IMG/VR virus record: IMGVR_UViG_3300044655_001017
DNA length: 64,000 bases
From: a virus
Lineage: Duplodnaviria > Caudoviricetes
Direction: 5' to 3' (one strand)
The position numbers were made by a program, and so were the translations under genes. Position 1 is the stretch's first letter, and every line of letters begins with the position of its first letter. The notes beneath the pieces were generated by a model. That model saw only the letters and a list, made by a program, of their open reading frames with translations. It made no database searches and was not told where the DNA came from. This document shows positions 1 to 64,000 of the stretch, piece after piece.

Positions 1-1
1 T

Positions 2-598
2 TTAGATAATATTCCTAAACCATTAATGCCAGTACTAGAATACATGGCTGAACGTAACTTATGTATAGACGATTACCCGTTTCATTGGACTCCTAAAGCT
101 GGATTTAATGATCGATTAATTATACCATACTATTACGAAAAACGTATAGTAGGATATACTGCAAGACGTATTGGATCAAATAAAAACCCAAGATACTTTT
201 CAGAACAACAACCGAATTTTGTTTTTAACTTAGATAGACAATTGTATGAGCGTAAGTTTGTTATTGTATGCGAAGGCCCAATTGATGCAATTAGTGTTGA
301 CGGATGTGCTATATTAGGTTCACAAATTAAAGATAAACAAGATTGGCTATTAAAAAGATTAAACAAAGAAATTATATTAGTACCAGATAGAGATCACGAA
401 GGCCCTGCTACTGTAGAACAAGCAATAGAATATGGCTGGTCTGTTAGTATGCCAGAATGGCCTGCAGGTGTTAAAGATGTTAATGATGCTGTCATTAAAC
501 TAGGTAGATTAGCTACCCTATGGCTAATTATCAATGCAAAACAAAACTACGCACTTAAGATTCAACTAAGAGCAAAACAATTTTTTAAAGGATATTAA
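2..598 (+). CDS. DNA primase, TOPRIM domain (T4 gp61-like), 5'-truncated by window
   Basis: Frame open to window start; VCEGPIDA and DRD TOPRIM motifs; directly upstream of helicase. Confidence 0.85.
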   Translation, partial: LDNIPKPLMPVLEYMAERNLCIDDYPFHWTPKAGFNDRLIIPYYYEKRIVGYTARRIGSNKNPRYFSEQQPNFVFNLDRQLYERKFVIVCEGPIDAISVDGCAILGSQIKDKQDWLLKRLNKEIILVPDRDHEGPATVEQAIEYGWSVSMPEWPAGVKDVNDAVIKLGRLATLWLIINAKQNYALKIQLRAKQFFKGY

Positions 599-2002
599 AT
601 GGCACAAAACGTAGACTACGGATATGATATTCAAAAGCTATATTTAGAAATGATGATAAGCGATGCGGCTACATTTGTTAGGTGCCAATCTATATTTGAT
701 CATAGATTGTTTGATCGCAAGCTACAAAAGCCAGCAGACTTTATAAACAGCTATGTTGACGAACACAACGTAATGCCAACTCTTGAAATCGTTAACGCCG
801 CTACACAAGGTGATTTTAAACCCGTAGAAGGCCTTAAAGAAGAACATTACGATTGGCTACTTAATGACTTTGAAACGTTTATTAGACATAAAGGGCTTGA
901 ACGTGCTATTAACGAATCAGCTGACTTACTTGAAAAAGGCGAGTATGGACCAGTAGAAGATAAGATTAAACAAGCAGTACAAATTGGCTTACAAAAAGAT
1001 TTAGGTACAGACTACTTTGCTAATCCAAGAGAGCGATTAATGAAGATTAAAGATAAGAACGGTCAGGTATCTACTGGTTGGAAGAACATGGATGATAAGC
1101 TGTTTGGTGGCATGAACAGGGGAGAGCTTAATATATTTGCAGGTGGATCAGGTGCAGGTAAAAGTTTATTCTTAGCTAACTTAGGTGTTAACTGGGCACT
1201 TGCAGGATTTAATGTAGTGTACTTAACACTAGAGCTTAGTGAAGAACTTGTATCAATGCGTATTGATAGTATGATAACAGGTATCTCAACCAGAGAAGTA
1301 TTTAAAAACATTGAAGACGTAGAACTTAAAGTTAGAATGATTGGTAAGAAATCCGGATCGTTACAAGTAAAATATATGCCATCAGGTAAGACTGCTAACG
1401 ATATTAGATCATACTTAAAAGAATATGAAATTAAAACAGATAGAAAAGTTGACGTGTTGCTTGTGGATTACTTAGACTTGTTGATGCCAATGAGTAAAAA
1501 GATTAGCCCGGCAGACTTATTCATTAAAGACAAGTATGTATCAGAAGAATTGAGAAACTTAGCAGTAGAAAAGAATTGTGTGTTTGTTACTGCGGCACAG
1601 CTTAACAGGGGTGCAGTAGAAGAAGTAGAGTTTGATCATAGTCACATCTCAGGAGGGTTAAGTAAAATTCAAACTGCAGATAACGTGTTTGGTATCTTTA
1701 CAAGTAGAGCTATGCGTGAACGTGGCAGGTATCAAATCCAGCTTATGAAAACACGTAGCAGTTCTGGTGTTGGTATGAAGATTGATTTAGAATATGACAT
1801 CGATACATTACGTATTACTGACTTAGAAGAAGAACAAGGCTACGGCAATGCAAGTACAGTATCGGCAGGTAGCGCACTACTAAGCTCTATTAAAAACAGA
1901 AATACAGTAGAAGGCGAAGCACCTACTGCAAAAGTAACTGCAGGAATACAAAGCACTGCATTAAGAGACCTAATAAACAATTTAGACGTAGACGATTTTT
2001 AG
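599..2002 (+). CDS. Replicative DnaB-family helicase (T4 gp41-like)
   Basis: Walker A GGSGAGKS, TLELSE, VDYLDL, AAQLNR, QLMKTR motifs. Confidence 0.92.
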   Translation: MAQNVDYGYDIQKLYLEMMISDAATFVRCQSIFDHRLFDRKLQKPADFINSYVDEHNVMPTLEIVNAATQGDFKPVEGLKEEHYDWLLNDFETFIRHKGLERAINESADLLEKGEYGPVEDKIKQAVQIGLQKDLGTDYFANPRERLMKIKDKNGQVSTGWKNMDDKLFGGMNRGELNIFAGGSGAGKSLFLANLGVNWALAGFNVVYLTLELSEELVSMRIDSMITGISTREVFKNIEDVELKVRMIGKKSGSLQVKYMPSGKTANDIRSYLKEYEIKTDRKVDVLLVDYLDLLMPMSKKISPADLFIKDKYVSEELRNLAVEKNCVFVTAAQLNRGAVEEVEFDHSHISGGLSKIQTADNVFGIFTSRAMRERGRYQIQLMKTRSSSGVGMKIDLEYDIDTLRITDLEEEQGYGNASTVSAGSALLSSIKNRNTVEGEAPTAKVTAGIQSTALRDLINNLDVDDF

Positions 2003-2003
2003 A

Positions 2004-2010
2004 ATAAATA
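2004..2010 (+). promoter_or_regulatory. Putative T4-type late promoter (ATAAATA)
   Basis: Near-match to TATAAATA in the short gap before ORF 2038. Confidence 0.5.
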
Positions 2011-2037
2011 CTACAAATATATTTTAAAGGATTTACA

Positions 2038-5016
2038 ATGCGGTTACGCGAATTATACGAAACAATAAATCTGTTTGAAGCATACGATACTAAAGTTGCT
2101 AAACTACATAAAGAATTTGCTCAAATGCGAGCAGGCTTTCCAGAAAAGCCTGAAACACAATGGGGGCCTGCAGTACCCGCAATTCCAGGTGACCCAAATG
2201 TACCGGATGAAACTCAATTAGCAGCATTAGTTAGTTTTGCCGAACAAGCATTTAAGTCAGGTGCAAAACCATCTGAACAAGCAATGCAATGGTACTTGTC
2301 ATTACTTGAAACTTATTATAAACAAAACGATCCTAAGTTTGCAGGTAAGTTTGCTGCAATGTGCGGTGAATATCAATTTACTGATTTTAATTCATTAAAC
2401 AATGATCTAGCACATTTCTTCACATCAGAATATGCTGATTCACAGTATATAAAGGACATAGTTAAAGCAATTAGACCAGCTACTACTCAAATTGATAATC
2501 TTATTACTAATGCAACTGCAGCTGAACAAAGAATACATGCAGAACACGAAGCAGCACGTAAATTAGCAGGTCGTCCGGATATTAAATTAATGGAAGGCGA
2601 TCAAGTAATATTACCAGTAGATAACAAATATGATTGGTGGTGGTTACCATATAGATCACACGAGTTTGAATCGGCAGCTATGGGACATTGCGGTAACTGT
2701 CAAACATCTGATGGAAATATGTTAAGTCTTCGTACTAACAAACCTATATGGCCTGAATTAACATTTGAATGGAATCCACAAGATAAAATGTTATATCAAA
2801 CAAAAGGCCCTCATAATTCAAAACCTGCTCATAGATATCGTCCGGCTATTTTAAAATTAATGCTTAGTGATTTAATAAGCGGCATTGGTAATGACTCATA
2901 TCAACCAGCTAACGACTTTTCTATATTTGACTTTGAACCAGCAGATGTAAAAACAATTGCAGATCAAAAACCAGATTTGATTACTAGCCAAATAGTAAAG
3001 TATCCGATTGACTTTTTAAGAGCTCCAGAATTTATTAGAGCTATTCCTGAATTTAGAGATATTGCAGTACAAAACGCACGCGGACTAGCAGCACTAGTTG
3101 ACAATACTGGCAAAGTTAACACATCACTAGATGCATGGGAAGATGCAATCGAAGCTGACAGAAGTATTATTATTTACGCTCCGGAAAATCTTAAAGATTA
3201 TGAAGACCGAATTATCGATGCGTTAAAACGTGATTCATCATTGCTAGGATTTGCAAGTGCTAAGATTCGCGGTAATCACAAAATTATGTCTGAAGTAATT
3301 AGATGGAATCCTAACTCAATTGAACTAGTTCCTCTTAGAGCACCTGCATATGAAGAACTAGCACTACAAGCAGTTACAAAAAGAGGTGAGCTATTAAAGG
3401 CTATTCCTGTAGAAAAAAGAACATATGAAATGTGTCTTACAGCTGCAAAAAATCGCCAGCTATGGGATGAAACTCCATTGAGAGAGTTTTACGAATTGTT
3501 TAATACACTACCCTTTACTAAAGACCAACATAGTGAATTAGCTTCATTGGTATTACAATACGATACAGAAAATAAATTATTAGATTTACTACCGGCTAAA
3601 ATTAGAACATTCCTATCATCAATGGCTCGTCTTAAACGCAGTGAACGTGACTATTATGGTGACGACCGCGCAGTACACGTAAAAGAAATAGTTGATTCAG
3701 TTACTCCTGGTTCAGTATCTGATGAAGAATATATGAAAATCTGTTTAAAGGCAGGTGAATTATCATTCCACCGCGCAGTACCAACAGAATTCCAAACATA
3801 TGAATATTTTAAAAAATATATACTTACTATAGAACCAACTGCAAACCGTATTATTACACCGGTCTTTACTCCCGCGTTTAAACAATTACCGCCTGAACAA
3901 CGAGAAGAGTTAGTATCAATTGCTGTAAAGTTATGTCCTGAATCGTATTTTGAATTACCATACGAGTATAAACTTAACTTATCTAGAACACTGAAGATGA
4001 TACAAAAAACTGATAGACCGTTAACTCATGGCATCGTTGCCGATATTACACTAGCGGCAAGTGAAAATGGTGTAACTGACGAAGACTATGATAAGTTAAT
4101 TGCGTATTACAAACACTCGCTTAAAGAAAGTGATGGTTCAGCTATATCCTATTTAAAAAACTATGCATTGACGCAAGCTAAAAAATATAATAACGATGAT
4201 TGGTTTGACGTGTTAGCATATGGCGCTAAACTTAACTTAACAGAATTTATAAATATTTTAACTCCTGATTTTGTTGATAATAACTTCGAATGGGTTGTTG
4301 ATACTATATGTAAAGAATTTAGTCAGTCTAGCTCAAATTTGCACTTTAGTGTATTAACCAACCGATATCCTGAAATTGTTGTTGAATTATTCAAACGCCT
4401 ACCAACTAGTGAGCTAGGTAAACTACAATACCCGCATTATATAGAACAAATGTATGAACTTGATCCTCGCAAGTTTAAACGAGTATTAGAGATTATGGTA
4501 GATCGAGAACCGCATTTAATTGCAGAAATACAAAATTTAGTACCAGACTATATTCCAGAAACAGAACAACCTTGGTTAGATAGATTAAACCATAAAGGAT
4601 TTACTAATGGTGGAATTGCGGCATTAAAATATAACTTCCCAATAGAGCTACTAACTCCTGAACTATTAAATACTGCAATCCTTGGTGCAAATAGAATGGA
4701 TGCTAATATTGAAAGAAAAATAGAGGAGTTATACAAATACTATAAAGATAAACCGGAATACGACGCCGTATTAGAAAATATGTTAGATCTTGTACCTAAC
4801 ATAATTACAATGTTATCTCCTCAAGAGATTGAGCTGTTTCATGTAAAACGCTTTATAACGTATTTAGAAAACAAAAAACATCCACCAGAAAGTATACTGC
4901 TACATTTTAGAAGAGAACCATTTCCGTCAGCTGCATCCCTAAAACCAAACATCGCAGAATATCTAAACAAATATAAAGCAGAGAAAGCACCTAACCTTAG
5001 CACTATCTCTTTTTAA
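2038..5016 (+). CDS. Large protein with PcfJ-like GHCG...Q.KG..NSKP domain and DUF4116-like helical repeats; paralog of next gene
   Basis: 992 aa; N-terminal ~450 aa visibly homologous to 5026..7758 (MGHCG, LSLR, KG..NSKP, YQPA.DFSIFD, KYPIDFLRAP). Confidence 0.6.
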   Translation: MRLRELYETINLFEAYDTKVAKLHKEFAQMRAGFPEKPETQWGPAVPAIPGDPNVPDETQLAALVSFAEQAFKSGAKPSEQAMQWYLSLLETYYKQNDPKFAGKFAAMCGEYQFTDFNSLNNDLAHFFTSEYADSQYIKDIVKAIRPATTQIDNLITNATAAEQRIHAEHEAARKLAGRPDIKLMEGDQVILPVDNKYDWWWLPYRSHEFESAAMGHCGNCQTSDGNMLSLRTNKPIWPELTFEWNPQDKMLYQTKGPHNSKPAHRYRPAILKLMLSDLISGIGNDSYQPANDFSIFDFEPADVKTIADQKPDLITSQIVKYPIDFLRAPEFIRAIPEFRDIAVQNARGLAALVDNTGKVNTSLDAWEDAIEADRSIIIYAPENLKDYEDRIIDALKRDSSLLGFASAKIRGNHKIMSEVIRWNPNSIELVPLRAPAYEELALQAVTKRGELLKAIPVEKRTYEMCLTAAKNRQLWDETPLREFYELFNTLPFTKDQHSELASLVLQYDTENKLLDLLPAKIRTFLSSMARLKRSERDYYGDDRAVHVKEIVDSVTPGSVSDEEYMKICLKAGELSFHRAVPTEFQTYEYFKKYILTIEPTANRIITPVFTPAFKQLPPEQREELVSIAVKLCPESYFELPYEYKLNLSRTLKMIQKTDRPLTHGIVADITLAASENGVTDEDYDKLIAYYKHSLKESDGSAISYLKNYALTQAKKYNNDDWFDVLAYGAKLNLTEFINILTPDFVDNNFEWVVDTICKEFSQSSSNLHFSVLTNRYPEIVVELFKRLPTSELGKLQYPHYIEQMYELDPRKFKRVLEIMVDREPHLIAEIQNLVPDYIPETEQPWLDRLNHKGFTNGGIAALKYNFPIELLTPELLNTAILGANRMDANIERKIEELYKYYKDKPEYDAVLENMLDLVPNIITMLSPQEIELFHVKRFITYLENKKHPPESILLHFRREPFPSAASLKPNIAEYLNKYKAEKAPNLSTISF

Positions 5017-5025
5017 GGAAAAATA

Positions 5026-7758
5026 ATGAGACTAAGAGAATTATACGAAACAATACAACTAGATGAAAACTATAATGGTAAGGTAAACAAACTTAAAAAC
5101 TCACCTTTGTTTGCACAAAACCCTGATCTACTACAAGACTTTGATGCACGACTTGGATGGGCTAAACAAGTGTTCAGTGATAAGAATCAACCTATGCTTT
5201 GGTATATCACACTATACGAAGCTTGGCTATTACAAGAACAAGACCCTAATGCAAAAACAAAATACGAAACAATGTTAGGCGGCCATCCACCTTTTGACTT
5301 TGCTGAATTTGAACAAACATTAAATCACTGGCTGTCTAGTGCATACGCAGAAAGAAATCAAATTAAAGACGTAGTTAAAAAGATCAACGCCCAAACTACA
5401 ACTGTTGATGCATTAATTAAAAACTTAGAAGCAGCTGAAGCAGTTATTAAAAAAGAAGATGAAGCTAAAGCTAAGAACGCAACTCCGATTGAAATACTTG
5501 AAGGCGACCATATTATATTGCCGCTTGGTAATCAAGGAGATTGGTGGTTACTACCTACTAGTTCTCATAAGGCAGAATCTAAGATTATGGGACATTGCGG
5601 TACAGCAGGAAACAACAAAAACGTACTATTGAGCTTACGTGATAAAACTCCAATACCTTGGGTTACTATGGAATACAGTGCTGACAACAAAGAACTACAT
5701 CAAATGAAAGGAAGATCTAATTCTAAACCTGCAAATAAATTCCATCATGCAATACTTGCATTATTAAAAAGCGATTTAGTTGACGGAATGTTTACTGGTC
5801 AAACATATCAACCAGCAAGTGACTTTTCTATATTTGATATGAACCCTGCAATGATAGAAGATGTTGCCGCTACTAAACCAAATCTTATAATGACTCAAAT
5901 TAAAAAGTATCCAATTGACTTTTTAAGAGCACCTCAAACGTTACGTGCAACTCCCGACTATAGAAACTTTGCTATATCATGCTTACCGGGTATTGCTGTA
6001 ATCTTAGACGAAGATGGCGTTACTTCAACAGATAACGACACTTGGGAAGAAGCAATTAACCAAGATCCTGGTATGATTATCTATTCACCCACTACATTAA
6101 AAGATTGGGAAAACCGTGTTACTAAATATTTGGTAAAAAATCATAGAAACTTAGGCTATTGCGGTAATCATATCCGTAGTAATTATAATATAATGAAAGA
6201 AGTAATTACACACGGAGATGCAGCTGCAATTGAATTAGTACCATACAGAGCACCTCAGTATAAAGAACTAGCATTACTTGCTATTGGACAATCGCCAATA
6301 TTGATTAAATCAGTAAACACAGAAGGCTGGTCTAAAGAGGAAATGAGAAAAGCATGGATGAATGCAGCTCATACATATTTAGATACAGAAGATTGGCCAG
6401 ATGAGTTATTTACACCTGAAGATGACAAAGAAATTTGGCGTACACAGGTTAAAAATAATAGATATTCAATTTCAAAAATTCCACCTGGATTGTTTGATGA
6501 ACAAGAATTAATTGAGGTATGGGGTGATGCAACTAAAGCACATCCTGGATTAATAAAGTCATCAGGGTTTATCAACTTAAATATCCCAAACGAAGCAAAA
6601 GATCAAATGAGAATTGCTGCAGTATTTGAACACCCAGAATATATTGCTGAATTTAGACCTGACTTAATTGAAGATGAAAATGATAGAATTGAACTTTGGA
6701 CTAAGGCATGTGATAGCTATCCTAACTTAATTACTGTACTTAAGAAAGCAGCAATACCTGATGAAGTTAAAATAGAATTAACTGTTAAGACAGTACGTGA
6801 TAATCCTACATATATTACAAATATTGATCAACGCTTAATACCTGATGAAAACGAAAGAATTGAACTTTGGATTAAAGCATGCAAAGTTCAACCAAAATAT
6901 AAAAATGATCCGCAATTTCCAACAGACGCATTCGATAGAAATCCTGCAAAACTAAAAGAATTATGGATTAGTATGTTTGAAACCACCTTACCTCATGATT
7001 GCCCTCGGTTGAATGAAATTCCAACAGAACTATTTACCCCAGAAGAATTAACTACATTAGCACGTAAAGTAATTGATAAAGACCCAAGCCAACTAATGTA
7101 CGCGCCGCCCTCTATAACAACTGCTGAAGAAAAATTAACTACTATTAAAGATCTTATGAATAGTGACCCGTGGAAGGTGATGAGCTCGCCACATAATCCA
7201 ACTCCGCCTGATCTGTATACTAGAGAACAAATTAAAGAAGTTTGGGATTATGCGCTTAGTAACGTTACTGACCCAGAATCAGATAGCAACGATGGCTATA
7301 TCGTAACGTCCGATTGGTTGCCATATCATATCGTTGATCAAGACTTGTTAAAGAGTGCTATACAACACGCTGCAATATACGACTATTATGAGAACGATTC
7401 TATATTAGCTAGAATAAATTATAATTTGCTCGAACGACTATTTACTCCAGCAGAAATAAGAAAGTTACATAAAGATGTGATATTAAATGCCAATTGCTAT
7501 ATGGAAGCCGGCGGACCGTTTGCTGCTATACCTCTAAATTATAGAACTTATGAGTTATGTAGATTTGCACTTGATCATGACCCGTCTAATATAAACATAG
7601 TGGTAGCATCAAAAGAAAACTTTACTGAACGTGAATTTGAAGAATTGCGGGCAATGTCCAATGACCCAATTGATGAAGAGTTTGTTAGAGATATACAACA
7701 ACATACCGCACATAACTCATTCCAAAATTACCGCCCATTACCATTTGAAGGACAATAA
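5026..7758 (+). CDS. Large paralog with the same N-terminal domain and helical repeats
   Basis: 910 aa; identical MRLRELYETI start; internal repeat DE.DRIELW.KAC. Confidence 0.6.
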   Translation: MRLRELYETIQLDENYNGKVNKLKNSPLFAQNPDLLQDFDARLGWAKQVFSDKNQPMLWYITLYEAWLLQEQDPNAKTKYETMLGGHPPFDFAEFEQTLNHWLSSAYAERNQIKDVVKKINAQTTTVDALIKNLEAAEAVIKKEDEAKAKNATPIEILEGDHIILPLGNQGDWWLLPTSSHKAESKIMGHCGTAGNNKNVLLSLRDKTPIPWVTMEYSADNKELHQMKGRSNSKPANKFHHAILALLKSDLVDGMFTGQTYQPASDFSIFDMNPAMIEDVAATKPNLIMTQIKKYPIDFLRAPQTLRATPDYRNFAISCLPGIAVILDEDGVTSTDNDTWEEAINQDPGMIIYSPTTLKDWENRVTKYLVKNHRNLGYCGNHIRSNYNIMKEVITHGDAAAIELVPYRAPQYKELALLAIGQSPILIKSVNTEGWSKEEMRKAWMNAAHTYLDTEDWPDELFTPEDDKEIWRTQVKNNRYSISKIPPGLFDEQELIEVWGDATKAHPGLIKSSGFINLNIPNEAKDQMRIAAVFEHPEYIAEFRPDLIEDENDRIELWTKACDSYPNLITVLKKAAIPDEVKIELTVKTVRDNPTYITNIDQRLIPDENERIELWIKACKVQPKYKNDPQFPTDAFDRNPAKLKELWISMFETTLPHDCPRLNEIPTELFTPEELTTLARKVIDKDPSQLMYAPPSITTAEEKLTTIKDLMNSDPWKVMSSPHNPTPPDLYTREQIKEVWDYALSNVTDPESDSNDGYIVTSDWLPYHIVDQDLLKSAIQHAAIYDYYENDSILARINYNLLERLFTPAEIRKLHKDVILNANCYMEAGGPFAAIPLNYRTYELCRFALDHDPSNINIVVASKENFTEREFEELRAMSNDPIDEEFVRDIQQHTAHNSFQNYRPLPFEGQ

Positions 7759-7830
7759 AAAAGATGACAACATACTGACCCTGCGAAGCAGGCGGTAAAA
7801 CAATTTTTCAGCTTTTAGATACTAACCTTA

Positions 7831-7860
7831 AAATAAAACCAGCAACAGCTGGTTTTATTT
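7831..7860. terminator. Bidirectional intrinsic terminator
   Basis: AAATAAAACCAGC-AACA-GCTGGTTTTATTT perfect 13-bp stem between convergent genes. Confidence 0.75.
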
Positions 7861-8009
7861 TGGCCCCAGGCCCTACATAATAAAATCCGGCCCCTACATG
7901 GTTACGATATCGTGAAATCCACTGTTTATTCACTGTGCTTATGGATTAGGGGCATAACAGTATATTCACCATTTTAACAAGTTTTCTAGACCATCCAAAC
8001 ACCGTAGAA

Positions 8010-8228
8010 CTATTCACTACGGTTGCGTATGGTAGACTTAACTTCACTTATGGTAGATTCCAGCCTTGAGATTTGACGCGCTTGACGTTCTACCGTTTCC
8101 ATTAGACGGTTGACTAGCGTATATAGATGGCTAGAGTCACTGTGCATAAACTTACTGCTACCATTTTCAAACTCTACTCGGCCCGGGACTATGCTTTTCG
8201 GGACCGGCTCTTGATTATATTGTTCCAT
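8010..8228 (-). CDS. Hypothetical protein with C-terminal coiled coil
   Basis: 72 aa ORF with GGAG RBS; heptad pattern. Confidence 0.6.
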   Translation of the reverse strand: MEQYNQEPVPKSIVPGRVEFENGSSKFMHSDSSHLYTLVNRLMETVERQARQISRLESTISEVKSTIRNRSE

Positions 8229-8603
8229 ACTAACTCCACTGTGTGTATACTGTATATATCACTGTGACGCCACTGTAGAGGTAGGGTGCGGGCCGAAAGG
8301 GTCCTAGGGGTCTAAAAAATTTCCCGCGCAAAAAATTAGAGAGAAGTACTTACAGATTCTCCCTGGTGATTTAGTACCTATGGGGTTAAATTTAGAGGAG
8401 TTTTTAGAGTTTTTAGAGTTTAGGGAAAAAAGGTTGCGTTGTTGTAAAAAAACAACAAATTGTTGTATTATATGTCCCCCCACCCCTCGGGGCATTGTAT
8501 TGCGTTACACTATTATAGCACACTACACACTACATTGCAAGCTTTTTTTACGCAAAAAACTAAAAAAATAAAAAAATAATTTAACATTTTTTTAAAAAAA
8601 CGC

Positions 8604-8631
8604 TTGCTATTTTTTTAAATTACTGTATAAT
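8604..8631 (+). promoter_or_regulatory. Sigma70-type early promoter
   Basis: TTGCTA-N16-TATAAT upstream of 8733. Confidence 0.6.
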
Positions 8632-8732
8632 ATGCTGTAAGTTAAGTAGTTAAGCAGTTTACTTAACTAGCGCACTAAATGTGTGCATACACGTTTAGTG
8701 CTACATTATACGCACTAAAAAAGGGCATAACT

Positions 8733-9113
8733 ATGTTAGACAATATTACAGTACAAAGCATTGCAAGTAAAAGCAACAAAACCGTGCAATGTGTAGGGGT
8801 TAGCACGCACGAAAAAGCGACAATAGGCACTAAGATACGTTTTAGCGGTAAGCCCGATAGTAGTGCGCGTGTTAGCACGCTAATTGCAACAAAATTGCAC
8901 AGCGACATAATTATGTGCGATTTAAGTGCGCAGGTTAGCGAATTGCAAGGCGCGGTTATAGTGCGCGATACGTTAGCAGATACAGACTACTTGCAAGCGC
9001 ACCAATTAAGTGCAATAGATAGCTACATTGCTAAATACAGTACGCACGAAATTAGTGCAGCACGGGAAAACATTAGCAATAACAATATTAAAATTGTTAA
9101 AATACTAATGTAA
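8733..9113 (+). CDS. Hypothetical early protein (KVRF..RV..L...H.DI family)
   Basis: Paralog of 11310..11693; start refined to ATG after AAGGG. Confidence 0.75.
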   Translation: MLDNITVQSIASKSNKTVQCVGVSTHEKATIGTKIRFSGKPDSSARVSTLIATKLHSDIIMCDLSAQVSELQGAVIVRDTLADTDYLQAHQLSAIDSYIAKYSTHEISAARENISNNNIKIVKILM

Positions 9114-9124
9114 CACAGTAACAC

Positions 9125-9157
9125 AGCAACTACACTGCAAAGTGTAGTTGCTTTTTT
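9125..9157 (+). terminator. Intrinsic terminator
   Basis: AGCAACTACACT-GCAA-AGTGTAGTTGCT then T-run. Confidence 0.8.
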
Positions 9158-9327
9158 ACTTGCTTTTTTAGTTTGTTTATGCTATAATAACGCATAGTAA
9201 AAAGTTAAAATAAAAAGCTATAGCGGGGCCGTCGGTGGCCAAGACAGACTGGATTTGAAAAGGCCGGAACCGAAACCACTATCCGATAGCTCTCCAAGTA
9301 TCTACCATAGCTCTCCACCTAGACCTC

Positions 9328-9366
9328 ACTGTATCCTTACTGTATCCTTACTGTATCCTTACTGTA
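9328..9366. repeat. 11-bp tandem repeat (ACTGTATCCTT)x3.5
   Basis: Three exact copies plus ACTGTA. Confidence 0.9.
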
Positions 9367-9407
9367 CCGGCAACAGGTGCTATATTAGTATAGCACCTTT
9401 CCCCACC

Positions 9408-9557
9408 TTAGTCAACTAAGTCTTTAAACCGTTTTATCTTACTAGTAAAGCGTGCCGCGTGTTCCTTACGTGTAAGGCTAAGCACGGTAACAAACGCTCC
9501 GCTTAATGCGTATGCGTTTCGTTTATATATGTAACCATAATAGTTGTTTGTTTGCAT
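9408..9557 (-). CDS. Small hypothetical early protein
   Basis: 49 aa, MQTNN start behind the promoter/AGCGTG leader cassette. Confidence 0.5.
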   Translation of the reverse strand: MQTNNYYGYIYKRNAYALSGAFVTVLSLTRKEHAARFTSKIKRFKDLVD

Positions 9558-10338
9558 AGTATGTTGCACGCTGTAGTTGTTTAGTAAGTGCATATTATAG
9601 CACGCTACACAAAAAATGCAAGCATTATTTTTACAAACAATAACCACACACAACCACCTATCCATAACCCCAATTTTCAAATATCTCACAGCGGGGCCTT
9701 TATAAAAGTGGTCACTTATGGCAAATGGATACAAGCGGTAAGCACTAACGCAAATTTGCGTTTTAAGCGTTGTTTGTTGTGTACTGCTATAGTTGCATTG
9801 CTTAGTATATAAACGCGTATTGTGTACACGTTAACGCGCAAGTTTTAGCAATGTAAATTATAAATGCTAAGTGTATTTTACACGCGCACGACAAATATTA
9901 AAAGTTTACAGCGGGGTATTGATATACCGGTTGCTCATTATGCTATACTATAGTATAATATTGGTATATTGAAACGTTGGTAAGATGGTAAAGAGGTTGA
10001 GGGCAGAGATAAGGGAAAGCCCGGTCCATTGCATACTGGATTCCGGGCTTTGGGCATACTATGTAAGTATGTTGTATGGTTGGTGAACAAATGCTACTAC
10101 CCATCTGCCCACCTGAGGTCTTTAGTCTTTACAGCGGGGCCTTTCTATAGGTCCTACTTTGTTTTGCGTCTAATTACTCGACGGCATGCGATTGTACTTT
10201 TTTTGGTTGCGCGATCGGATCTTCTTGCCATGTTGTTCTCCAGTGTTGTTGTAAAAAAGTATTTAACGTTTTAACTATTATACTATAGTGTTAAAGTAAA
10301 TGCAAGCACTTTTTACAGTGCTTGCATTGTGTTATTGT

Positions 10339-10698
10339 TTAATTAACAGTGCTATTTTGCACTTGTTTAACATACTTATTAAATGTTTTTTTAGTAACAC
10401 ATTTTATGTAAGCGTTGTTAATTTGCATTTGCGTTAAATTAGCGTTATTTGCTAGCGTTACTGTATAGCTAACACTGTAATTGCTAGCAAAGTTAATGTT
10501 AGCAACAAAAGCACTGCTAACATAGCATAACACATAATTTTTAGCTGCTTTGTATATTGTACGCTTTGCGTGTTTTTGCTTTGTTGCTATTACTTTGTTA
10601 TTAGCTACATAAGCGTTAAGCACTTGTAACATAGCTTGTTGCGTTGCTTTGTTACTGTTTTTTTGCGCTTGTTTGCGCGTTGCTGTAATTGTTTGCAT
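10339..10698 (-). CDS. Basic hypothetical protein lacking D, E, G, P and W
   Basis: 119 aa behind promoter cassette; terminator-like hairpin after stop. Confidence 0.6.
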   Translation of the reverse strand: MQTITATRKQAQKNSNKATQQAMLQVLNAYVANNKVIATKQKHAKRTIYKAAKNYVLCYVSSAFVANINFASNYSVSYTVTLANNANLTQMQINNAYIKCVTKKTFNKYVKQVQNSTVN

Positions 10699-10805
10699 AA
10701 TATACACACTATAGTTAAATTGTTAAAAAGCGTATGTTAAACGTAATTGCTTAACACAGTGCATATTATACACGTTTGTGTACAATATGCAAGCGTTATT
10801 TTTAA

Positions 10806-10982
10806 TTATTTTAGCAGTGCATCAAACGCTCCGCAAAACCCTGCAAACGCTATTGTTATCGGAGTAGCAACCAGCATCCACGTTACCGCGTCCACCATGA
10901 AGTTCATAACTCCATATTGCGTGTTACGCGCGTTTGCTTGTTTGTTTAAAAAATTTTGTACTGTTTGTTGTTTAGTTTGCAT
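10806..10982 (-). CDS. Small membrane protein
   Basis: 58 aa, hydrophobic C-terminal half; own promoter. Confidence 0.6.
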   Translation of the reverse strand: MQTKQQTVQNFLNKQANARNTQYGVMNFMVDAVTWMLVATPITIAFAGFCGAFDALLK

Positions 10983-11309
10983 AGTAGTAAGCACGCTGTT
11001 GTTGTTTAGTAAGTGCATAGTATAGCACGTTTAAAAATAATTGCAAGCTTTATTTGTATATTGTTTTCCGGTTGCCCAACACCTGCGAAGCCGGGGGGGG
11101 GGGGTGGTTGGTCGGTCTGTCCGATTGCCTAGCGGTCTAGTCCGGCTCTGTGGTGTGCATAGTATAGCACGTTTGTGTTGTAATTGCAAGCACTTTTTTA
11201 TTTAATTTTAGCATAGTAGTTTGCACGCTGTAGTTGTTTAAGTAGTGCATAGTATAGCATAGTTAAAACAAAAACGCAAGCACTTTTTACAGTGCTTGCG
11301 CTTGCTATG

Positions 11310-11693
11310 TTATTTAAGCACTGCTATTATTTGCACGTTATTAGTGCTTAATTCGTCTTGTGCATTGCTTTGCTCTTGTGCATTAAACTTATTTACAAAA
11401 GCTTGCATTGCACTATTTTGTTGCTCGTTATGATGTTCGCCTTGTTGTAGTGCAACAAGTGTTGCAGCTAATTCCGTGCATTGCACGTTTAAAGTGTAAA
11501 ATACTATATCGCTATGCTCTTTTGTTGCTAAAAGCGTGCTTACGCGTGCTTGCGCTGTTTTATCTGTAAAGCGTACTTTATAACCTATTGTCGCTTTAAC
11601 GTGCAAGCTTGCGCCTACTGCTATTACTTTTTTAGTGCTTGCGTTAATGCTGTTAACTACAATGTTTTGCACGCTAATGTTGCTGTTTGTCAT
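11310..11693 (-). CDS. Hypothetical early protein, paralog of 8733..9113
   Basis: Shared KATIG.K.RF...ARVSTL.ATK.HSDI segment. Confidence 0.8.
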   Translation of the reverse strand: MTNSNISVQNIVVNSINASTKKVIAVGASLHVKATIGYKVRFTDKTAQARVSTLLATKEHSDIVFYTLNVQCTELAATLVALQQGEHHNEQQNSAMQAFVNKFNAQEQSNAQDELSTNNVQIIAVLK

Positions 11694-11902
11694 TTTCTCG
11701 CTCCGAGTGTTGCACTAAAATAGTGCTATTAGTTAATACTGCTGTTTGTTACTACAAGTGCTATTATACGCTGTTTATTTGCACTTGTAAAGCGTTTTTT
11801 TAAAATACTTTTAAAACGCTTTTTTGTTGCACTGCTTTACTACAAAAACTATTATACGCTTTTTTGCGTAAATGTAAAGCGTTTTTTTATTTTATTTTTT
11901 GC

Positions 11903-11931
11903 TTGCATTTACTGTTTTATTGTGTTATAAT
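11903..11931 (+). promoter_or_regulatory. Sigma70 extended -10 promoter with no downstream ORF
   Basis: TTGCAT-N17-TATAAT with TG. Confidence 0.6.
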
Positions 11932-11975
11932 AGCGCAAGCGTAAAGCCCGCGCTACCGGTTCTCTCTATACCGCC

Positions 11976-12173
11976 TTACCTCATATCGCTGTCCGCCGCT
12001 TTATCACAGCGTGTCGCATATCCGGTGAGCACCGACTCATTCAACTTATCGAGGAGTTGAACTTCCATTGCCCGGTGTTGTTGGCACTCAGCTAGTGTTG
12101 GATATATGAATGTGTTATCAATTTCCTGCGCCCCAATAAACATCATCACTTTCAATATATATAATGCTTCCAT
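11976..12173 (-). CDS. Small hypothetical protein
   Basis: GGAGC RBS, own promoter. Confidence 0.6.
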   Translation of the reverse strand: MEALYILKVMMFIGAQEIDNTFIYPTLAECQQHRAMEVQLLDKLNESVLTGYATRCDKAADSDMR

Positions 12174-12501
12174 TGTTCTTGCTCCGCTTGTTACGTTAGC
12201 TTTATTGCTAACTTGCATATAGTATAGCAAACTATTAAACTATATGCAAGTGTTTTGTTTTCGACTAGTCCACTAATGCACTTGCTCTAAGATCCACAAA
12301 GTTCGCATACTTCATTGTGTCTTTTGTTTCTCTGCGCTCACGTAGTAGTGCAGTCCGGGCACGCTCGACTTCTCTGCGGGTCTGTACACCAATTAGTCTT
12401 GCGCTCAACACTGCCGTATATTCTTGTACCGGTTTCATTCTATGCTCCTAATGGTTTCAAAAGTTCGTTGTTGTCAGCACGTCCATGTGCCCTGTGTTAG
12501 T

Positions 12502-12801
12502 TTATAGTCCGTACATTTCAGCTACGCTGTTTGCCACACGTCCGTCGTTACCCCATTGTACTTTAATGCAACCCGGATGTTCATTGCCCAGTGCTGCCAA
12601 CTTAGCAAGTGCCAATTCCCAGTTGTTTAGTTTGTCTACTGGTTTCGGAGCGTCAGCACTTGTAAAGTAGTTAGCTGGTGGTACCTTACGTTCCGGAACA
12701 TTGCTTTTACTTGTTTTCACTTTGCCGCCTGCTTCCAAAAACGCTTGTACTGCATTGTTTGTTGCTGTGTTTTTTGCTTGTTTGTTTGTATTAGTAAACA
12801 T
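12502..12801 (-). CDS. Hypothetical early protein (AV.AFL..GG family, cf. 14451)
   Basis: Promoter cassette; AFLEAGGK resembles MFLATGGA in 14451. Confidence 0.65.
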   Translation of the reverse strand: MFTNTNKQAKNTATNNAVQAFLEAGGKVKTSKSNVPERKVPPANYFTSADAPKPVDKLNNWELALAKLAALGNEHPGCIKVQWGNDGRVANSVAEMYGL

Positions 12802-12976
12802 AATTTGCACGCTGTAGTAGTGTTAACAGTTAAACGTTATTGCTTAACTTGCATATAGTATAGCAAAGCAAAACTGGTATGTAAAGCGTTTTTTTTAAGT
12901 GTTGTTTCCATTGTGCCCACGCGTGTACACATAAACAGCGGGGCCTTTTCGGCACTTCCCTGTGCCGTTGTATCCG

Positions 12977-13318
12977 TTATAGTCCCGATCCGCATAAGCA
13001 GTTATACACAAACTCAGCATCCTGTAATGCCACATTGTTTATGTAATCCACTAAGTCCTTGTGCTCCTCTACTTCCTCTACAAACGCTTGTACCGCAGCA
13101 TCATCGTTCCACAAGTCATCATGTGCTTCGTAATGTCTGTTGTATATTGTTACCATTTGCGCAATTATATGCACCGGATGTTCAGTAGTGCCCCACTCCT
13201 CCGCATAGTTCTCGTCCGCCAACATAAACACTGTACTTGTTACGCTGGGAGTTAGCGGGTACTTGCTTGTGTTTGCGTTTGCTGTGTTAATTTTTGTTGC
13301 TGTAGTAGTATTTTGCAT
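12977..13318 (-). CDS. Hypothetical protein, tandem duplicate 1
   Basis: Near-identical C-terminal half to 13487 (IYNRHYEAHDDLWNDDAA). Confidence 0.75.
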   Translation of the reverse strand: MQNTTTATKINTANANTSKYPLTPSVTSTVFMLADENYAEEWGTTEHPVHIIAQMVTIYNRHYEAHDDLWNDDAAVQAFVEEVEEHKDLVDYINNVALQDAEFVYNCLCGSGL

Positions 13319-13486
13319 AGTTAGCACGCTGTAGTTATAAGTTAGCTTAATTGCTAACTTGTACATATTATAGCACGTTTAAACATTTTGTAAAGCGTTT
13401 TTTTAAGTTTTGTTTTCGCTGTTACCATACGCGTGTACACATAGCAGCGGGGCCTTTCCGAGCACGTCCATGTGCTCTGTGTTATC

Positions 13487-13834
13487 TTACAAGCCCGAGC
13501 AACATAAGCAATCATACACAAACACTGTGTTCTGTAATGCCACATTGTTTATGTAATCCACTAACTTCGCATTGTCCTCAACTTCCTCTATACACGCTTG
13601 CATCGCAGCATCATCGTTCCACAAGTCATCATGTGCTTCGTAATGTCTGTTGTATATCTCTGCTATCTTTAATACTATGTGTGTCGGATGTGTCGTTGTG
13701 CTCCACTCCTCCGCAAAGCTCGCATCCGCCAACAGTGCCAGCACACTTGTTTTGCTCGGATAGTACCCGGGCAATTTGCTTGTGTTTACGTTTTGTGTGT
13801 TAATTTTTGTTGCTGTAGTAGTATTAGTTTGCAT
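13487..13834 (-). CDS. Hypothetical protein, tandem duplicate 2
   Basis: Paralog of 12977 with duplicated promoter and CAGCGGGGCC. Confidence 0.75.
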   Translation of the reverse strand: MQTNTTTATKINTQNVNTSKLPGYYPSKTSVLALLADASFAEEWSTTTHPTHIVLKIAEIYNRHYEAHDDLWNDDAAMQACIEEVEDNAKLVDYINNVALQNTVFVYDCLCCSGL

Positions 13835-14013
13835 AATAAGCACGCTGTAGTAGTGTTAACAGTTAAGCGTTATTGCTTAACTTGTACATAGTATAACACG
13901 TTTAAACATTTTGTAAAGCGGTATTTTAGAGTATTGTTTCCGACATAACCGGGGGGGGGGTGGTCGGTCGGTCTGTCAGATTGCTTGGCACTTCCCTGTG
14001 CTCGATATATCAG

Positions 14014-14385
14014 TTATGCCATTATGCTCGCTACTTCAGTGTATCGTTGTTTCAATCTTTCGATCATATGGAGTAAGTCGACATTAAAGACTAAGTCATA
14101 TACATCGCTTTCCGTTGTACTCACTATACCAATTGCACTCGTGTAATGGAGTTGTTCGACTATAGTCGTTACAGTCGTTACATCTATTTTCAATTGTTTC
14201 GATACTTCGGCTAGTAACACTTTCGAAACTGTCTTGCGATCTCTGTCCGCTAGTCTATGAAACCCTTTTGCCAACATCCTTGCAACATCGGTATTTTGGC
14301 GTATCGTTGCACCAATGCTATCGTTATGCTCGTGTAACTCGTTTAAAAACTTAATATGGTTTCTCAATACTGTTTGGATAATCAT
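14014..14385 (-). CDS. Hypothetical protein
   Basis: 123 aa, GGAGCG RBS. Confidence 0.65.
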   Translation of the reverse strand: MIIQTVLRNHIKFLNELHEHNDSIGATIRQNTDVARMLAKGFHRLADRDRKTVSKVLLAEVSKQLKIDVTTVTTIVEQLHYTSAIGIVSTTESDVYDLVFNVDLLHMIERLKQRYTEVASIMA

Positions 14386-14450
14386 TATGCGCTCCAGTTA
14401 ATCAGTTAAGTACGCGCATACTCGATATATGCGCGTGTAAACAGCGGGGT

Positions 14451-14717
14451 CTATTGGCGTGCTTTGATTGCCGATTGCACCTGCTTGTTCAACAGCCCAA
14501 TTGCCGCTAGCTCCTCTTTAGCTTGTTCCCATGTGTATCGTTGTTTCTCTACTACAACTACGCGGGGAGTATGGACTTGTGATACTGTAGTGCGTCCTCT
14601 GCGTCCTGTTTTAGTTGTTTTAATTGCTCCTCCGGTTGCTAAGAACATTGCCACGCGAGCCGCTAACTCCGCTGCTTGTTGTTGTTTAACTTCGTTGTTC
14701 ATAATACCTGTTGCCAT
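14451..14717 (-). CDS. Hypothetical protein
   Basis: 88 aa, coupled to upstream ORF. Confidence 0.6.
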   Translation of the reverse strand: MATGIMNNEVKQQQAAELAARVAMFLATGGAIKTTKTGRRGRTTVSQVHTPRVVVVEKQRYTWEQAKEELAAIGLLNKQVQSAIKARQ

Positions 14718-14878
14718 TATACACGCTCCGCTTTATCGTTAATGTCAGTTTCTTCAGTTTGCTCACAATCCCAACATGGTTCAAGCTCATCTGTTTCCAT
14801 GTTGTATAGTACAGTCAAGTCCCCACACGTAGTGCAATACGCGCGTAGTGGGTAAGTGTTTTTGTATTGTACTTGCAT
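14717..14878 (-). CDS. Small Zn-ribbon-like protein
   Basis: CTTC...CWDC. Confidence 0.55.
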   Translation of the reverse strand: MQVQYKNTYPLRAYCTTCGDLTVLYNMETDELEPCWDCEQTEETDINDKAERV

Positions 14879-14983
14879 AATTTTTACACGCTGTTTTGTT
14901 AATGTGTGCATATTATAGCATTGTAACACGCGCATTGCAAGTAGTTTGTTAACCGCAATGCGCGTGTACATAAGCAGCGGGGC

Positions 14984-15400
14984 CTATACGGTAGTTACGA
15001 GCAACAAGTTGTCCAACACATCCGCTTTAGCTCTGTATACCATGTTGCCGTGTCTCGTATGCTCAATTACAATCCCATTTGCCTCACACCACAAGTCCAA
15101 ACGCGCTGCTCTTAAGCTCACTTTATCTTTAAACTGTGGTTTGTTGACTTTAACGGCAATAAACTTTTTTCTGTAGTTCATAAACACGTTGCTCTGTATA
15201 TACACATCCTCAATGTGTGCTAACAACGCTTCCCCTGCGCTCAATTGCACTAAGCTATACAAACTCTCATTCTCAGCGTCTCTGCGTTTAATATCCTCTA
15301 AGCACACGTAAGCTGGAAGTTTGACGTCATCCGATGTGTGTGATACAGCGTGTACAATAGCAGTAGCTGTGTTTTTGAGTAATTTAGTAGTTGTTGACAT
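14984..15400 (-). CDS. Hypothetical protein
   Basis: 138 aa, promoter cassette. Confidence 0.65.
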   Translation of the reverse strand: MSTTTKLLKNTATAIVHAVSHTSDDVKLPAYVCLEDIKRRDAENESLYSLVQLSAGEALLAHIEDVYIQSNVFMNYRKKFIAVKVNKPQFKDKVSLRAARLDLWCEANGIVIEHTRHGNMVYRAKADVLDNLLLVTTV

Positions 15401-15505
15401 ATGATACGCTCCGAAAGTTATGTTAAGTTTTAAACAGTTAGCTGTTTTGCTAACTTGTACATATTATAGCAAACTAAGTACAAGTTAGCAAGTGATATTT
15501 TTGAA

Positions 15506-15694
15506 CTATAGTTCCACTAGCTCGCCGCGTGCTACTGCGTCCGCAGCTTCTAGTTCCTCTTTATAGAACTTGTTGATAGCATTGTTTGTTTCGAGATACG
15601 ATTTGGAGTTTTTGGCTTGTGTACGCAATTGGCGTGTGAGCATGTTAATGTATTTGATACGCGCGGCGCTTGTGATGTAAAGTATTTTTTGCAT
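15506..15694 (-). CDS. Small helical protein, paralog of 16161
   Basis: NSKSYLETN vs NSKAYLEAN. Confidence 0.6.
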   Translation of the reverse strand: MQKILYITSAARIKYINMLTRQLRTQAKNSKSYLETNNAINKFYKEELEAADAVARGELVEL

Positions 15695-15793
15695 AATATA
15701 CACGCTATAGTTATAAGTTAGCTTAATTGCTAACTTGTACATATTATAGCAAACTATATACAAGTTAGCAAATGGTATTTTAGAACTTTGTTT

Positions 15794-16066
15794 TCACCCT
15801 TCCGGATAGCAACCAGCTTCCATCATTGCATAGATAACTCGTTCTCTTGGTAGAGTATCTTGATATACCAGCGAGTTGATTAACTGATCGTAGTCGCCGC
15901 TTTTCATATAACTGATTAAACACTTTTGGTTGTACTTGCCATCTTCAATTGCCAAGTCCATAAAGTCCCACTCATCTGCTTCGGCATACTCTTTTGCTTG
16001 AGCATTGAAGTCGGTAACACATTGTTTGAGGGTAGCGATTACAACAGGATTAGTAGTGTTTGGCAT
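15794..16066 (-). CDS. Hypothetical protein
   Basis: 90 aa, own promoter. Confidence 0.65.
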   Translation of the reverse strand: MPNTTNPVVIATLKQCVTDFNAQAKEYAEADEWDFMDLAIEDGKYNQKCLISYMKSGDYDQLINSLVYQDTLPRERVIYAMMEAGCYPEG

Positions 16067-16160
16067 AGTAGTTTACACGCTGTAGTAGTTAAGTAAGTGT
16101 ATATTATAAAGCATTGCAGGCGGTTTGTAAAGAACTTTGTTAACCGCCTGCCGGTATATA

Positions 16161-16418
16161 CTACGCGGCTTCTAATTGCGCCAATGCAAACGCTTCATCA
16201 AGTGCCATCTCCGCAATGTATATACGGTTTAACTGAGTGTTGGCTTCCAGGTAAGCTTTGGAGTTAACACGCGCGGCACTGATTTGAGAGCGGAGCGAAC
16301 GGATTTGGCGGGCGGTCGCTTCCGATACAAGGCGCTTTGGCTTTTGGGCAGCTGCCTCCGCTTCGGCTTGCTTGTGTGCTTTAAGTTTGGCTGCTAACGA
16401 TACATTGTATTTTGACAT
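16161..16418 (-). CDS. Small helical protein, paralog of 15506
   Basis: Own promoter. Confidence 0.65.
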   Translation of the reverse strand: MSKYNVSLAAKLKAHKQAEAEAAAQKPKRLVSEATARQIRSLRSQISAARVNSKAYLEANTQLNRIYIAEMALDEAFALAQLEAA

Positions 16419-16587
16419 AGTAGTTTACACGCTTGTTGTTAAGTAAGTGCATATTATACTATAGTATGCACTGGTTGTCAAGAACTTTATATTCACCCGC
16501 GCTCGCACACGCGTAAACAGCGGGGTCTATCCGGGGGGGGGGAGGTCGGTCGGATTGGCCGGTTATTCGCTGCCCCCAATCTATCGG

Positions 16588-16761
16588 TTACTCATCGTCC
16601 CATATGTCGTCCCAGTCTATTGGTGTGTAGGCATCATCTATATCGTCTCCCCAGTCTTCGTCCATTCCTGCAAAGAACTCTTTTCGCTCTTGCATTAAGG
16701 TCGCACCGCGTGTTTGAAGTATTGCTAACTGCTCTCTTAAGTTTTGCTCTATAGCTTCCAT
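16588..16761 (-). CDS. 57-aa protein with Asp/Trp-rich tail (not in ORF track)
   Basis: GGAG RBS; ...DEDWGDDIDDAYTPIDWDDIWDDE*. Confidence 0.6.
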   Translation of the reverse strand: MEAIEQNLREQLAILQTRGATLMQERKEFFAGMDEDWGDDIDDAYTPIDWDDIWDDE

Positions 16762-16825
16762 AACAGCTCCGACTAATTAGTTAAGTCGCCCCGCCATACA
16801 CACATATGCAGCGGGGCCTATTACT

Positions 16826-17179
16826 CTATGCTACTGCTAACTCAGCTTCCAGTGCATCTGCTGCTGCCGCGTAGTCCACTTCCTCAACTACTACACTTTG
16901 TGGAGCAACCACTGTGTACTTGCTAAAGAAGTCATCGAATGCTTGTTGTGCATCTAAGTCCTCTAACTCTGTGTAGTTCTTAATTGCCATTGCTGCATCA
17001 TACTTGGTCATTGCACCGTCTAGCGCAAACAATCTAATGTCTGTGTGTCCATTGCGTTGTAACACTTTCACACGATCCGCTTTGTTAGCAAATCGTACTT
17101 TGTACACACCATTTAAGTTGCTGATGCCAGCGAAAGTAAATGTTTTTTCAACTGCAGTAACTGTGATTAAGTTTGACAT
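16826..17179 (-). CDS. Hypothetical early protein (KVRFAN..RV..L..NGHTDI family)
   Basis: Close paralog of 35649..36134. Confidence 0.75.
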   Translation of the reverse strand: MSNLITVTAVEKTFTFAGISNLNGVYKVRFANKADRVKVLQRNGHTDIRLFALDGAMTKYDAAMAIKNYTELEDLDAQQAFDDFFSKYTVVAPQSVVVEEVDYAAAADALEAELAVA

Positions 17180-17273
17180 ATTGTACGCTCCAAAAAATAG
17201 AAAAGTTAAGTTGTTTTACTGCTAGTTAGCTAACGCGCTTGTTAGCTAACTTGTTACATATTATACAGCATTT

Positions 17274-17507
17274 TTAAAACATTGCAAGCATTTTGTTTTC
17301 TCTTGCTTCAAGTATTGCATCAATACGCGCCTCAACACTCTCTGCGCTCTCAAGTGTTGTCCAGCCGCCGTTGTTGTGGCGTCCATCTTGTACTGAAGTT
17401 TCCATAATTCCTGTGTTTCTATTTTTATACTCCGACACTGTGATAGTAGTGTTAAAGTAGATAGTAACGATGTTGTTGCTTGTTGTAGTAATTTTTAATT
17501 TATACAT
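17274..17507 (-). CDS. Hypothetical protein
   Basis: HNNGGW motif; GGAGCG RBS. Confidence 0.6.
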   Translation of the reverse strand: MYKLKITTTSNNIVTIYFNTTITVSEYKNRNTGIMETSVQDGRHNNGGWTTLESAESVEARIDAILEARENKMLAMF

Positions 17508-17737
17508 AATACGCGCTCCGCATTGTTGTTTAACTTGTACATAGTATAGCAAACTTATTTTGGTTTGTAAAGAAGTTTTAAATCACTAGCTCATACCAGT
17601 TCAATACAGCGATTGCGCTCAATAATACGATAGTAGTGAATACTGCGAATGTGTGTATAAACGACATTTTGTTTGCTCCTCATATATATAGTACACGCAT
17701 AGTATAGCAAACTACATACAGGTTGTCAACTGGTTTG

Positions 17738-18304
17738 TTACTCGGTGTATGCCGCCATTACCAATCCCACATAGTTCTGAGTCTCCGGATATGGTGGAAC
17801 CTTATTCTTATGCCGCATCACCGCATGCTCGCCCGCATTGTAACCGGCTACTGCTAGTTTGGTATCTTTGAATGTATCGAGCAAGAACCTTAGGAACCGA
17901 ACTCCACCTTCAATGTTCTGTCTTTCATCCATCCGATCACTCACTCCAAATCGCTCTGCCGTTGCCGGCATCAGCTGCATCAATCCAGCCGCACCTTTCT
18001 TACTTACAGCCGATTTGCGATATGTACTTTCCGTTTTAATGACTGCATGTACCAACTTCTCATCCACTCCATACTTCTTTGCAGCGATATGAACATAGTG
18101 ATTGACTTCCCATCGGGTTAATGGTTTGGTCTCCGGTTTCGCTACTATAGTAGTATGAACAACTGGTTTGGCTGCAGTATTGATCTCAACCGGATGATCT
18201 GTTAACCAAACTCGCCCATCCGCTCCCGTATATCTATATACATCCGCATTCACCGGCATTACTACTATAGTAGCGAGAATGGCAGCGCGGATCATTTGGC
18301 GCAC
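17738..18304 (-). CDS. Lytic transglycosylase (SLT) with signal peptide and DUF4124-like N-terminus
   Basis: AVIKTES, GLMQLMP, AGYNAG, PPYPETQNYV; DVYRYTGADG. Confidence 0.9.
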   Translation of the reverse strand: MRQMIRAAILATIVVMPVNADVYRYTGADGRVWLTDHPVEINTAAKPVVHTTIVAKPETKPLTRWEVNHYVHIAAKKYGVDEKLVHAVIKTESTYRKSAVSKKGAAGLMQLMPATAERFGVSDRMDERQNIEGGVRFLRFLLDTFKDTKLAVAGYNAGEHAVMRHKNKVPPYPETQNYVGLVMAAYTE

Positions 18305-18588
18305 TCTGCTGCGAACTTAACCATTGCTGCATACTCTGGATTGGCTACAGCGGTGACTACATGAGTAAGTAAATGAGCAATCATTGTAATCCCACCGATC
18401 CATGCTACGATCATTACACATGCATAGGTAAACGCATCCGATCCATTGAACTCATCTTTTAATAACTTAAACAGATAGTATGATCCAGCTAATACTCCAG
18501 ATATTACTACTATAGCGGCAATGTCTGGAATGGTGTCTATAATAGCTTGCTTTGCCAATAACTCTTGTGGTACATTGCATAACTTCAT
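18292..18588 (-). CDS. Two-TM membrane protein
   Basis: Two hydrophobic helices; overlaps SLT start. Confidence 0.65.
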   Translation of the reverse strand: MKLCNVPQELLAKQAIIDTIPDIAAIVVISGVLAGSYYLFKLLKDEFNGSDAFTYACVMIVAWIGGITMIAHLLTHVVTAVANPEYAAMVKFAAECAK

Positions 18589-18989
18589 AACGCGCTCCGC
18601 AGTTGTTGTTTAACTTGTACATATTATAGCATACACAGCGGGGTCTGTAAAGAACTTTGTTACTCGTATACGCCCACTTGTATGTGCGCGTGTAGCGTGT
18701 TATATTATAAGCGCATAGCATACTATAGTATAAGTATGCTCACGCACTATAGCGCATTTATACGCGATATACGCTATGATACACTATAGTATAATAATAA
18801 GCGCATATACACATATGAGTAACTATGCACAGCGGGGCCTTTTATAGGTCCAGGACTCGATAATAACTCGTCATCTTCGGTTTTTGGCCCGCGTCGTTAG
18901 CGGTCTGCAACACCATGATTTTGCCGTTTTTCACGTTTATAGACCGACCTAGTACCAGAGTACAGGGTCCGGTTAAAAAGAATAAGAAA

Positions 18990-19104
18990 AAGCTCACTTT
19001 AGGGAGCGAATCTAAAGTGAGCTTATAGAGTTACTATAGTATAGGGAGCGAATCTATACTATAGTATATAGAGTATAGTTGGGAGCGAATCAACTATACT
19101 CTAT
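18990..19104. repeat. Three tandem perfect hairpins with identical loop GGAGCGAAT
   Basis: Stems 13/13/14 bp of different sequence. Confidence 0.95.
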
Positions 19105-19121
19105 TCATATGCGCGTTATTA

Positions 19122-20000
19122 TTATCTATGTGGGCGCATACAAGTTACAGAAGCTACTGCTTCCCAGTTAGTTGGCATTGCTTTACGCAAATCTGCTACT
19201 TTAAGAACCATACGCAAACTCAATTCACGCATTTTCTTTCTGTGTGTATCGATGTAGTTGAGGATCTCTTCAGCTTCATCTTCTTGGAATTCATACTTGT
19301 CTAGCATACCGTCGCTTACGATTTGCTTAATACGCAACATCTTTTCGCGTTCTGTGTCTATAGTAAGATCTAAGTAGTGGCAACGCGACTCTAATGCTTC
19401 TAAATGATCTTGCAATTTCTTGCTACGAACATGATCAAACTTAACATTTGTAATGAATATACAGCCGCCTTCAAAGTCAAAACTATTTGGAATACCTGCG
19501 TCCTTTAGTATGCGTGACTCTGTGTGCCAACTGATAGTACGCTTACGCCCAGTATCCAATGCTGCTTTGAGCAAGTTGAGCGCAATATCATCAAACAATA
19601 CACTATCGCAGTCGTCAAACACTACGATACACTTCTTGTCCTTATAGTCCCACAGCATTTGATATAAACATAATGCACTGATGTTACCTTTTGCTATAGT
19701 GTACTTCTTTAAGGTTTCATCTTGTGCTACATTGGCGAACACATCATAACGCGATAACACTGTTTCTACACCGTGTGATTTGCCTACTCCAGGTGGTCCA
19801 CTTACGATCATAGCGCGAACATCACCTTTCTTTACTGCACGAGTCATATCATCTAGTATGGCAAACCGTGTGCGCAACCGTTCTACAATCTCTTCGTCCG
19901 TTTCGTGTGATACATGTTCAGCCGGTCTTTGCGCTATAGTACGGTTGGTCTTGATTGTGTCTACGGTGATCATTTGTGGTCTTGCTACTGTTTGTTGCAT
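19122..20000 (-). CDS. AAA+ / P-loop ATPase
   Basis: Walker A GPPGVGKS, Walker B VVFDDCD, FITN sensor, ALESRC arginine finger. Confidence 0.85.
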   Translation of the reverse strand: MQQTVARPQMITVDTIKTNRTIAQRPAEHVSHETDEEIVERLRTRFAILDDMTRAVKKGDVRAMIVSGPPGVGKSHGVETVLSRYDVFANVAQDETLKKYTIAKGNISALCLYQMLWDYKDKKCIVVFDDCDSVLFDDIALNLLKAALDTGRKRTISWHTESRILKDAGIPNSFDFEGGCIFITNVKFDHVRSKKLQDHLEALESRCHYLDLTIDTEREKMLRIKQIVSDGMLDKYEFQEDEAEEILNYIDTHRKKMRELSLRMVLKVADLRKAMPTNWEAVASVTCMRPHR

Positions 20001-20065
20001 ACTTGCTCCGCATTGTGTGTTAGTAAGTGTTTATTATACTATAGTATAGTATGACTGTCAACTGG

Positions 20066-20251
20066 TTATCTAATCATTAGCGATATACATACACCAGTTA
20101 TCAATGGCACTAGATATATAGGTTCATGTGTTTCAATGTAGCCAGCTGCTCCTACACTGACTAATACAGTGACTAATCCAATCCAAAATACTGCTAATAT
20201 TGCTCCAATTACTACTATAAAAAAAGCTAATGAGAATATCGAACCTATCAT
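20066..20251 (-). CDS. Small membrane protein
   Basis: Hydrophobic 61 aa; own promoter. Confidence 0.6.
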   Translation of the reverse strand: MIGSIFSLAFFIVVIGAILAVFWIGLVTVLVSVGAAGYIETHEPIYLVPLITGVCISLMIR

Positions 20252-20511
20252 TGTTGCGCTCCTACGTTGTTTAACTGTTATGCACATTATAACACACTGC
20301 TTTGAACATTGCAAGCACTTTTTTGGCACAATTTTACCACTGTAATACAACTGTAATGATATAGTAGGAATGGGTGGTTGGGCGGCATAGCTACAATAAA
20401 TACCCCATTGTTTTCCACAAAACCCCTCATATCCCCTGTAACCACCATAGGCCTCCTCTATTGTTTACCAAATAGTGCCACGTGTGCCGCAGGCCTAGCT
20501 TTCATCTCTAT

Positions 20512-20731
20512 ACTATAGTGTTTACTATAGTCAGGGTTCTCGTATACGCTACTATAGAGAATCTCTATAATTCTTATACTATAGCGTGTATCATTAGTGT
20601 TATCACTATAGTCTATATTACTGTGTGTATAGCGTGGATATGTGTTACTGTTTGTTATTATACTATAGTTGTTTATGATATGTAAAGGATTATTATTGGG
20701 TTTATTATCACTATAGTCTATACTACTATAG
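20512..20731. repeat. AT-rich non-coding tract with 8 ACTATAG copies
   Basis: Copies at 20512, 20524, 20551, 20578, 20605, 20662, 20710, 20725. Confidence 0.75.
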
Positions 20732-20791
20732 TATGCAATGGATAAGTTGCTTTCTTTTTGTTTTGCTACAAATATGTTGCTTTTTTATGGA

Positions 20792-21055
20792 TTATACATA
20801 ACGTCCGGGACTTCTAGTTGGAAAAGGATAATCTCTCACCGGAACAGCTGTGTATGTCAAATCAATCAAGTGAATAAGTTTAGCAGATACATTATCAGAT
20901 CTCCATGGATCTAGATTCTCAAACTTACCACTATATATGATTTCAAACATAGTAGGGAATCGCCAGTCGTATTTGTCTTTGTGTGTGCAAGTAATAATGA
21001 ATAAGAACGCATCGTCTTGTGTCGTTTGGTATAAGTGGGGAGCAAGTTCAATCAT
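20792..21055 (-). CDS. mini-CLec/DUF1566-like family member
   Basis: MIELAP, DWRFPT, VPVRD. Confidence 0.75.
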   Translation of the reverse strand: MIELAPHLYQTTQDDAFLFIITCTHKDKYDWRFPTMFEIIYSGKFENLDPWRSDNVSAKLIHLIDLTYTAVPVRDYPFPTRSPGRYV

Positions 21056-21336
21056 AAGGTTCTCACTGGGATTACATAGAGTACATAATATTCTTGTAGA
21101 ACTTGAAATCTACCTTCATGCCAAGCTGATGTAAACTGAAAACTTTTATATTCGTTAGCTGTTGGTAGTCGCCAGTCCTTATGGCCATTGTAGTCAAGTG
21201 TAATACAGTATAGCCAAGCTTCGTCATAAGTTATTTCTTGTTGTGTTTGTAGGGCTAGTTCAATCATTTGCTTACTCTTGTGGGTACTGCTATAAAAAGG
21301 GTGTGACGACCTGAGACGTCTAAGCAGTGTATCCAA
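21052..21336 (-). CDS. mini-CLec/DUF1566-like family member (likely start at internal MIEL)
   Basis: YDEAWLYC, DWRLPT, IPVRT. Confidence 0.75.
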   Translation of the reverse strand: MDTLLRRLRSSHPFYSSTHKSKQMIELALQTQQEITYDEAWLYCITLDYNGHKDWRLPTANEYKSFQFTSAWHEGRFQVLQEYYVLYVIPVRTL

Positions 21337-21458
21337 TCATAGTGTCCATCGTGTGTACAGGTATAACAATAAAGCATCGCTTCGTCATATAACAAGGGTT
21401 CGCTCCGTGGGGCGTATTCAAGCGTCATAAGTCTCTTATAAGTCGTATTATCTTCCAA
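21264..21458 (-). CDS. mini-CLec/DUF1566-like member, degenerate
   Basis: YDEAMLYC, HYDW but lacks RLPT. Confidence 0.6.
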   Translation of the reverse strand: MEDNTTYKRLMTLEYAPRSEPLLYDEAMLYCYTCTHDGHYDWIHCLDVSGRHTLFIAVPTRVSK

Positions 21459-21643
21459 TCTTGGTTTGTACTATTTCTCGATAAGTAGGGTATATCGACA
21501 AATCCATTAGTGTCGGTTAGTTCGCGAATAGATGCTGGCCTCCAGTCGTATTTGCCATTATGGGTACATGTAGCCGAGTATAGCCAAATCGAGTCTTGGT
21601 TCCAGTCATATAAATCGCTAATAGGGGATAGTTCGTGTTTCAT
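21425..21643 (-). CDS. mini-CLec/DUF1566-like family member
   Basis: WLYSATCTH, KYDWRP, LIRD. Confidence 0.7.
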   Translation of the reverse strand: MKHELSPISDLYDWNQDSIWLYSATCTHNGKYDWRPASIRELTDTNGFVDIPYLSRNSTNQDWKIIRLIRDL

Positions 21644-21855
21644 ACGTCTCTCACTGGGGTTACATATGTTTGGTGATCGAAATAGTCTCGCTCATACCAC
21701 TGTCCGAGTATCAGAGGTTGATACTTTCTTCCAAAGTGTTCTAGCATCGTAGGCATGCGCCAATCATATTTCTTTTTATGGGTGCAAGTGGCTACATATA
21801 GCCAAGCTTCGTCATATGAGAAGTCACGTCGTTTAGTAGTAGCTTGTTCAATCAT
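21640..21855 (-). CDS. mini-CLec/DUF1566-like family member
   Basis: YDEAWLY, DWRMPT, TPVRD. Confidence 0.75.
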   Translation of the reverse strand: MIEQATTKRRDFSYDEAWLYVATCTHKKKYDWRMPTMLEHFGRKYQPLILGQWYERDYFDHQTYVTPVRDV

Positions 21856-22045
21856 CTCTTGATCCTCTTACTGGGCAGAATTGTATGTTGCGACGTTGCT
21901 CTGTTGTTCTTAGTTTAACATTGCTGGAGAAGTCGCCAGCAGTTGGCATTCGCCAGTCATACTTGTTGTTGTGTGTACAAGTTATCGCATATAAGAATGC
22001 TTCGTCATATGGCATTAAATGTGACATAGGGGCTGCTTCAATCAT
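21848..22045 (-). CDS. mini-CLec/DUF1566-like family member
   Basis: YDEAFLY, DWRMPT, CPVR. Confidence 0.75.
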   Translation of the reverse strand: MIEAAPMSHLMPYDEAFLYAITCTHNNKYDWRMPTAGDFSSNVKLRTTEQRRNIQFCPVRGSRDD

Positions 22046-22292
22046 CTTTAGTTCTCACAGGGGATACCTTCCACATATATGGTACCATTGTCTTACGATT
22101 AAAATCACTAGCATTCCAACTACCGGTTATAATCAAGTCTGCACATTCTTTTATAGTAGGCATTCGCCAGTCGTATTTGTTTTCGTGTGTGCAAGTGTAT
22201 ATGTATAGTTCGGCGTTATAGGCATCTAGTTTGGCGGTAGTCTTAGGGGCTTGTTCAATCATATAGTTCTCACTGGGGTTACATAGAACCAT
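22038..22292 (-). CDS. mini-CLec/DUF1566-like family member
   Basis: MIEQAP, DWRMPT, SPVRT. Confidence 0.75.
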   Translation of the reverse strand: MVLCNPSENYMIEQAPKTTAKLDAYNAELYIYTCTHENKYDWRMPTIKECADLIITGSWNASDFNRKTMVPYMWKVSPVRTKDD

Positions 22293-22456
22293 TCGGATGG
22301 TTGTGAAAAACTATACTTGAGAATATTAGGGTACACTGATACATCTCCAATAGTAGGATATCGCCAGTCATACTTGTTGTTGTGAGTACAAGTAACGCAG
22401 TATAGCCAAGCTTCGTTATAAGAGAGTACCTGGAATTCAATAGCAAACTCAAGCAT
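22259..22456 (-). CDS. mini-CLec/DUF1566-like family member
   Basis: YNEAWLYC, DWRYPT, TPVRT. Confidence 0.75.
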   Translation of the reverse strand: MLEFAIEFQVLSYNEAWLYCVTCTHNNKYDWRYPTIGDVSVYPNILKYSFSQPSEWFYVTPVRTI

Positions 22457-22673
22457 CTGTATCCCTCACTGCTATTAAAATAAAGCGGTCGAGTGGCTCT
22501 ATATATGGACTTTTGATTAGTGAATCACACCATATTGGACCATCTGTAAGTTTTACGCATTCATCGCGTGTTGGGAAACGCCAATCGTACTTGTTTTCGT
22601 GTGTTAGTGTCCAAATGTAAAGTTCAGCTTCTTCACACGATTTTGAGTGTGATAAAATTTTAGCTTCAATCAT
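22449..22673 (-). CDS. mini-CLec/DUF1566-like family member
   Basis: DWRFPT, AVRD. Confidence 0.75.
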   Translation of the reverse strand: MIEAKILSHSKSCEEAELYIWTLTHENKYDWRFPTRDECVKLTDGPIWCDSLIKSPYIEPLDRFILIAVRDTDA

Positions 22674-22890
22674 CTTTATCTCTCACTGGGTGTATGTACC
22701 ATGCAACACCTGCGTAACGATAAGTCTCATAAGGCAGATGGAACCAATGCGAATCCATATTATATATTGAGCATTCAGTAAACGTAGGTATTCGCCAATC
22801 ATACTTGTTGTTATATGTTAAGGTAGCACAGTATAGCCAGGCTATATCATACGAACACTTTGTCTTATGCTTTGTTGCTTGTTCAATCAT
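22666..22890 (-). CDS. mini-CLec/DUF1566-like family member
   Basis: AWLYC, DWRIPT, HPVRD. Confidence 0.75.
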   Translation of the reverse strand: MIEQATKHKTKCSYDIAWLYCATLTYNNKYDWRIPTFTECSIYNMDSHWFHLPYETYRYAGVAWYIHPVRDKDD

Positions 22891-23137
22891 CTTTATCTCT
22901 CACTGGGTAAACTGCTCTTTCTAAATCCTTATTGTTATAGTCATACCAGGTGCTATGCCAGGTCAGAGGAGGCATCTCATCAGTGTCATCATATTCTGCT
23001 GATGTCGGAAACCGCCAGTCATATTTGTTGTTGTGGGTTAGGGTATAGATGTATAACATTGCTTCGTCTATTGTTACAAAGCAGTCGTCATGTGGTCCTA
23101 ATTCAATCATATAGTTCTCACTGGGATCAATGCGCAT
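22883..23137 (-). CDS. mini-CLec/DUF1566-like family member
   Basis: MIELGP, DWRFPT, YPVRD. Confidence 0.75.
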   Translation of the reverse strand: MRIDPSENYMIELGPHDDCFVTIDEAMLYIYTLTHNNKYDWRFPTSAEYDDTDEMPPLTWHSTWYDYNNKDLERAVYPVRDKDD

Positions 23138-23334
23138 TTCATATCATCCAACTGACCCATAAGATCATGCTGATGCCAACATACTGGGCGTTTGGGTAGA
23201 GCAGGCGTAGCGTGCCGTAGTTCCATTATAGTAGGGAGCCTCCAATCGTAGTGATTGTTATAGGTTAGCGTCATCGTGTATAGTTCAGCTTCATCTATAG
23301 TAACAAACTTGATCATAGGTGCTTGTTCAAACAT
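23107..23334 (-). CDS. mini-CLec/DUF1566-like family member
   Basis: DWRLPT, IPVRT. Confidence 0.75.
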   Translation of the reverse strand: MFEQAPMIKFVTIDEAELYTMTLTYNNHYDWRLPTIMELRHATPALPKRPVCWHQHDLMGQLDDMKCALIPVRTI

Positions 23335-23545
23335 CTTTATCTCTCACTGGAATTACATAAAGTTCCATCCATAGGACCATATCGGGTATTCTATCAATAT
23401 GCCAAGTAGTAGCTGGGAAGTGGTTGTGTTCTTTTGATGTAGGCATACGCCAGTCATATTTTCGTCTATCGGTACAGGTATAACAATACAGCAATGCTTC
23501 GTCATACTCTAATTGTTGTGCTGATTGGTATCCTGTTTCAATCAT
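23327..23545 (-). CDS. mini-CLec/DUF1566-like family member
   Basis: YDEALLYC, DWRMPT, IPVRD. Confidence 0.75.
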   Translation of the reverse strand: MIETGYQSAQQLEYDEALLYCYTCTDRRKYDWRMPTSKEHNHFPATTWHIDRIPDMVLWMELYVIPVRDKDV

Positions 23546-23760
23546 ATATCTCTCACTGGGTAAACAAGCATTTGGCTAAGACTAGAACTAAGATAGTACG
23601 GGTTCGTCCAGCCGCTATAGTTTCGCATTTGATGGCTATTCATTTCCTTCCAAGTAGGCAATCTCCAATCTCTATATCCGTTATGTTCTAGTGTAATACA
23701 GTATAGCCAGGCTTCATCTAATATTAGTGTATGAGATGAGCATGGGCCTATTTCTAACAT
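23542..23760 (-). CDS. mini-CLec/DUF1566-like family member
   Basis: DEAWLYC, DWRLPT, YPVRD. Confidence 0.75.
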   Translation of the reverse strand: MLEIGPCSSHTLILDEAWLYCITLEHNGYRDWRLPTWKEMNSHQMRNYSGWTNPYYLSSSLSQMLVYPVRDI

Positions 23761-23969
23761 TTATCTCTTACCAATATCAGATGCATTAGGTCAATGTCTG
23801 GATCTTGGAATGCTGGAGAATCAGTCCATGACCATCCAATGCCTATGTTATAGGTCTCTTGATAAGTAGGAAACCTCCAGTCGTTATGTCCGTTGTGTGT
23901 ACAAGTTAGCATATAAAGAAAAGCTTGGTTATATGTTAGGTTACATTCTATAGGTGTTCCTTCAATCAT
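23754..23969 (-). CDS. mini-CLec/DUF1566-like family member
   Basis: DWRFPT, LVRD. Confidence 0.75.
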   Translation of the reverse strand: MIEGTPIECNLTYNQAFLYMLTCTHNGHNDWRFPTYQETYNIGIGWSWTDSPAFQDPDIDLMHLILVRDKC

Positions 23970-24180
23970 TCTTATCCCTCACTGGTACTACATACCATGC
24001 TCTGCGCCAGTCTGGCTTAGTTTCATACCACACTCCACTAACTAGAGCTAAATCAAAATACTCAGCTCTAGTTGGTAATCGCCAATCATAATATCCCTTA
24101 TGGTCACATGTTAAACAGGTTAAGAATGCATCGTCGTATTCGATAATGCCTCTTTCTAATTTTGGTCCAAACTCTAACAT
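23962..24180 (-). CDS. mini-CLec/DUF1566-like family member
   Basis: DWRLPT, VPVRD. Confidence 0.75.
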   Translation of the reverse strand: MLEFGPKLERGIIEYDDAFLTCLTCDHKGYYDWRLPTRAEYFDLALVSGVWYETKPDWRRAWYVVPVRDKND

Positions 24181-24434
24181 ACATCTCTCACTGGAATAAC
24201 TTTAGCTTTAAAGGGAACCACTGACCTGTTATCTAAATCAAACATTTCAAACAATGGGTCACGTACTGTGGTTTCAGTCCACACTAATATTACTTCTCGG
24301 TTTAGTATTTGTCTCATTTGAGGTAGTTCTTCAAATGTAGGCAAGCGATAACCCTTTTGGAAGAATATGTGCATCAATGCTTCGTTTTGTGTAGAATGTT
24401 CAAGCCATAGTTCTTTAGGTGCTAGTTCTATCAT
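24174..24434 (-). CDS. mini-CLec/DUF1566-like member (short-loop subtype)
   Basis: MIELAP, GYRLPT, IPVRD. Confidence 0.7.
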   Translation of the reverse strand: MIELAPKELWLEHSTQNEALMHIFFQKGYRLPTFEELPQMRQILNREVILVWTETTVRDPLFEMFDLDNRSVVPFKAKVIPVRDVC

Positions 24435-24739
24435 CTGTATCTCTTATTAAACAGTATGTCTTTATTATAACACGTTATGCTGGGTATGTAAACAAATTTG
24501 ACATCTCTCACAGGGGTTAAGTACCAGTTAGTAAACTCATCTACTTTTTCGCGATGCCACGACTTCTCTATAGCTCGGGCAGGACCGTAGTAGTATTCGT
24601 ATTCGGTAGGCATGCGCCAGTCTTTCTTTCCATTATGTACAAACATGAATAAGTTTAATATGGCTTCGTCGTATGTCATACGTTGTGCGAATCTTGGGGC
24701 TATTTCAATCATAAGTCTCTCACTGGGGTAATTGTCCAA
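24431..24739 (-). CDS. mini-CLec/DUF1566-like member with C-terminal extension over an internal promoter
   Basis: DWRMPT, TPVRD then 23 extra aa. Confidence 0.7.
   Translation of the reverse strand: MDNYPSERLMIEIAPRFAQRMTYDEAILNLFMFVHNGKKDWRMPTEYEYYYGPARAIEKSWHREKVDEFTNWYLTPVRDVKFVYIPSITCYNKDILFNKRYR
24464..24492 (-). promoter_or_regulatory. Internal sigma70 promoter within the array
   Basis: TTTACA-N17-TATAAT with extended -10 TG on minus strand. Confidence 0.7.
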
Positions 24740-24936
24740 TAGATTGGGTCGTATGATATCTCATGTGCAAATACATATAAGTCATATTCGTTCCAGCCAG
24801 TAAGATTATGTTTGCTCGATTCATGTAGGGCAGGCAGACGCCAGTCATACTTGTTGTTGTGTGTACAAGTCCAAACATATAGGAATGCTTCATCTCTGTG
24901 TAGTTGAATGGATGGAGGAGCTAGTTCAAGTTTCAT
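24709..24936 (-). CDS. mini-CLec/DUF1566-like family member
   Basis: DEAFLY, DWRLP, TPVRD. Confidence 0.75.
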   Translation of the reverse strand: MKLELAPPSIQLHRDEAFLYVWTCTHNNKYDWRLPALHESSKHNLTGWNEYDLYVFAHEISYDPIYWTITPVRDL

Positions 24937-25190
24937 AAGTCTCTTACTGGGGTTACATAACGAACTATATCACTACTATGTTCTCCGTGATCATCCCACC
25001 CTATCAATGGTGGATTATGGCTTAGCCATTCTTGTAACGTAGGCAACCTCCAATCTCTATGTCCATTGTGTTCATAGAACATGATATACATCTTAGCATG
25101 GTCGTACGTCATCATTTCATTAGACGTTGGAGCTACTTCAATCAAATGGTGAAACCTTATATTATTAGCATAGTAACTGACCTGGGTCAT
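24933..25190 (-). CDS. mini-CLec/DUF1566-like family member
   Basis: DWRLPT, TPVRD. Confidence 0.75.
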   Translation of the reverse strand: MTQVSYYANNIRFHHLIEVAPTSNEMMTYDHAKMYIMFYEHNGHRDWRLPTLQEWLSHNPPLIGWDDHGEHSSDIVRYVTPVRDL

Positions 25191-25426
25191 AGCGATCGTA
25201 CAGGCACTACTCGCATTTTAGCAGGTTGTTGATGTATTTTCTCTGCAAGCTGATCTCTGTCTTCATACCATTTAGGTATTACGTTACCTGGGTAGCGTAG
25301 CATTGTCTGAAAGTATTCCTGTTCAGTTGGAAGCCGCCAAGTGCCTACTGGCTCATGCCAAAAGCAATACATAAATGCCGCATCATAGTTTAAGTCTTGT
25401 TCTGATTTCTTTCCATATTCTATCAT
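25187..25426 (-). CDS. mini-CLec/DUF1566-like family member
   Basis: AFMYCF, WRLPT, VPVRS. Confidence 0.75.
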   Translation of the reverse strand: MIEYGKKSEQDLNYDAAFMYCFWHEPVGTWRLPTEQEYFQTMLRYPGNVIPKWYEDRDQLAEKIHQQPAKMRVVPVRSL

Positions 25427-25665
25427 GTTATATCTCTCAGTGGTATAGCTGTTCCGGTTTCGTCGTCTGGTATAGCGTCGCTATCTATTGCATCTAGTGT
25501 CCATGCGTCCCACATTTCATAATCAACTTCTCGTATAGCGTCGATTAATGATTGCATCTCTCCTAATGTACCCATTCTATAGCCTTTAAGCATGAATATG
25601 TACAGCCTAGCTTCATGTTTGTTTACGTCATACTTCCATAGCTCATGTGGCGCTAGTTCAATCAC
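25423..25665 (-). CDS. mini-CLec/DUF1566-like member (short-loop subtype)
   Basis: MIELAP, GYRMGT, IPLRD. Confidence 0.65.
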   Translation of the reverse strand: MIELAPHELWKYDVNKHEARLYIFMLKGYRMGTLGEMQSLIDAIREVDYEMWDAWTLDAIDSDAIPDDETGTAIPLRDIT

Positions 25666-26030
25666 TTTTTATCTCTCACTGGTTGTGCATACCAGTCTTT
25701 ATCCGTTACTACGTTGTCCTTTTCAACTAGCCATACAGGTGTCTCCCAACCGTTGATAGTTTCCCATTCTTCACGCGTTGGAAGTCGCCAATTCTTATGC
25801 CCGAGATGTCTACAAAAGAGAATATACATTTGAGCTTCATCAAATGACATTTTGTTTTGTGACCTAGGGGCTATTTCTAAGTTTAACATTGTTCTGCCTG
25901 CCCATCTAAGCACCGGCTTAATAACTTGTTCGCTAAGTCCTGTCCTTAACTCTTGCATATTGCTGTTACTGATTACAGGACGTGAAAAGTATGATCCGGT
26001 TGGTGGCGGGTTAGTTGGTATTACTCCCAT
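25662..26030 (-). CDS. mini-CLec/DUF1566-like member with N-terminal extension
   Basis: LEIAP, NWRLPT, QPVRD. Confidence 0.75.
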   Translation of the reverse strand: MGVIPTNPPPTGSYFSRPVISNSNMQELRTGLSEQVIKPVLRWAGRTMLNLEIAPRSQNKMSFDEAQMYILFCRHLGHKNWRLPTREEWETINGWETPVWLVEKDNVVTDKDWYAQPVRDKK

Positions 26031-26218
26031 GTTGTACCTGCTTCACGTATTCTATCGTGGATGTCTCTTTTTGATTCAACAATATTAAACTGATGGCTTC
26101 CTACTACAATCAGACCATCGTGAAATGCTACAATGTCTTTTACTCTAATGTCTATTTCGTATGTGTCTACTTGTACTGTTGACTTATGGACTACTCTGTT
26201 TAATGTTATAAAGCTCAT
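26021..26218 (-). CDS. Hypothetical protein
   Basis: 65 aa, AAGGA RBS. Confidence 0.6.
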   Translation of the reverse strand: MSFITLNRVVHKSTVQVDTYEIDIRVKDIVAFHDGLIVVGSHQFNIVESKRDIHDRIREAGTTWE

Positions 26219-26236
26219 AATGTTTCCTTAAAGAGG

Positions 26237-26271
26237 ATTGGCGTAGTAGGTATAATCACTACTACGCCAAT
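26237..26271. terminator. 13-bp perfect hairpin (terminator or processing stem)
   Basis: ATTGGCGTAGTAG-GTATAATCA-CTACTACGCCAAT. Confidence 0.55.
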
Positions 26272-26275
26272 AATG

Positions 26276-26518
26276 TTATTCGGATTTGCTAATCTGTTGG
26301 CCAAAGCTAATTAAGTAATTACCAAAACATCCGCGCTGTATCATTAGTTTAGTATCAGCGTCTGGTGCTAAGGTCCTAGCAGTTTCCATACATTGATGAA
26401 ATTGTTCACCCTCTGGTGAATCATCTGGGATTGAATACGCCCATATACCAAATATCAATACAGTTGCAGTAATGATATACGAGAAGATGTTGATAGCGGT
26501 AATTACGTGTTGTTTCAT
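26276..26518 (-). CDS. Membrane-anchored hypothetical protein
   Basis: N-terminal TM helix. Confidence 0.6.
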   Translation of the reverse strand: MKQHVITAINIFSYIITATVLIFGIWAYSIPDDSPEGEQFHQCMETARTLAPDADTKLMIQRGCFGNYLISFGQQISKSE

Positions 26519-26531
26519 GTGTTCCTTTTAG

Positions 26532-26807
26532 TTATTGAATTCGGTAGCTAAAGCGATAGTCCGCATTAGGATCAATTTTGCGCATTTGCGCTCTAGTGTC
26601 AGTTCTTGGAAGATGAATCTGTTTGGGGGCTTGTGCTTGTACACAACAGGTCACTTCTAATTTAGTTGGGCATACTTCGTATAGGCTTTCACCTGAACAA
26701 CGAACGTGTGCATAAAACCCAGTAGGGTCTTTATAAGCTGGAATAGTAACTAATGGATCAGCCATTACGTTGGATGTTAGAGCTAATGCTAGTAATACAC
26801 GTTTCAT
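26532..26807 (-). CDS. Secreted Cys-containing hypothetical protein
   Basis: Signal-peptide-like MKRVLLALAL. Confidence 0.6.
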   Translation of the reverse strand: MKRVLLALALTSNVMADPLVTIPAYKDPTGFYAHVRCSGESLYEVCPTKLEVTCCVQAQAPKQIHLPRTDTRAQMRKIDPNADYRFSYRIQ

Positions 26808-26982
26808 ATCTTACTCCCAAGTGTGTTCTACCGTTTGCTCAGTGTCAATGACATCTTGCATTTCGTCTAACATATCTGTTAGTTCTTTATCTGAATACAA
26901 GCCTGGGTTCTCAATATAAGACATTGCACGATCTAATAATTGGATTAACTCGTTACGTGTGTAGTTTGGCATAGTAGTCTCC

Positions 26983-27198
26983 TTAAAGTGATTGGATTGC
27001 TTGTTCTAAGTATGCAAAGGTAACTGTTTTTTTAGTACCCTTAGGTAATCCTAACAACTGGCAAGCTAAGGTGTTAGCTGATTTGCCGCGGCCCTTTAAT
27101 CCCTTAATCTCTAAGCCTAGTGCAGACTTTAAGGTTAGCAGTTTGTACTTGTTAATCTGTTCCGGGGTAGTTAAGGCGTACATTGTTGTGCTCCGCAT
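26983..27198 (-). CDS. Small basic hypothetical protein
   Basis: Behind hairpin promoter 27211. Confidence 0.6.
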   Translation of the reverse strand: MRSTTMYALTTPEQINKYKLLTLKSALGLEIKGLKGRGKSANTLACQLLGLPKGTKKTVTFAYLEQAIQSL

Positions 27199-27210
27199 TG
27201 TGTGTTAGTA

Positions 27211-27246
27211 AGTGCATAGTATAACATACTATGCACTGGTATGCAA
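27211..27246 (-). promoter_or_regulatory. Hairpin-type early promoter (representative of 8 copies)
   Basis: TTGCAT-N17-TATACT with inverted repeat AGTGCATAGT..ACTATGCACT over the -10. Confidence 0.75.
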
Positions 27247-27253
27247 GTGGTAA

Positions 27254-27451
27254 TTAAGCCGTACACTCTCTAAGTACAGTGAGGTTAGCAAGGCAATGGT
27301 TACACAAAGTTTCTAAATTTGACATTGCAGTATTACGAGGATTACCATCTTTAAACCATAAGATTAATTCAGGTTTACTAGCATTACACACATAGCCTAA
27401 ATTACTATCACAATGGTCTTTTCTTAATGATCTAAATTTTACAGCAGTCAT
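27254..27451 (-). CDS. Degenerate HNH-like Zn-binding protein
   Basis: KDGNPRNTAMSNLETLCNHC. Confidence 0.55.
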   Translation of the reverse strand: MTAVKFRSLRKDHCDSNLGYVCNASKPELILWFKDGNPRNTAMSNLETLCNHCLANLTVLRECTA

Positions 27452-27459
27452 GTTACCTC

Positions 27460-27942
27460 CTATAGTAGAGTTAAAATTGGGTCTGGCTTACATGGTTGAT
27501 CAATGCGCTCTAACGGCCTAAAGTAATTGCTAACAACCAACTTAAGATGGTTAGGCTTCTTAATTACAGAAGCTATAGTCGCAGAGGTACTGCCCATACG
27601 GCGCCCATATATCTCATCTATTGGAAAGTCTTCAGAGTCAACCCCAGAGTCCTGTAACTGCTCAATGAAGTCTTCTAATCGTTGTGCAGTGTCATCAGTG
27701 AACGTCTGTAGCCATGCTTTTTGTTTACAAATCATATCCCACACAATAACAGCTTCGTTGTGCCACATCTCATTAATTAAGACTTCAAGCCACTTAGCTT
27801 CGTGTGTGTTATGTTCTGCAAGCCATTGCCGATCCTTAAACAACGTGTTCCAATCAGCAAAGTCAGTTTTGATATTTACGTTAACTGTGTTTTTACTCAA
27901 AGTATGCTCCTTTTTGTTGTTAGTAAGTACATAGTATAACAA
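27460..27942 (-). CDS. Hypothetical protein
   Basis: True start probably TTG MSKNT near 27893. Confidence 0.6.
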   Translation of the reverse strand: MLYYVLTNNKKEHTLSKNTVNVNIKTDFADWNTLFKDRQWLAEHNTHEAKWLEVLINEMWHNEAVIVWDMICKQKAWLQTFTDDTAQRLEDFIEQLQDSGVDSEDFPIDEIYGRRMGSTSATIASVIKKPNHLKLVVSNYFRPLERIDQPCKPDPILTLL

Positions 27943-28146
27943 AATTGCTATTGGATAGCAATTGGTCCATATTCATTGCGTGTTGCGCGTTTTTTAAAAG
28001 CAATGCTACGCTATAACTTTATAATTTAAGCGTTGGACACCAGCGTTTAAAACGCGCATTTTTTAGTGGAAGTTGTTACAGTTTACACGTTAAAACGTGT
28101 AAAAATTATCTAAAAGTCGGACTATTTTGTGTAACCATTGTAGCCA

Positions 28147-28422
28147 TTAAGCTTCTGCCTCTTCCCAATGATAACTTATACTCGCATAGCCATTAGCCGC
28201 AGTGTTGTTTACAGCATTGTTTAAGTTAGTGATAAGAGACGCGATGCTCTTAGGTTTTTGATTGATCTTTTTGTTACCCGTTTCGTGTTGCCAGCTTGCG
28301 CCGCATTCCAATGTGTAAGCGTGTGCGTGGATTAGCACATCTAATTCTGCTGTTATCGCAGACGTAGTGCCGCTACGGTGACGAGTTGATACTACTCTAA
28401 ACATTTTTTTTGCTCTAGCCAT
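28147..28422 (-). CDS. Hypothetical protein
   Basis: Behind hairpin promoter. Confidence 0.65.
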   Translation of the reverse strand: MARAKKMFRVVSTRHRSGTTSAITAELDVLIHAHAYTLECGASWQHETGNKKINQKPKSIASLITNLNNAVNNTAANGYASISYHWEEAEA

Positions 28423-28491
28423 AAGTTACTCCGCAGTTGTTGTTAGTAAGCGCATAGTATAACAAACTATGCGCTGGTATGCAAATAGTAT

Positions 28492-28815
28492 TTAGATCAC
28501 TTGCCTAACTAACTTTGATAGTTCAAATGAATCATAATCAAACTTAAAAGAATCATCATCTTCATATGGCTTTATCAGTTCTGAATAATACTCATCAGAA
28601 ATATCGTCATAGTCAAGAAACTCTAATCTAATACCGTCATTGTGAGTTTTAAATACCGCAATTGTATGAATAGGAAGCCAACCTTGTATAAAACAGTTAT
28701 GTAGCAATTCAAAGTTGTTACTATCTACATAGTATCTGATAAATCCTTCTTCCTGTTTTGGATAATAAAGAACGTTACGTTCAACTAAGGTTGTTACAAA
28801 CTCTGATAGTTCCAT
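28492..28815 (-). CDS. Hypothetical protein
   Basis: Coupled operon 28492-29624. Confidence 0.6.
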   Translation of the reverse strand: MELSEFVTTLVERNVLYYPKQEEGFIRYYVDSNNFELLHNCFIQGWLPIHTIAVFKTHNDGIRLEFLDYDDISDEYYSELIKPYEDDDSFKFDYDSFELSKLVRQVI

Positions 28816-29108
28816 TATAAATAATCTCCCCAGCGGTTGGATAACAAGTTGTTACTGCCCATCATCATAATATCATAATTAAAGCTCTTAAAACTAGAGC
28901 CATCTAAGTGCCACGTATAGCCATAATCAACTGATGTAAAGTGTACTGATTCAGTATCGTCTTCAAGGTCTTCGTACAGCTTAACACTTACAATGGTGTT
29001 GTTGCGTAACTGAACTAATACACTACCTTGTTCTCTACACTTATCGGCTAACTTAGAAGTGAATACATTGTACTCGTCTTGTTTCACAGCCATTGCAGTG
29101 TTTATCAT
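28815..29108 (-). CDS. Hypothetical protein
   Basis: Coupled. Confidence 0.6.
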   Translation of the reverse strand: MINTAMAVKQDEYNVFTSKLADKCREQGSVLVQLRNNTIVSVKLYEDLEDDTESVHFTSVDYGYTWHLDGSSFKSFNYDIMMMGSNNLLSNRWGDYL

Positions 29109-29443
29109 TATGCACCTATATCGTCATTAAGTCTAGGATCAACAAATACGTGTCCGCAATTCTCACACGCTTTTCCGTTTACTACATCAGTTGGAATCTC
29201 TTCTCCGCAATCTGGACATACACTGCCTTCATACGACTCGCGTATTACACGCGATTGGACTTCTTTGTGTATTAACCATAACGCGCTTGCTACAGACTCA
29301 GTTGCTTCATCAATTGAAGTAATAAGCTCGTCATTAGTGCCACTAACTAGTGTATCATATACAGTGTCAAGTATCTCTAATACATCGTGTAGTTTGCTTG
29401 CAATGTCGTCATTGCTCATAGGACTAGTATTCGTAGACATCAT
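29108..29443 (-). CDS. Zn-ribbon protein
   Basis: CPDCG...CENCG. Confidence 0.65.
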   Translation of the reverse strand: MMSTNTSPMSNDDIASKLHDVLEILDTVYDTLVSGTNDELITSIDEATESVASALWLIHKEVQSRVIRESYEGSVCPDCGEEIPTDVVNGKACENCGHVFVDPRLNDDIGA

Positions 29444-29624
29444 ATCTCACTCTCTCAAAGTCATCATCAGCTTCGCGTGTGTCAAGTTCAATTGCAATCA
29501 TTTCCAGTTTAAGTTCATCGCCAACTGATCTTGATTGCATTTCACTGTACTGTTCAAACATGGCTTCAAGTTGTTCCCAACTCATAGCGGCTAGTTTGTT
29601 TTTGAATTGTTTGTAATAGTGCAT
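29424..29624 (-). CDS. Small acidic protein
   Basis: Promoter cassette upstream. Confidence 0.6.
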   Translation of the reverse strand: MHYYKQFKNKLAAMSWEQLEAMFEQYSEMQSRSVGDELKLEMIAIELDTREADDDFERVRYDVYEY

Positions 29625-29840
29625 AACTGCTCCTGTTGTGTTAAACTAAAAACATATTATAGCAAAAAGTTATTTGATTTGCAAATGGTATTTAAATCGT
29701 ATATAACAACACGCCGTTGCCCATATCAACTACGCCTGGTGCTGGAATAAGTTCATACTCATAAGAAGTGGTAGCATACATAAAGATTGCTAACAACACT
29801 AGGATTTCAATTAGGGTACGTTTAGTGAACATATGGTATA

Positions 29841-30065
29841 TTAATATGCCTTTGTGTAGTTGTGTCTGCTTAATGATGCAAAACGATTTACGCCATTAAT
29901 CCAAAATGGATCTGTTACTAGGCCATCGTTGTGTACTCGGTTAGCAAGTTTTTGAATTTGATCTGATTTTGGGGTAGGGGCGGCCCAAGAGGTGTCAAAC
30001 TCTAGGTCCATTACATATTTTTGATATATAGGCATTGAAGCCTTAATTGCTGAAATGTTTTGCAT
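29841..30065 (-). CDS. Hypothetical protein
   Basis: 74 aa, RBS. Confidence 0.5.
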   Translation of the reverse strand: MQNISAIKASMPIYQKYVMDLEFDTSWAAPTPKSDQIQKLANRVHNDGLVTDPFWINGVNRFASLSRHNYTKAY

Positions 30066-30127
30066 CTTATTTTCCTTTTGTGTATTTACCGCGCATAGCT
30101 TTCACTATGCGCTGGCATACAAGACTG

Positions 30128-30541
30128 CTAGTCGTCTTGTTCTATTGCAAGTTGTTTACCTAGTTCCCATACCCATGTGCTGCCATCTTCACCTTCCCAC
30201 ATAATCTGACCTTTGATTAAATGAGATGCATGTTTAAAGAACAAGTCCTCCTGGCCACGCTTGCTATCGTACTCGCAAATTAGCACGTTACCCTCGTGAT
30301 CAAGTACAGTCTCAAACCCTAACTCAGTAAGTACGTCTTCAACTGATGTAACTGTTAGATCATAATTTGACGGCATCCATGAATACCACCATACCTTCTG
30401 TTCACCCTTGCTCCAACTTCCGCCACGCTTAAGATGATTGTTCTCTGGCTTGTTAAGATCTTTCCAAATCTGCAACACCTCGTCACGATTCTCGTTTAGA
30501 ATAACTGCTGTTGAGTGTTTAATTTTTACACAATACCCCAT
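30128..30541 (-). CDS. Hypothetical phage protein
   Basis: 137 aa, GGAG RBS. Confidence 0.65.
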   Translation of the reverse strand: MGYCVKIKHSTAVILNENRDEVLQIWKDLNKPENNHLKRGGSWSKGEQKVWWYSWMPSNYDLTVTSVEDVLTELGFETVLDHEGNVLICEYDSKRGQEDLFFKHASHLIKGQIMWEGEDGSTWVWELGKQLAIEQDD

Positions 30542-30550
30542 GATGCTCTC

Positions 30551-30880
30551 CTAAGCGTAAATTAGTTCAATGCCGTATTTTGCACGGGCTTCGTTAATGT
30601 ATTCGTCAATGCCACTTAATGCAAAGATGTGTTGGTTCTCAACTACTTTAGCAGTAACCCTTGGATACTTGTGACTGTCAAGTTGGCGGCTATAGTCTTC
30701 ATACATTCTGTGTGTATAGAAGTTGCCCTCGCGTTTAGCAACGGATGCTGAAGTAACTACTGAACCCGATGCGCGTTTCATTGTTGTTAAAGTGAAGCAT
30801 AAGGTATCATCAAGCATTACACTTGATTCTGCTTTCCATACGCCGTGCATAGTTTTGCTAATTCTTGTTTCATGTAACAT
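30551..30880 (-). CDS. Hypothetical phage protein
   Basis: 109 aa, GGAGCG RBS. Confidence 0.65.
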   Translation of the reverse strand: MLHETRISKTMHGVWKAESSVMLDDTLCFTLTTMKRASGSVVTSASVAKREGNFYTHRMYEDYSRQLDSHKYPRVTAKVVENQHIFALSGIDEYINEARAKYGIELIYA

Positions 30881-31237
30881 AACGCGCTCCTAAATTACTA
30901 TTAAAGTGATTACTAATACTACTAAAATTGCATCCACAATAGCAAACCCTAATGTGTAGTCGCCTGATGGAAATAACTTGTTGCGTAACGATTGCATATT
31001 GTGCTCCTAATTGTTTGTTAGTAAGCGCATAGTATAACAAACTATGCGCTGGTATGCAAGTGGTAATTACTTCTTGCCTTCGAGCTGTAGCTCGTCGTAA
31101 CGTCCTAAGTTAAATGTCCATGTAGCATTACGATCATGTAACCAGTTAGCATACTTTGAAGGCATGAACATCATTAATGGGTGAACGATTACATTGTGAA
31201 CGAATTCTTTAAACCATTGTTTCATATTGTATTCCTC

Positions 31238-31519
31238 TTATTTGCTACGGGCCGCAACCCATACAGTAAATTCAGTTAGTGACATCTTATCATCTAACAC
31301 CATGTTATACACTTCTTCAACTGACAAGCCAGTGTTAACTTTGCTTGTTACTACTGGTACTAATGTAGTTAGGCCCACAATCATTGTTTTACCATTGTTA
31401 AACTCAATAGCTACATTCTTGCCGCCGGCTGGATGAAGCTCTCTAATTACTTGCAGGACTCCAGTTTCAACAATAACTGCATCACCTTTACGCAAATCGT
31501 TTACAAACTTATTAGCCAT
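31238..31519 (-). CDS. Hypothetical protein, SH3-like N-terminus
   Basis: DLRKGDAVIVE. Confidence 0.55.
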   Translation of the reverse strand: MANKFVNDLRKGDAVIVETGVLQVIRELHPAGGKNVAIEFNNGKTMIVGLTTLVPVVTSKVNTGLSVEEVYNMVLDDKMSLTEFTVWVAARSK

Positions 31520-31655
31520 TACACATCACCTTCTACAAGGAACCCTACTAATAGGTGTTCAGGAATAGCTGTTAACAGTTCTTCAATAGCTGTGTAGTCT
31601 TGGAACCTAACATCACTTACAATCTGTGCTAACGCTTTATCAACTAGTTCTTGAT

Positions 31656-31940
31656 TCATTCTGCATCCTCTTCTTCGTCTTCGTCTTCTTTAACTGGAGC
31701 AAGTTCTTCTGCTACTAACTTGTTCCATTCGCCTGAGTAGTCATTAGCTTTGATCCATTCAATCATTGCTTCAATGCAACCACTGTTGTCAGCTAGGAAG
31801 TTTTCTAATACGCCACCGTAGCCGCTATAGCCAATTGTTGTAATAATGTTCTTTAAATTGCGAACACCTCGCTCGCCTTCAAAGTGCCAAATGTCTTCTT
31901 GTTCAATGTACTGATCAAGTGTGTTACTAAATTTTGACAT
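31656..31940 (-). CDS. Hypothetical protein with acidic tail
   Basis: Own promoter. Confidence 0.65.
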   Translation of the reverse strand: MSKFSNTLDQYIEQEDIWHFEGERGVRNLKNIITTIGYSGYGGVLENFLADNSGCIEAMIEWIKANDYSGEWNKLVAEELAPVKEDEDEEEDAE

Positions 31941-32087
31941 AGTGTGCTCCAGTTATTGTGTAAGTAAAAACATATTATAGCAAACTGCTATTGATAACGC
32001 AAGTGGTATTTAAATCAATTACTCTCCATACTAACATAGCTAATACACCAAGCCATGCGATAAACATAAGAACCGTTAATGCTTTCA

Positions 32088-32276
32088 TTACATCACCATA
32101 TTTAATTTGTAACCACACTCTCTTGCTTTAGCCCTGGCTTTAGATATAGCCTGGGTCTTAGAATCACCTGTAAAGTAGAACTTATCCATACTAACTTGGT
32201 TGGGCACAGGTACATATAGTTTAACTGTGTACCCAGATGTTGAGTGTCTAATAACTTCTGCGTCTACTGGAATCAT
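32088..32276 (-). CDS. Hypothetical protein
   Basis: Coupled to 32273. Confidence 0.55.
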   Translation of the reverse strand: MIPVDAEVIRHSTSGYTVKLYVPVPNQVSMDKFYFTGDSKTQAISKARAKARECGYKLNMVM

Positions 32277-32632
32277 GCGTCAACCTCACTATCTAATTCG
32301 TAGTTCAATTCAAACAACTCGTTAGCTAACACTTCCTTAAAGTTTTGATACTTGTCATTTTCACTTGTGTTAATGTGAAAGTCAAAGTAATCTGCACGTC
32401 CGGGTTGGCTTTCAATTTTACGATCACCAATCTTAATGCTAAAGATGTTGTAGCTACCTTGGAAGTTAAAGCCCACACGTCCGTACTCTGTTAAGTCATC
32501 TGGACGTTGAATGCTCCAATAACCCATGTTGCTAACTGATTTAACAGTTACTGGTTCAAACCCATACTTTTCAAATGTGTTGTGGATGTCAGTAGTGATT
32601 TTATCTTGTATTGATGGCATAGTAAGCTCCAC
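32273..32632 (-). CDS. Hypothetical protein
   Basis: Own promoter. Confidence 0.6.
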   Translation of the reverse strand: MELTMPSIQDKITTDIHNTFEKYGFEPVTVKSVSNMGYWSIQRPDDLTEYGRVGFNFQGSYNIFSIKIGDRKIESQPGRADYFDFHINTSENDKYQNFKEVLANELFELNYELDSEVDA

Positions 32633-32693
32633 AGTTGTTTAAGTAAAAACATATTATAGCAAACTGCTATTGATAACGCAAGCGGTATTTAAA

Positions 32694-33128
32694 TCAATAC
32701 TCAATTGAACGTACAATGGTTACTTGATCGTCCATGCCAGTATTAAAGCGTTCTTCTTCGTTGTCATCCATATCTTCACCTATTCTAACATACTCGCCAT
32801 ACAGTATAGAATCTTCATCGTCTGTATTTTCAGTATCCTCTTCTCCAATCTCTTTAGCTTTCTTAAAGATGGCCTTAAAGTAATCTACTAATGGATATCC
32901 ATCGTACCATTTAACCCAGTGTGCAAAGAAGAAAAACGATGCTTCATCTTCATCATCTTCCCAAAGGCTACGATCTAAATTCTCTTCGGAATGAGCAATT
33001 AAGTTTCTAACATTTTCTTGTTGCTCATCGTCTAACTTAATCAACTCAGCATCAGCAAAGTCTTTTACCTTTTGTACTTTTTCTTTGTTACCATAGATCT
33101 TAATTGCAATGTCTGAACGATATCCCAT
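32694..33128 (-). CDS. Acidic hypothetical protein (MGYRSD...KWY...RIGE type)
   Basis: Behind hairpin promoter 33155. Confidence 0.65.
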   Translation of the reverse strand: MGYRSDIAIKIYGNKEKVQKVKDFADAELIKLDDEQQENVRNLIAHSEENLDRSLWEDDEDEASFFFFAHWVKWYDGYPLVDYFKAIFKKAKEIGEEDTENTDDEDSILYGEYVRIGEDMDDNEEERFNTGMDDQVTIVRSIEY

Positions 33129-33209
33129 TGTGTACTCCTAGTTGTGTGTTAGTAAGTGCATAGTATAACAAACTATGCACTGGTATGCAAGTAGTTTTTA
33201 TATCAAAGT

Positions 33210-33286
33210 TGGCCTGCCTAACGGGACTTGAACCCATAGCCTTTCCCTTAGGAGGGGAACGCTCTGTCCATTTGAGCTATAGGCAG
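33210..33286 (-). tRNA. tRNA-Arg(CCT)
   Basis: Full cloverleaf, TTCCC-CTCCTAA-GGGAA, TTCAAGT T-loop, encoded CCA. Confidence 0.9.
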
Positions 33287-33865
33287 TTATCGTTTACTTG
33301 ATAAACGACTCATATTCATACTGCTAGATGTTCTAGGAGCAGGGGTACTTGGACGTGGTGCATAACTAGAGGACTGCGATAGCTTGTTCATATCCATTCC
33401 ACTTGCTCTCGGTGCCGCAGGGGCTGGAGCTTGTACTACTGGAGAAGGGGGTGGTGCAAACGATGTAGTAGGTGCTGCAGGGGCTGGATGGTTATTTACA
33501 ATAACTGTCTTATGCTCTACAATACGTTCAGCCGGTGCGCTATTACTGCCGCCATTAAACCCACCTGACAATGCGTGCCCAATCAACGCACCTGTAGCCA
33601 AGTTAGTTAAGGTGTTATCTTGATGTGGGGCTTGTACTACAACAGGAGCTGCAGGCTGTTGAATAACTTGAGGCTGCGGTGCATACTGTTGGGGTTGTTG
33701 GAATTGTTGTTGGATCTGGGCCTGTTGTACTTGTTGGGCCTGGAGCTGTTGGATCTGTGCTTGTTGCTCTTTCATCAGCCTGGCTTGCTTTTCTTCAGCA
33801 CTCTCGCCACAAGCCGTTAATGCCAACGCTGTTATAATAGCTAATGCCAATGTAGTTTGTTTCAT
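33287..33865 (-). CDS. Q/P-rich lipoprotein
   Basis: Signal peptide II with lipobox LTAC; low-complexity Q/P tracts. Confidence 0.7.
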   Translation of the reverse strand: MKQTTLALAIITALALTACGESAEEKQARLMKEQQAQIQQLQAQQVQQAQIQQQFQQPQQYAPQPQVIQQPAAPVVVQAPHQDNTLTNLATGALIGHALSGGFNGGSNSAPAERIVEHKTVIVNNHPAPAAPTTSFAPPPSPVVQAPAPAAPRASGMDMNKLSQSSSYAPRPSTPAPRTSSSMNMSRLSSKR

Positions 33866-33875
33866 AGTGTCTCCG

Positions 33876-34091
33876 TTATAGTAATGGGAATATAAACGCG
33901 TTGAGCAGTAAGAATACACCGCCTACAATTAAGATAAATCCAAATACAATTTGGTTATCTAGTTTACACGTTTTATCTACTGACACTGGTTTAATGCCAG
34001 GCTTCATGTTCTCATGATTGTTACACCCTTGTCCGCAACATACCGGCTCTGCAGGTTTTGTTTTGTTTTTGTTAGTTTCTTTTAAGGCCAT
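33876..34091 (-). CDS. Small protein with C-terminal TM
   Basis: Own promoter. Confidence 0.55.
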   Translation of the reverse strand: MALKETNKNKTKPAEPVCCGQGCNNHENMKPGIKPVSVDKTCKLDNQIVFGFILIVGGVFLLLNAFIFPLL

Positions 34092-34306
34092 GCTACTTGC
34101 TCCTGTGTTGTAAGTAAAAATATATTATAGCAAACTGTTATTGATGTGTAAAGAGTTTATACGCTCTTTTCGTTGAGTATTTAGCGCGTGTTGTGTTGTG
34201 TATAGTGTAGCATTAAACACAAAAATACCCGCGTTAAAACGCAGGTATCCTATGCTTTTTTTTGGAGTTTTTTGTTGTATGCTATGTTTTACACAGCATT
34301 GTAAGA

Positions 34307-34458
34307 GGTACTTGAGGCCGGACTCGAACCGTGCGTCTCCCCGGGCATGCAGGGCAGTTTGATTGTACCTGACTATATCGCGATTATAGTGTTAACAGCA
34401 CAATGGTTACTGGGTGCGTGCAAATAGCACCAACTCTAGCCAACTGAGTTACTCAAGT
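34307..34458 (-). ncRNA. tRNA-like RNA with 9-nt anticodon loop and ~80-nt insertion
   Basis: Acceptor ACTTGAG/CTCAAGT, D-arm ACTC/GAGT, GGTGC/GCACC arm, GGTTCGAGTCC T-arm. Confidence 0.7.
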
Positions 34459-34514
34459 ATAATTTGTGAACTAACGCCTCACGGTTTGATAAATAACATG
34501 AGGGAAATAAAAAT

Positions 34515-35210
34515 ATGAAATTATGTAAAGAATGTTCAACACCTGTTACAAAACGAGATAATATATTTTGTAACCGATCCTGTGCCGCAAAGTATAACAA
34601 CCGTTCAAAAGATTATTCAACATTTAAATCAGGACCACAAACATTAGAATCAAAATTAAAAACATCGTTGGTTAGACGTGCTATCAATAAACAGAAACGT
34701 TCATTAACAGGACCATCAAAAAATTATCTATATGTCACTTCACAAACTGCAATCAAAGAGGCCATTGCTAATAATATACCATACACTAAAGTTTATCTAT
34801 GTAACTGCAAAAAGACAAACATTACTTGGTATTCAACTTCATGGAAATGTGTACATCCTTCTGTAATACAATCAAAAAGTGAATATAGATATCAATGTCG
34901 TTTTAACTTTTCATTATCTCAATTTAAAGATTGGTTTGATTACTCATCTACACTAATTGAAACATATGGTTGGTATTCTGCATCCAACAAACATAATAAT
35001 CTATCCGGATGCTCTCGAGACCATATGTACTCAGTTAGTGATGGATATGCAAACAATGTCAGTCCTGCTATTATTTCACATCCTGCTAATTGCGAAATAA
35101 AACCACATCGTTTAAATCAATCAAAACATTCAATCTCCTCTATTACCTTAGAGGAGTTACATACTCGTATTGCCAAATTTGATAAACAATACGCTAATTG
35201 GAGGAACTAG
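34515..35210 (+). CDS. HNH homing endonuclease with N-terminal Zn finger
   Basis: CKEC..FCNRSC; SRDH..S....HPANC....H..N; ATAAATA at 34489 upstream. Confidence 0.75.
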   Translation: MKLCKECSTPVTKRDNIFCNRSCAAKYNNRSKDYSTFKSGPQTLESKLKTSLVRRAINKQKRSLTGPSKNYLYVTSQTAIKEAIANNIPYTKVYLCNCKKTNITWYSTSWKCVHPSVIQSKSEYRYQCRFNFSLSQFKDWFDYSSTLIETYGWYSASNKHNNLSGCSRDHMYSVSDGYANNVSPAIISHPANCEIKPHRLNQSKHSISSITLEELHTRIAKFDKQYANWRN

Positions 35211-35273
35211 CCGAAGTTGCATCGGCACCGCAAGGTTTTGCAGACCTGCATACTGCTGTTATACTATAGTTCC
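35199..35273 (-). tRNA. tRNA-Cys(GCA)
   Basis: GGAACTA/TAGTTCC acceptor, CTGCAAA loop, U73, CCA; atypical T-loop TGCAACT. Confidence 0.8.
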
Positions 35274-35319
35274 ATTAAAAATGGCATGTCGCTGCCGACG
35301 ACATATAAAATGTATTAGG

Positions 35320-35393
35320 GGTGACTAGTGGGACTTGAACCCACAAAATCTCGAATCACAATCGAGGACGTCTACCAATTCCGTCATAGTCAC
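35320..35393 (-). tRNA. tRNA-His(GTG), CCA not encoded
   Basis: CTCGA-TTGTGAT-TCGAG, C73, GGGTTCAAGTCCC. Confidence 0.85.
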
Positions 35394-35435
35394 ACCTAAT
35401 ACATCTTTAAAATTGTTATGTGATAAAACATTCTG

Positions 35436-35507
35436 TGCCTCCCCTCAGGATCGAACTGAGATAGTAGAAATTATGAGTTTCCTGCATTACCTTTATGCTA
35501 AAGAGGC
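35436..35507 (-). tRNA. tRNA with CAT anticodon (elongator Met or Ile2), CCA not encoded
   Basis: GGAAA-CTCATAA-TTTCT, CTCAG-TTCGATC-CTGAG; lacks initiator features. Confidence 0.8.
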
Positions 35508-35648
35508 ACAGAATGTTCTAAAATAATCTTTGTAATCTATTTAGTTTTAAAAATAATGACGCCTACTTGATTAGAGTAGTTTAAAAGATGCAGTTCAATT
35601 CAATCAGGTATCACCTGCACTGCACCCTTACGTCATTTGTACTACTTT

Positions 35649-36134
35649 TTAGAAAGGTTGATCTTCTGTATCAACTTCTTCTTCAGCAACTGCATCTTCA
35701 TATACAGTTGGAGGAACAAGCCCTACTGACTCATACAAGTCAGTTAAGTCAACTGGAGTCTCTACAAGATCCTCAACTACCTCAGCTACTGCTTTTTTAA
35801 CTTTGGGCTCTTTAGGAGCTTTAGCTGGTTTTGGTGGCTTAGGAGATTTAGCTGATAAGAAGTCATCAAACGCTCGTTGTGCATCAATGTCCTCGTACTC
35901 TGCTAAGTCCTTAATAGCCTCAATTGCTTGTGCTTTTGTCATCGCAGACCCTAACTCCATTAAGCGGATGTCTGTGTGATGATTTTGCACTAATGTTTTC
36001 ACACGATCAATGTTGTTAGCAAAGCGAGCCTTGTACTCACCTTTTAAGCAAGATACCCCTGCAACAGTAAATGTTTTTTCCGCAGTTGTAGTAGCAGGAA
36101 CTGTAGATTCAATAGTTGTAGTCATTTTGTACAC
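35649..36134 (-). CDS. Paralog of 16826 with K/P-rich linker and acidic tail
   Basis: YKARFANNIDRVKTL..NHHTDIRL. Confidence 0.75.
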   Translation of the reverse strand: MYKMTTTIESTVPATTTAEKTFTVAGVSCLKGEYKARFANNIDRVKTLVQNHHTDIRLMELGSAMTKAQAIEAIKDLAEYEDIDAQRAFDDFLSAKSPKPPKPAKAPKEPKVKKAVAEVVEDLVETPVDLTDLYESVGLVPPTVYEDAVAEEEVDTEDQPF

Positions 36135-36217
36135 TCCTAAATAAAATTAAAAAAGTAAAGCAATTTAAAAAAACATATTATAGCAAATTAAAACTGACTT
36201 GTAAAGAACTATTTACA

Positions 36218-36592
36218 TCAGCTACCCCAACAAATAGTTGTTACAGGGTCATCGCTAACAAATTCAAACTCTGTGTCAAACCCAAGTTCTTCATAATGAC
36301 GATCGATGTTTTCTATAACATAGTCTAATATTTCTTGTGTCTGTGCTTCAACGTACACTGTATCTTTACCTTTAGTGTGCCGCCATACGCCAACATGGTG
36401 AACAACATCAACTTCACCGGATGTGTGGCCGTTTTCAGCTTTTAGTTTAATTACTCCGTTTATACGAGCAATCACAGACTCTGTTAGTTTCTCTATCATA
36501 ATAGCTTGAACCTCGCGGCCGAGTTCGATTGCTTGTATTGCAGTAAGTTCATTTAACATATTACGCTCCGCAGTTTGTGTAAGTAAAAACAT
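36218..36592 (-). CDS. Hypothetical protein (start probably MLNEL)
   Basis: Promoter cassette. Confidence 0.6.
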   Translation of the reverse strand: MFLLTQTAERNMLNELTAIQAIELGREVQAIMIEKLTESVIARINGVIKLKAENGHTSGEVDVVHHVGVWRHTKGKDTVYVEAQTQEILDYVIENIDRHYEELGFDTEFEFVSDDPVTTICWGS

Positions 36593-36639
36593 ATTATAGC
36601 AAACTTATTTTGGTGTTGCAAGTAGTAATTACTTCACTA

Positions 36640-36822
36640 TTACTCTCCTAGTTTAAGTTCGTTATCATAGTCGTCATACCAACAGGTGTTACTGCTGTAT
36701 GGAGTATCCTTGGCTGGTATGATTAGGTCTTGCCAATCTCTACTGCCTTCTGTCGGAACGGTTACGCTTGCATCAGCAGGAAGAGTTTGTAGGTATTCAA
36801 TTAGTTGGGCCACAGTTGTCAT
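36640..36822 (-). CDS. Small hypothetical protein (MTTVAQLIEYLQTLP)
   Basis: Hairpin promoter upstream. Confidence 0.6.
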   Translation of the reverse strand: MTTVAQLIEYLQTLPADASVTVPTEGSRDWQDLIIPAKDTPYSSNTCWYDDYDNELKLGE

Positions 36823-36877
36823 ATCGCGCTCCTAGTGTGTTAAGTTGTGCATAGTATCACAAACTATGCGCAGGTAA

Positions 36878-37210
36878 TTACATCTCAACCCATCCAAATG
36901 AGTCACATAAGTAATCAGTACCATCAACTTCTACTACATCGCCCACTGACACTGAACGATGTCTTCCATAAAATCTATTACGATCTTCTTCGCGACTTGG
37001 ATTGTTAGTTAAGTCAAACGCCTCTTCAGCTGCTTCAATGCCAGCTTCAGTCAATGTGATTGGGTAGTGTTGAGTGTATAATGGCAACCAGGCTTTAGCA
37101 TACTTAACTTTATTTTCCGCAAAGTAGAGTTCTGCGAGTAGTTTAGTTGGGGCAAGTTTAATAATAACTTTTGACATTGTGCGCTCCGCATTGCTTGTTA
37201 GTAAGCGCAT
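36878..37210 (-). CDS. YodL-like domain protein
   Basis: HRSVSVGDVVEV...YLCDSFGW. Confidence 0.6.
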   Translation of the reverse strand: MRLLTSNAERTMSKVIIKLAPTKLLAELYFAENKVKYAKAWLPLYTQHYPITLTEAGIEAAEEAFDLTNNPSREEDRNRFYGRHRSVSVGDVVEVDGTDYLCDSFGWVEM

Positions 37211-37250
37211 AGTATAACAAACTATGCGCTGGTTTGCAAGTGATTTTTAA

Positions 37251-37574
37251 TTAGTAATAGAACCGTCTCGTGCAATCTGTATCTTTAAAACGTTCTTCGT
37301 AATCATCCGGAACACCATGCGTTGTGCCCGGTATATTGCGTATTCCTGGACGTACACCTTCTGGGCAATCAACACTAAACAAGTAATTGAATCCTCTGTA
37401 ATTACCTGAGTCATGTAATACACGTTCAATCATTAAAATGATGCCATTGCGCCATGGTTCGTTGCCATGATCTGCTTTGAGCATTTCATTTGCATAGAGT
37501 CTTAATTCCTCTACGTTTACTGTTTTTCTTGACTTTGGCATAGTGCGCTCCGCATTGCTTGTTAGTAAGCGCAT
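37251..37574 (-). CDS. Hypothetical phage protein (start probably MPKSR)
   Basis: GNYRGFNYL. Confidence 0.6.
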   Translation of the reverse strand: MRLLTSNAERTMPKSRKTVNVEELRLYANEMLKADHGNEPWRNGIILMIERVLHDSGNYRGFNYLFSVDCPEGVRPGIRNIPGTTHGVPDDYEERFKDTDCTRRFYY

Positions 37575-37585
37575 AGTATAACAAA

Positions 37586-37963
37586 CTATGCGCTGAATTG
37601 CAACTGTTTATTAATCGCAACGTTTCCGAGCACTCTGTTTACAAAGTCTTGAGCGTCTTCGTCTACTTTTGTCAAGATGTAGCCGGAGCCGTCAACTAAG
37701 TCTATATAACATACTTGAGCGTTGATGCCTGCAATTTTTAATGCTTCATTCATCTTGCTAAAAGCATACTCTGCACCGGCTGTAAAGGCGTCTATCTCTT
37801 CTTCTGTTACGTCTTCATAGCCGTAAACTGCCATGTCTTCTTCAACAGTTTCAAAGTCATATACAATTGACTTGTTGATTTCATCCCAGACTGCACGATC
37901 CTCTGGATCAAAGTAATCGCCATCGCTAAGATCAAGTTCAGGGAAGTTATAAGTAGTAGACAT
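37586..37963 (-). CDS. Acidic hypothetical protein
   Basis: Own promoter; its 3' end encodes the next promoter. Confidence 0.65.
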   Translation of the reverse strand: MSTTYNFPELDLSDGDYFDPEDRAVWDEINKSIVYDFETVEEDMAVYGYEDVTEEEIDAFTAGAEYAFSKMNEALKIAGINAQVCYIDLVDGSGYILTKVDEDAQDFVNRVLGNVAINKQLQFSA

Positions 37964-38040
37964 TTTGTAAGCTCCGTAATTGTTTAACTAAAAACATATT
38001 ATAGCAAAGTGCTTGCTGGATTGCAAGTGATTTTTAAATC

Positions 38041-38310
38041 TTATTTCAAAATTGTTTTGAGATTATCAAAGTCAATATCTCTAAATCGAATTGCGTATTG
38101 ATCGTGAGTTTCTTCATTGTAGCAATAGACCATTTCTTCATCAAATGGTACTGCTTCAATAATACACCAATCACCATTTATCTTAGCTTTGGCTGCGGCT
38201 TGCAATAGTTGTCTAAGTTCTTTATTCTTGTTAACCAACCCTTGAAAGTGTTCTTTGTGAATGTTAAGTGGCATACTATTCGTCCTCTTCGTTGTCGTCT
38301 TCATCTTCAT
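38041..38310 (-). CDS. Hypothetical protein
   Basis: Coupled. Confidence 0.5.
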   Translation of the reverse strand: MKMKTTTKRTNSMPLNIHKEHFQGLVNKNKELRQLLQAAAKAKINGDWCIIEAVPFDEEMVYCYNEETHDQYAIRFRDIDFDNLKTILK

Positions 38311-38479
38311 CTGGAGGTAAGTCAGCTAATGTTAGCACACCCTCTGAATACCAATCATACATCCAACTGTATTGTTGCTGTTTGATAAACAACTTAGCAG
38401 CTTCAGGTGAATCAAATATTCCACAGCTACGATCACCTTCGCCGGAACCATCATTGTAGTAAACTGGAAAAACTTTCAT
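38276..38479 (-). CDS. Small acidic protein
   Basis: GIFDSPEAAK motif. Confidence 0.55.
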   Translation of the reverse strand: MKVFPVYYNDGSGEGDRSCGIFDSPEAAKLFIKQQQYSWMYDWYSEGVLTLADLPPDEDEDDNEEDE

Positions 38480-38709
38480 GCTATCTCCTCTAACATCATC
38501 TCAACTTCTTCTGCGTAAGCGTTTGGACGCTCTTCTTTCAACTCGTTACATCTTGGACATTCTTGTATAGCAACGTGATGTATCCAGTTAGTTAATTCGC
38601 CAGGGCAACTACATTCCCAGTAGCTAAAATTTAGTGTTATACCGTAGCAATGTTCTAATACTTCGCCACGGTTATTGAAACTGTAAGTTAAAGACATTGT
38701 GCGCTCCAA
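38476..38709 (-). CDS. Zn-finger protein, paralog of 52530
   Basis: YWECSC...ECPRC. Confidence 0.6.
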   Translation of the reverse strand: MERTMSLTYSFNNRGEVLEHCYGITLNFSYWECSCPGELTNWIHHVAIQECPRCNELKEERPNAYAEEVEMMLEEIA

Positions 38710-38763
38710 ACTTTATTAAGTAAAAACATATTATAGCATTTACAGCGGGGTGTGTAAAGAAGT

Positions 38764-39012
38764 TTATATATCACGTACTGGAAGTGCAACATAAAAGGTA
38801 TCTATCATATGTAAATAGTCTTCGTTATCACCTAACGCCCACGGACTAATATCTGGAGCATAGCGTTGCCACTCAATATCTGTCGGCATTCGCCATCCTG
38901 TACTTCCCTCTTGATTATAAAAGAAACAGTACAAAACGGCTTCGTCATATGTCATTGGGTTTTCACTCGGAATACCAAGTTGAATAGTACATGGCGCATT
39001 AACTTCGATCAT
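38764..39012 (-). CDS. mini-CLec/DUF1566-like family member
   Basis: YDEAVLYC, GWRMPT, LPVRD. Confidence 0.75.
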   Translation of the reverse strand: MIEVNAPCTIQLGIPSENPMTYDEAVLYCFFYNQEGSTGWRMPTDIEWQRYAPDISPWALGDNEDYLHMIDTFYVALPVRDI

Positions 39013-39039
39013 AATTCCTCCTACGCGTACAGCGGGGCC

Positions 39040-39252
39040 TTAGCAATCTTTCACTAATTTAAGATAGCCGTTTCTTATGTTTGGATTTGACTGTTCTACA
39101 TCTGATTGATCCCAACAAAACTTTAAGCTCTCGTAATGGTCAATGTACTCTTGTTCTGTAGGAAGCCGCCATCCTGGGGTCATAAAGGCAATCATAACGG
39201 CTTCATCAATCGTTACTAGATTTGGAAATTGTTTACCAATCTCAACTGCCAT
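39040..39252 (-). CDS. mini-CLec/DUF1566-like member (short-loop subtype)
   Basis: DEA, GWRLPT, LVKD. Confidence 0.7.
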   Translation of the reverse strand: MAVEIGKQFPNLVTIDEAVMIAFMTPGWRLPTEQEYIDHYESLKFCWDQSDVEQSNPNIRNGYLKLVKDC

Positions 39253-39310
39253 TAATAGATCTCACAGGGATTGTAGTAAACTGATCATCACAAAAACTAA
39301 ATGTTTCATA

Positions 39311-39748
39311 TTAAACCTCATCTTCTTCAGTTTCCCATTCCTCCCACCAATCGTATGTAACGTCGTATCCCTGCTGGCGTAATGCTTTGTAAATGCCAGT
39401 AGGTGGACACCATGCAGTTTCAAACTCTAATACAATCTCGCCATCATCATCTGTGTACAATGGTGCTTGTTCATTTGTAATGGCTTCCCATTTTGTACCC
39501 CAATTTTCTACACGCCATTCATAAGATGTGCTGTAACCATATTGCTTACGATTTTCTGCTTGTTCTTTTTCCATAGCAGCTTGCTTTACTGGGTCAGCAT
39601 AACGACCAGACGGTGTGTTAAGTAATCCTGCCGGACATGGTAGAATAGTGTTGAACAAGTTGCGTTCTTGATATGCAGTATCAAGTAGTGCAAGTTTAGC
39701 TGGATCAGAGTGTCTAATGATGGCTCTGTTGTTTACATAATTTGGCAT
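39311..39748 (-). CDS. DUF1281/YubB ferredoxin-like protein
   Basis: MPN, NWGTKW, FETAWCPP. Confidence 0.7.
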   Translation of the reverse strand: MPNYVNNRAIIRHSDPAKLALLDTAYQERNLFNTILPCPAGLLNTPSGRYADPVKQAAMEKEQAENRKQYGYSTSYEWRVENWGTKWEAITNEQAPLYTDDDGEIVLEFETAWCPPTGIYKALRQQGYDVTYDWWEEWETEEDEV

Positions 39749-39815
39749 AGTGCGCTCCGCGTGTGTTTAAGTAAAAAACATATTATAGCAAAGTTGCATT
39801 TGGTTGTAAAGAAGT

Positions 39816-40034
39816 TTATATATCTCGTACCGAAATTATCAACCATGTTTCATCAGGATCGTCTTTTAAGGTATCATCTTGATACCAGCTGCTGGTAAGT
39901 TCATAATATTCATCGTACTCATCCCCTGTTGGCATACGCCATCCCTTCTTGCTATCTTGAGAATAGAAGAAGCAGTACATGACTGCTTCATCATATGACA
40001 TCATTCTGTTGGATTCATAGCCAAGTTCAATCAT
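39816..40034 (-). CDS. mini-CLec/DUF1566-like family member
   Basis: YDEAVMYC, GWRMPT, SVRD. Confidence 0.75.
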   Translation of the reverse strand: MIELGYESNRMMSYDEAVMYCFFYSQDSKKGWRMPTGDEYDEYYELTSSWYQDDTLKDDPDETWLIISVRDI

Positions 40035-40363
40035 TTCTTGTATAACAATCCGTCAACATGTCCTACATCATACAGTTCAACTCGTGTTACTGTATGAAAC
40101 CCATATTCAGTAGATGGTACATAATCAATAAATGTGTCAATCGCAATATCTTGATCAACTAATCCGTATTCATTTATCTCTGCATACAAATCGTAAACCT
40201 GAGTATCATCATGCTCGTATGGGAAGTTATGACGATTAGGATTTTCTTTAATCTTTTCAATTAGTAACTTAACGTTCTCTAACGCGGTGTCACTGATTGG
40301 ATTAAATGCAGTTACATAGTCGCCGTCGTTAGTGTCTACTTCTACTAAAAGATAGTTTGCCAT
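40031..40363 (-). CDS. Hypothetical protein
   Basis: DTNDGDY; TEYGFHTV. Confidence 0.6.
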   Translation of the reverse strand: MANYLLVEVDTNDGDYVTAFNPISDTALENVKLLIEKIKENPNRHNFPYEHDDTQVYDLYAEINEYGLVDQDIAIDTFIDYVPSTEYGFHTVTRVELYDVGHVDGLLYKK

Positions 40364-40436
40364 TGTTGTTGCTCCGCAGTTGTTGTAAATAAAAACATAT
40401 TATAGCAAGTTGCTAATTGGATTGCAAATGGTTTTA

Positions 40437-40835
40437 TTACCAAGATGAGTTGTAGTATACCATATTGCCAAGTGATAGTTGCATTCTTGCTTCAGCAACA
40501 AATCGTAAATCCTGTTCTACTGCATCATCATCGTCGCTACTTTCTCCAAAGAAGAACCCAGAGGTATTTGGAAGTGTACGTTCCTTAATCTCCTTTTCCA
40601 GTCGCATTAGATCGCGTTCAGTGAGCTTTACTGGAACACCATTAAACTCCTCAATAGTTCCACCTTTACGTTGATACATGTTTTCCATCCACCCGTGTAA
40701 ATTTGGGTGTTTTCTCCAATACCAAATTTCAGTATGACCTTCTTCGTAATATGGGCTAAAATCTACTTCTTTATCTTTATCTTCGTCGCGTACTTGATTT
40801 GCTGAAACAGCGTACACAGACATATCTAATCCCAA
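40437..40835 (-). CDS. Conserved phage protein (MGLDM...WRKH..LHGW...GFFFG type)
   Basis: TTG start after GGAGG. Confidence 0.65.
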   Translation of the reverse strand: MGLDMSVYAVSANQVRDEDKDKEVDFSPYYEEGHTEIWYWRKHPNLHGWMENMYQRKGGTIEEFNGVPVKLTERDLMRLEKEIKERTLPNTSGFFFGESSDDDDAVEQDLRFVAEARMQLSLGNMVYYNSSW

Positions 40836-40988
40836 AATAACCTCCCAAATATTATTAAAATAGCGCGTTTTTGTTTTTGTATAGTGTAGCATTAAAAACA
40901 TTTTAAAACGCTGTAGTCCGCAAAAACTGCTTGGAAAGCAAACTAAAGTTTTGTTATTGCTTGCAATGCTACGCATTAACAGCGGGGC

Positions 40989-41198
40989 CTATGCTGGCAT
41001 TACGCTTGCAATGTTACCAATTAAGTTCTGTGCAAACTCTATAGTAAAGTTGTATCGTGTGTCGCGTAATGGTTCAATAGGGATAGGTACATCAATAAAA
41101 TATGTAGTGTCTGATAGCTTACGAAGTTGTGATGGTAAAACGCCGGCATGTTTGGCTAAGGCTCTTTCTAAAGTAATGTTTGACATTGTGGTCTCCAA
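40989..41198 (-). CDS. Hypothetical protein
   Basis: GGAG RBS; stop abuts CAGCGGGGCC. Confidence 0.55.
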   Translation of the reverse strand: METTMSNITLERALAKHAGVLPSQLRKLSDTTYFIDVPIPIEPLRDTRYNFTIEFAQNLIGNIASVMPA

Positions 41199-41244
41199 AG
41201 TTTAAAAGGAAAAAGGTGTATGTTGTCATACACCTTTATGTTGT

Positions 41245-41400
41245 TTATCGTACTACGGTCCAACGTGGGCTGAATGTTTTTCCTGCGTCACGACGCTTAA
41301 TGATTTTTTTAAACTCTTTAAGTTTGAGTTCAAGTATCTTAGCTTCGTCGTTTACAAGACATGCCGCATACATCTCTGTTACTAATGTTTTCTGTTTCAT
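41245..41400 (-). CDS. 51-aa basic protein behind TATAAATA (not in ORF track)
   Basis: TATAAATA at 41420-41427 and AAGGAG RBS. Confidence 0.55.
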   Translation of the reverse strand: MKQKTLVTEMYAACLVNDEAKILELKLKEFKKIIKRRDAGKTFSPRWTVVR

Positions 41401-41431
41401 GTGTTCACTCCTTGAATAGTATTTATAGGAA

Positions 41432-41656
41432 CTATTGTTGTCCCTTTTTCTCGTATCCTTCTAATCGTGTGTTAAGGATGTTTAATTGTTTTTGTGTAAG
41501 TGAAAGTGACTCAAGCATATAACGAATGTCAGACTGTGTGTACCCATATATGAATGCCCAATTTTCTTCATTATTGAATGTTACAGAAGCTTTCCTTGCT
41601 AAGTTGTCTAAGGTTGCAATATGGTTTTCAATTACTGCGATTCTGTCTAATTTCAT
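41432..41656 (-). CDS. Hypothetical coiled-coil protein
   Basis: AGGAG RBS. Confidence 0.6.
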   Translation of the reverse strand: MKLDRIAVIENHIATLDNLARKASVTFNNEENWAFIYGYTQSDIRYMLESLSLTQKQLNILNTRLEGYEKKGQQ

Positions 41657-41707
41657 GCGATACTCCTAAAAAGAGAAAGCGCGTATTGCTACGCGCTGTT
41701 GAGTGTA

Positions 41708-42211
41708 TTAATCTTCAAATCTTAATTCGTCATACTCGAGATCAGCAAGCACGTCATCTGTTTCCCATGAGTAGTCATCGTCGTCAAAATCGTATGTATC
41801 ATCGTCATCAGTTGCATCTGGATCAGCATAGTCAAACAAGTTGTCACCACTTTCAGTGTACAAGCCGTCTTTGCTAATCACATACTCAATTACTACGTCA
41901 GCAATCGTTTCTAATGGGCCTGCTAACGGCAAATTAGTGTAGTGTGGTGTGTTGCATTCAGGTTCAACAATCTCTAACTCTTCAGCAATATCTAAGTTAA
42001 ATAGTTCATCGCAACGTGTAAGATAGTTCACAGCACCCGAGGTGTTGTTACAGAATCCGTTATTGTAATAGTCATAATATAATCGTGTTACAGCTCTTAA
42101 CATTTCGCCTTCAACTGTACCTGCAGGACCACTTGACGGAACTAGTTTAGATAGTTCTTGGTAAGCTGCTTGATGTTTTCCATTGCTGTTCCAGTAAGTG
42201 TTGTTGCTCAT
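41708..42211 (-). CDS. Hypothetical phage protein with acidic tail
   Basis: YW...G.HQ; YYDYYNNG. Confidence 0.65.
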   Translation of the reverse strand: MSNNTYWNSNGKHQAAYQELSKLVPSSGPAGTVEGEMLRAVTRLYYDYYNNGFCNNTSGAVNYLTRCDELFNLDIAEELEIVEPECNTPHYTNLPLAGPLETIADVVIEYVISKDGLYTESGDNLFDYADPDATDDDDTYDFDDDDYSWETDDVLADLEYDELRFED

Positions 42212-42314
42212 ATTATACTCTCCATTTGTTGTGTAAATAAAAACATATTATAGCAAACTGCTAGTGAATTGTAAAGAATTGTGTTAATCAATGTCCTTAA
42301 CTGGACGTACTTAA

Positions 42315-42530
42315 TTATTTGTTGAGTAACACTAAACCGTATACTAAGTCATGTTCAAGATCAATGTCGTCATACGTTAAAATAAACTCTTCACCAGTGT
42401 CTTCGTGGTGTACATGGATCTCTTCAGCATCTGCAAAATCAATTACATAAGAATCATCACCTTGTACAAGGATTTTAGCTTCGCTAAACATTTCAATTAA
42501 CTTTTCATCAGTAACAGTAACAGTAGACAT
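42315..42530 (-). CDS. Small acidic protein
   Basis: Own promoter. Confidence 0.6.
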   Translation of the reverse strand: MSTVTVTDEKLIEMFSEAKILVQGDDSYVIDFADAEEIHVHHEDTGEEFILTYDDIDLEHDLVYGLVLLNK

Positions 42531-42614
42531 TGTGTACTCCTTTGTTGTTTAAGTAAAAATATATTATAGCAAACTACTTGCTGGTTTGCAAGTAGTTTGT
42601 ATATCAACTTCTAA

Positions 42615-43013
42615 TTAGTCGTTTGACCGATCACGAACGAATACAACCCCAAGATCTGTATACGCTTCACATTGATCTTTTTTACCTGTTTTCAAATCAA
42701 CAGCCCATATATCAAAGTCATCATACACATCTTCATCAATTGTCTCTGACGTCCATACTTGTCCGTATACTCTTACTCCTACATCAACAAATTCCCCTAG
42801 CATCTCTGCTTCTTTGCAAGTTGGTAATCTCCAACCGTCACCTAAGAACTTAGCAAAGTCATCTGCATTCCACCAACGATTATAATGTTGTGTACATTCA
42901 GGGGAAATTTCAAACGGTAGTTTACCTTTTTCAAGGTCAATCATTTCAAACAGACTCGTTGCGCTTGCTTGCAAATCATTAAGTTGAGACATAATTTGTT
43001 CTTGATTAGACAT
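42615..43013 (-). CDS. Longer DUF1566-like family member
   Basis: FEISP, GWRLPT..E, WTSE, WAVDL..G, VFVRD. Confidence 0.7.
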   Translation of the reverse strand: MSNQEQIMSQLNDLQASATSLFEMIDLEKGKLPFEISPECTQHYNRWWNADDFAKFLGDGWRLPTCKEAEMLGEFVDVGVRVYGQVWTSETIDEDVYDDFDIWAVDLKTGKKDQCEAYTDLGVVFVRDRSND

Positions 43014-43326
43014 AGTGTACTCCTTTGTTGTGTAAGTAAAAATATATTATAGCAAAATGCTATTGATTTGTAAAGAACTAATTACGTCGTTTAGCTTTCG
43101 CTTGCCATGTTATTTCATTCTTACGATCTTTGTCCATACGTTTTAGTACTCGTTTCTCATCCTTAGCATACTTAATAACATTTGTACGGAGTTGGAGATA
43201 GCGATCTGCTCTCACATTATTCGCTCTAACACTTTGTCAGTTAGGCGATACAAACCATACAAAATTAGTAATGCCGATACTGATATAATCAGTTCGTGCA
43301 TTATTTGAAAAAGTTGTGGGCCAATT

Positions 43327-43563
43327 TCAATCATCATTTGCTACCTCAATAATCCTAACTTTACGATGCTTTGCAACCTTTCTTGCTTTGTGAGCTTTTA
43401 TTGTCTCACGAGCAGTATTTTCAAAATATGACGAAGCATGACCGGTATCATTATCTATGCCTACCCAAAACAATCCCCACAATTTATACTGTGGAAAATA
43501 TTCCACAGAAAGCTCGCCGGAATAATCATATGTTGGTTTTTCTAAGATTCTATATCTGCTCAT
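43327..43563 (-). CDS. Hypothetical protein
   Basis: YFPQYKLWGLFW. Confidence 0.55.
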   Translation of the reverse strand: MSRYRILEKPTYDYSGELSVEYFPQYKLWGLFWVGIDNDTGHASSYFENTARETIKAHKARKVAKHRKVRIIEVANDD

Positions 43564-43753
43564 CTGTTAACTCTCCAAACACTTCTAACTTAGAAGCAAT
43601 ACCATCTTCAACTGCCGCGTCTTGGATAGCATCTAAGAAATGAGCAAGTCCTATTGCTTCATCGGATCCCTGATTACACAACCATTCTTTTTGATTGCGT
43701 AACAATTCCCAGTTAGTGTCACTAATAACTTTTGATAACATAATGTGCTCCAC
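43550..43753 (-). CDS. Hypothetical protein
   Basis: Own promoter. Confidence 0.55.
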   Translation of the reverse strand: MEHIMLSKVISDTNWELLRNQKEWLCNQGSDEAIGLAHFLDAIQDAAVEDGIASKLEVFGELTDEQI

Positions 43754-43807
43754 AGTTGTTTAAGTAAAAACATATTATAGCAAGTTGCTAATGGATTGTA
43801 AAGATAT

Positions 43808-44185
43808 TTATTGCTCAACTTCAGTAAGTGCTAACCAAGTGTCTTCTTTTGATGTATAGATTAACTCACACTCTTCTAAAATAGTTCTGCGCTCATCTTC
43901 CGATAGCTTTAACCAATTGTCTACTTTCTCGTAACTACCAACTGCTATAGGTGGCATACGATGAGATATCCAAATAGATGCATACTTGAGATGTACAATT
44001 TGATTACTTGGATGGCTAGACATCATTGCGCCTAAAAAATCATTAGCTAACACACTTTCCCAAAAACTGCCAGGTTTGAGTCCATGTATCAGATAGTTAA
44101 GCAATGGAAGCGAGTACTCTTCCGATACATGCTCAGTCTTAAATAATGTTTCTAATCGTTGTTTGCTAAATCGTGAGATGTTCAT
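43808..44185 (-). CDS. Conserved phage hypothetical protein
   Basis: HGLKPGSFWESVLAND. Confidence 0.6.
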   Translation of the reverse strand: MNISRFSKQRLETLFKTEHVSEEYSLPLLNYLIHGLKPGSFWESVLANDFLGAMMSSHPSNQIVHLKYASIWISHRMPPIAVGSYEKVDNWLKLSEDERRTILEECELIYTSKEDTWLALTEVEQ

Positions 44186-44406
44186 ATACCAAAGTTTTCT
44201 CTAATCATTTCAGCACAAACAATCGCACCTTTTACCATAGGGTCGTCTTCATCAACTGGTTCTGATACTTCATCGCAAATACGCAATGCTTCACTAATAA
44301 TCAATTTAGCAAATTTCTCAATGCTAAATTCGTTAAACGCCTCTGCAGTTGGTTCATTTGGCATGTAACCAGCTTGCTCTGCAAAATCTCTAATTTGTTT
44401 GTTCAT
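44182..44406 (-). CDS. Hypothetical protein
   Basis: EKFAKLII..C. Confidence 0.6.
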   Translation of the reverse strand: MNKQIRDFAEQAGYMPNEPTAEAFNEFSIEKFAKLIISEALRICDEVSEPVDEDDPMVKGAIVCAEMIRENFGI

Positions 44407-44421
44407 TATTTGGTCCTCAGG

Positions 44422-44697
44422 TTAACTTGTTAATCCAACTTTTGGGAAGTAGTATTTTCTCACCCAGTCAATAGTGCCTTGGTCGCATTGAAAATCCATT
44501 GGTTCGTTTTCTTTACCGTTACGATTTTTACACCATGTATCAATATTATAGTACCAAAAGCTAGTACGAGTTTCGGTAAAAGAATGAAGTCGTTCAATGA
44601 CAGTAAGAACAGAGCCGATTAATTTAAATTCTAACATCGTGTTAGTTCTCACATTCAGGATATTGACAAAATAGATTATGTAATGGACAAACGCCAT
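44422..44697 (-). CDS. Hypothetical protein (start probably MLEFK)
   Basis: ORF track. Confidence 0.5.
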   Translation of the reverse strand: MAFVHYIIYFVNILNVRTNTMLEFKLIGSVLTVIERLHSFTETRTSFWYYNIDTWCKNRNGKENEPMDFQCDQGTIDWVRKYYFPKVGLTS

Positions 44698-44857
44698 TTA
44701 CTTTTTGATCGCAAACTTTTTTTACAACATGTTCGTTGTCCTCATTTAACCATTTATCAAATGCCTCAAAACTCTCTAAGGCTTCTTTAGGAATTGACGC
44801 GCGTCCGGACTCAACAGCCGCTTTCATCTTGTCTAAATCAAAATTAAAATCGTTCAT
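44642..44857 (-). CDS. Hypothetical Cys/His protein
   Basis: C....GVCPLHNLFCQYPEC. Confidence 0.55.
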   Translation of the reverse strand: MNDFNFDLDKMKAAVESGRASIPKEALESFEAFDKWLNEDNEHVVKKVCDQKVNGVCPLHNLFCQYPECEN

Positions 44858-45093
44858 AAGATCTCATTAGATAATGTTACAGTGCCATGGTAAGGCACCC
44901 AGGTATTGGGCATATAACGGTTTTTTTGGAGATTCCAATCAAGACCTATATAGTCTTTTGATTCTCCTTTCAAGATAGTGCTAGACGTTTCAGAAGAAAA
45001 CAAAACAATAGTACCATTTGGAAAAATTCCGAGTATTGGATACTTAATTTTTTCAATGGACTCTGTTTGATTTGTTGTTACTATAATTGCCAT
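44854..45093 (-). CDS. Hypothetical protein
   Basis: GGAG RBS. Confidence 0.55.
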   Translation of the reverse strand: MAIIVTTNQTESIEKIKYPILGIFPNGTIVLFSSETSSTILKGESKDYIGLDWNLQKNRYMPNTWVPYHGTVTLSNEIL

Positions 45094-45107
45094 TGTCTAA
45101 TCTCCTC

Positions 45108-45530
45108 TTAAGCTGTAACGGTATAGGGCCGATCCCATTTTCCAATGTTGATGTCGCAATACCAGCCTACGTCAAAGTAGTCTGTCATAATATCACTGTT
45201 ATCATGATTGCCTTCAAACATGATCTCAAAAGCTTTATCTAAAAACTCTTTAGCTTTGCCATCAAAGTGATCAGTCCAGTGATGCGACACTTGCATATAC
45301 TTGCGATCTTTATTTTGATTGTAGTCTTTTTCTTTGTCAGCTGACCAATGATTAAGTTCTGCTACACGATCTGCATGATTAGTAATGAAATCAATTTTAC
45401 CTTTTGATACATTCAACTGCAAGGTGCTGTGATGGCGCACTGCTACTGTAGCAGTCAAACCATACTGTTTAGCTAATGCTCTTAAGCGTGGTGCTTTTGA
45501 GTCTTTATCTTCTTTTGATACATAAGCCAT
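45108..45530 (-). CDS. LPD29-like domain protein
   Basis: NHDNSDIMTDYFDVGWY..INIGKWD. Confidence 0.6.
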   Translation of the reverse strand: MAYVSKEDKDSKAPRLRALAKQYGLTATVAVRHHSTLQLNVSKGKIDFITNHADRVAELNHWSADKEKDYNQNKDRKYMQVSHHWTDHFDGKAKEFLDKAFEIMFEGNHDNSDIMTDYFDVGWYCDINIGKWDRPYTVTA

Positions 45531-45600
45531 TTTTGCTACTCCGTTGTTGTGTAAGTAAAAATATATTATAACAAAGTGTAAGCTGGATTGCAAATGGTTT

Positions 45601-45837
45601 TTAAACCGTTCTTACTGGGATCGCATAATATTGATGGTCAGTATCTTTAAAAATATCTTCATTACACCAAATGAGTAAAGTTATTAAGTCTCCAGTTTCG
45701 TGTTCAAATGGTAACCGCCAATCTTTGTATCCATTCTCGTTAGATGTCATACAATAAAGAACTGCTTCATCATATGGCATCCGTTGAGGTGATTTAATAC
45801 CTACTGCCATATTAAGTTTAGTCAATTTGCACATCAA
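45601..45837 (-). CDS. mini-CLec/DUF1566-like family member
   Basis: YDEAVLYC, DWRLP, IPVRT. Confidence 0.7.
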   Translation of the reverse strand: MMCKLTKLNMAVGIKSPQRMPYDEAVLYCMTSNENGYKDWRLPFEHETGDLITLLIWCNEDIFKDTDHQYYAIPVRTV

Positions 45838-46064
45838 CTAATTTCTCATCGCGAAAAATGTAGTAAGCATCTACTCTGCCATACGACACCCAAACACAGT
45901 TGTTACCACGTTTCATTGTGAAATTAGTAACGCCTTGAGCTGCAAGACTTGCTGTGATTTGGTCTACTTCAAATTGTTGTATTTGGTCCATAATGTGCTC
46001 CGCAGTTGTTTAACTAAAAATATATTATAGCAAATTACTTACTGGTGTGCAAATGGTTTGTTAC

Positions 46065-46496
46065 TCATGTTTTAAATTGTTCCCAAAAGTTAATCTTCGC
46101 TAAGTCTTTTTCAAACTCAGGATATACATCAGCTAAGTTCTCAGCTCTAACTGGACGGTAACCGGCTTTTAGCTTTTTGTGAATACGTTGTATTGCTTCA
46201 CCGCAATACCCAGTTCTTACAATCCAACTAGCCCGAGTTGGAATACCTTTCTCTTTGATTTCGTATGCACGGTCGCTTACTGTTGACACATAATCATTCA
46301 TTACTCTAATAGATCTTAGCTTGCCACCACGCTTACCCCACACAATGATATAGTCAGTAAACTTAATTGAGGAAAATCGTGTTAATAATGATTTGTCAGA
46401 TGGCTGTCCCATACTAATTACTGCCCATACTGTTTCAACTTTTCCAGTTGTCTTTAAACTTGCAAATGTTATGTTCATAGTTTCAATGTTTCCCAA
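46065..46496 (-). CDS. Hypothetical protein, tandem paralog A
   Basis: ITFA.LKTTGKVETVW; WG.RGGKL; VYPEFEKDL. Confidence 0.7.
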   Translation of the reverse strand: MGNIETMNITFASLKTTGKVETVWAVISMGQPSDKSLLTRFSSIKFTDYIIVWGKRGGKLRSIRVMNDYVSTVSDRAYEIKEKGIPTRASWIVRTGYCGEAIQRIHKKLKAGYRPVRAENLADVYPEFEKDLAKINFWEQFKT

Positions 46497-46849
46497 AATG
46501 CAAGTTTATCTAAATCTTTTTCGAACTCTGGATATACTTCAGCTAACCGATCTGCAGAGATACTTTCATACTCTTTGTTAAGTTTCTTATTGATTAGTTT
46601 GCCAATAGTACTAAACCTACTGTAACGATCAGAGTTATAGTCTAACGATGGTGGATAATATCCTAATCGAGTCATCGATTGCAACTTGCCACCTCTTCTG
46701 CCCCAAGCAATTACATAATCAGAATACCATTCTTGTTGTTGATGTTTACCTAACTCAAGTACAACCCAAACGGTTTCTACTTTACCAGTTGTCTTTAAAC
46801 CTGCAAATGTAATTTTCATGTTAGTCCTATAAAACTTGATAGGTGGCAC
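46475..46849 (-). CDS. Hypothetical protein, tandem paralog B
   Basis: Same motifs. Confidence 0.7.
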   Translation of the reverse strand: MPPIKFYRTNMKITFAGLKTTGKVETVWVVLELGKHQQQEWYSDYVIAWGRRGGKLQSMTRLGYYPPSLDYNSDRYSRFSTIGKLINKKLNKEYESISADRLAEVYPEFEKDLDKLAFWETLKL

Positions 46850-47060
46850 GACCTCGATTAATAAATAGCTGCCGATTTGAACCTACACATCTGCAACAAT
46901 TCTTGTTACCAAGTTGAGAATGATCATTTGGCTGGAGACTACCTAAGTTAAAATCAGGAAATCTTGCCGACACTAATTCTTTTATCTTGGCATACGATAG
47001 TTCTTGGCCTTTATATGGTTGTAAGGCAACTAAAATCATATCATGATTTGTTAGCTTCAT
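46827..47060 (-). CDS. Small hypothetical, possibly winged-helix
   Basis: GGAG RBS. Confidence 0.5.
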   Translation of the reverse strand: MKLTNHDMILVALQPYKGQELSYAKIKELVSARFPDFNLGSLQPNDHSQLGNKNCCRCVGSNRQLFINRGRATYQVL

Positions 47061-47210
47061 TCTGTAACTCCTGTGCTTTTTGTTTCAATGCTTCAATTCT
47101 ATGAAAGAAATCCTCACTAAGAGGAGTTATCTGATTGTTGTAATTTATGTAATCTTCAAGTGCCTTGATTACATTGTTTTCAAATACTTCGCTCTTGAGC
47201 ACAGGGCCTC

Positions 47211-47471
47211 CTAATTGATTGTAAAATATCCAGTGCGTTTACCTTTTAGTGTATAGAAACACGCATATCGCCTACCTGGTTCATACGTGTCACTGTTAGC
47301 AGTTGCGTATACGATAAGTTCTAAGTTAGGACCACGTTCTTGCATATGAGGTCCATCTAATGTTACTTTACCATTGTGAGGTAAGTCTGTTTCAGCAATA
47401 CGAATCTTGTAGTTGTCAACTTCTACGATACGTTTCTTTACAACTGGCTTTTTAACTTTAGCGTCTGCCAT
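47211..47471 (-). CDS. Hypothetical protein
   Basis: Coupled. Confidence 0.55.
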   Translation of the reverse strand: MADAKVKKPVVKKRIVEVDNYKIRIAETDLPHNGKVTLDGPHMQERGPNLELIVYATANSDTYEPGRRYACFYTLKGKRTGYFTIN

Positions 47472-48058
47472 TATTCGTTCTCCTCAAAGTAACATTCTGG
47501 AATCATATCGTCAATGTTGAATTCTTCTTTCAACAGTTCTTCTAATGTTTCTGGATCAATGCGATCAAGTAACAACTTAATCATATACACTGGTTCAACT
47601 ACACCATCAGCTACCATTGCTACTACTGCATCTCTTGCACTGTAGGATGTTGTTGTTTCATCTGGGCGAATATAATCAGTATACTCAACTTTTGTAGCTT
47701 TTAAACGATCTGCAAGTAACAAGAATTCTGCGCAATGTTCTGACACATACCATGTGTCATCTTTTATTAAATAGAAAAACTCAGAATCATCATACCAATC
47801 TACAAACTCATGTTCAGATGCAAACTCATGTGCTTCAATATCATCTTCGTTGCGATCGCGTCCGTAAAACTCAGTATCTTCAATTGTTTCGCCTAATGAG
47901 CTTATGTCACCTAGATCACATAAATCGCCTACACCAATTAAGTCATAGTTCTCAATAAGTGTTTTACCAACATGTGATAAGTATCCGTCCCAATGACAAT
48001 ATACTGCACGGACAGTACCATCGTTTCTCATATAACCAATTGCGCTACGTGTTGCCAT
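47471..48058 (-). CDS. Conserved phage protein (M.TRS..G...YCHWDGY type)
   Basis: Motif plus AGGAG RBS. Confidence 0.7.
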   Translation of the reverse strand: MATRSAIGYMRNDGTVRAVYCHWDGYLSHVGKTLIENYDLIGVGDLCDLGDISSLGETIEDTEFYGRDRNEDDIEAHEFASEHEFVDWYDDSEFFYLIKDDTWYVSEHCAEFLLLADRLKATKVEYTDYIRPDETTTSYSARDAVVAMVADGVVEPVYMIKLLLDRIDPETLEELLKEEFNIDDMIPECYFEENE

Positions 48059-48145
48059 GTTATGCTCCTGTATATACAGCAGGGCCTTGCTTGCTGTAGT
48101 GTTTAAAAAAATATAGTATAACAACTATTTGTTGATTTGTAAAGA

Positions 48146-48418
48146 CTATTTTACTTCACGTACCGGAACTGCCTTATTCTGCATAGCCGGTTCAACTTTA
48201 AAGAAATAATTGTTTTCATAATAAGCTTCTAAAGGCATTGTAGTTGTAGACGAATATTGCCATTCGTCTACCGTAGGTAACCTCCAATCATTATGCCCAT
48301 TATGATTACAGGTAAGGCAATACAGCCAAGCCTCTTCATAGTTGTTTACTATACGTGGCGGAGCACGATCAATCTTATAATCAATAATCATATGTCCCTT
48401 ACTGGTTGGCAGAACCAC
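48146..48418 (-). CDS. mini-CLec/DUF1566-like family member
   Basis: EAWLYC, DWRLPT, VPVRE. Confidence 0.75.
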   Translation of the reverse strand: MVLPTSKGHMIIDYKIDRAPPRIVNNYEEAWLYCLTCNHNGHNDWRLPTVDEWQYSSTTTMPLEAYYENNYFFKVEPAMQNKAVPVREVK

Positions 48419-48597
48419 TCTAGTTCCAGTTCTGGAAATCTATCTTCAAACCAACTCATTGTTATTTTAGAAGTTTCATATTCTCGATAAGTTGGCAATC
48501 GCCAATCTTTATGCCCATTATAGTCAAGTGTTAGGCAGTGCAGCCAAGCTTGGTCATGACTCATATCTTTTTCTATTTTTGGTGCATATTCAATCAT
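48388..48597 (-). CDS. mini-CLec/DUF1566-like family member
   Basis: AWLHC, DWRLPT, QPVRD. Confidence 0.75.
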   Translation of the reverse strand: MIEYAPKIEKDMSHDQAWLHCLTLDYNGHKDWRLPTYREYETSKITMSWFEDRFPELELEWFCQPVRDI

Positions 48598-49106
48598 TTT
48601 ATATCCCTTACTGGTCTAACGTATAGGCCACCGTGGAACTTAAAGTTAGGGTATCTGCTACCATTTTCAAAACTCTGACTCCAAGCAGTATCTACACTTT
48701 GTTCATTAGAAGCCCAGTATCGACCACTACGAAAATCATTATCTGATTCATAGATTTGATTTAGTTCTTCTTTTGTTGGAAGTCGCCAATCAGTTTTTCC
48801 ATCAAAGTTAAGAAATAAACAATATGTTCGTGCAGTATCCCAACTACATGACTCCTCGGCAGATTTTGGTGCTATTTCAATATTCATATTATTCTCTTCT
48901 ACCGACCATTCTACATAGTCAATCAAATTTTGAATATCGCTGCGTAGGACTGTTGCACGGCATTGCCATTGATTATTCTCGGTTACGAGTTTGTCTTCGA
49001 GTGATTCAGAAGTAGCTAAAAGATTATTGAGTTTTAGTATTAGGATTTCTTTATGTGATAGGGATTTTCTCATCGTAGTTCTCCAGTTAAGTTTTGCATA
49101 TGGCAA
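48594..49106 (-). CDS. Coiled-coil fused to a full DUF1566 domain with drifted VR-like end
   Basis: Internal MNIEIAP; YWASNE..AW...F..G...K...YVRPVRD. Confidence 0.8.
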   Translation of the reverse strand: MPYAKLNWRTTMRKSLSHKEILILKLNNLLATSESLEDKLVTENNQWQCRATVLRSDIQNLIDYVEWSVEENNMNIEIAPKSAEESCSWDTARTYCLFLNFDGKTDWRLPTKEELNQIYESDNDFRSGRYWASNEQSVDTAWSQSFENGSRYPNFKFHGGLYVRPVRDIK

Positions 49107-49143
49107 TTATCAGTTCAAGCACCGTTAGGTGCGACTTCAAAGT

Positions 49144-49437
49144 TCATATTATGTCCCTTATTGCTCTAACGTAGTAGCTGCCGCCGTTCTTACTGGAGCT
49201 GAACTGGGTGCCACTGGTGAAAACCTGACCCCAGGCGCTGCTGCCATTGTACTCAGTAGAGGACCAGTAGTAGGCATCAATGAAATCATTTTTTGAATGG
49301 TAGATATAATCTAATTCCTCTTTAGTAGGCAGTCTCCATCCTTTCTTTCCATCTATTTCAAGAAAAAAACAATACATAACTGCTTCATCCCACGTGGCTT
49401 GTATCTCCGTTGTTTTTGGTGCTATTTCAATATTCAT
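49144..49437 (-). CDS. DUF1566 (Lcl C-terminal, CLec fold) protein; candidate DGR target
   Basis: GWRLPTKEEL, YWSSTE, AWGQVF..G, K, YVRAIR; C-terminal codons NNY, ~57% GC. Confidence 0.85.
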   Translation of the reverse strand: MNIEIAPKTTEIQATWDEAVMYCFFLEIDGKKGWRLPTKEELDYIYHSKNDFIDAYYWSSTEYNGSSAWGQVFTSGTQFSSSKNGGSYYVRAIRDII

Positions 49438-49781
49438 GTTATGTCCCTTACTGGAATCGCAGTAAACAGTTCGTCAAGATCAAAGTCGTCAACGGTATCT
49501 TCGTGTGTCCAAAACCCCCAATGATCAGCATCAAACCAATAGGAATTAAACTCCTCTAACTCTGGAAGGACTTCGGGATTCTCAAAATCATTACCCGGAT
49601 CTACTGTGTTTACTAACATGTCAGCTTCTTCATTAGTTGGCAATCGCCATCCTTTCTTTCCATCAATTTCAAGGAATAGGCAATACATTGCTCCTTGGTC
49701 GTAAGGAGTGTCTGCTAACCATTTGTCGCGTGGTGCTATTTCAAAGTTCATTTTATGTCCCTCACAGGTTTTACATACCAC
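49434..49781 (-). CDS. mini-CLec/DUF1566-like member with acidic insert
   Basis: MNFEIAP, GWRLPT, IPVRD. Confidence 0.75.
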   Translation of the reverse strand: MVCKTCEGHKMNFEIAPRDKWLADTPYDQGAMYCLFLEIDGKKGWRLPTNEEADMLVNTVDPGNDFENPEVLPELEEFNSYWFDADHWGFWTHEDTVDDFDLDELFTAIPVRDIT

Positions 49782-49990
49782 TTGCGTTTAGTAATCTCAG
49801 CATCTTTATACCAAGAGTTCCCATCTACAAATTCATGAAAGGTCGGAAGTCGCCATCCTTTCTTACCATTGTAAGTAAACCAGAAGCAATACATTATTGC
49901 TTCATCATAAGTCATTTTGTTTTCGGATCTTGGTCCATGTTCTACGTGTGCCATAGTTATGTACTCCGTAAGGTTTGTAAATAAAAACAT
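49748..49990 (-). CDS. mini-CLec/DUF1566-like family member
   Basis: YDEAIMYC, GWRLPT, KPVRD. Confidence 0.75.
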   Translation of the reverse strand: MFLFTNLTEYITMAHVEHGPRSENKMTYDEAIMYCFWFTYNGKKGWRLPTFHEFVDGNSWYKDAEITKRKWYVKPVRDIK

Positions 49991-50027
49991 ATTATAGCAA
50001 AATATTTATTAGTAAGCAAATGGTAAT

Positions 50028-50246
50028 TTAGTCAGAGTCCCGCACTGGGGTTACTTTGAAAAGATCAGATGTTGATGATCTAACATCATCTTGATGCCAT
50101 CCCCATATTTTGACAGAAGAATTATATTCTTCTCTTGTAGGTAGTCTCCATCCTTTTTTGCCGTCTACAATAAGAAAAAAGCAGTACATCATTGCTTCAT
50201 CGTATGTAAATTGTTTATCAATTGTTGGTAATATTTCTATGCTCAT
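50028..50246 (-). CDS. mini-CLec/DUF1566-like family member
   Basis: YDEAMMYC, GWRLPT, TPVRD. Confidence 0.75.
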   Translation of the reverse strand: MSIEILPTIDKQFTYDEAMMYCFFLIVDGKKGWRLPTREEYNSSVKIWGWHQDDVRSSTSDLFKVTPVRDSD

Positions 50247-50427
50247 GTTACAGCGGGGCCTATAGTTCGAACTGGTAATACAAATGCTGGAAAGTTATTC
50301 TTCCGTGAAGCGGCATGCCATCCGTGTATGTATGGATCATTACGAAATTCATATGGGGTAAACATTCGCCAATCATACATGTCTTTATATGTACAGGTAG
50401 CACAGTATAACCATGCGCTGTCTCAAT
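50243..50427 (-). pseudogene. 5'-truncated mini-CLec gene
   Basis: AWLYCATCTYKDMYDWRM...LPVRT in frame, preceded by in-frame TGA; no MIE start. Confidence 0.7.
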
Positions 50428-50486
50428 CCATTTTATAGTTAGAATAATCTAAGTATTCTAAGTGTGTATTGTAAGCTAAATCTCTT

Positions 50487-50699
50487 CTAATCATTTACAT
50501 CTCTCACTGGTAGTACCTGGGCTATTAAATGCGACACGCCGGTGACTTCAAACCATTTTTCTCTTGGTTTATACTCTATAAACTCACGTCGTGTCATCAT
50601 TCTCCAATCATACTTATTGTAGAGAGTAGTAGTGATACAAAAGAGCCAGGCTTCATCGTATGTTAGAAAATGATCAGAACCTATTCCTGATTCAATCAT
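50487..50699 (-). CDS. mini-CLec/DUF1566-like family member
   Basis: YDEAWLFC, DWRM, LPVRD. Confidence 0.75.
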   Translation of the reverse strand: MIESGIGSDHFLTYDEAWLFCITTTLYNKYDWRMMTRREFIEYKPREKWFEVTGVSHLIAQVLPVRDVND

Positions 50700-50706
50700 A
50701 ATAATC

Positions 50707-51411
50707 CTATTTTGTTCTAATTACAAACCCACTAGTGTCTTTACGTGCGCGACCTTTTGCCTTAAGACCTACAATTACACCTGTCGGATCAAGGAATCGT
50801 AAGTCAGTGTCGTCGCCATCAAATACAGTCATACCATCGTATGTTGCTGGAGTTTTATCAAATACATAAGCAACATTCATACCGTTAGCAATAGCATAAT
50901 CAACCTCTGCTTGATTAGACTCGCCTCTAGAGAATGTTAAATGATAGTTATGGATGTGTCCAACTTTACGATGCAACACCTTAGTGTAGTCGTAGAATTG
51001 AACAGTTGGAAATAGTTCAAAGATATTCTTACCGTTAATTTTGTATTTCTCCCATGAGAGATCACTTGTGCCATTGAGGCGAAATACAGGAATAAGACCT
51101 TTCTTTGTAGCTTGTTTGATTGCACGTTGGATGTCAAGCACTAGAGCTTCTAAGAAGCTGTCGCGTCCGGTAGCAAACCATTTTGTTTTGCGTATGCGAG
51201 CTTGTTGAACTACACTGTCTTCAATGTCAGTGTACATGCCGCCGTGACCTGAAGTGTTTAGGCAACCTATTTTGCAACCTAGTGTTGCTTTTGGGCAAGT
51301 GTTGATAACACCACTGAGATCAGATGGTGATAAGTGTAAGACATAAGTAGCATATCCTAATTTAACACCTTTTTGTGTTTTGATGTTGCTAGTTGATAGT
51401 AAAAGAAACAC
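50707..51411 (-). CDS. GP88-like phage protein
   Basis: CP.A..GC..GCL, RLNGTSDL.WE, FYDYTK, HLTFS, DGD..D.RF.D...VGLKAKG. Confidence 0.7.
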   Translation of the reverse strand: MFLLLSTSNIKTQKGVKLGYATYVLHLSPSDLSGVINTCPKATLGCKIGCLNTSGHGGMYTDIEDSVVQQARIRKTKWFATGRDSFLEALVLDIQRAIKQATKKGLIPVFRLNGTSDLSWEKYKINGKNIFELFPTVQFYDYTKVLHRKVGHIHNYHLTFSRGESNQAEVDYAIANGMNVAYVFDKTPATYDGMTVFDGDDTDLRFLDPTGVIVGLKAKGRARKDTSGFVIRTK

Positions 51412-51480
51412 TGTAAGCTCCGCGTGTTAGTAAGTAAAAACATATTATAACAAACTACACGCGGATGTGCAAGCAGTTAT

Positions 51481-52527
51481 TTATTCATCCTCTTCGTGCC
51501 AAGCGTCTTCATACTTTTGAATTAAGTCTTGAATTTGGCTATCATCGAGATGTGTAAGTGCCTCTTTGAGAAACTTAGAAATTACTGCTTCAGGTTGGCC
51601 TTCAAGATAACTTAGTAAGATATCTGTTTTACTAAATTCATCTTCAAATAGTTCTTTTTGTTTAAAGAACCCTGTTGCTTTTAAATAAGCAATAGCTTCT
51701 GCTTTAGTTGAACCGCCAGTGTATTCAAATACACTGTCCGTAGTTTCACACCAGTTATTAGACCAATCTGGAATAATCGCTTCTAAATACTCTGAGATGG
51801 GTTGAAAATCAAGATATTCGTGGTCATCCCAAAACTTTTGCGATACTACATTGATAGTAGGAGCGTCGTTAGGGAACCATGCACCAGTGAACTGATATAG
51901 ATACTGAGTGTATACATGGTAGGCATCACGATCATCTTGTTCTTGATCTTTTTCAGCATCAGTCTTTTTAACACCTACACCAAATACCTTTTTAGCGGCA
52001 GTATCAAGAATATCTTTTAATGGAATCTTAATAGTACCTGGAGTACTTGTTATTGTCGTAGTAGCTGGATTTGCTGTATCGTCATCATCGATTTCAGGTA
52101 ACTCAGGTTCAACGTATTCCCATGTGCCGGTGCCAATCTCATCTTCAGGTTGTAATTCGAATGGACTAGTTAGTTCTAGCTCAATCTGAGTTAAGCCAAT
52201 TCCATCTGCAACCGATTCATAGAGTGTTGCCTTTTTGCTAGGCGTAAGATATTTGATTAAATGATTAAACTCTTGTTCAAATAACATAGTTGTTTGAAAG
52301 TTACGAGCAGTTGGCTGCAGTAATCCTTCGTCAATTGAATAGTAATAACCGTATACTGCCATAACAGGATCAAGATTAGTCTGTAAGAATGTAATAAACT
52401 TATTTGATAATTTAGGATTATCATGTACTTGTTGAGCTAACTCTTTAATAACTGAAGCTTGCATGTCTGATGGCAATGATTTTATATCGCCGTGTACGTT
52501 ATCAAAAATGGTTATTTCTGCTGTCAT
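51481..52527 (-). CDS. Large acidic hypothetical protein
   Basis: 348 aa, AGGAG RBS. Confidence 0.65.
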   Translation of the reverse strand: MTAEITIFDNVHGDIKSLPSDMQASVIKELAQQVHDNPKLSNKFITFLQTNLDPVMAVYGYYYSIDEGLLQPTARNFQTTMLFEQEFNHLIKYLTPSKKATLYESVADGIGLTQIELELTSPFELQPEDEIGTGTWEYVEPELPEIDDDDTANPATTTITSTPGTIKIPLKDILDTAAKKVFGVGVKKTDAEKDQEQDDRDAYHVYTQYLYQFTGAWFPNDAPTINVVSQKFWDDHEYLDFQPISEYLEAIIPDWSNNWCETTDSVFEYTGGSTKAEAIAYLKATGFFKQKELFEDEFSKTDILLSYLEGQPEAVISKFLKEALTHLDDSQIQDLIQKYEDAWHEEDE

Positions 52528-52529
52528 AG

Positions 52530-52745
52530 TTACTCCTGTGAGGTATGGTTATAGATAAAAAGTTGTACTTCTGCTTCTTGAGATACTTCGCTGTCATCTC
52601 TATCTGCTCCACATTCATTGCAATGGTGTTGTTTTACTGATCTTAGATATGCATGTGAGCAATCACAATCCCAATATGAATAATTTAAAATCATATCATC
52701 AATAACCATTACATTATCTCCTTGCGGATTTGTTCCAATTAGCAT
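52530..52745 (-). CDS. Zn-finger protein, paralog of 38476
   Basis: YWDCDC...HCNEC. Confidence 0.6.
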   Translation of the reverse strand: MLIGTNPQGDNVMVIDDMILNYSYWDCDCSHAYLRSVKQHHCNECGADRDDSEVSQEAEVQLFIYNHTSQE

Positions 52746-52783
52746 TGTAACTCCTTGTGTTGTTGTAAAGTGTTTATTATATA

Positions 52784-53044
52784 TTAGTGTGTTTTATTTG
52801 TCAAACGGTATTCTATCCGAATAGAGTCCCAAGGCAATCCGTCAATTACATTATTAGGGATTAATGTCAGTGAGCGGTATATTTGATCGTGATTAGGAAT
52901 GATAATGCGTCGTTCAATCTTTTCAGAATCTGCTAAATCAGTTAGCATCCTTGCAAAATCATATGGATCACATCTACACAGGTCGTAAAGTTCTATTGGA
53001 GTCTTTGCACCAGATTGAAGTGCAGATAAGATAATTTTTTGCAT
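52784..53044 (-). CDS. Hypothetical, possibly winged-helix
   Basis: AGGAG RBS. Confidence 0.55.
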   Translation of the reverse strand: MQKIILSALQSGAKTPIELYDLCRCDPYDFARMLTDLADSEKIERRIIIPNHDQIYRSLTLIPNNVIDGLPWDSIRIEYRLTNKTH

Positions 53045-53151
53045 AACTTCTCCTTTTTACTGTGTGAATGTTTAAAACAAATTAAAGTATAAAGTAAACT
53101 TTACAATTTGTCAACTGAAAGTTTACTCTATACATGTTACAGCGGGGCCTT

Positions 53152-54231
53152 TTACCAGAACTTTACTTTTTTAAGTGCTTTATTCATTTCATTTGCTGCG
53201 CGATCGGCTGCTTCTCTAGCTTCGTTAGCTACACGATCTGCTTCTCTAGCTGCACTTTCTGCGGCTTCTTGTGCTGCTCTAGTTGCTCGTTCAGATGCTT
53301 CTTGTGCTTCTCTAATTGCTCTTTCAGATGCTTCTTGTGCTTCTCTAGCTGCGCGTTGTGCTTGCTCAAGTGCTTCTCTAGCTGCACGATCTGCTTGTTC
53401 TTGAGCTGCTCTTGCAATGCGATTAGCTTCTTCATTAGCAATGCGGGCAGCTTCTTGAGCTTCTTTAGCAACAATTTCCGCTTGCTCATGCGCAAAACGA
53501 GCTGACTCTAATGCTGCTTGATCAACTGCGTCTACAACTGGAGTAGTATCAACTGATAATTCAGCATTAAATTCTACACCAGCTAATAACTCTATTTCAC
53601 CTTCTACACCTATGCTAACGGTATTGCCGTGTACAGTTGCACCACCTCCAACTTCTGCACCAGCTTGTAATCCAATACTAACACCTGCACCTGCTTCAGC
53701 AGTTACGCCATGGCTTTCTGCTACTGCATTAGCTTCTACACCAACACTTGCACCTACTGATGCTCCTGCGTGTCCTTCTGCGCCATGTAACCCGACTGAT
53801 GCTTCGGCTTCAACACCGGCATGAGCTTCAGCATACGCGCCACCCGAAACACTAACTGTACCAACATCTTCATTACCAACTGATGCACTTGCTCCAACTT
53901 CAGCACGAGCTTCAACACTTGCACTAGCTTCAACAACTACATCTGTACCTGTCCATCCTGCACTTGCTTCAGCAGTAGCTTCAACTTCTGCAGTAGCGTG
54001 TGCTTCAGCTTCTAATGTAACATCACCTACTGTAACACTTGCACCGGCTTCTGCGCCAATACTTGCACCTGCGTGTGCTTCTGCTGATGCGCTTGTATCA
54101 GTTACTTCCGCACTTGCACCTGCGTGTGCTTCGGCATATACATCAGCATGTGATTCTTCTGTTATTGTTACGCCATTAAGCGTAACTGACTCTTCTTGGC
54201 TTACACCTGTACCTACTTCTTCTTTTGACAT
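53152..54231 (-). CDS. Ala/Glu/Gly/Val-rich beta-repeat protein with C-terminal coiled coil
   Basis: AEAHAGAS repeats; AAREA.EA.ERA heptads; CTAAATA at 54253-54259. Confidence 0.75.
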   Translation of the reverse strand: MSKEEVGTGVSQEESVTLNGVTITEESHADVYAEAHAGASAEVTDTSASAEAHAGASIGAEAGASVTVGDVTLEAEAHATAEVEATAEASAGWTGTDVVVEASASVEARAEVGASASVGNEDVGTVSVSGGAYAEAHAGVEAEASVGLHGAEGHAGASVGASVGVEANAVAESHGVTAEAGAGVSIGLQAGAEVGGGATVHGNTVSIGVEGEIELLAGVEFNAELSVDTTPVVDAVDQAALESARFAHEQAEIVAKEAQEAARIANEEANRIARAAQEQADRAAREALEQAQRAAREAQEASERAIREAQEASERATRAAQEAAESAAREADRVANEAREAADRAANEMNKALKKVKFW

Positions 54232-54262
54232 AACACTCTCCTTATTGTCTGCTATTTAGCTA

Positions 54263-54697
54263 TCAATAAGTCCACTGCGCAAACTGCTTAAAGAAACGTG
54301 TTATAGGTCCATTGTAATAGTTATACTCATCTTCTGTAACATCTCTTACTAAAACTAATTCTAATGGAGCTCTGAGTGAATTCCAATCAGAGAAATGTCT
54401 AATTACTGATAGGTTCGAACAGTATATAGCTTCATTCATTGTAGGTAGTCGCCATCCTCTCTTTCCATCATGCTTACTCAGCATAAACAAATGCATCGTT
54501 GCTTCATCAGCACTAGAACATAATAGTCCAGTATAAACGATTTCAATGATTTTTTTCTCATAGTGATTAACCGGGACTCCTACAACATAACGCACTCTGT
54601 TGTCGCCATAAGGATTCGTAGGTACGTCAAATTTTAAATATACATTACAATTGAATATTCGGTTAAACCATTTCATATTTGTTCCCTTACTGGACAA
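54263..54697 (-). CDS. mini-CLec/DUF1566-like member with N- and C-terminal extensions
   Basis: IIEI, DEA, GWRLPT, LVRD. Confidence 0.7.
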   Translation of the reverse strand: MSSKGTNMKWFNRIFNCNVYLKFDVPTNPYGDNRVRYVVGVPVNHYEKKIIEIVYTGLLCSSADEATMHLFMLSKHDGKRGWRLPTMNEAIYCSNLSVIRHFSDWNSLRAPLELVLVRDVTEDEYNYYNGPITRFFKQFAQWTY

Positions 54698-54882
54698 ACA
54701 ATTCGAAACTTCTTTACAGTTTTTGCGTTTTCATACCAACCAAGTAATTCATTTCTGCTAGCCCATTCTTTATGAGTTGGCATGCGCCAATCCTTGTGCC
54801 CATTATGTTCTAATATAAGACAGTATACCCATGCTTCGTCATATGTTAGCTGAGGGAAGAACGTTGGGGCGAATTCTATCAT
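54673..54882 (-). CDS. mini-CLec/DUF1566-like family member
   Basis: YDEAWVYC, DWRMPT, CPVRE. Confidence 0.75.
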   Translation of the reverse strand: MIEFAPTFFPQLTYDEAWVYCLILEHNGHKDWRMPTHKEWASRNELLGWYENAKTVKKFRIVCPVREQI

Positions 54883-55232
54883 CCTCTACGCATCCGTGAA
54901 ATCTCAGTTGCTTGCTCTTGGTTGATAACAGGAACTAAATTACTTTTGTGCATTTGCGCACATCCTTTAATCAAAGTACCTGTATACTTAGGAGGTTCAA
55001 TACGACTGCCGCCACCTTTAGTAGTTGTAACTAAACTGGGAGGTTTACTATCACTACCTCTATATGTTGGTGCAGGCGGAGTATATGACTGTTTCTTAAG
55101 TGCGTCTTTAAGAGATTTAGAACTAGATGGTTTGGTAGATAATCCGTGTTGCTTTGCCATAGCTAACCATTGCTTCTCAGCTTCTAATGCTTTACGCTTT
55201 TCTTCAGCTGATTTATACTTTGTTTTTTTCAT
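54879..55232 (-). CDS. Conserved T4-like-phage basic protein
   Basis: YTGTLIKG...MHKSNLVPV....A.EISRMRR. Confidence 0.6.
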   Translation of the reverse strand: MKKTKYKSAEEKRKALEAEKQWLAMAKQHGLSTKPSSSKSLKDALKKQSYTPPAPTYRGSDSKPPSLVTTTKGGGSRIEPPKYTGTLIKGCAQMHKSNLVPVINQEQATEISRMRRG

Positions 55233-55464
55233 TTATATCCCTCACTGGTATAATAAAACAGGTTGCATTATAGTTTAACCACGCAGCGTTAGGCCTACCA
55301 ATATAGTCAACTATATCCCATGTATCAAAGAATTCTAATTTCATTCGTTCGTCATATGTTGGCATCCTCCAATCATACTTGTTATTATGAGTTAGGGTAG
55401 CACAGTACAACCATGCTTCGTCACATGTTATCTTGTGCGGCGATTCGTCTGCATGCTCAATCAT
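55213..55464 (-). CDS. mini-CLec/DUF1566-like family member
   Basis: DEAWLYC, DWRMPT, IPVRD. Confidence 0.75.
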   Translation of the reverse strand: MIEHADESPHKITCDEAWLYCATLTHNNKYDWRMPTYDERMKLEFFDTWDIVDYIGRPNAAWLNYNATCFIIPVRDINEKNKV

Positions 55465-55756
55465 GCTTAGTCCTTACTGCCAATACACGTCCGCGATTGT
55501 GAGGATCGTGTGATGACGGATTGTCTAAATCATCTTGTGTCCACACATACTTTGGTTTGTATATAAACGAATTACACCGAGTTGCTTCTCTGAGAGCATA
55601 AATCTCATCTACTTCACTACTAGTGGGTAATCGCCATCCTTTCTTTCCTTCAAACTCTAAGAATGTACAATACATAACTGCTTCATGTAAAGACATCCTG
55701 TTAGGATTTGGATCTACTGGTAGATAATGTACACTTAATGGTTTATGATATTTCAT
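55457..55756 (-). CDS. mini-CLec/DUF1566-like family member
   Basis: EAVMYC, GWRLPT, AVRT. Confidence 0.75.
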   Translation of the reverse strand: MKYHKPLSVHYLPVDPNPNRMSLHEAVMYCTFLEFEGKKGWRLPTSSEVDEIYALREATRCNSFIYKPKYVWTQDDLDNPSSHDPHNRGRVLAVRTKHD

Positions 55757-55980
55757 AAATCTCTCACTGGGTATATGTGATAGCTGAAAAATCTATCGTT
55801 ATCAATTCTTCCTTGATGCCATGCCATATACGCTAAAGGACCTTCAACCCATTCGTCTGGAGTAGGAAATCGCCAGTCTGCATGCCCATCATGGACTAGA
55901 GTAATTACATACAAAAAAGCTGCATCGCGATTATATAATTTCCGACTGATCCCAGGTGGATTAGATAATATTTCTATCAT
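55753..55980 (-). CDS. mini-CLec/DUF1566-like family member
   Basis: DWRFPT, YPVRD. Confidence 0.75.
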   Translation of the reverse strand: MIEILSNPPGISRKLYNRDAAFLYVITLVHDGHADWRFPTPDEWVEGPLAYMAWHQGRIDNDRFFSYHIYPVRDL

Positions 55981-56288
55981 TTGTCTCTCACTGCAACTGC
56001 TATACCTGTTTTACGATTTTCATATGGTTCAATCATAGCTTCTATAGCTTGCTGGGTATGGTTGTATTGTTTTGCAAGCAATGCTCGTTCTTCATTCGTA
56101 CTCTCTCGATACCATGTATTAGTTGTAAGTCTGCCATCTGCAGTATCTGCCCATTCAAGTAAAGTTGGCAACCGCCAGCCTTTCTTTCCTTGGTGATCTA
56201 AAAACAAACAATACATAACAGCTTCGGCATACGTTATAAATTTTGATTGACAAGTGGCTACTAGCATATGGCTCCTTACATAAAACAT
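55977..56288 (-). CDS. mini-CLec/DUF1566-like family member
   Basis: EAVMYC, GWRLPT, AVRD. Confidence 0.75.
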   Translation of the reverse strand: MFYVRSHMLVATCQSKFITYAEAVMYCLFLDHQGKKGWRLPTLLEWADTADGRLTTNTWYRESTNEERALLAKQYNHTQQAIEAMIEPYENRKTGIAVAVRDK

Positions 56289-56326
56289 TATTATAGCGCA
56301 AAACTTAGGACTTTACAAATGGTATT

Positions 56327-56551
56327 TTAATCAGCAGTGCGCACTGGACATATTTTATGTGTTACTTTAGCTATCTTAAGACCTTCATCATTCTGATCAA
56401 ACGCATCGCAATCAATTGCTTCGTAATCACAAAATTCTTCTTCAGTTGGTATGCGCCAGTCATACTTGTTATTATATGTTAGTGTAGCACAGTATAGCCA
56501 GGCATCATCAAATGAGAACCGGCCGGCTGGCATTGGGGCAATCTCAAGCAT
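56327..56551 (-). CDS. mini-CLec/DUF1566-like family member
   Basis: DDAWLYC, DWRIPT, CPVRT. Confidence 0.75.
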   Translation of the reverse strand: MLEIAPMPAGRFSFDDAWLYCATLTYNNKYDWRIPTEEEFCDYEAIDCDAFDQNDEGLKIAKVTHKICPVRTAD

Positions 56552-56813
56552 CTTTAGTTCTCACTGGTTGTACAACTCTTATTGATAAGAATTTTAAACT
56601 TTTTACCGTTGGTAAGCTGTTTAGATTGCTATCTCTAAAATCATCTTCATCCGAGTCATCATATGCTGATAGTGAAATTCCATCAATATCTTCATATTCG
56701 TCATGGGTTGGAATACGCCAATCGTATTTGTTATCGTGTATACAGGTAGCGCAGTATAGCCATGCTTCGTCGTAATTTAGATATTCATTTAATATAGGTG
56801 CAATCTCAAGCAT
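56544..56813 (-). CDS. mini-CLec/DUF1566-like family member
   Basis: YDEAWLYC, DWRIPT, QPVRT. Confidence 0.75.
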   Translation of the reverse strand: MLEIAPILNEYLNYDEAWLYCATCIHDNKYDWRIPTHDEYEDIDGISLSAYDDSDEDDFRDSNLNSLPTVKSLKFLSIRVVQPVRTKDA

Positions 56814-57024
56814 CTTTAGTTCTCACTGGTTGTACACGCCAATGGCTAGGACGTGGTTCGTCTGATTGATCAAAGGATTCTTCATCAATTTCGTCGTTGT
56901 ATGTAAACTCGTAATCAGTTGGAATACGCCAATCATATTTGTTATTATGAGTTAGAGTAGCACAGTACAACCAAGCGTCGTCATATGACATCTTATAATC
57001 AGATAGTGGTGCTAGTTCAATCAT
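56806..57024 (-). CDS. mini-CLec/DUF1566-like family member
   Basis: YDDAWLYC, DWRIPT, QPVRT. Confidence 0.75.
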   Translation of the reverse strand: MIELAPLSDYKMSYDDAWLYCATLTHNNKYDWRIPTDYEFTYNDEIDEESFDQSDEPRPSHWRVQPVRTKDA

Positions 57025-57034
57025 AATTTCTCCT

Positions 57035-57507
57035 ATTAGGTATAAAGGACTAAAGTCCTAAATTATAATAATTTTATATTCGTTGGCACTCATATCAATT
57101 ATTATAATTTTATTTTCTTTCTTTGAATATTTTGTTAGATTTAGAAGTCATATTGGCCCGCAAAGGCCAATGGAACATTTGTTGAGTTTCTTCATGTCTT
57201 AGCATTAGAGCATTACAGAGGCGGTCATCCGGTACCTCGAGCTCCGTCCTGGTTTTTATATGACGGCGGACTAATTATACAATGCTAACCATATAATCAG
57301 TCGTAAGGGTGTTACCCTTTCTTTTAACCTTATGTGTACAGCGGGGCCATAACCTGTAATGAGTTTTGTAAAGGTACATCTCATGTTCATCCAAATGGGT
57401 AGGTGGTTATGTCGTTGCTACAGTTCAACAATTCCATCACTGTGATACATCTGTCCAGTTATAGGGCGCATAGATAATACAGTTTGCGCGACACCTGCTG
57501 TAGTTAT
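57035..57507 (-). ncRNA. Candidate large structured ncRNA or leader
   Basis: ORF-free ~480 nt with many nested helices downstream of TTGACA-N17-TATAGT. Confidence 0.55.
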
Positions 57508-57513
57508 GCGTAC

Positions 57514-57542
57514 ACTATACAGTATATGCACACGTATGTCAA
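57514..57542 (-). promoter_or_regulatory. Near-consensus sigma70 promoter
   Basis: TTGACA-N17-TATAGT. Confidence 0.75.
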
Positions 57543-57568
57543 GTGTTATTATGTTACAGCGGGGCCTT

Positions 57569-57775
57569 TTAGTACGATGCAGCTGTACTAACAGGAAGTA
57601 ACAACCATTCTTCTAAGTTACCTGTATAGTTATCGCCAGTAAAGATTTCCATCTCGCAACGAAACTCGTCATGTTTAAAAGCATAAACAGTAATGCTAGA
57701 ATCGATTGATATTATCCGCATGTACAACATACATCCAGTTTCTACTATTCTTCTGTCAGTATAAATGGTTTCCAT
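57569..57775 (-). CDS. Hypothetical protein
   Basis: CTAAATA (57798-57804) and GGAG RBS. Confidence 0.55.
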   Translation of the reverse strand: METIYTDRRIVETGCMLYMRIISIDSSITVYAFKHDEFRCEMEIFTGDNYTGNLEEWLLLPVSTAASY

Positions 57776-57960
57776 GGTATTACTCCGGTTGATAAATTAT
57801 TTAGTGTATGTGTTACAGCGGGGCCTATTTGCATATAACGTGTTATGCGTATAGTATATAAGTGTATATGTGTGTTGTCAATGTGTATGAGCGTATTACA
57901 TGTATATGTAATTATACTCGTGTGGAAATGTGTGTAATGCAGAGTTTACAGCGGGGCCTT

Positions 57961-58203
57961 TTATGGTTTAGGCTTCTTAACAAACCTGCCACCTGCACCA
58001 CGTGCATTTGGCATCATAACAACTTTGGTATTAGCATTAGCAATATCAACACCATTGTTGAAACTTTGATGAGTAGCTCTGTTAGTAGTAGCACGATTGG
58101 GATACTTTTTACCCCATGACCATCCTGCGCGATGTCCGCTACAGTCTTTAGTGCATTGCGAGCCGTGAAAGGTTAGTTCGTTTAAAAGTTCTTCTATTTT
58201 CAT
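57961..58203 (-). CDS. MKIEELL-type small protein (CTKDCSGH.AGW)
   Basis: ATAAATA at 58209-58215 directly upstream. Confidence 0.65.
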   Translation of the reverse strand: MKIEELLNELTFHGSQCTKDCSGHRAGWSWGKKYPNRATTNRATHQSFNNGVDIANANTKVVMMPNARGAGGRFVKKPKP

Positions 58204-58211
58204 AAAACTAT

Positions 58212-58463
58212 TTATGCATTTTTAACATCTCGAACTAGAATTACGTCACAAATTGCAGTATTATAATCATCACTTTCCATGCGTTCTTTGTTCCAACACC
58301 ATCCAACAATCGTTGGAATTCCACTCATGTTAGTTAGACATTCTTCTAGAGTAGGAAATCTCCACCCTCTGCCATTGTGTTCAAAAAATAAACAATACAT
58401 TTGTGCTTGATCTTTTGGAAGTGGTTTTTTCCATGTTTCTCTTGGTGAAATTTCAATCGTCAT
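58212..58463 (-). CDS. mini-CLec/DUF1566-like family member
   Basis: IEISP, AQMYC, GWRFPT, LVRD. Confidence 0.75.
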   Translation of the reverse strand: MTIEISPRETWKKPLPKDQAQMYCLFFEHNGRGWRFPTLEECLTNMSGIPTIVGWCWNKERMESDDYNTAICDVILVRDVKNA

Positions 58464-58713
58464 CTTTTCTATCCCTTACTGGTACTATACAGTACAAATC
58501 GTCAGTATCGCATAAATTAGTATCAACTAAATCGTCTTCATACCATTCTCCTAACATACTTATATGATATGTGGACTCGTTGCCAATTAGTTCTCGATAA
58601 GTAGGGAATCGCCATCCTTTCTTGCCGTCTATTACTAAGAATAAACAATACATTTGTGCTTCATCTCGGCACATTGCTTTCCAATAGTCTTTTGGGGATA
58701 TTTCAATGCTCAT
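58453..58713 (-). CDS. mini-CLec/DUF1566-like family member
   Basis: IEISP, DEAQMYC, GWRFPT, VPVRD. Confidence 0.75.
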   Translation of the reverse strand: MSIEISPKDYWKAMCRDEAQMYCLFLVIDGKKGWRFPTYRELIGNESTYHISMLGEWYEDDLVDTNLCDTDDLYCIVPVRDRKDDD

Positions 58714-59316
58714 ATTATACTTATAAGTTAATTTAATTTAATAAAGTATAACAAGTTGTGTAGGACAAGTCAACTGACTTGAAAGAAGTGCCTGCGCAAG
58801 TATTGTAGTATGCGCAGGCTACTGGATTGGATTACGCATGCCACCAGACTGGAGGTGTTATAATGTATCCGCAGAACATTACCCATACTAGTGTTGCAAA
58901 GCATACTACGCTTGCAACATGCAATACGTCAATTAAGATGTCGTTTGTACTTCGTGAAGCAGCGTAAGTTGTAATAGTGTTAATCATAGTGTAGTCTCCT
59001 TTGTTAATGTCTACATAGTATTTTATGCTATTTTAACATGAAAAACAAGTAGCTAAACAGTAAAATGACTATCTACATTTAGTAAACAATCAAGCTAACA
59101 TTATTACATTATCGTAATCATTGTTTATAATAATGTATTAAGTCGTCTGAAATAACAACTTTACACTTATTATATAGTGTGTAAAAGTTTGTGTAAGCGC
59201 GTTTAGGTGATTGGCCTTGACCTAGGGTTTGTCCTAGTTTGCAGTACCAGGTGTTGTTTTGTTTAAAGAGTTTTGGTTTCATATGTCCTCGTAGTGTAAC
59301 AACTGTATTTATTTGC

Positions 59317-59345
59317 TTGACACACTGTATATAATAGTTTATAAT
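59317..59345 (+). promoter_or_regulatory. Consensus sigma70 promoter at the strand switch
   Basis: TTGACA-N17-TATAAT. Confidence 0.8.
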
Positions 59346-59375
59346 ATGCAAACATTTTTAACTACAGGAGCAACA

Positions 59376-59666
59376 ATGCTTGAAATAAGTATAGGAGTAA
59401 CTAATCCATTTGTAACACACAATGGATTTCGTGATCTGTTTAACTTGCATGGATCATTTACTAAACACAAACACTGGGAAATAGAAGGTATATTTAATAA
59501 AGATATTATAGCAGGGTTTGAACTAGGCACACACTTATGGGGTTCTGATCACGCAGGTCCATGTTTACGCATTGGATTATTATGTTTTGAATTAAACATA
59601 AACATGTACGATAGTAGACATTGGAGTTACAAAAATAACACATGGACTGAATACGATTATGAGTAA
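59376..59666 (+). CDS. Hypothetical protein
   Basis: CAGGAG RBS; DHAGP motif. Confidence 0.65.
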   Translation: MLEISIGVTNPFVTHNGFRDLFNLHGSFTKHKHWEIEGIFNKDIIAGFELGTHLWGSDHAGPCLRIGLLCFELNINMYDSRHWSYKNNTWTEYDYE

Positions 59667-59922
59667 GAAAGAGCCAATAGAACATAGAGACTTACTTAAT
59701 AAAAAAATAGCAGTAGGTGACATTGTTGCGTTTGCAGAAAGCGGATCGCAGTATGTTGGTAAGATAACTAAGTTAACACCAAGACGTGTTAAGATTAATC
59801 GTATTACTGCACATGATCCAAACCGATGGTTTAAGCAAACTGCATATCAACGTCCACCGGATGATGTTGTTATTATAGAAGGCGCACATGTTACTGCGTA
59901 TATTATGGCAAATTCAAATTAG
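59659..59922 (+). CDS. SH3/KOW-like small protein
   Basis: DLLNKKIAVGDIVAF...GKITKLT. Confidence 0.6.
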   Translation: MSKKEPIEHRDLLNKKIAVGDIVAFAESGSQYVGKITKLTPRRVKINRITAHDPNRWFKQTAYQRPPDDVVIIEGAHVTAYIMANSN

Positions 59923-59930
59923 GAGATATA

Positions 59931-60170
59931 ATGAAAAATTGTTTAGTCGGAATGTTCAAATTACCTGGCCTTACATTTGAAAGAGGACAACTTAGTGAAG
60001 AACTAATTAAAGAAATGGAAGACTGGTGTAAAGAAAACAATTGCGGAACTAAGATGACAGATACTCTTTGGAGCTTTAAAAGCGAAAAGAAACGTAACTG
60101 GTTTATTTTACGTTGGTGTGATAGTTTACCAAAACAAACTGAAGATGGATCAACTTACTTAGTCCACTGA
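59931..60170 (+). CDS. Hypothetical protein
   Basis: AGGAG RBS. Confidence 0.6.
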   Translation: MKNCLVGMFKLPGLTFERGQLSEELIKEMEDWCKENNCGTKMTDTLWSFKSEKKRNWFILRWCDSLPKQTEDGSTYLVH

Positions 60171-60875
60171 TAACGCAATTGCTAACGGATCATTAAACAC
60201 TAGATGTCCATTAGGGCGTGACATCATGTTAGCAAGATGGACATCTGCATAAAACCCTGTATGCGCAAACAATGGTTCAAGCAATCTCATTGCATCTTTA
60301 AAATGTTTATCAGTAGCAAGGTTTCGTATATCACGACGGAACTTTGGAGTATCCATCATGTGCGCCCATGCAAATTCTGTTGTAATAGGGTGTCTTGCGA
60401 TAGGTTTTAGTCCTGCTTGGTAACGTGTAATATACTCGAGTAATCCAAGCTGTTTTAACACTGCTTCAAACTGATCAGCGTCAGTTTCTTGTAGTCGCTC
60501 AGTTACTATTAAGATTTGCAATTTTCTATTATCGTGTATTGGAAGATATTCAAACTCAGGGTGTGTTTCTAAATAATCTTCTTCTTCAGGTGTTATATTT
60601 TTTAAGTTAAACACTTTATGATTAAATACTTTTGGGAAATATGGGTTGTTAGGATGATTGATACATACACGTAAGAACTGCCATATTGGATCATCCTCTC
60701 CCGATACTGCAGCTACTTTAACTACTGTATTAGGATGTGTTTTATGATAGTATGCGATTGCTTGACATCCAGCTGCAATAAATTGCAACTTAGGTGACTG
60801 TATTACACCACTAGTAGATTTATTTGATATACGTGGTTTAAATTTTATTTCACTTAATAATTCTTTAATTTTCAT
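60159..60875 (-). CDS. Protein-kinase-like fold protein
   Basis: IAAGCQAIAY, VVKV, VTERL, DVHLANMM, FNDP; TATAAATA at 60894-60901. Confidence 0.7.
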   Translation of the reverse strand: MKIKELLSEIKFKPRISNKSTSGVIQSPKLQFIAAGCQAIAYYHKTHPNTVVKVAAVSGEDDPIWQFLRVCINHPNNPYFPKVFNHKVFNLKNITPEEEDYLETHPEFEYLPIHDNRKLQILIVTERLQETDADQFEAVLKQLGLLEYITRYQAGLKPIARHPITTEFAWAHMMDTPKFRRDIRNLATDKHFKDAMRLLEPLFAHTGFYADVHLANMMSRPNGHLVFNDPLAIALSVD

Positions 60876-60908
60876 GTTGTGCCCAATTTAATATATTTAT
60901 AGGAATTT

Positions 60909-61268
60909 ATGAAACACCACAAATTAGTTCTAACCAGTCATCTTAATCATTACGGATTTTTATTCGGGGGGCAAATGCTCCATTGGATTGACTCAGTTGG
61001 CTATGTATCTGCAAACTACGAGTTTCCGGGATATGAGTTTGTTACCCGAGGATTAGACAGTGTATCATTTACTAAACGTGTACCTGCAGGGTCTATATTA
61101 GAATTTGATGCGGTACTTACACGTAAAGGTAAATCATCGGTTACATTTAAAATTGATGTATACTGCGATGATAGATCAAACCCACGTGAGCATGCATTTA
61201 GCACTAATATTACATTTGTAAGTATTGATAAAAATGGTAACAAACGTGAGTTAAATGAGCCGGTTTGA
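60909..61268 (+). CDS. Acyl-CoA thioesterase (hotdog fold)
   Basis: NHYGFLFGGQMLHWID; GKSSV. Confidence 0.85.
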   Translation: MKHHKLVLTSHLNHYGFLFGGQMLHWIDSVGYVSANYEFPGYEFVTRGLDSVSFTKRVPAGSILEFDAVLTRKGKSSVTFKIDVYCDDRSNPREHAFSTNITFVSIDKNGNKRELNEPV

Positions 61269-61479
61269 ACACGTTGCTAACATAGTAATTCCATTAACTG
61301 AAACTTTAGAAGTTATACGTGACTTACGTTCAAAGGGGTTACAGAGTGGGGAAGACTTTGATTTTAAATATGTAGCAGTTGCGGAGTACGATGACTTTAA
61401 TACTCCGCAATACGATCATATTAGATTTTCATTTAAAGAAGGGAAGTGGACTACGTATGTAATTCTTAAGTTTGGGTAA
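61255..61479 (+). CDS. Hypothetical protein
   Basis: Coupled. Confidence 0.55.
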   Translation: MSRFEHVANIVIPLTETLEVIRDLRSKGLQSGEDFDFKYVAVAEYDDFNTPQYDHIRFSFKEGKWTTYVILKFG

Positions 61480-62782
61480 ATGGTTGCAAGACACCATTTA
61501 TGTTTTGACCTTTAACAAATTGTAAATCTCTAGGATTAGTTGCTTTTATATATTCAATTGTTTCTGGTCTAAGGTACCCTAGCATATGCATGTTATACGG
61601 GAATGCTTTTGCAAGTTTCATCTCAACACTCGGATCAAGTGTTTGGGGATTTAATGCGTTAAATAAAGTTTGTACTCCATTTTTTGATGATATTACCATA
61701 TCAGCATAAACATCTTGTGCAATAGGATTTTCACTAATATCATAAAATATTTTAGGATATGTCCATATTGCCATTTCAATTTGCTCTCTCGATGGATTTG
61801 GTATTTTTTTAATAAGTCTTGGGTTACCTCTAACTGCAGCCTTGATCTGTTGATCTGTTGGATTACTAATATGCTTTATAAAATCAGGATGCACTTGCAA
61901 GTAATCTGTTTGAAATAGAATATCCATCTCTTTCATATCTGCTGGTTTAATATCTGCAGTATACGTTCTAAGTAATCTCTTAAAACTTCTTCCTGAATAT
62001 TCATCATTTATAGAATATGCATTATGATTTCTATCAAAGAAATTAAGCAACGCATATTCAATTTCTGGATTACGTTTACCACGATAGTTATGTTGATTAA
62101 TTGTCAACATATCAGCAATTGTATCAAGATATGTTGTTGGTTTTTGTTCTTTAGGCGGTTCTGATTCAACATTATCAATATTAGGATTAGCAAGCGCAGC
62201 ACGAATGATATCAGTTGCTGCTACTCCAGTTTCTTCTAAAAACTGCTCGTTGGACATTTTATCATCAGCGCCAGTAAACAATTCAAAACTATTTGGTTGA
62301 TTTCTGTAAAATGCAATTGCCCACATGTCATCACCGTCACCGTCGCCTTGATAATTAAGGAAACAATAAATTAGAACTACACCTTTTCCGGTGTATTCTT
62401 CCCAATGCTGCTGTTCTGCTTTAGTAGTACACCAATCACTATGTCTACCAATGTTAACGCTAGCATTTTTGTTTAGTGGCATAACTCCAGTAATGTTATT
62501 ATGATCATACACAGTTACCGAATCTTGTTCTTTTTTTACTAATTTCTTTTTCTGTGTTTTACTTTGCTCTTGTGATTTATCAAATACAAATCTTTGAAAT
62601 TCAAACCAGCCTTTTTTACGCCATGCATCAATATTACGTTGTTCACCTTGTACTTGATTGCGATCAACAAGCTGTCTAAACTTGCTAATTATATCTTTTA
62701 TACGTTCTGGATTTCCATATTTTGAAAACTCTGACTGGGCTTCTTTGTACCCATCAATTAAAAATAATTCTCTTAGTAACAT
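61466..62782 (-). CDS. MLLRELF-type protein with G...WC domain and DUF4116-like repeats
   Basis: GRHSDWCTT; I.NP...Q..AV repeats. Confidence 0.6.
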   Translation of the reverse strand: MLLRELFLIDGYKEAQSEFSKYGNPERIKDIISKFRQLVDRNQVQGEQRNIDAWRKKGWFEFQRFVFDKSQEQSKTQKKKLVKKEQDSVTVYDHNNITGVMPLNKNASVNIGRHSDWCTTKAEQQHWEEYTGKGVVLIYCFLNYQGDGDGDDMWAIAFYRNQPNSFELFTGADDKMSNEQFLEETGVAATDIIRAALANPNIDNVESEPPKEQKPTTYLDTIADMLTINQHNYRGKRNPEIEYALLNFFDRNHNAYSINDEYSGRSFKRLLRTYTADIKPADMKEMDILFQTDYLQVHPDFIKHISNPTDQQIKAAVRGNPRLIKKIPNPSREQIEMAIWTYPKIFYDISENPIAQDVYADMVISSKNGVQTLFNALNPQTLDPSVEMKLAKAFPYNMHMLGYLRPETIEYIKATNPRDLQFVKGQNINGVLQPFTQT

Positions 62783-62783
62783 T

Positions 62784-63998
62784 TTAAATATCTTCCGGTT
62801 GCACAGGCTGCGGTTTGACTTCTTGATGAGCAGCAGGTTTGTTGTACACAGGTAATGGTTTCTTAGCAATAGGTCTTGCAGGATCTACTGTAGGCTCTAC
62901 ATATTGTTTTTCTATTTCTTTTACCTTTTTTAAATCTTTTAATAATGATTTTAATTCTGGTTTACTTAAATCATTAGCAGCTGACTTAACAAATAGTTCA
63001 ACAGCACTTGTACCTAATGACGGATTAACTAATGTGTAAAGTTTTCTAAGATACTCTTTTCTGTATAAGTCTTCATTACATGCAATTTGCAATGCCATTG
63101 CTGTACGCAACGCAACACTAATCAATGATCTAATATCATGATTTAAATAATCACCCCCTGGTCCACGAAATTCTACCCATTTATCTTTAGCGTTGATAGA
63201 AACATACTTGTCAGTAATACTATCATGGAAGAATCTACTAACACGAGTAGTCATGTTCTGACGCATTTGATTTAACAACATTGATCCATTTTCGTCTGAC
63301 ACATCAAATCGGTCTGAATCATTTTTTAATGATTGTAATGTACTTGCACAGTAAGAATTGTACAACCGATTGAACTGCCCTAATATATGTTCATCGCCTA
63401 AGAACAACGCTAGTTTAATATAGTCTAATCTACTACGATCATAATCCGGAATAGACACATTAATATGTAGCCCAGTTGACTCATTAGTAAAACATCCGTA
63501 ATTTTTAGCCCAGGTTATTAACTTTTCAAAATTAGCTAATGTTTCAGGTAATTCTTTAGCTGGACTAATAAATTCTAACCCGGATGCTAGTTCATCACCT
63601 ACTTGTATAGTAACATCGGGTTCAATAATCCAGTCTTGATAATTTTCATCAGTACGTTTAACACCGCCATGAATTAAATTACTATGCACTGTACTTGTTC
63701 CAACTGCTGCTTTAAAACCGTCAAGCAATTGAGTTAATGGATTATATTCATCAGGCAATTCTAATTCTTGTTTACCTCCAATGTTTAATCCTGCAACATC
63801 TATCATAGTAGTAACATCTAATGCACCTAACCAAGCTACTGTAGAGTTTGCTTTCATTCTACCATAAAATGCTCGATGGTCTTTTATAATTTTATCATAC
63901 ATTGCAGTGTATTCATCGGTTTCGTAATCAATCATTTGATATGCTTCTTCTTCACCGTAATCCTTTTCTAAGTCCTTAAACACGCGTTCATCTATATC
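62784..63998 (-). CDS. Putative amidoligase (COOH-NH2 ligase family), 5'-truncated
   Basis: IEPD.TI, GLEFISP, TNESTGLHINVS, VEFR.PGG. Confidence 0.75.
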   Translation of the reverse strand, partial: DIDERVFKDLEKDYGEEEAYQMIDYETDEYTAMYDKIIKDHRAFYGRMKANSTVAWLGALDVTTMIDVAGLNIGGKQELELPDEYNPLTQLLDGFKAAVGTSTVHSNLIHGGVKRTDENYQDWIIEPDVTIQVGDELASGLEFISPAKELPETLANFEKLITWAKNYGCFTNESTGLHINVSIPDYDRSRLDYIKLALFLGDEHILGQFNRLYNSYCASTLQSLKNDSDRFDVSDENGSMLLNQMRQNMTTRVSRFFHDSITDKYVSINAKDKWVEFRGPGGDYLNHDIRSLISVALRTAMALQIACNEDLYRKEYLRKLYTLVNPSLGTSAVELFVKSAANDLSKPELKSLLKDLKKVKEIEKQYVEPTVDPARPIAKKPLPVYNKPAAHQEVKPQPVQPEDI

Positions 63999-64000
63999 AT

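Follow-up and report, generated by a model that had tools for sequence, protein, structure and literature searches.

The c4 antisense RNA of phages P1 and P7 (Rfam RF01695) exposes loops that pair with the ribosome-binding site (RBS) region of the phage's own mRNA; P1 and P7 differ in the loop and, jointly with it, in the target. The mature c4 is a processed RNA of ~77 nt, belongs to the immunity operon of temperate phages, and has a single target. In alphaproteobacteria, the cuckoo RNAs (RSs0680a-d/CcsR and C14/alpha-r14) comprise two to four adjacent hairpins, in which variable stems carry a shared loop motif resembling an anti-Shine-Dalgarno (anti-SD) sequence (PMC4615179). As described in the same source, several hairpin loops of Staphylococcus aureus RNAIII bind the RBSs of multiple mRNAs with the same C-rich (UCCC) seed (PMC4615179). 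In the icaR mRNA of S. aureus, a C-rich motif in the 3'UTR pairs with the SD of the same mRNA, by which initiation is blocked and a substrate of RNase III is formed (PMC3868564). Finally, the PeSLs of T4-like phages are composite modules of an early promoter and a stem-loop, described as recombination substrates that have spread through hyperplastic regions (PMC4122927, PMC2839356).

We analyzed an element of three hairpins that share one loop, found in a 64-kb stretch of DNA (IMG/VR record IMGVR_UViG_3300044655_001017; the whole stretch is termed the window). The architecture is that of the cuckoo RNAs, with three hairpins and one loop in the window and two or three hairpins in its relatives. 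However, the cuckoo loop motif is CCUCCUCCC (PMC4615179) and all of the phage copies carry AUUCGCUCC. Cuckoo RNAs are chromosomal in alphaproteobacteria whereas the element studied here is phage-borne, and the phage loop fits an RBS extension private to the phages, not the generic SD. The location in a 3'UTR recalls icaR, as does the RBS of the ATPase gene preceding the hairpins in two relatives (G008 and L047), GGAGCGAA(U), which is complementary over 8-9 nt to the loops in its own 3'UTR; in the window, the ATPase RBS shares only 5 nt (GGAGC) with the loops. In contrast to icaR, in which one motif acts on one host gene, the phage element has two or three loops, for which potential targets number in the dozens. 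The architecture is also reminiscent of the C-rich loops of RNAIII, but this large regulatory RNA of the host uses a short generic seed and bears no relation in sequence or structure to the phage element. As in PeSLs, a tag of the window, GGAGCG(AA), lies within a repeated promoter-leader-RBS cassette, but the triple hairpin occupies a single locus per genome, carries no promoter, and is not directly followed by one. c4 is a functional parallel to the phage element, albeit no match to RF01695 was obtained here.

Rfam searches at the gathering score and under a permissive threshold (E <= 10) returned nothing relevant, RF01695 and the cuckoo-type models included. Against ~50,000 GenBank phages, BLAST gave no match for the region, for the element of a relative or for a 21-nt loop (see below), and a full-text literature search for the 9-mer retrieved only unrelated primers and siRNAs. 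When the tandem motif was sought in 185,000 genomes of bacteria and archaea, all of the 86 matches were unrelated (simple tandem, REP-like or coding repeats), and no host counterpart was found. Altogether, no description of the element was found in Rfam, the GenBank phages or the literature searched. The element differs in motif and host range from the families compared above, has no Rfam match, and belongs to none of them.

Three hairpins behind an ATPase gene

All of the genes across the hairpin region lie on the minus strand (hereafter the gene strand). The initial annotation had described three perfect hairpins with different stems of 13, 13 and 14 bp, one 9-nt loop and G:C closure, starting 17 nt past the stop codon of an ATPase gene. 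We recovered precisely these inverted repeats at 18990-19104, with 100% complementary arms, each closed by G:C; the ATPase ORF ends at 19122, leaving a gap of 17 nt. Each repeat encloses the same 9-nt spacer, GGAGCGAAT in plus-strand and AUUCGCUCC in gene-strand orientation. There are just three exact copies of the GGAGCGAAT 9-mer in the 64-kb window, all of them in these hairpins. The features of the unit are as follows.

20033..20061, minus strand: sigma70-type promoter of the ATPase unit, TTGACA-17-TATAAT (12/12 consensus match; ~24 nt upstream of the RBS)
20005..20009, minus strand: ATPase RBS GGAGC (5 nt complementary to the loops)
19122..20000, minus strand: AAA ATPase gene, T4 nrdC.11-like, 292 aa (Pfam, PHROG, PA5oct homologue)
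19068..19104, minus strand: hairpin 3, first transcribed (arms 19068-19081/19091-19104; 14-bp stem, loop AUUCGCUCC)
19032..19066, minus strand: hairpin 2 (arms 19032-19044/19054-19066; 13-bp stem, loop AUUCGCUCC)
18990..19024, minus strand: hairpin 1, last transcribed (arms 18990-19002/19012-19024; 13-bp stem, loop AUUCGCUCC; intrinsic-terminator stem)
18975..18989, minus strand: U-run UUUCUUAUUCUUUUU, directly after hairpin 1

From the promoter at 20061-20033 and the terminator hairpin 1, the order of the unit is promoter, ATPase gene (20000-19122), three hairpins and U-run; the early transcript would hold a single gene, with the hairpins as its 3'UTR and terminator. The minus-strand RNA folded into exactly these three hairpins with a minimum free energy of -50.2 kcal/mol (z = -8.55), and none of the 200 shuffles was as good. 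Hairpin 1, a 13-bp stem directly followed by UUUCUUAUUCUUUUU, looks like an intrinsic (Rho-independent) terminator, and it is the only one of the three with this organization. No U-run was found at hairpins 2 and 3, the stems of which reuse an TATACTATAG-type sequence common in this phage. The window contains another perfect hairpin at 26237-26271, with a stem of 13 bp and the same UAG/CUA closing pairs, but its 9-nt loop is a different one (GTATAATCA, plus strand).

The ATPase showed weak matches to the Pfam AAA families (E 4e-6, under the curated cut-off) and hit PHROG 1250 at 1e-83. It is of the T4 nrdC.10/.11 type and shares 48.6% identity with the homologue of Pseudomonas phage PA5oct. 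This jumbo phage (Arenbergviridae) is the nearest cultured relative of the window (58% identity in DnaB and 49% in the ATPase), but the motif is absent from PA5oct and another gene directly follows its ATPase gene. The source of the window is an uncultured lake-water jumbo phage with tRNA genes and many small early ORFs. Four tRNA genes were found on the minus strand (33210-33286, 35202-35273, 35318-35393 and 35435-35507); ARAGORN called Arg-CCU, His-GUG and Met-CAU, and the gene at 35202-35273 was called by Rfam only. The Polynucleobacter-1 RNA motif (RF01718) was detected in full length at 57350-57494 on the minus strand (59.6 bits vs. a gathering score of 37), consistent with a freshwater phage. 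Two adjacent ORFs on the plus strand (2038-5016 and 5026-7758; 992 and 910 aa) each matched DUF4116 and no other family, and may be paralogues.

Several identities were considered for the hairpins and rejected. The plus-strand sequence CTCACTTTAGGGAG is similar to the T7 core, but the "-17 to -1" part of such a T7/T3-like promoter would be the variable stem. An N4-type hairpin promoter and a lambda boxA/boxB nut site, likewise envisaged on sequence grounds, were discarded. A tRNA T-loop was discarded since position 58 is other than A, and CsrA-type GGA loops on the plus strand would lie on the wrong strand. A small ORF through the loops was dismissed on account of the covarying stems and an in-frame stop codon. 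GGGAGCGAA is presumably also present in helix 24 of the 16S rRNA in many phyla.

Right after the terminator (region 18850-18968), a block of ~90 nt at 18966-18885 on the minus strand is 97-100% identical to the related contig G004, whereas its flanks, hairpin 3 included, have diverged. Two metatranscriptome contigs (X19 and X20) of a ~90% relative span 18633-18962; with their shared end at 18962, neither covers the hairpins, which speaks neither for nor against transcription of these. The block had no Rfam match, and could be a separate ncRNA or contain a 24-codon ORF (ATG at 18916).

An RNA family in uncultured freshwater phages

Relatives of the element were sought with the motif and with the ATPase protein. 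The IMG/VR scan, in which two copies of GGGAGCGAATC had to lie 18-48 nt apart, detected 57 loci, three of which (viral matches L032, L038 and L049) were simple repeats and left out. The search with the ATPase protein detected 24 loci, and in 16 of them the element immediately follows the stop codon, spanning 100-185 nt with two motif copies and a terminator at its end. Loci found by an exact motif match are unable to show loop variation, whereas the 16 loci derived from the ATPase are free of that bias; the exact core was found in all 16. Across uncultured freshwater phage contigs, the core GAUUCGCUCCC is invariant in ~90 stem contexts, and the exact 9-mer occurs in 91 distinct contexts. No structured loop variant with one mismatch was found among all of the loci; the one-mismatch variants GTTCGCTCC turned out to be the reverse strands of RBS sites, not hairpins.

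In the closest contig (G001; 93% identical over the hairpin region), all three loops are kept and one of the stem changes, in hairpin 1, makes a G.U pair on the sense strand. The other contigs are more distant. In G004, the ATPase of which is 87% identical, the loops are kept but the stem of hairpin 3 is completely different, and this stem was likewise wholly replaced in L020 with the loop retained. One motif copy in G002 lacks a U. The stems of a recurrent unit, P1, vary over 7 bp around an invariant 21-mer, CCAACGAUUCGCUCCCGGYAA. Among the 19 distinct P1 sequences, 100% of the cells were paired and compensatory changes were found in all seven stem pairs, as opposed to 27-37% paired in slid controls. 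These sequences comprise 18 distinct stems, and the ~90 contexts come from clades in which the ATPase identity ranges from 54 to 87%. The loop of the terminator unit, P3, reads RUAARYCCGAUUCGCUCCCGGYN. In the relatives found at the ATPase locus, the motif sits in larger loops than those of the window; the form in the window, with three hairpins and minimal loops, is unusual. Altogether, the annotated idea of an invariant loop displayed on differing stems, which was to be checked in relatives, held: the loop is conserved and the stems covary.

The element usually comprises two or three copies in the ATPase 3'UTR. In one clade (G002, L048, L050 and L060), it stands alone as a putative small RNA of ~115-130 nt with a promoter of its own (TTGACA-N17-TATATA or TATAAT). 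Other jumbo-phage contigs carry single copies ahead of a terminator, within 3'UTRs that belong to other early genes. In the window, G001 and G004, the motif is confined to a single locus. In L088-L099, a G-rich box (GAGGGGTGGGGG or CGACCACCGACCGG) followed by TATAYA lies ~60-130 nt downstream of the terminator of the element and may represent a phage-specific promoter type distinct from sigma70.

The hairpins could be plain tandem terminators or hairpins stabilizing 3' ends, in which a functionless loop is shared through common descent or gene conversion. Such an explanation accommodates hairpin 1 and its U-run, a textbook intrinsic terminator, the T-runs trailing most family members, and the common TATACTATAG-type sequence in stems 2 and 3. 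We regard it as improbable, however, as neutral loops are expected to drift and this loop stayed invariant across many stem replacements (18 P1 stems and ~90 contexts, at ATPase identities of 54-87%), and hairpins 2 and 3 have no U-run.

The strand on which the structure forms was called by direct pair counts, since fold energies of sense and antisense strands over 73-nt windows were too noisy. Wobbles in the stems of relatives are G.U on the AUUCGCUCC strand in nine cases (seven in P1 and two in units of the window type) and A.C in none. A T-run of at least 4 nt lies within 70 nt downstream on the sense side in 39 of the 49 distinct clusters, and on the antisense side in 0 of the 49. Thus, the hairpins are an RNA-level structure of the minus (sense) strand. 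The initial annotation had offered, as one of two readings, hairpins extruded in ssDNA or as cruciforms and read by a primase, an initiator or a nickase at an origin or priming site. The perfect stems, the DnaB-like helicase encoded in the window, and GCT, a T4-type primase site, within the loop would suit that reading. Nevertheless, it conflicts with the sense-only G.U pairs, with the strict orientation relative to the terminator T-runs, and with the location of the element in 3'UTRs of several different genes or, in one clade, behind its own sigma70-type promoter. Loops of 20 nt or more on 7-bp stems, as often found, are furthermore poor for cruciform extrusion. We therefore see next to no chance for a role at the DNA level.

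The element is a new structured phage RNA family, well supported by the above, and merits a covariance model whatever its mechanism.

Complementarity between the loops and early ribosome-binding sites

It had been noticed in the initial annotation that the loop is complementary to a GGAGCG RBS in at least a dozen leaders. We found 16 such sites, the named positions included, among the 70 GGAG-type RBSs on the minus strand of the window; about ten lie in promoter cassettes. The tag of the window is GGAGCG followed by C or U, and only 6 nt of it are complementary to the loops. The RBS of the next gene and the candidate targets in early promoter cassettes are listed below.

18593..18598, minus strand: RBS GGAGCG of the next gene (18292-18588), part of a promoter cassette (promoter at 18623-18651)
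17514..17519, minus strand: candidate target RBS GGAGCG, early promoter cassette
20257..20262, minus strand: candidate target RBS GGAGCG, early promoter cassette
36564..36569, minus strand: candidate target RBS GGAGCG, early promoter cassette
37182..37187, minus strand: candidate target RBS GGAGCG, early promoter cassette
37546..37551, minus strand: candidate target RBS GGAGCG, early promoter cassette
38702..38707, minus strand: candidate target RBS GGAGCG, early promoter cassette
39753..39758, minus strand: candidate target RBS GGAGCG, early promoter cassette
First G at 36832, 30890, 21406, 17191, 15412, 14729, 14395 and 11704: further GGAGCG RBSs

At the motif-bearing loci, 273 of the 558 GGAG-type RBSs are GGAGCG and 149 are GGAGCGAA, for which ~0.4% is expected by chance. 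GGAGCGAA is the exact complement of UUCGCUCC, a match that holds in the GC-richer relatives. A sigma70-like -10 box lies 20-22 nt ahead of 92% of the GGAGCGAA RBSs, compared with 22% of the other RBSs (Fisher p = 3e-43). GGAGCGAA is the RBS tag of promoter-proximal early genes and part of a fixed early cassette. In the nearly complete G008 (IMGVR_UViG_3300023174_000036; 356 kb), ten GGAGCGAA RBSs, that of the ATPase included, lie in the same orientation within ~8 kb directly upstream of the element. RBSs matching the loop over 9-11 nt also exist, and G005 has GGGAGCGAAUC-g-AUG. Furthermore, the 5'UTR of a predicted membrane protein of 194 aa in G008 (278912-279548, plus strand; L229) contains a small hairpin that displays the 11-mer GGGAGCGAAUC, followed 41 nt on by the 10-mer RBS GGAGCGAAUC. 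With two perfect sites for a two-loop RNA, this gene is a candidate primary target.

Six copies of the palindrome AGYGCATAGT-N7-ACTATGCRCT are present in the window (27211-27237, 28449-28475, 31024-31050, 33155-33181, 37204-37230 and 37568-37594). Each holds TGTTATACT, an extended -10 box on the gene strand, and ends 17 nt before a GGAG RBS. The palindrome resembles an operator that overlaps early promoters, or else a cassette of the PeSL type.

The predicted duplex of the loop reaches -13.9 kcal/mol with the family tag and -11.1 kcal/mol with GGAGCG of the window; the 16S tail on the same RBSs reaches -7.6 and -5.8 kcal/mol. Over the 106 start regions of the window, the loop was not significant, as 25% of the controls keeping CUCCC did as well. 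Over the 870 start regions of the relatives, the real loop ranked fourth against 180 controls keeping CUCCC. As to an antisense RNA with loops pairing to SDs, the other reading in the initial annotation, the relatives lend it support with 8-11 nt of complementarity to a promoter-linked tag and a coupled switch of loop and tag (see below), whereas in the window the complementarity of 6 nt is no better than that of CUCC-core controls. Likewise, complementarity to the RBSs of several mRNAs and covariation of seed and putative target, as expected of an anti-RBS seed, were found at the level of the family; the window on its own gives 6 nt and 16 leaders, not above control.

The loop is not the best possible complement of the tags: its position A1 faces C in most of them, and the better complement GUUCGCUCC is never used. 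The invariance is also wider than the 8 nt that would be paired, extending to an 11-nt core and, in P1, to 21 nt. Such invariance beyond the needs of pairing hints at a protein partner or at a few key targets that are fully matched. We weighed whether the loops bind a conserved RNA-binding protein of phage or host that acts in termination, read-through or mRNA stability at the ends of early units, with the RBS match secondary or incidental. The motif often lies in the terminator's own loop, which is unusually large, the loops persist in the G002 clade where GGAGCG RBSs are nearly absent, and two or three repeated sites would suit a multimeric binder. On the other hand, no candidate protein is linked to the element, the neighbors of which vary by clade, and protein binding leaves unexplained why two clades of different sequence both have an early RBS tag complementary to their loop. 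On balance, binding to a protein as the main function seems rather unlikely.

Coupled change of loop and tag between clades

Distant ATPase loci were found by a profile-based search. In a sister clade (L281, L285, L288, L290 and L308), the hairpin loops in the ATPase 3'UTR are UGCCCUC and the promoter-proximal tags are GAGGGCA or AAGGGCA, the former being the exact complement of the loop. Neither GGAGCG tags nor UUCGCUCC loops were found in this clade. With the pair of the window's relatives denoted as A and that of the sister clade as B, the 100 distinct ATPase loci comprised 40 with loop A and tag A, five with loop B and tag B, none with loop A and tag B, and one with loop B and tag A. The switch is essentially one or two evolutionary events. 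Nevertheless, it is difficult to see how two sequences of 7-8 nt would jointly be replaced by another complementary pair if they did not interact, and the switch of both partners supports putative loop-to-RBS pairing.

We propose that such pairing, by which the translation of early genes would be controlled, is the best-supported mechanism, and put its probability at roughly 0.6 for the family and lower for this phage. The loops, carried either by the entire mRNA or by a stable piece of its 3'UTR, would base-pair with the RBSs of early leaders. Pairing could occur in trans, and relatives could additionally pair in cis through the RBS of the ATPase itself. The duplex would compete with the 30S subunit and thereby restrict early-gene translation or turn it off, and duplex-dependent decay may contribute. 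The shut-off of early genes by the loops is what we infer from the pairing. The tag of this AT-rich phage has drifted to GGAGCG(C/U), which leaves only 6 bp (~-11 kcal/mol), so that the effect may be weaker here.

A broader scheme can be advanced only tentatively: a large group of uncultured freshwater jumbo phages related to PA5oct may use an RNA-only early-gene switch, in which private RBS tags on early promoter cassettes are titrated by a multi-loop anti-tag RNA located at the end of an early unit and clades use orthogonal pairs (GGAGCGAA/UUCGCUCC and GAGGGCA/UGCCCUC). If so, the anti-tag RNA would do the job of the T4 RegA and RegB proteins; a Pfam search for RegB and RegA in five related records returned nothing over the cut-off, albeit this search had no positive control and thus does not show their absence. 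Were the pairing real, the element would be an RNA regulator that is widespread among uncultured jumbo phages and has not been described before, in which one small element could set the translation of a whole class of early genes via a private SD extension. Temporal control of gene expression in lytic phages would thereby gain a route based on RNA. It would also imply that phages evolve orthogonal RBS/anti-RBS pairs, which could be natural parts for synthetic translation control.

Finally, the ATPase 3'UTR of L245 (IMGVR_UViG_3300027973_000032; ~4880-4960) contains two hairpins with a variant loop, GUCGCUCCC, in which AU is lost. The RBSs at this locus are mostly GGAGCA(A/C), and L245 may represent a third state of the tag-loop pair.

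Follow-up and report, generated by a model that had tools for sequence, protein, structure and literature searches.

A template-matched variable region, probably orphaned and frozen, in a small C-type-lectin-fold gene of a T4-like lake jumbo phage

The prototype diversity-generating retroelement (DGR) is the mtd-avd-TR-brt system of Bordetella phage BPP-1, whose target is the tail-fibre tip. [quoted passage not shown] The gene considered here lies in a 64,000-nucleotide stretch of DNA from a virus of the Caudoviricetes (IMG/VR record IMGVR_UViG_3300044655_001017), referred to below as the window. Like BPP-1, the system has its VR at the C-terminal face of a C-type-lectin fold, AAY codons in the template and substitutions at adenines only, and related lake contigs carry the target, avd, TR and RT in that order. 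Unlike BPP-1, the window target is a 97-aa stand-alone mini-lectin in the early-gene array of a T4-like jumbo phage, and the window copy lacks a nearby cassette, an IMH-like 3' end and a significant hairpin and shows no diversity at the level of contigs.

Other parallels are found outside Bordetella phages. DUF1566 or CLec2 targets of "category d" were described by Wu et al. 2018, and about half of them are short, DUF1566-only proteins (PMC5758913). The same paper describes non-adjacent DGR targets and trans complementation, and remote targets are not expected for phage DGRs by its authors (PMC5758913). As in these targets and in the Legionella pneumophila DGR with LdtA, the window VR overlaps DUF1566/Lcl_C, and the fold matches the Legionella Lcl C-terminal domain; LdtA, however, is a bacterial surface lipoprotein, whereas the window protein comes from a phage, has no signal peptide and carries an orphan VR. 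The DGR of Treponema denticola (TvpA family) has one TR and several paralogous targets, a situation resembled by the many TR-like scaffolds in three lake-phage sequences (G002, L009 and L096), but the Treponema targets share one genome with their cassette, while G002 and the window have TR-written VRs with no RT found. Among GenBank phages, the RTs nearest to that of the lake cassette belong to DGRs of temperate Burkholderia, Pseudomonas and Shewanella phages (e.g., phage Magia), those among the closest sharing 44-48% identity across 88-97% of the protein; Bordetella phages occur only among the 114 GenBank matches, all of which are below 60% identity. The temperate phages are 42-57 kb in size, whereas the lake cassette is borne on an accessory island that also contains genes for a sulfotransferase and a glycosyl/methyltransferase, in one case on a 271-kb scaffold. 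In a survey that covered 224 jumbo phages, no C-type-lectin domains of the DGR (FGS) type were reported (PMC7824862). The type of system is a known one; what is unusual is an orphan, frozen VR whose template lives in other, co-occurring phages.

The mini-lectin gene and its variable region

The features of the locus are collected in Table 1. The product of the gene matches Pfam Lcl_C/DUF1566 (PF07603) with E 4.7e-13 and 49.9 bits, above the gathering cut-off of 34.9 bits for this family, and has neither a signal peptide nor a fused domain. Its AlphaFold2 model (pLDDT 94.2) has as top PDB match the C-terminal domain of Legionella Lcl (8q4e, TM 0.85; Foldseek 8q4e_A, E 3e-6), followed by snake C-type lectins and C-type lectin-like proteins. 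The VR occupies the C-terminal part of the domain and covers the last strands of the predicted fold, as in known DGR targets. Megablast of window positions 48-52 kb gave no match among GenBank phages. Most likely, this gene contributes one variant to a repertoire of small, cytoplasmic candidate lectin-fold binders that are expressed early in infection.

Table 1. Features in and around the mini-lectin gene (window positions).
Feature	Position	Strand	Basis or remark
Mini C-type-lectin-fold (DUF1566/Lcl_C) gene	49144..49437	-	97 aa, stand-alone; Pfam Lcl_C and AlphaFold2/PDB match
VR, 113 nt, colinear with the TR of the L037-type DGR cassette (allele TTC-AAC)	49163..49275	-	Codons 55-92 of 97
17 nt directly upstream of the TR-matching tract	49276..49292	-	ATT GAT where the TR has GTT GGT
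Gene 3' terminus (..I R D I I stop), as in the window's own paralogs; unequal-crossover site	49144..49162	-	Alignment, loose ends
5-bp GCACC/GGTGC hairpin after the stop codon, not significant	49119..49132	-	Fold compared with shuffles
Neighbouring paralog, 158-170 aa, AT-rich, not TR-like	48594..49106	-	Pfam Lcl_C, E 2.5e-15

An initial annotation of the window, made from the letters alone, had pointed to a gene tail of about 57% GC with NNY codon endings, and a recount agrees with it. GC content is 0.55-0.57 from codon 58 (TGG) on, and 56% for codons 58-90, compared with 0.34-0.35 over the first 57 codons. In the 32 codons from TCC to GTT, 27 end in C or T, none ends in A, and the five that end in G encode E, W, Q, Q and K; the 57 upstream codons include 21 that end in A and 26 that end in C or T (Fisher p = 1.8e-5 for A-ending and 3.3e-4 for C/T-ending codons). 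A scan of all 32-codon frames in minus-strand open frames of at least 60 aa found only 10 of 12,892 with no NNA and at least 26 NNY codons, and all 10 overlap at ~49.2 kb. The GC-rich NNY tail is real and is unique within the window.

When the gene is compared with its paralogs in G002 (a 327-kb relative, estimated to be 92% complete) and L009 (a further relative), third-position identity is 86-97% in the C-terminal segment and 54-61% upstream, while codon positions 1-2 are less conserved in the VR segment than upstream. Repeated overwriting from one AAY-rich template would give this inverted pattern of conservation. The template was inferred from the paralog comparison and then searched as an exact pattern. 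Its match in the metagenome collection is a 1,822-bp lake contig (L037), on which the 3' end of a VR-containing DUF1566 target is followed by a bAvd-like gene, the TR and the RT; the TR equals the template inferred from the paralogs. The same pattern had one match in IMG/VR viral contigs, which is unrelated, and none in 185,579 bacterial and archaeal genomes, so that there is no sign of a host-borne TR in that set. The template proposed in the initial annotation nearly equals the real TR but had AAC at one codon where the TR has GGC. The copy differing only at adenines, which that annotation had expected near an RT and an avd gene, exists on L037; none was found in the window, in G002 or in G001, the closest relative described below.

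The VR and the L037 TR differ at 23 positions, and all 23 are among the 48 adenines of the TR (A>G 12, A>T 7, A>C 4); none of the 65 non-adenine positions is mismatched (hypergeometric P = 5.3e-11 for the confinement to adenines). Similarity to the TR drops at once on both flanks. Three TR alleles are distinguished at codons 16-17 (TTC-AAC, ATG-AAT and ATG-TCA) in the lake cassettes, of which only TTC-AAC explains the window VR, the others fitting less well. The assignment of the tract to a DGR, made at the outset from its composition, is borne out by this colinear TR beside bAvd and RT genes and by mismatches at adenines only; judged by the match of template and copy, 49163..49275 is a genuine DGR variable region.

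An origin that involves no DGR, with the segment taken from a GC-richer donor or shaped by selection, is very improbable. Horizontal transfer can yield a local jump in GC, but the tract lines up with a TR whose neighbours are a DGR-type RT and Avd, its mismatches fall at adenines only and its third codon positions are preserved. The upstream part of the gene is native-like: its upstream 162 nt are 72-79% identical to paralogs of both phage clades compared, which argues that the whole gene is not a recent import. The GC-richer donor without a DGR is effectively refuted by the adenine-only TR/VR match.

The retroelement and where it resides

The RT of the cassette matches RVT_1 (E 2e-13) and phrog_1423 (E 9e-100) and contains the motifs IGNLSSQ and YVDD; an RT with both motifs lies beside the TR on L037 and on L096-L102. 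The Avd matches phrog_3206, "Avd protein of DGR" (E 1e-14), as well as bAvd and NF033474, and at least 23 contigs of ENA, JGI or Logan origin encode an identical Avd protein, one of them a scaffold of 271,688 bp. In the cassette contigs the order is constant: an Lcl_C target, Avd, TR and an RT of 371-379 aa. Past the RT, on the opposite strand, are sulfotransferase and glycosyl/methyltransferase genes; in related lake jumbo phages, the cassette forms part of an accessory island. By best alignment, the cassettes are 85-98% identical to one another. The flank of one cassette contig (L098) is 93% identical to G002 at 19.6-20.7 kb, and G002 itself lacks the island. Cognate VRs vary at adenine sites between contigs that share the identical Avd, which indicates that the element is active in those phages.

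Several further observations concern these cassettes. The TR is polymorphic among L037 and L096-L103, with one extra AAC codon in the TR of L100, and some cognate VRs differ in length from their own TR by one codon in either direction, the L037 target being one codon short. Adjoining the DGR on the 271-kb scaffold is a gene (L096:3352-4344) for a 330-aa protein with two Lcl_C domains, each containing a TR-like segment; these domains are possible candidates for extra targets of the active element. A separate 20.9-kb IMG/VR contig bears a DGR of its own (L039:3989-4903), whose RT shares 69% identity with the fragment of the L037 RT that served as query; in the comparison of its TR (from 4799) and VR (from 3989) with the lake TR, 76 of 105 positions match.

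The initial annotation held that the TR and RT are absent from the window, and TR scans, tblastn and Pfam/PHROG profiles all confirm this. The search was extended to relatives, principally G001, an 88.6-kb IMG/VR fragment that is 93-97% identical to window positions 16267-64000 and adds 39 kb past the window end, and G003, a complete, 372,173-bp genome with terminal repeats that is 88-91% identical to the window in conserved genes. Adenine-tolerant scans of the window, G001, G002 and G003 found no TR, and tblastn with the RT and Avd found no match in the window, G001 or G002. Profile searches with PF00078 and phrog_1423 detected no DGR RT in G001-G005, the complete G003 among them, and none of the YxDD-motif ORFs of G001 and G002 is an RT by comparison with Pfam. 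No counterpart of the genes flanking the DGR island occurs in the window or in G001-G004, so that synteny gives no "empty site" in the window phage. From 103 kb of the roughly 370-kb genome, together with the relatives, we infer that the retroelement is absent from the window phage and that its VR is an orphan. A separate locus of G002 (L028:4770-6455, at 204770-206455 of that genome) encodes a 561-aa fibre-like protein with an Mtd_N domain, and has no lectin VR and no nearby TR.

A frozen copy and its flanks

The VR region is identical in G001 (161 of 161 positions). Logan contigs of runs X2, X6 and X13, which come from separate studies, span the VR with no differences and have SNPs on both sides of it; the contig from run X20 covers the VR only partly. 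In 15 public contigs (JGI, ENA and Logan), six of which were selected via a neighbouring gene and not via the VR protein, no VR position is mismatched (0/113), while the flanks diverge by 0.1-7.6%, mostly 0.1-2.6%. Thus population diversity confined to the VR was not seen in G001, the three runs or the 15 contigs at the level of contigs, which drop rare variants, so that the invariance applies to that level and not to low-frequency variants. The VR copy is fixed, or frozen, in the window phage population at contig level.

The gene itself comes and goes. Three of nine neighbour-anchored public contigs are without exactly this gene (window 49144-49455), and loose ends CTGGAATTGCAG at 49160 in runs X6 and X20 represent the same deletion form; the presence and absence of the gene fits unequal crossover between repeated ..GTAAGGGACATAA gene ends. 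In one strain variant (L111:377-978), two more full-length DUF1566 paralogs directly follow the VR gene, and neither is TR-like.

The initial annotation had called the gene an active hypermutated member of its family, a description that is not supported, the VR being DNA-invariant in every gene-carrying contig from many samples. For the gene to be a currently active, remote target of a DGR elsewhere in the same roughly 370-kb genome, which we consider improbable, the element would have to lie in the ~250 kb of the window phage genome outside the searched part, and no RT was detected in the complete relative G003. Action on non-adjacent targets is described for DGRs (PMC5758913), and the lack of any non-adenine mismatch between VR and TR indicates recent writing, but the VR is invariant across all contigs and samples and the gene has no IMH-like 3' end. 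A cassette is present in run X1, the probable source sample, on a 3,636-bp contig that is ~94% identical to L037 and, by its length, is probably L101, which has the ATG-TCA allele; that allele cannot give TTC. The X1 cassette contig has roughly one sixth the depth of the VR gene contig (33 vs 190). Corresponding depths are 8 vs 288 in run X18 and 3-7 vs 23 in run X15, so that cassette contigs are 3-36 times shallower in the three runs with both, where depths taken from Logan contigs are rough and a poor basis for ranking. The exact VR protein is found in nine blocks with contigs above 0.2 Mb (e.g., 266 kb and 372 kb). These large contigs lack the exact Avd, which occurs on only one contig of more than 0.2 Mb, a different scaffold.

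The upstream flank of the VR carries a trace of its history. A 41-nt run at 49252..49292 is identical to a paralog of another phage clade, clade B (L009:6239-6526), that is only ~76% identical to the window gene outside this run. The ATT GAT within the run departs from the TR by G-to-A changes. In the remaining VR the two genes differ at adenine sites, and their TR alleles of origin are different. The 41-nt identity points to shared ancestry or to recombination of VR cassettes between phage lineages and, together with the different TR alleles, would imply a VR cassette history that is common to phage lineages and was rewritten more than once.

The downstream flank is of another kind. VR/TR homology ends at ..GTTAGAGC; the cognate targets then continue with CCACCCGGAGATCA, the TR with CCACCTAGAGATTA and the window gene with AATAAGGGACATAA. 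Neither the sequence 3' of the TR nor the 3' end of cognate targets, where the IMH would lie, is homologous to the 3' end of the window gene, and IMH-type 3' homology with the TR is therefore lacking in this gene. IMH requirements are known from phage BPP-1 and not for the L037-type cassette. A paralog-type 3' end without the cognate IMH-like sequence could explain why the VR is frozen. The hairpin just past the stop codon, to which a role as a DGR cruciform had been assigned at first, does exist, but its fold z is -0.68 and 49 of 200 shuffles fold equally well, which gives no support to such a role.

These flanks also bear on whether the DGR of a co-infecting jumbo phage wrote its cDNA straight into the resident gene. 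Such trans-genomic homing would account for a match at all non-adenine TR sites even though the cassette backbones (the L098 flank that resembles G002) are distant from the window at the DNA level; both phage types occur in the same lake runs, and in work cited in PMC5758913, avd-TR-brt functions in trans from a plasmid. However, the identity with the clade-B paralog runs 17 nt past the TR-like tract and includes non-TR bases, which recombination or shared descent fits better, and the 3' end is without the cognate IMH-like sequence. Direct writing in trans is accordingly given little weight here.

The surrounding paralogs are not retired copies of the VR. At least 41 mini-DUF1566 ORFs are recognized in the window (HMM, E < 1e-3), roughly in line with the ~46 counted at first; they lie at 20792-26042 and 38764-58737 on the minus strand and are about 68-170 aa long. 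Their common plan is an N-terminal half (..YC..G..DWRLPT..) and an end in PVRD or VRD, with a short, very variable stretch between these anchors. The full C-terminal module is present in only two genes, and 39 of the 41 lack the VR scaffold. Apart from the VR gene, the only window gene with the full YW.S..AW.Q..G..K..YVR module is the neighbour at 48594..49106, which over 105 nt has mismatches to the TR at 20 of 62 non-adenine positions and 21 adenine sites, along with six NNA codons. Archiving of mutagenized copies through duplication, as had been proposed, is thus not upheld: without the scaffold in 39 of 41, and with 20 non-adenine mismatches in the full-length neighbour, the window paralogs are not archived VRs.

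G002 and L009 have many paralogs of the same 96-aa type. In G002, which has no RT, more than 10 TR-scaffold paralogs (loci L018-L034) are located at 230-240, 324.7, 148.9, 109 and 97.6 kb, and the non-adenine mismatches of G002 paralogs to the TR number 0, 2, 3, 6, 6, 7, 12, 16, 19 and 21. Going by these counts, the series looks like a decay of DGR-written tips and fits repeated writing followed by drift, so that the idea of retirement and drift has some support in G002 and none in the window. A syntenic gene of L009 and G002, considered as a case of divergence in the VR only, differs over its whole length and represents a paralog swap rather than DGR activity.

Origin and meaning of the probable orphan copy

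The preferred reading, with a probability of roughly 0.78, is that 49163..49275 is a product of adenine-specific mutagenic retrohoming that is now orphaned and frozen. Two routes may have led to it. In the favoured one, the VR cassette would have come by recombination from a DGR-bearing, co-infecting relative, by way of the conserved blocks that flank the VR. In the other, homing would have occurred in an ancestor and been followed by loss of the island or of the 3' recognition sequence. By either route, the copy would now be locked by its native, paralog-type 3' end, in which a cognate IMH-like sequence is lacking. Import by recombination, or homing in an ancestor with later loss, is favoured over direct homing in trans, which keeps a small share of the probability.

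It is tentatively suggested, as a broader proposal that is more doubtful than the reading of this one gene, that DGR-written cassettes move between jumbo-phage genomes, or are written across them, such that the retroelement of a minority lineage supplies diversified lectin tips to co-infecting lineages, through homing in trans or through recombination of VR cassettes. If this is true, the recipient lineages keep these tips as frozen genes, and the mini-lectin arrays of lake jumbo phages would have been built in part by hit-and-run DGR activity.

The locus links a DGR to stand-alone, apparently non-structural mini-lectin genes of T4-like lake jumbo phages. Active and frozen VRs derived from one template provide a natural pair for testing the substrate requirements of DGRs. 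Surveys that require RT, TR and VR on one contig would miss orphan VRs of this kind and would underestimate the DGR-written gene content of phages, since the footprint of a DGR can outlive its retroelement or travel beyond it.

Follow-up and report, generated by a model that had tools for sequence, protein, structure and literature searches.

The DNA studied here is a 64-kb stretch of the virus record IMGVR_UViG_3300044655_001017, referred to below as the window, and the RNA gene lies on its minus strand. The locus opens with a sigma-70-type promoter, whose hexamers match the consensus at 11 of 12 positions in our promoter scan, and transcription is predicted to start near A57507. The ORF scan found no open reading frame of 40 aa or longer between 57035 and 57542 on either strand, and the ORF-free stretch extends to 57024, where a 72-aa gene has its ATG. 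The GC content is 0.41-0.43 in the RNA region, compared with 0.25-0.37 in its flanks, and the predicted fold has a minimum free energy of -116.8 kcal/mol (z = -4.0), with none of 100 shuffled sequences folding as well. The promoter (TTGACA-N17-TATAGT), the lack of open reading frames, the higher GC content and the dense pairing had been described in a sequence-only reading of the same DNA, and our analysis agrees with it on these points. The features of the locus are collected in Table 1. We argue that positions 57507..57041 are very probably, taken as a whole, the gene of a stand-alone structured non-coding RNA of ~467 nt, which is the full-length form of an RNA whose 5' third is the Polynucleobacter-1 motif.

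Table 1. Predicted features of the RNA locus in the window
Feature	Position	Strand	Details and basis
Sigma-70-type promoter	57514..57542	-	-35 TTGACA 57542-57537, 17-nt spacer, -10 TATAGT 57519-57514
PK0, leader strand CUACAG	57498..57503	-	Pairs with P3 loop CUGUAG 57423-57418; family permutation test
Domain 1, Polynucleobacter-1 motif (RF01718)	57350..57494	-	Model positions 1-141; 59.6 bits, gathering score 37
Outer helix of domain 1, CAUAACC/GGUUAUG	57411-57405 with 57354-57348	-	RF01718 model
Copy of motif GGCCCCGCUG, linker of domains 1 and 2	57339..57348	-	Relatives have UUUGAA.AGRAU there
Hairpin Pa, AAGGGU-AAC-ACCCUU	57305..57319	-	Alignment A1
Hairpin Pb	57269..57302	-	Conserved loop UUAGCAU (57288-57282) is the 5' strand of PK1; covariation
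Domain 2, pseudoknotted core	57199..57264	-	Alignments A1 and A2, model R1
Helix GUCAU/AUGAC	57264-57260 with 57228-57224	-	99.2% paired, 3/5 pairs change on both sides
Helix GAGC/GCUC	57244-57241 with 57211-57208	-	Helix of alignment A2
Helix GAGG/CCUC	57238-57235 with 57221-57218	-	Covariation in alignment A2
PK1, UUAGCAU/AUGCUAA	57288-57282 with 57205-57199	-	7/7 pairs covary
Twin box 1, AACAAAU	57177..57183	-	After AAACUC; family alignment
Hairpin between the boxes, AUUGGCC-UUUGCG-GGCCAAU	57152..57171	-	Covaries in relatives
Twin box 2, AACAAAA	57130..57136	-	After AAAUCU; family alignment
Long AU-rich hairpin	57060..57110	-	Tip loop GAGUGCCAACGAA at 57091-57079; family-conserved loop
Weak terminator-like hairpin AGGAC-UUUA-GUCCU and UUUAUA, likely 3' end	57040..57059	-	Hairpin at 57059-57046; similar terminal hairpin in relatives

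The terminator was not called by the consensus scan because its tail has only 4 U, and it is weak, so that the transcript may continue into the downstream genes. The extent of the unit on the other side is suggested by comparison with a 94-96% identical relative (L033/G002), which has kept both promoter hexamers and has diverged in the spacer. Homology with this relative starts at 57550, 8 nt ahead of the -35 hexamer, with none further upstream of the promoter, and extends at 94% identity as a single block over promoter, RNA and first downstream gene. As homology begins just before the -35 hexamer and the hexamers are kept, the RNA and its promoter behave as a unit amid fast gene turnover. Our analysis shows that in the phage of the window the RNA is a predicted independent transcription unit with a host-type promoter.

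The sequence of this region is present in many lake-water metagenomes. We compared four RNA libraries with window positions 56500-58100 and found contigs that cover parts of the region only. Those from one lake-water run are short, lie over the core of domain 2 (57210-57321), come in some cases from relatives and could reflect DNA carry-over. Another RNA run gave one exact 243-nt contig (57453-57694) that reaches from the upstream ORF across the promoter into the 5' end of the RNA, for which DNA carry-over is likewise possible.

In a scan with Rfam 15, the first 145 nt of the RNA matched RF01718 with E = 3.7e-10 over the whole window and E = 4.7e-12 locally. The match runs without truncation over 141/141 model positions, with a few non-canonical pairs in P2 and in the outer helix. 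Among the 12 members that were scored, the copy of the window is the most divergent and has the lowest score, the others reaching 80-122 bits. The remaining ~320 nt matched no Rfam family at threshold. The sequence-only reading had not recognised the RNA, had called it unclassified, and had named an Rfam hit as the finding that would remove its novelty. For the 5' third, which is RF01718, this assessment does not stand; for the 3' two-thirds it does.

The Polynucleobacter-1 motif was described as a 141-nt RNA with no known function, based on 16 freshwater or estuary examples and one Polynucleobacter genome, and its authors found it in none of the purified phages that had been sequenced (Weinberg et al. 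2010, Genome Biol 11:R31, PMC2864571). The flanks of the original alignment already hold blocks of the downstream part, for example AAAGGAGACAGCGAAACCGCCCUU. At the 5' side, the leader of the RNA can pair with the P3 loop of domain 1. In a set of 96 distinct leader-loop pairs from the family, the longest Watson-Crick helix between leader and loop has a mean of 4.32, compared with 3.24 for permuted partners. At least 10 helix sequences occur in the family, such as ACGG/CCGU, ACAG/CUGU, UUGG/CCAA and UCACCA/UGGUGA, and the helix of the window has 6 bp.

The pattern of domain 1 matched 99 IMG/VR contigs. In nearly all 99, a second conserved block follows at a fixed distance downstream, which corresponds to 57269-57198 of the window, and the pattern of domain 2 alone matched more than 120 contigs among the matches listed. 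RF01718 was present in 11/11 re-scanned loci (80-122 bits), 6 of which had been found by domain 2 only. Since all re-scanned loci carry both domains, domains 1 and 2 belong to one RNA. Its conservation spans ~450-470 nt from the leader to the terminal hairpin and is found in more than 200 uncultured phage contigs. In a gapped alignment the copy of the window is again the most divergent one, being at most 42% identical to all relatives but one. The sequence-only proposal of a large phage non-coding RNA is thus supported by the anatomy from promoter to terminator, by the more than 200 viral contigs and by strong covariation.

Among 50,697 phage records, blastn gave no match in cultured phages for the RNA of the window, for its domain 2 or for a consensus-like member. 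A loose pattern picked up 17 loci in bacterial genomes, and true RF01718 was found only in a Limnohabitans MAG and in a Planctomycetaceae MAG, where it lies on a 779-bp contig. Neither Rfam 15 nor the literature found that names the motif contains the RNA at full length, its pseudoknots or its twin boxes. What was already known is its 5' third as RF01718.

Domain 2 is located ~100 nt after domain 1. We aligned 106 copies that are mutually less than 85% identical (alignment A1), built the covariance model R1 from them, and realigned 100 copies to R1 (alignment A2), in which five helices were counted with pseudoknot brackets. The window scores 120.3 bits against R1 at 57359-57183, and all helices are formed in its row of A2. 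Covariation among homologs, which the sequence-only reading had named as a check, is strong. In A2, 96.7% of 3287 cells are paired, compared with 75.8% in shuffled alignments, and both sides have changed in 28 of the 33 pairs. The covariation score is 0.618 against 0.208 for shuffles, a value reached by 0/500 of them, and sliding the 3' partners by 1-3 columns brings it to 0.117 or less.

Pa occurs in A1 with stems such as AGGG/CCCU, GCAGG/CCUGC, GGGG/CCCC and GCUAC/GUAGC. All 12 stem pairs of Pb change on both sides, with 95% paired. PK1 joins the conserved Pb loop to the 3' edge of the core and is found as UUAGUGU/ACACUAA, CUGAUAU/AUAUCAG and UUAACGU/ACGUUAA in relatives. The GUCAU/AUGAC helix makes a second pseudoknot in this region because it crosses both GAGC/GCUC and GAGG/CCUC. 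Between the helices, domain 2 has the invariant single-stranded blocks UCG.GGUACCGG and ACCGCC.CUG.AA, both present in the window, and their invariance suggests that they may make tertiary contacts or form a binding site.

The 3' part of the RNA, its third conserved domain, has a layout that recurs through the family, in which a 7-nt word after ACUC is followed by a GC-rich hairpin and by the same word again after AUCU. We refer to the two words as twin boxes. They are identical in ~120 of 126 copies, and 11 different words occur, for example GGAUAAU, AGAUAAU, GGAUGAA and GCAUAAU. The mutual information between the boxes is 0.85-0.96 bits at 3 of 4 variable positions, and ~0.5 at the little-varying position 2. 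The hairpin between them is found as UUUGCCC/GGGCAAA, UUAGCCC/GGGCUAA, UUCGCCC/GGGCGAA and UUGACCC/GGGUCAA. In the window the two boxes agree at 6/7 positions and differ at position 7, or agree fully if one A is inserted. The same two words, AACAAAU and AACAAAA, are found in the close relative L033. They are 3 positions away from the nearest other word, and the same three changes are seen in both boxes. As read from the alignment, the rule that the boxes change together appears to hold even in the window, the most divergent member.

What could read these boxes was sought at several levels. Apart from the boxes themselves, no column of the RNA shares more than 0.5 bits of mutual information with them, and no 6-mer complementary to a box is present inside the RNA. 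The complement of the box is not enriched in the DNA flanking the loci and is lacking in the phage tRNAs of the window. Permutation tests for helices closing around the boxes did not tell real from permuted partners (5.2 compared with 4.9, 5.34 with 5.35 and 6.24 with 6.24). Since the complement is absent inside the RNA and not enriched in the flanking DNA, and no other column covaries with the boxes, the partner that reads them should lie outside the RNA. The other copies of the box word in the window, at 42317 and 36229/36257, are inside coding regions and are consistent with chance.

Beyond the boxes stands the long AU-rich hairpin, whose loop is of the conserved tandem-GA type. In relatives the loop reads GAGCG-NNN-AGCGAA on variable stems, and its covarying positions 4 and 10 hold either C and G or U and A. 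The window fits the resulting pattern, GAG(C/U)G-NNN-A(G/A)CGAA followed by the terminal hairpin.

With the family at hand, the base pairs drawn from the single sequence could be judged one against another. CATAACC/GGTTATG and ATGAG/CTCAT are helices of the RF01718 model, and CTACAG/CTGTAG proved to be a leader-to-loop pseudoknot, as seen from the permutation test and its many helix types. The long-range pair TTAGCATT/AATGCTAA is the covarying pseudoknot PK1, and GAGG/CCTC likewise has covariation on its side. For AAGGGT/ACCCTT, for ATTGGCC/GGCCAAT, whose stem varies with pairing kept, and for the 14-bp AT stem, which corresponds to variable stems around a conserved loop, the family alignment agrees by eye. 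Two proposals failed. The outer pairs of CCGTC/GACGG are broken in 40-59% of relatives without covariation, and the CGG-ATGA-CCG hairpin, whose letters do not vary, clashes with the GUCAU/AUGAC helix, which covaries.

The phage of the window is related to Pseudomonas jumbo phage PA5oct, whose helicase is 58% identical to that of the window; the nearest related record is 88.6 kb long and estimated to be 25% complete. A DnaB-like helicase at 599-2002 adjoins two adjacent proteins of 992 and 910 aa (2038-7758, plus strand), each with a DUF4116 repeat and otherwise unannotated. A tRNA cluster at 33210-35507 on the minus strand holds Arg-CCU, His-GUG and Met-CAU by ARAGORN, and a fourth tRNA at 35202-35273 by Rfam only. 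Between 54000 and 60000 there are dense small minus-strand ORFs with strong sigma-70-like promoters, for example at 57881-57853 (11/12) and 58773-58745 (10/12). The promoter scan gave 46 promoter-like sites against 24 expected. Judged by its promoters and gene arrangement, 54000-60000 looks like an early-gene region transcribed by the host RNA polymerase.

The gene upstream of the RNA in the window is an unrelated 68-aa ORF. The three small genes downstream, labelled CLec in the sequence-only reading, have only sub-threshold matches to Lcl_C (PF07603, E = 0.002-0.007). They lie at 56327-57024 and belong to a multi-copy family of 70-90 aa with paralogues near 55358, 50364, 22784 and 21743. The window holds at least seven copies, and the related record G001 has further ones.

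The usual surroundings of the RNA are different. In 88 of the 99 loci, it starts a few nt to tens of nt after the stop of a ~142-aa GIY-YIG protein, which consists of a SegE-type catalytic domain only (PF19835, positions 1-123/123, E = 2.5e-34). The setting is T4-like, with the GIY-YIG gene downstream of a gp46/Rad50-like gene and with convergent genes after the RNA. The GIY-YIG gene (L102:2805-3263 and its equivalents at the 88 loci) has no recognisable DNA-binding domain, and its place in the genome is constant, which sets it apart from a typical mobile homing endonuclease. The PHROGs label of its family phrog_447, 'NAD synthetase', looks like a mis-annotation. No SegE-like GIY-YIG gene was found in the 64-kb window or in the related records G001 and G002 (88 kb and 38 kb, only 25% and 10% complete), and none of the 21 neighbouring ORFs of the window has a homologue beside the RNA at the 98 other loci. 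We have thus shown that the RNA need not adjoin the SegE-like GIY-YIG gene found in front of it in most of the T4-like relatives.

One further element of the locus recurs elsewhere in the phage. The sequence-only reading had noted a copy of a repeated motif inside the RNA, and GGCCCCGCTG is indeed found at 57348-57339. With one mismatch allowed, there are 20 copies in the window against 0.46 expected, all on the minus strand within 9221-57958, for example at 57557-57566, 57816-57825, 57949-57958 and 53140-53149. The copies are almost always intergenic, usually 2-4 bases past a stop codon in an A-rich context, and their distance to the next promoter is variable. By its distribution, GGCCCCGCTG is a putative phage-wide signal that follows the direction of transcription. 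The RNA leader UACAGCAGG (57498-57506) is complementary to CCCGCUGUA of this motif at 8/9 positions, and the same CCGCUGUA also occurs in the consensus of the P3 loop in T4-like members (CCGCUGUAGC). The complementarity of the leader to GGCCCCGCUG may be a coincidence, as the UA is not conserved among the copies of the motif.

The position of the RNA in front of small genes of the same orientation raises the question whether it is a cis-acting 5' leader, either riboswitch-like or a processing platform, with the three Lcl_C-like genes that follow being under its control and read from the same promoter. The sequence-only reading had offered such a regulatory leader as one of its two options. The weak terminator would allow it, the first small gene has its ribosome-binding site and ATG 16 nt after the last hairpin, and in G002 the first downstream gene is kept in one block with promoter and RNA. 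The authors of the Polynucleobacter-1 motif had also marked it as possibly cis-regulatory, but their supplement places it downstream, not upstream, of a gene, which is GOS11034, a SegE-like GIY-YIG gene (PMC2864571). Moreover, the RNA family has its own terminal hairpin, and in most relatives there is nothing downstream for the RNA to regulate because the following genes are convergent. Since the proteins that flank the RNA in the window are not shared with the 98 other loci, a role as leader of the downstream genes has no support as a property of the family. We consider a leader quite improbable as an explanation of the locus, and unlikely for the family, with local read-through being possible.

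The GIY-YIG gene that precedes the RNA at most loci could instead point to a partnership, in which the RNA and the ~142-aa SegE-like GIY-YIG-only protein form a ribonucleoprotein nuclease, with the protein encoded elsewhere in the phage of the window. The 88 loci with this arrangement favour the idea, and the variable twin boxes could be its specificity elements. However, gene neighbourhood alone is weak evidence, searches of the window and of its relatives of 88 kb and 38 kb did not find the gene, and the RNA of the window has its own promoter. Such a ribonucleoprotein is possible for the T4-like members but gains no support from the window, for which we regard it as very improbable. Least likely of all, and hardly credible, is a DNA-level element, for example an origin of replication or a packaging site, that would consist of the promoter and an AT-rich unwinding region, with the hairpins being incidental. 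It is true that very AT-rich DNA (GC 0.25 at 57000-57149) with a long AT inverted repeat comes after a strong promoter, but the AT-rich stem has a variable sequence in relatives. In addition, only one of the two strands tolerates G-U pairs, the covariance models that score here are strand-specific, compensatory changes extend across the pseudoknots, and the single-stranded blocks are invariant. Strand-specific, G-U-tolerant covariation and invariant unpaired blocks are properties of a folded RNA, and a DNA-level role therefore fits poorly.

We therefore return to the stand-alone structured RNA. Our comparative analysis shows a predicted conserved, heavily constrained fold that combines three pseudoknots with unpaired blocks that do not vary and with a variable word displayed twice. 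To understand how such an RNA may act, we propose that it would be transcribed early by the host RNA polymerase in a freshwater bacterium infected by a PA5oct-like jumbo phage. It could then act in trans as a folded scaffold that shows two copies of one short single-stranded word. An outside partner that is itself bivalent, either a protein dimer or a pair of identical nucleic acid molecules, would read the boxes, and the purpose might be host takeover or competition between mobile elements. A more specific version, in which the twin boxes are programmable recognition elements that both pair with the same outside sequence (a host small RNA, an mRNA or DNA), seems unlikely to us. If it were true, the RNA would be a bivalent guide or sponge borne by mobile elements, with a specificity that is retuned in each phage lineage, and the AACAAA word of the window would reflect a host or target other than those of the RGAURAW words of T4-like members.

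These results would mean that a motif listed in Rfam since 2010 makes up a third of a large RNA with three pseudoknots, which is common among freshwater phages. The window adds a promoter-driven, stand-alone form in a PA5oct-like jumbo phage, with no nuclease neighbour and with the most divergent box word. Such a copy without the GIY-YIG gene beside it speaks against a strict need for RNA and nuclease to be neighbours. The RNA is a defined target for probing, pull-down and cryo-EM, and an extended Rfam model is justified.

GOLLD and ROOL are large, ornate RNAs without known function that are borne by phages and prophages. The RNA of the window resembles them in its large and intricate fold, in its carriage by mobile elements and in its strong covariation, and differs in being smaller, at ~0.47 kb. 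No sequence or model match to the Rfam families of GOLLD and ROOL was found in the window with Rfam 15, and to our knowledge the twin-box module has no counterpart in them. Within domain 2, a resemblance to cow-rumen-2 (RF02947) can be seen, which has the same order of blocks, namely the hairpin with the UUAGCA loop, GCCGYCA, GGAUGACC and GUAA, and gives a weak match exactly over this domain. The match scores 19.1 bits in the window, and a relative (L128) has one of 22.9 bits, both far below the gathering score of 66, so that neither qualifies as a member, and 10 of the 12 members tested gave no match. In the cow-rumen-2 model UUAGCA and GGAUGACC are placed in plain hairpin loops, whereas in the RNA of the window both take part in covarying pseudoknots. 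By these block and score comparisons, cow-rumen-2 would be at most a distant relative of one module.

The related phage PA5oct, the nearest one in culture, depends on the host RNA polymerase, has promoters of the TTGAC/TATAATA type and makes abundant lncRNAs (PMC7318152). Its ncRNA002 is a 451-nt lncRNA that is transcribed at a high level all through infection and accounts for 4.65%, 5.04% and 1.23% of the phage reads in early, middle and late infection (PMC7318152). Homology to ncRNA001 or ncRNA002 was considered and rejected, as neither has an RF01718 match or a meaningful match to R1. The likeness to ncRNA002 is one of similar size and of a place among small-gene arrays in related jumbo phages. 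The closest known system is Polynucleobacter-1 itself, with which the RNA of the window shares a full-length match and a freshwater habitat. There the motif is 141 nt long and usually sits behind a GOS11034/GIY-YIG gene, whereas here it forms the 5' third of a ~467-nt RNA with three pseudoknots and twin boxes, carried on a jumbo-phage contig under its own promoter.
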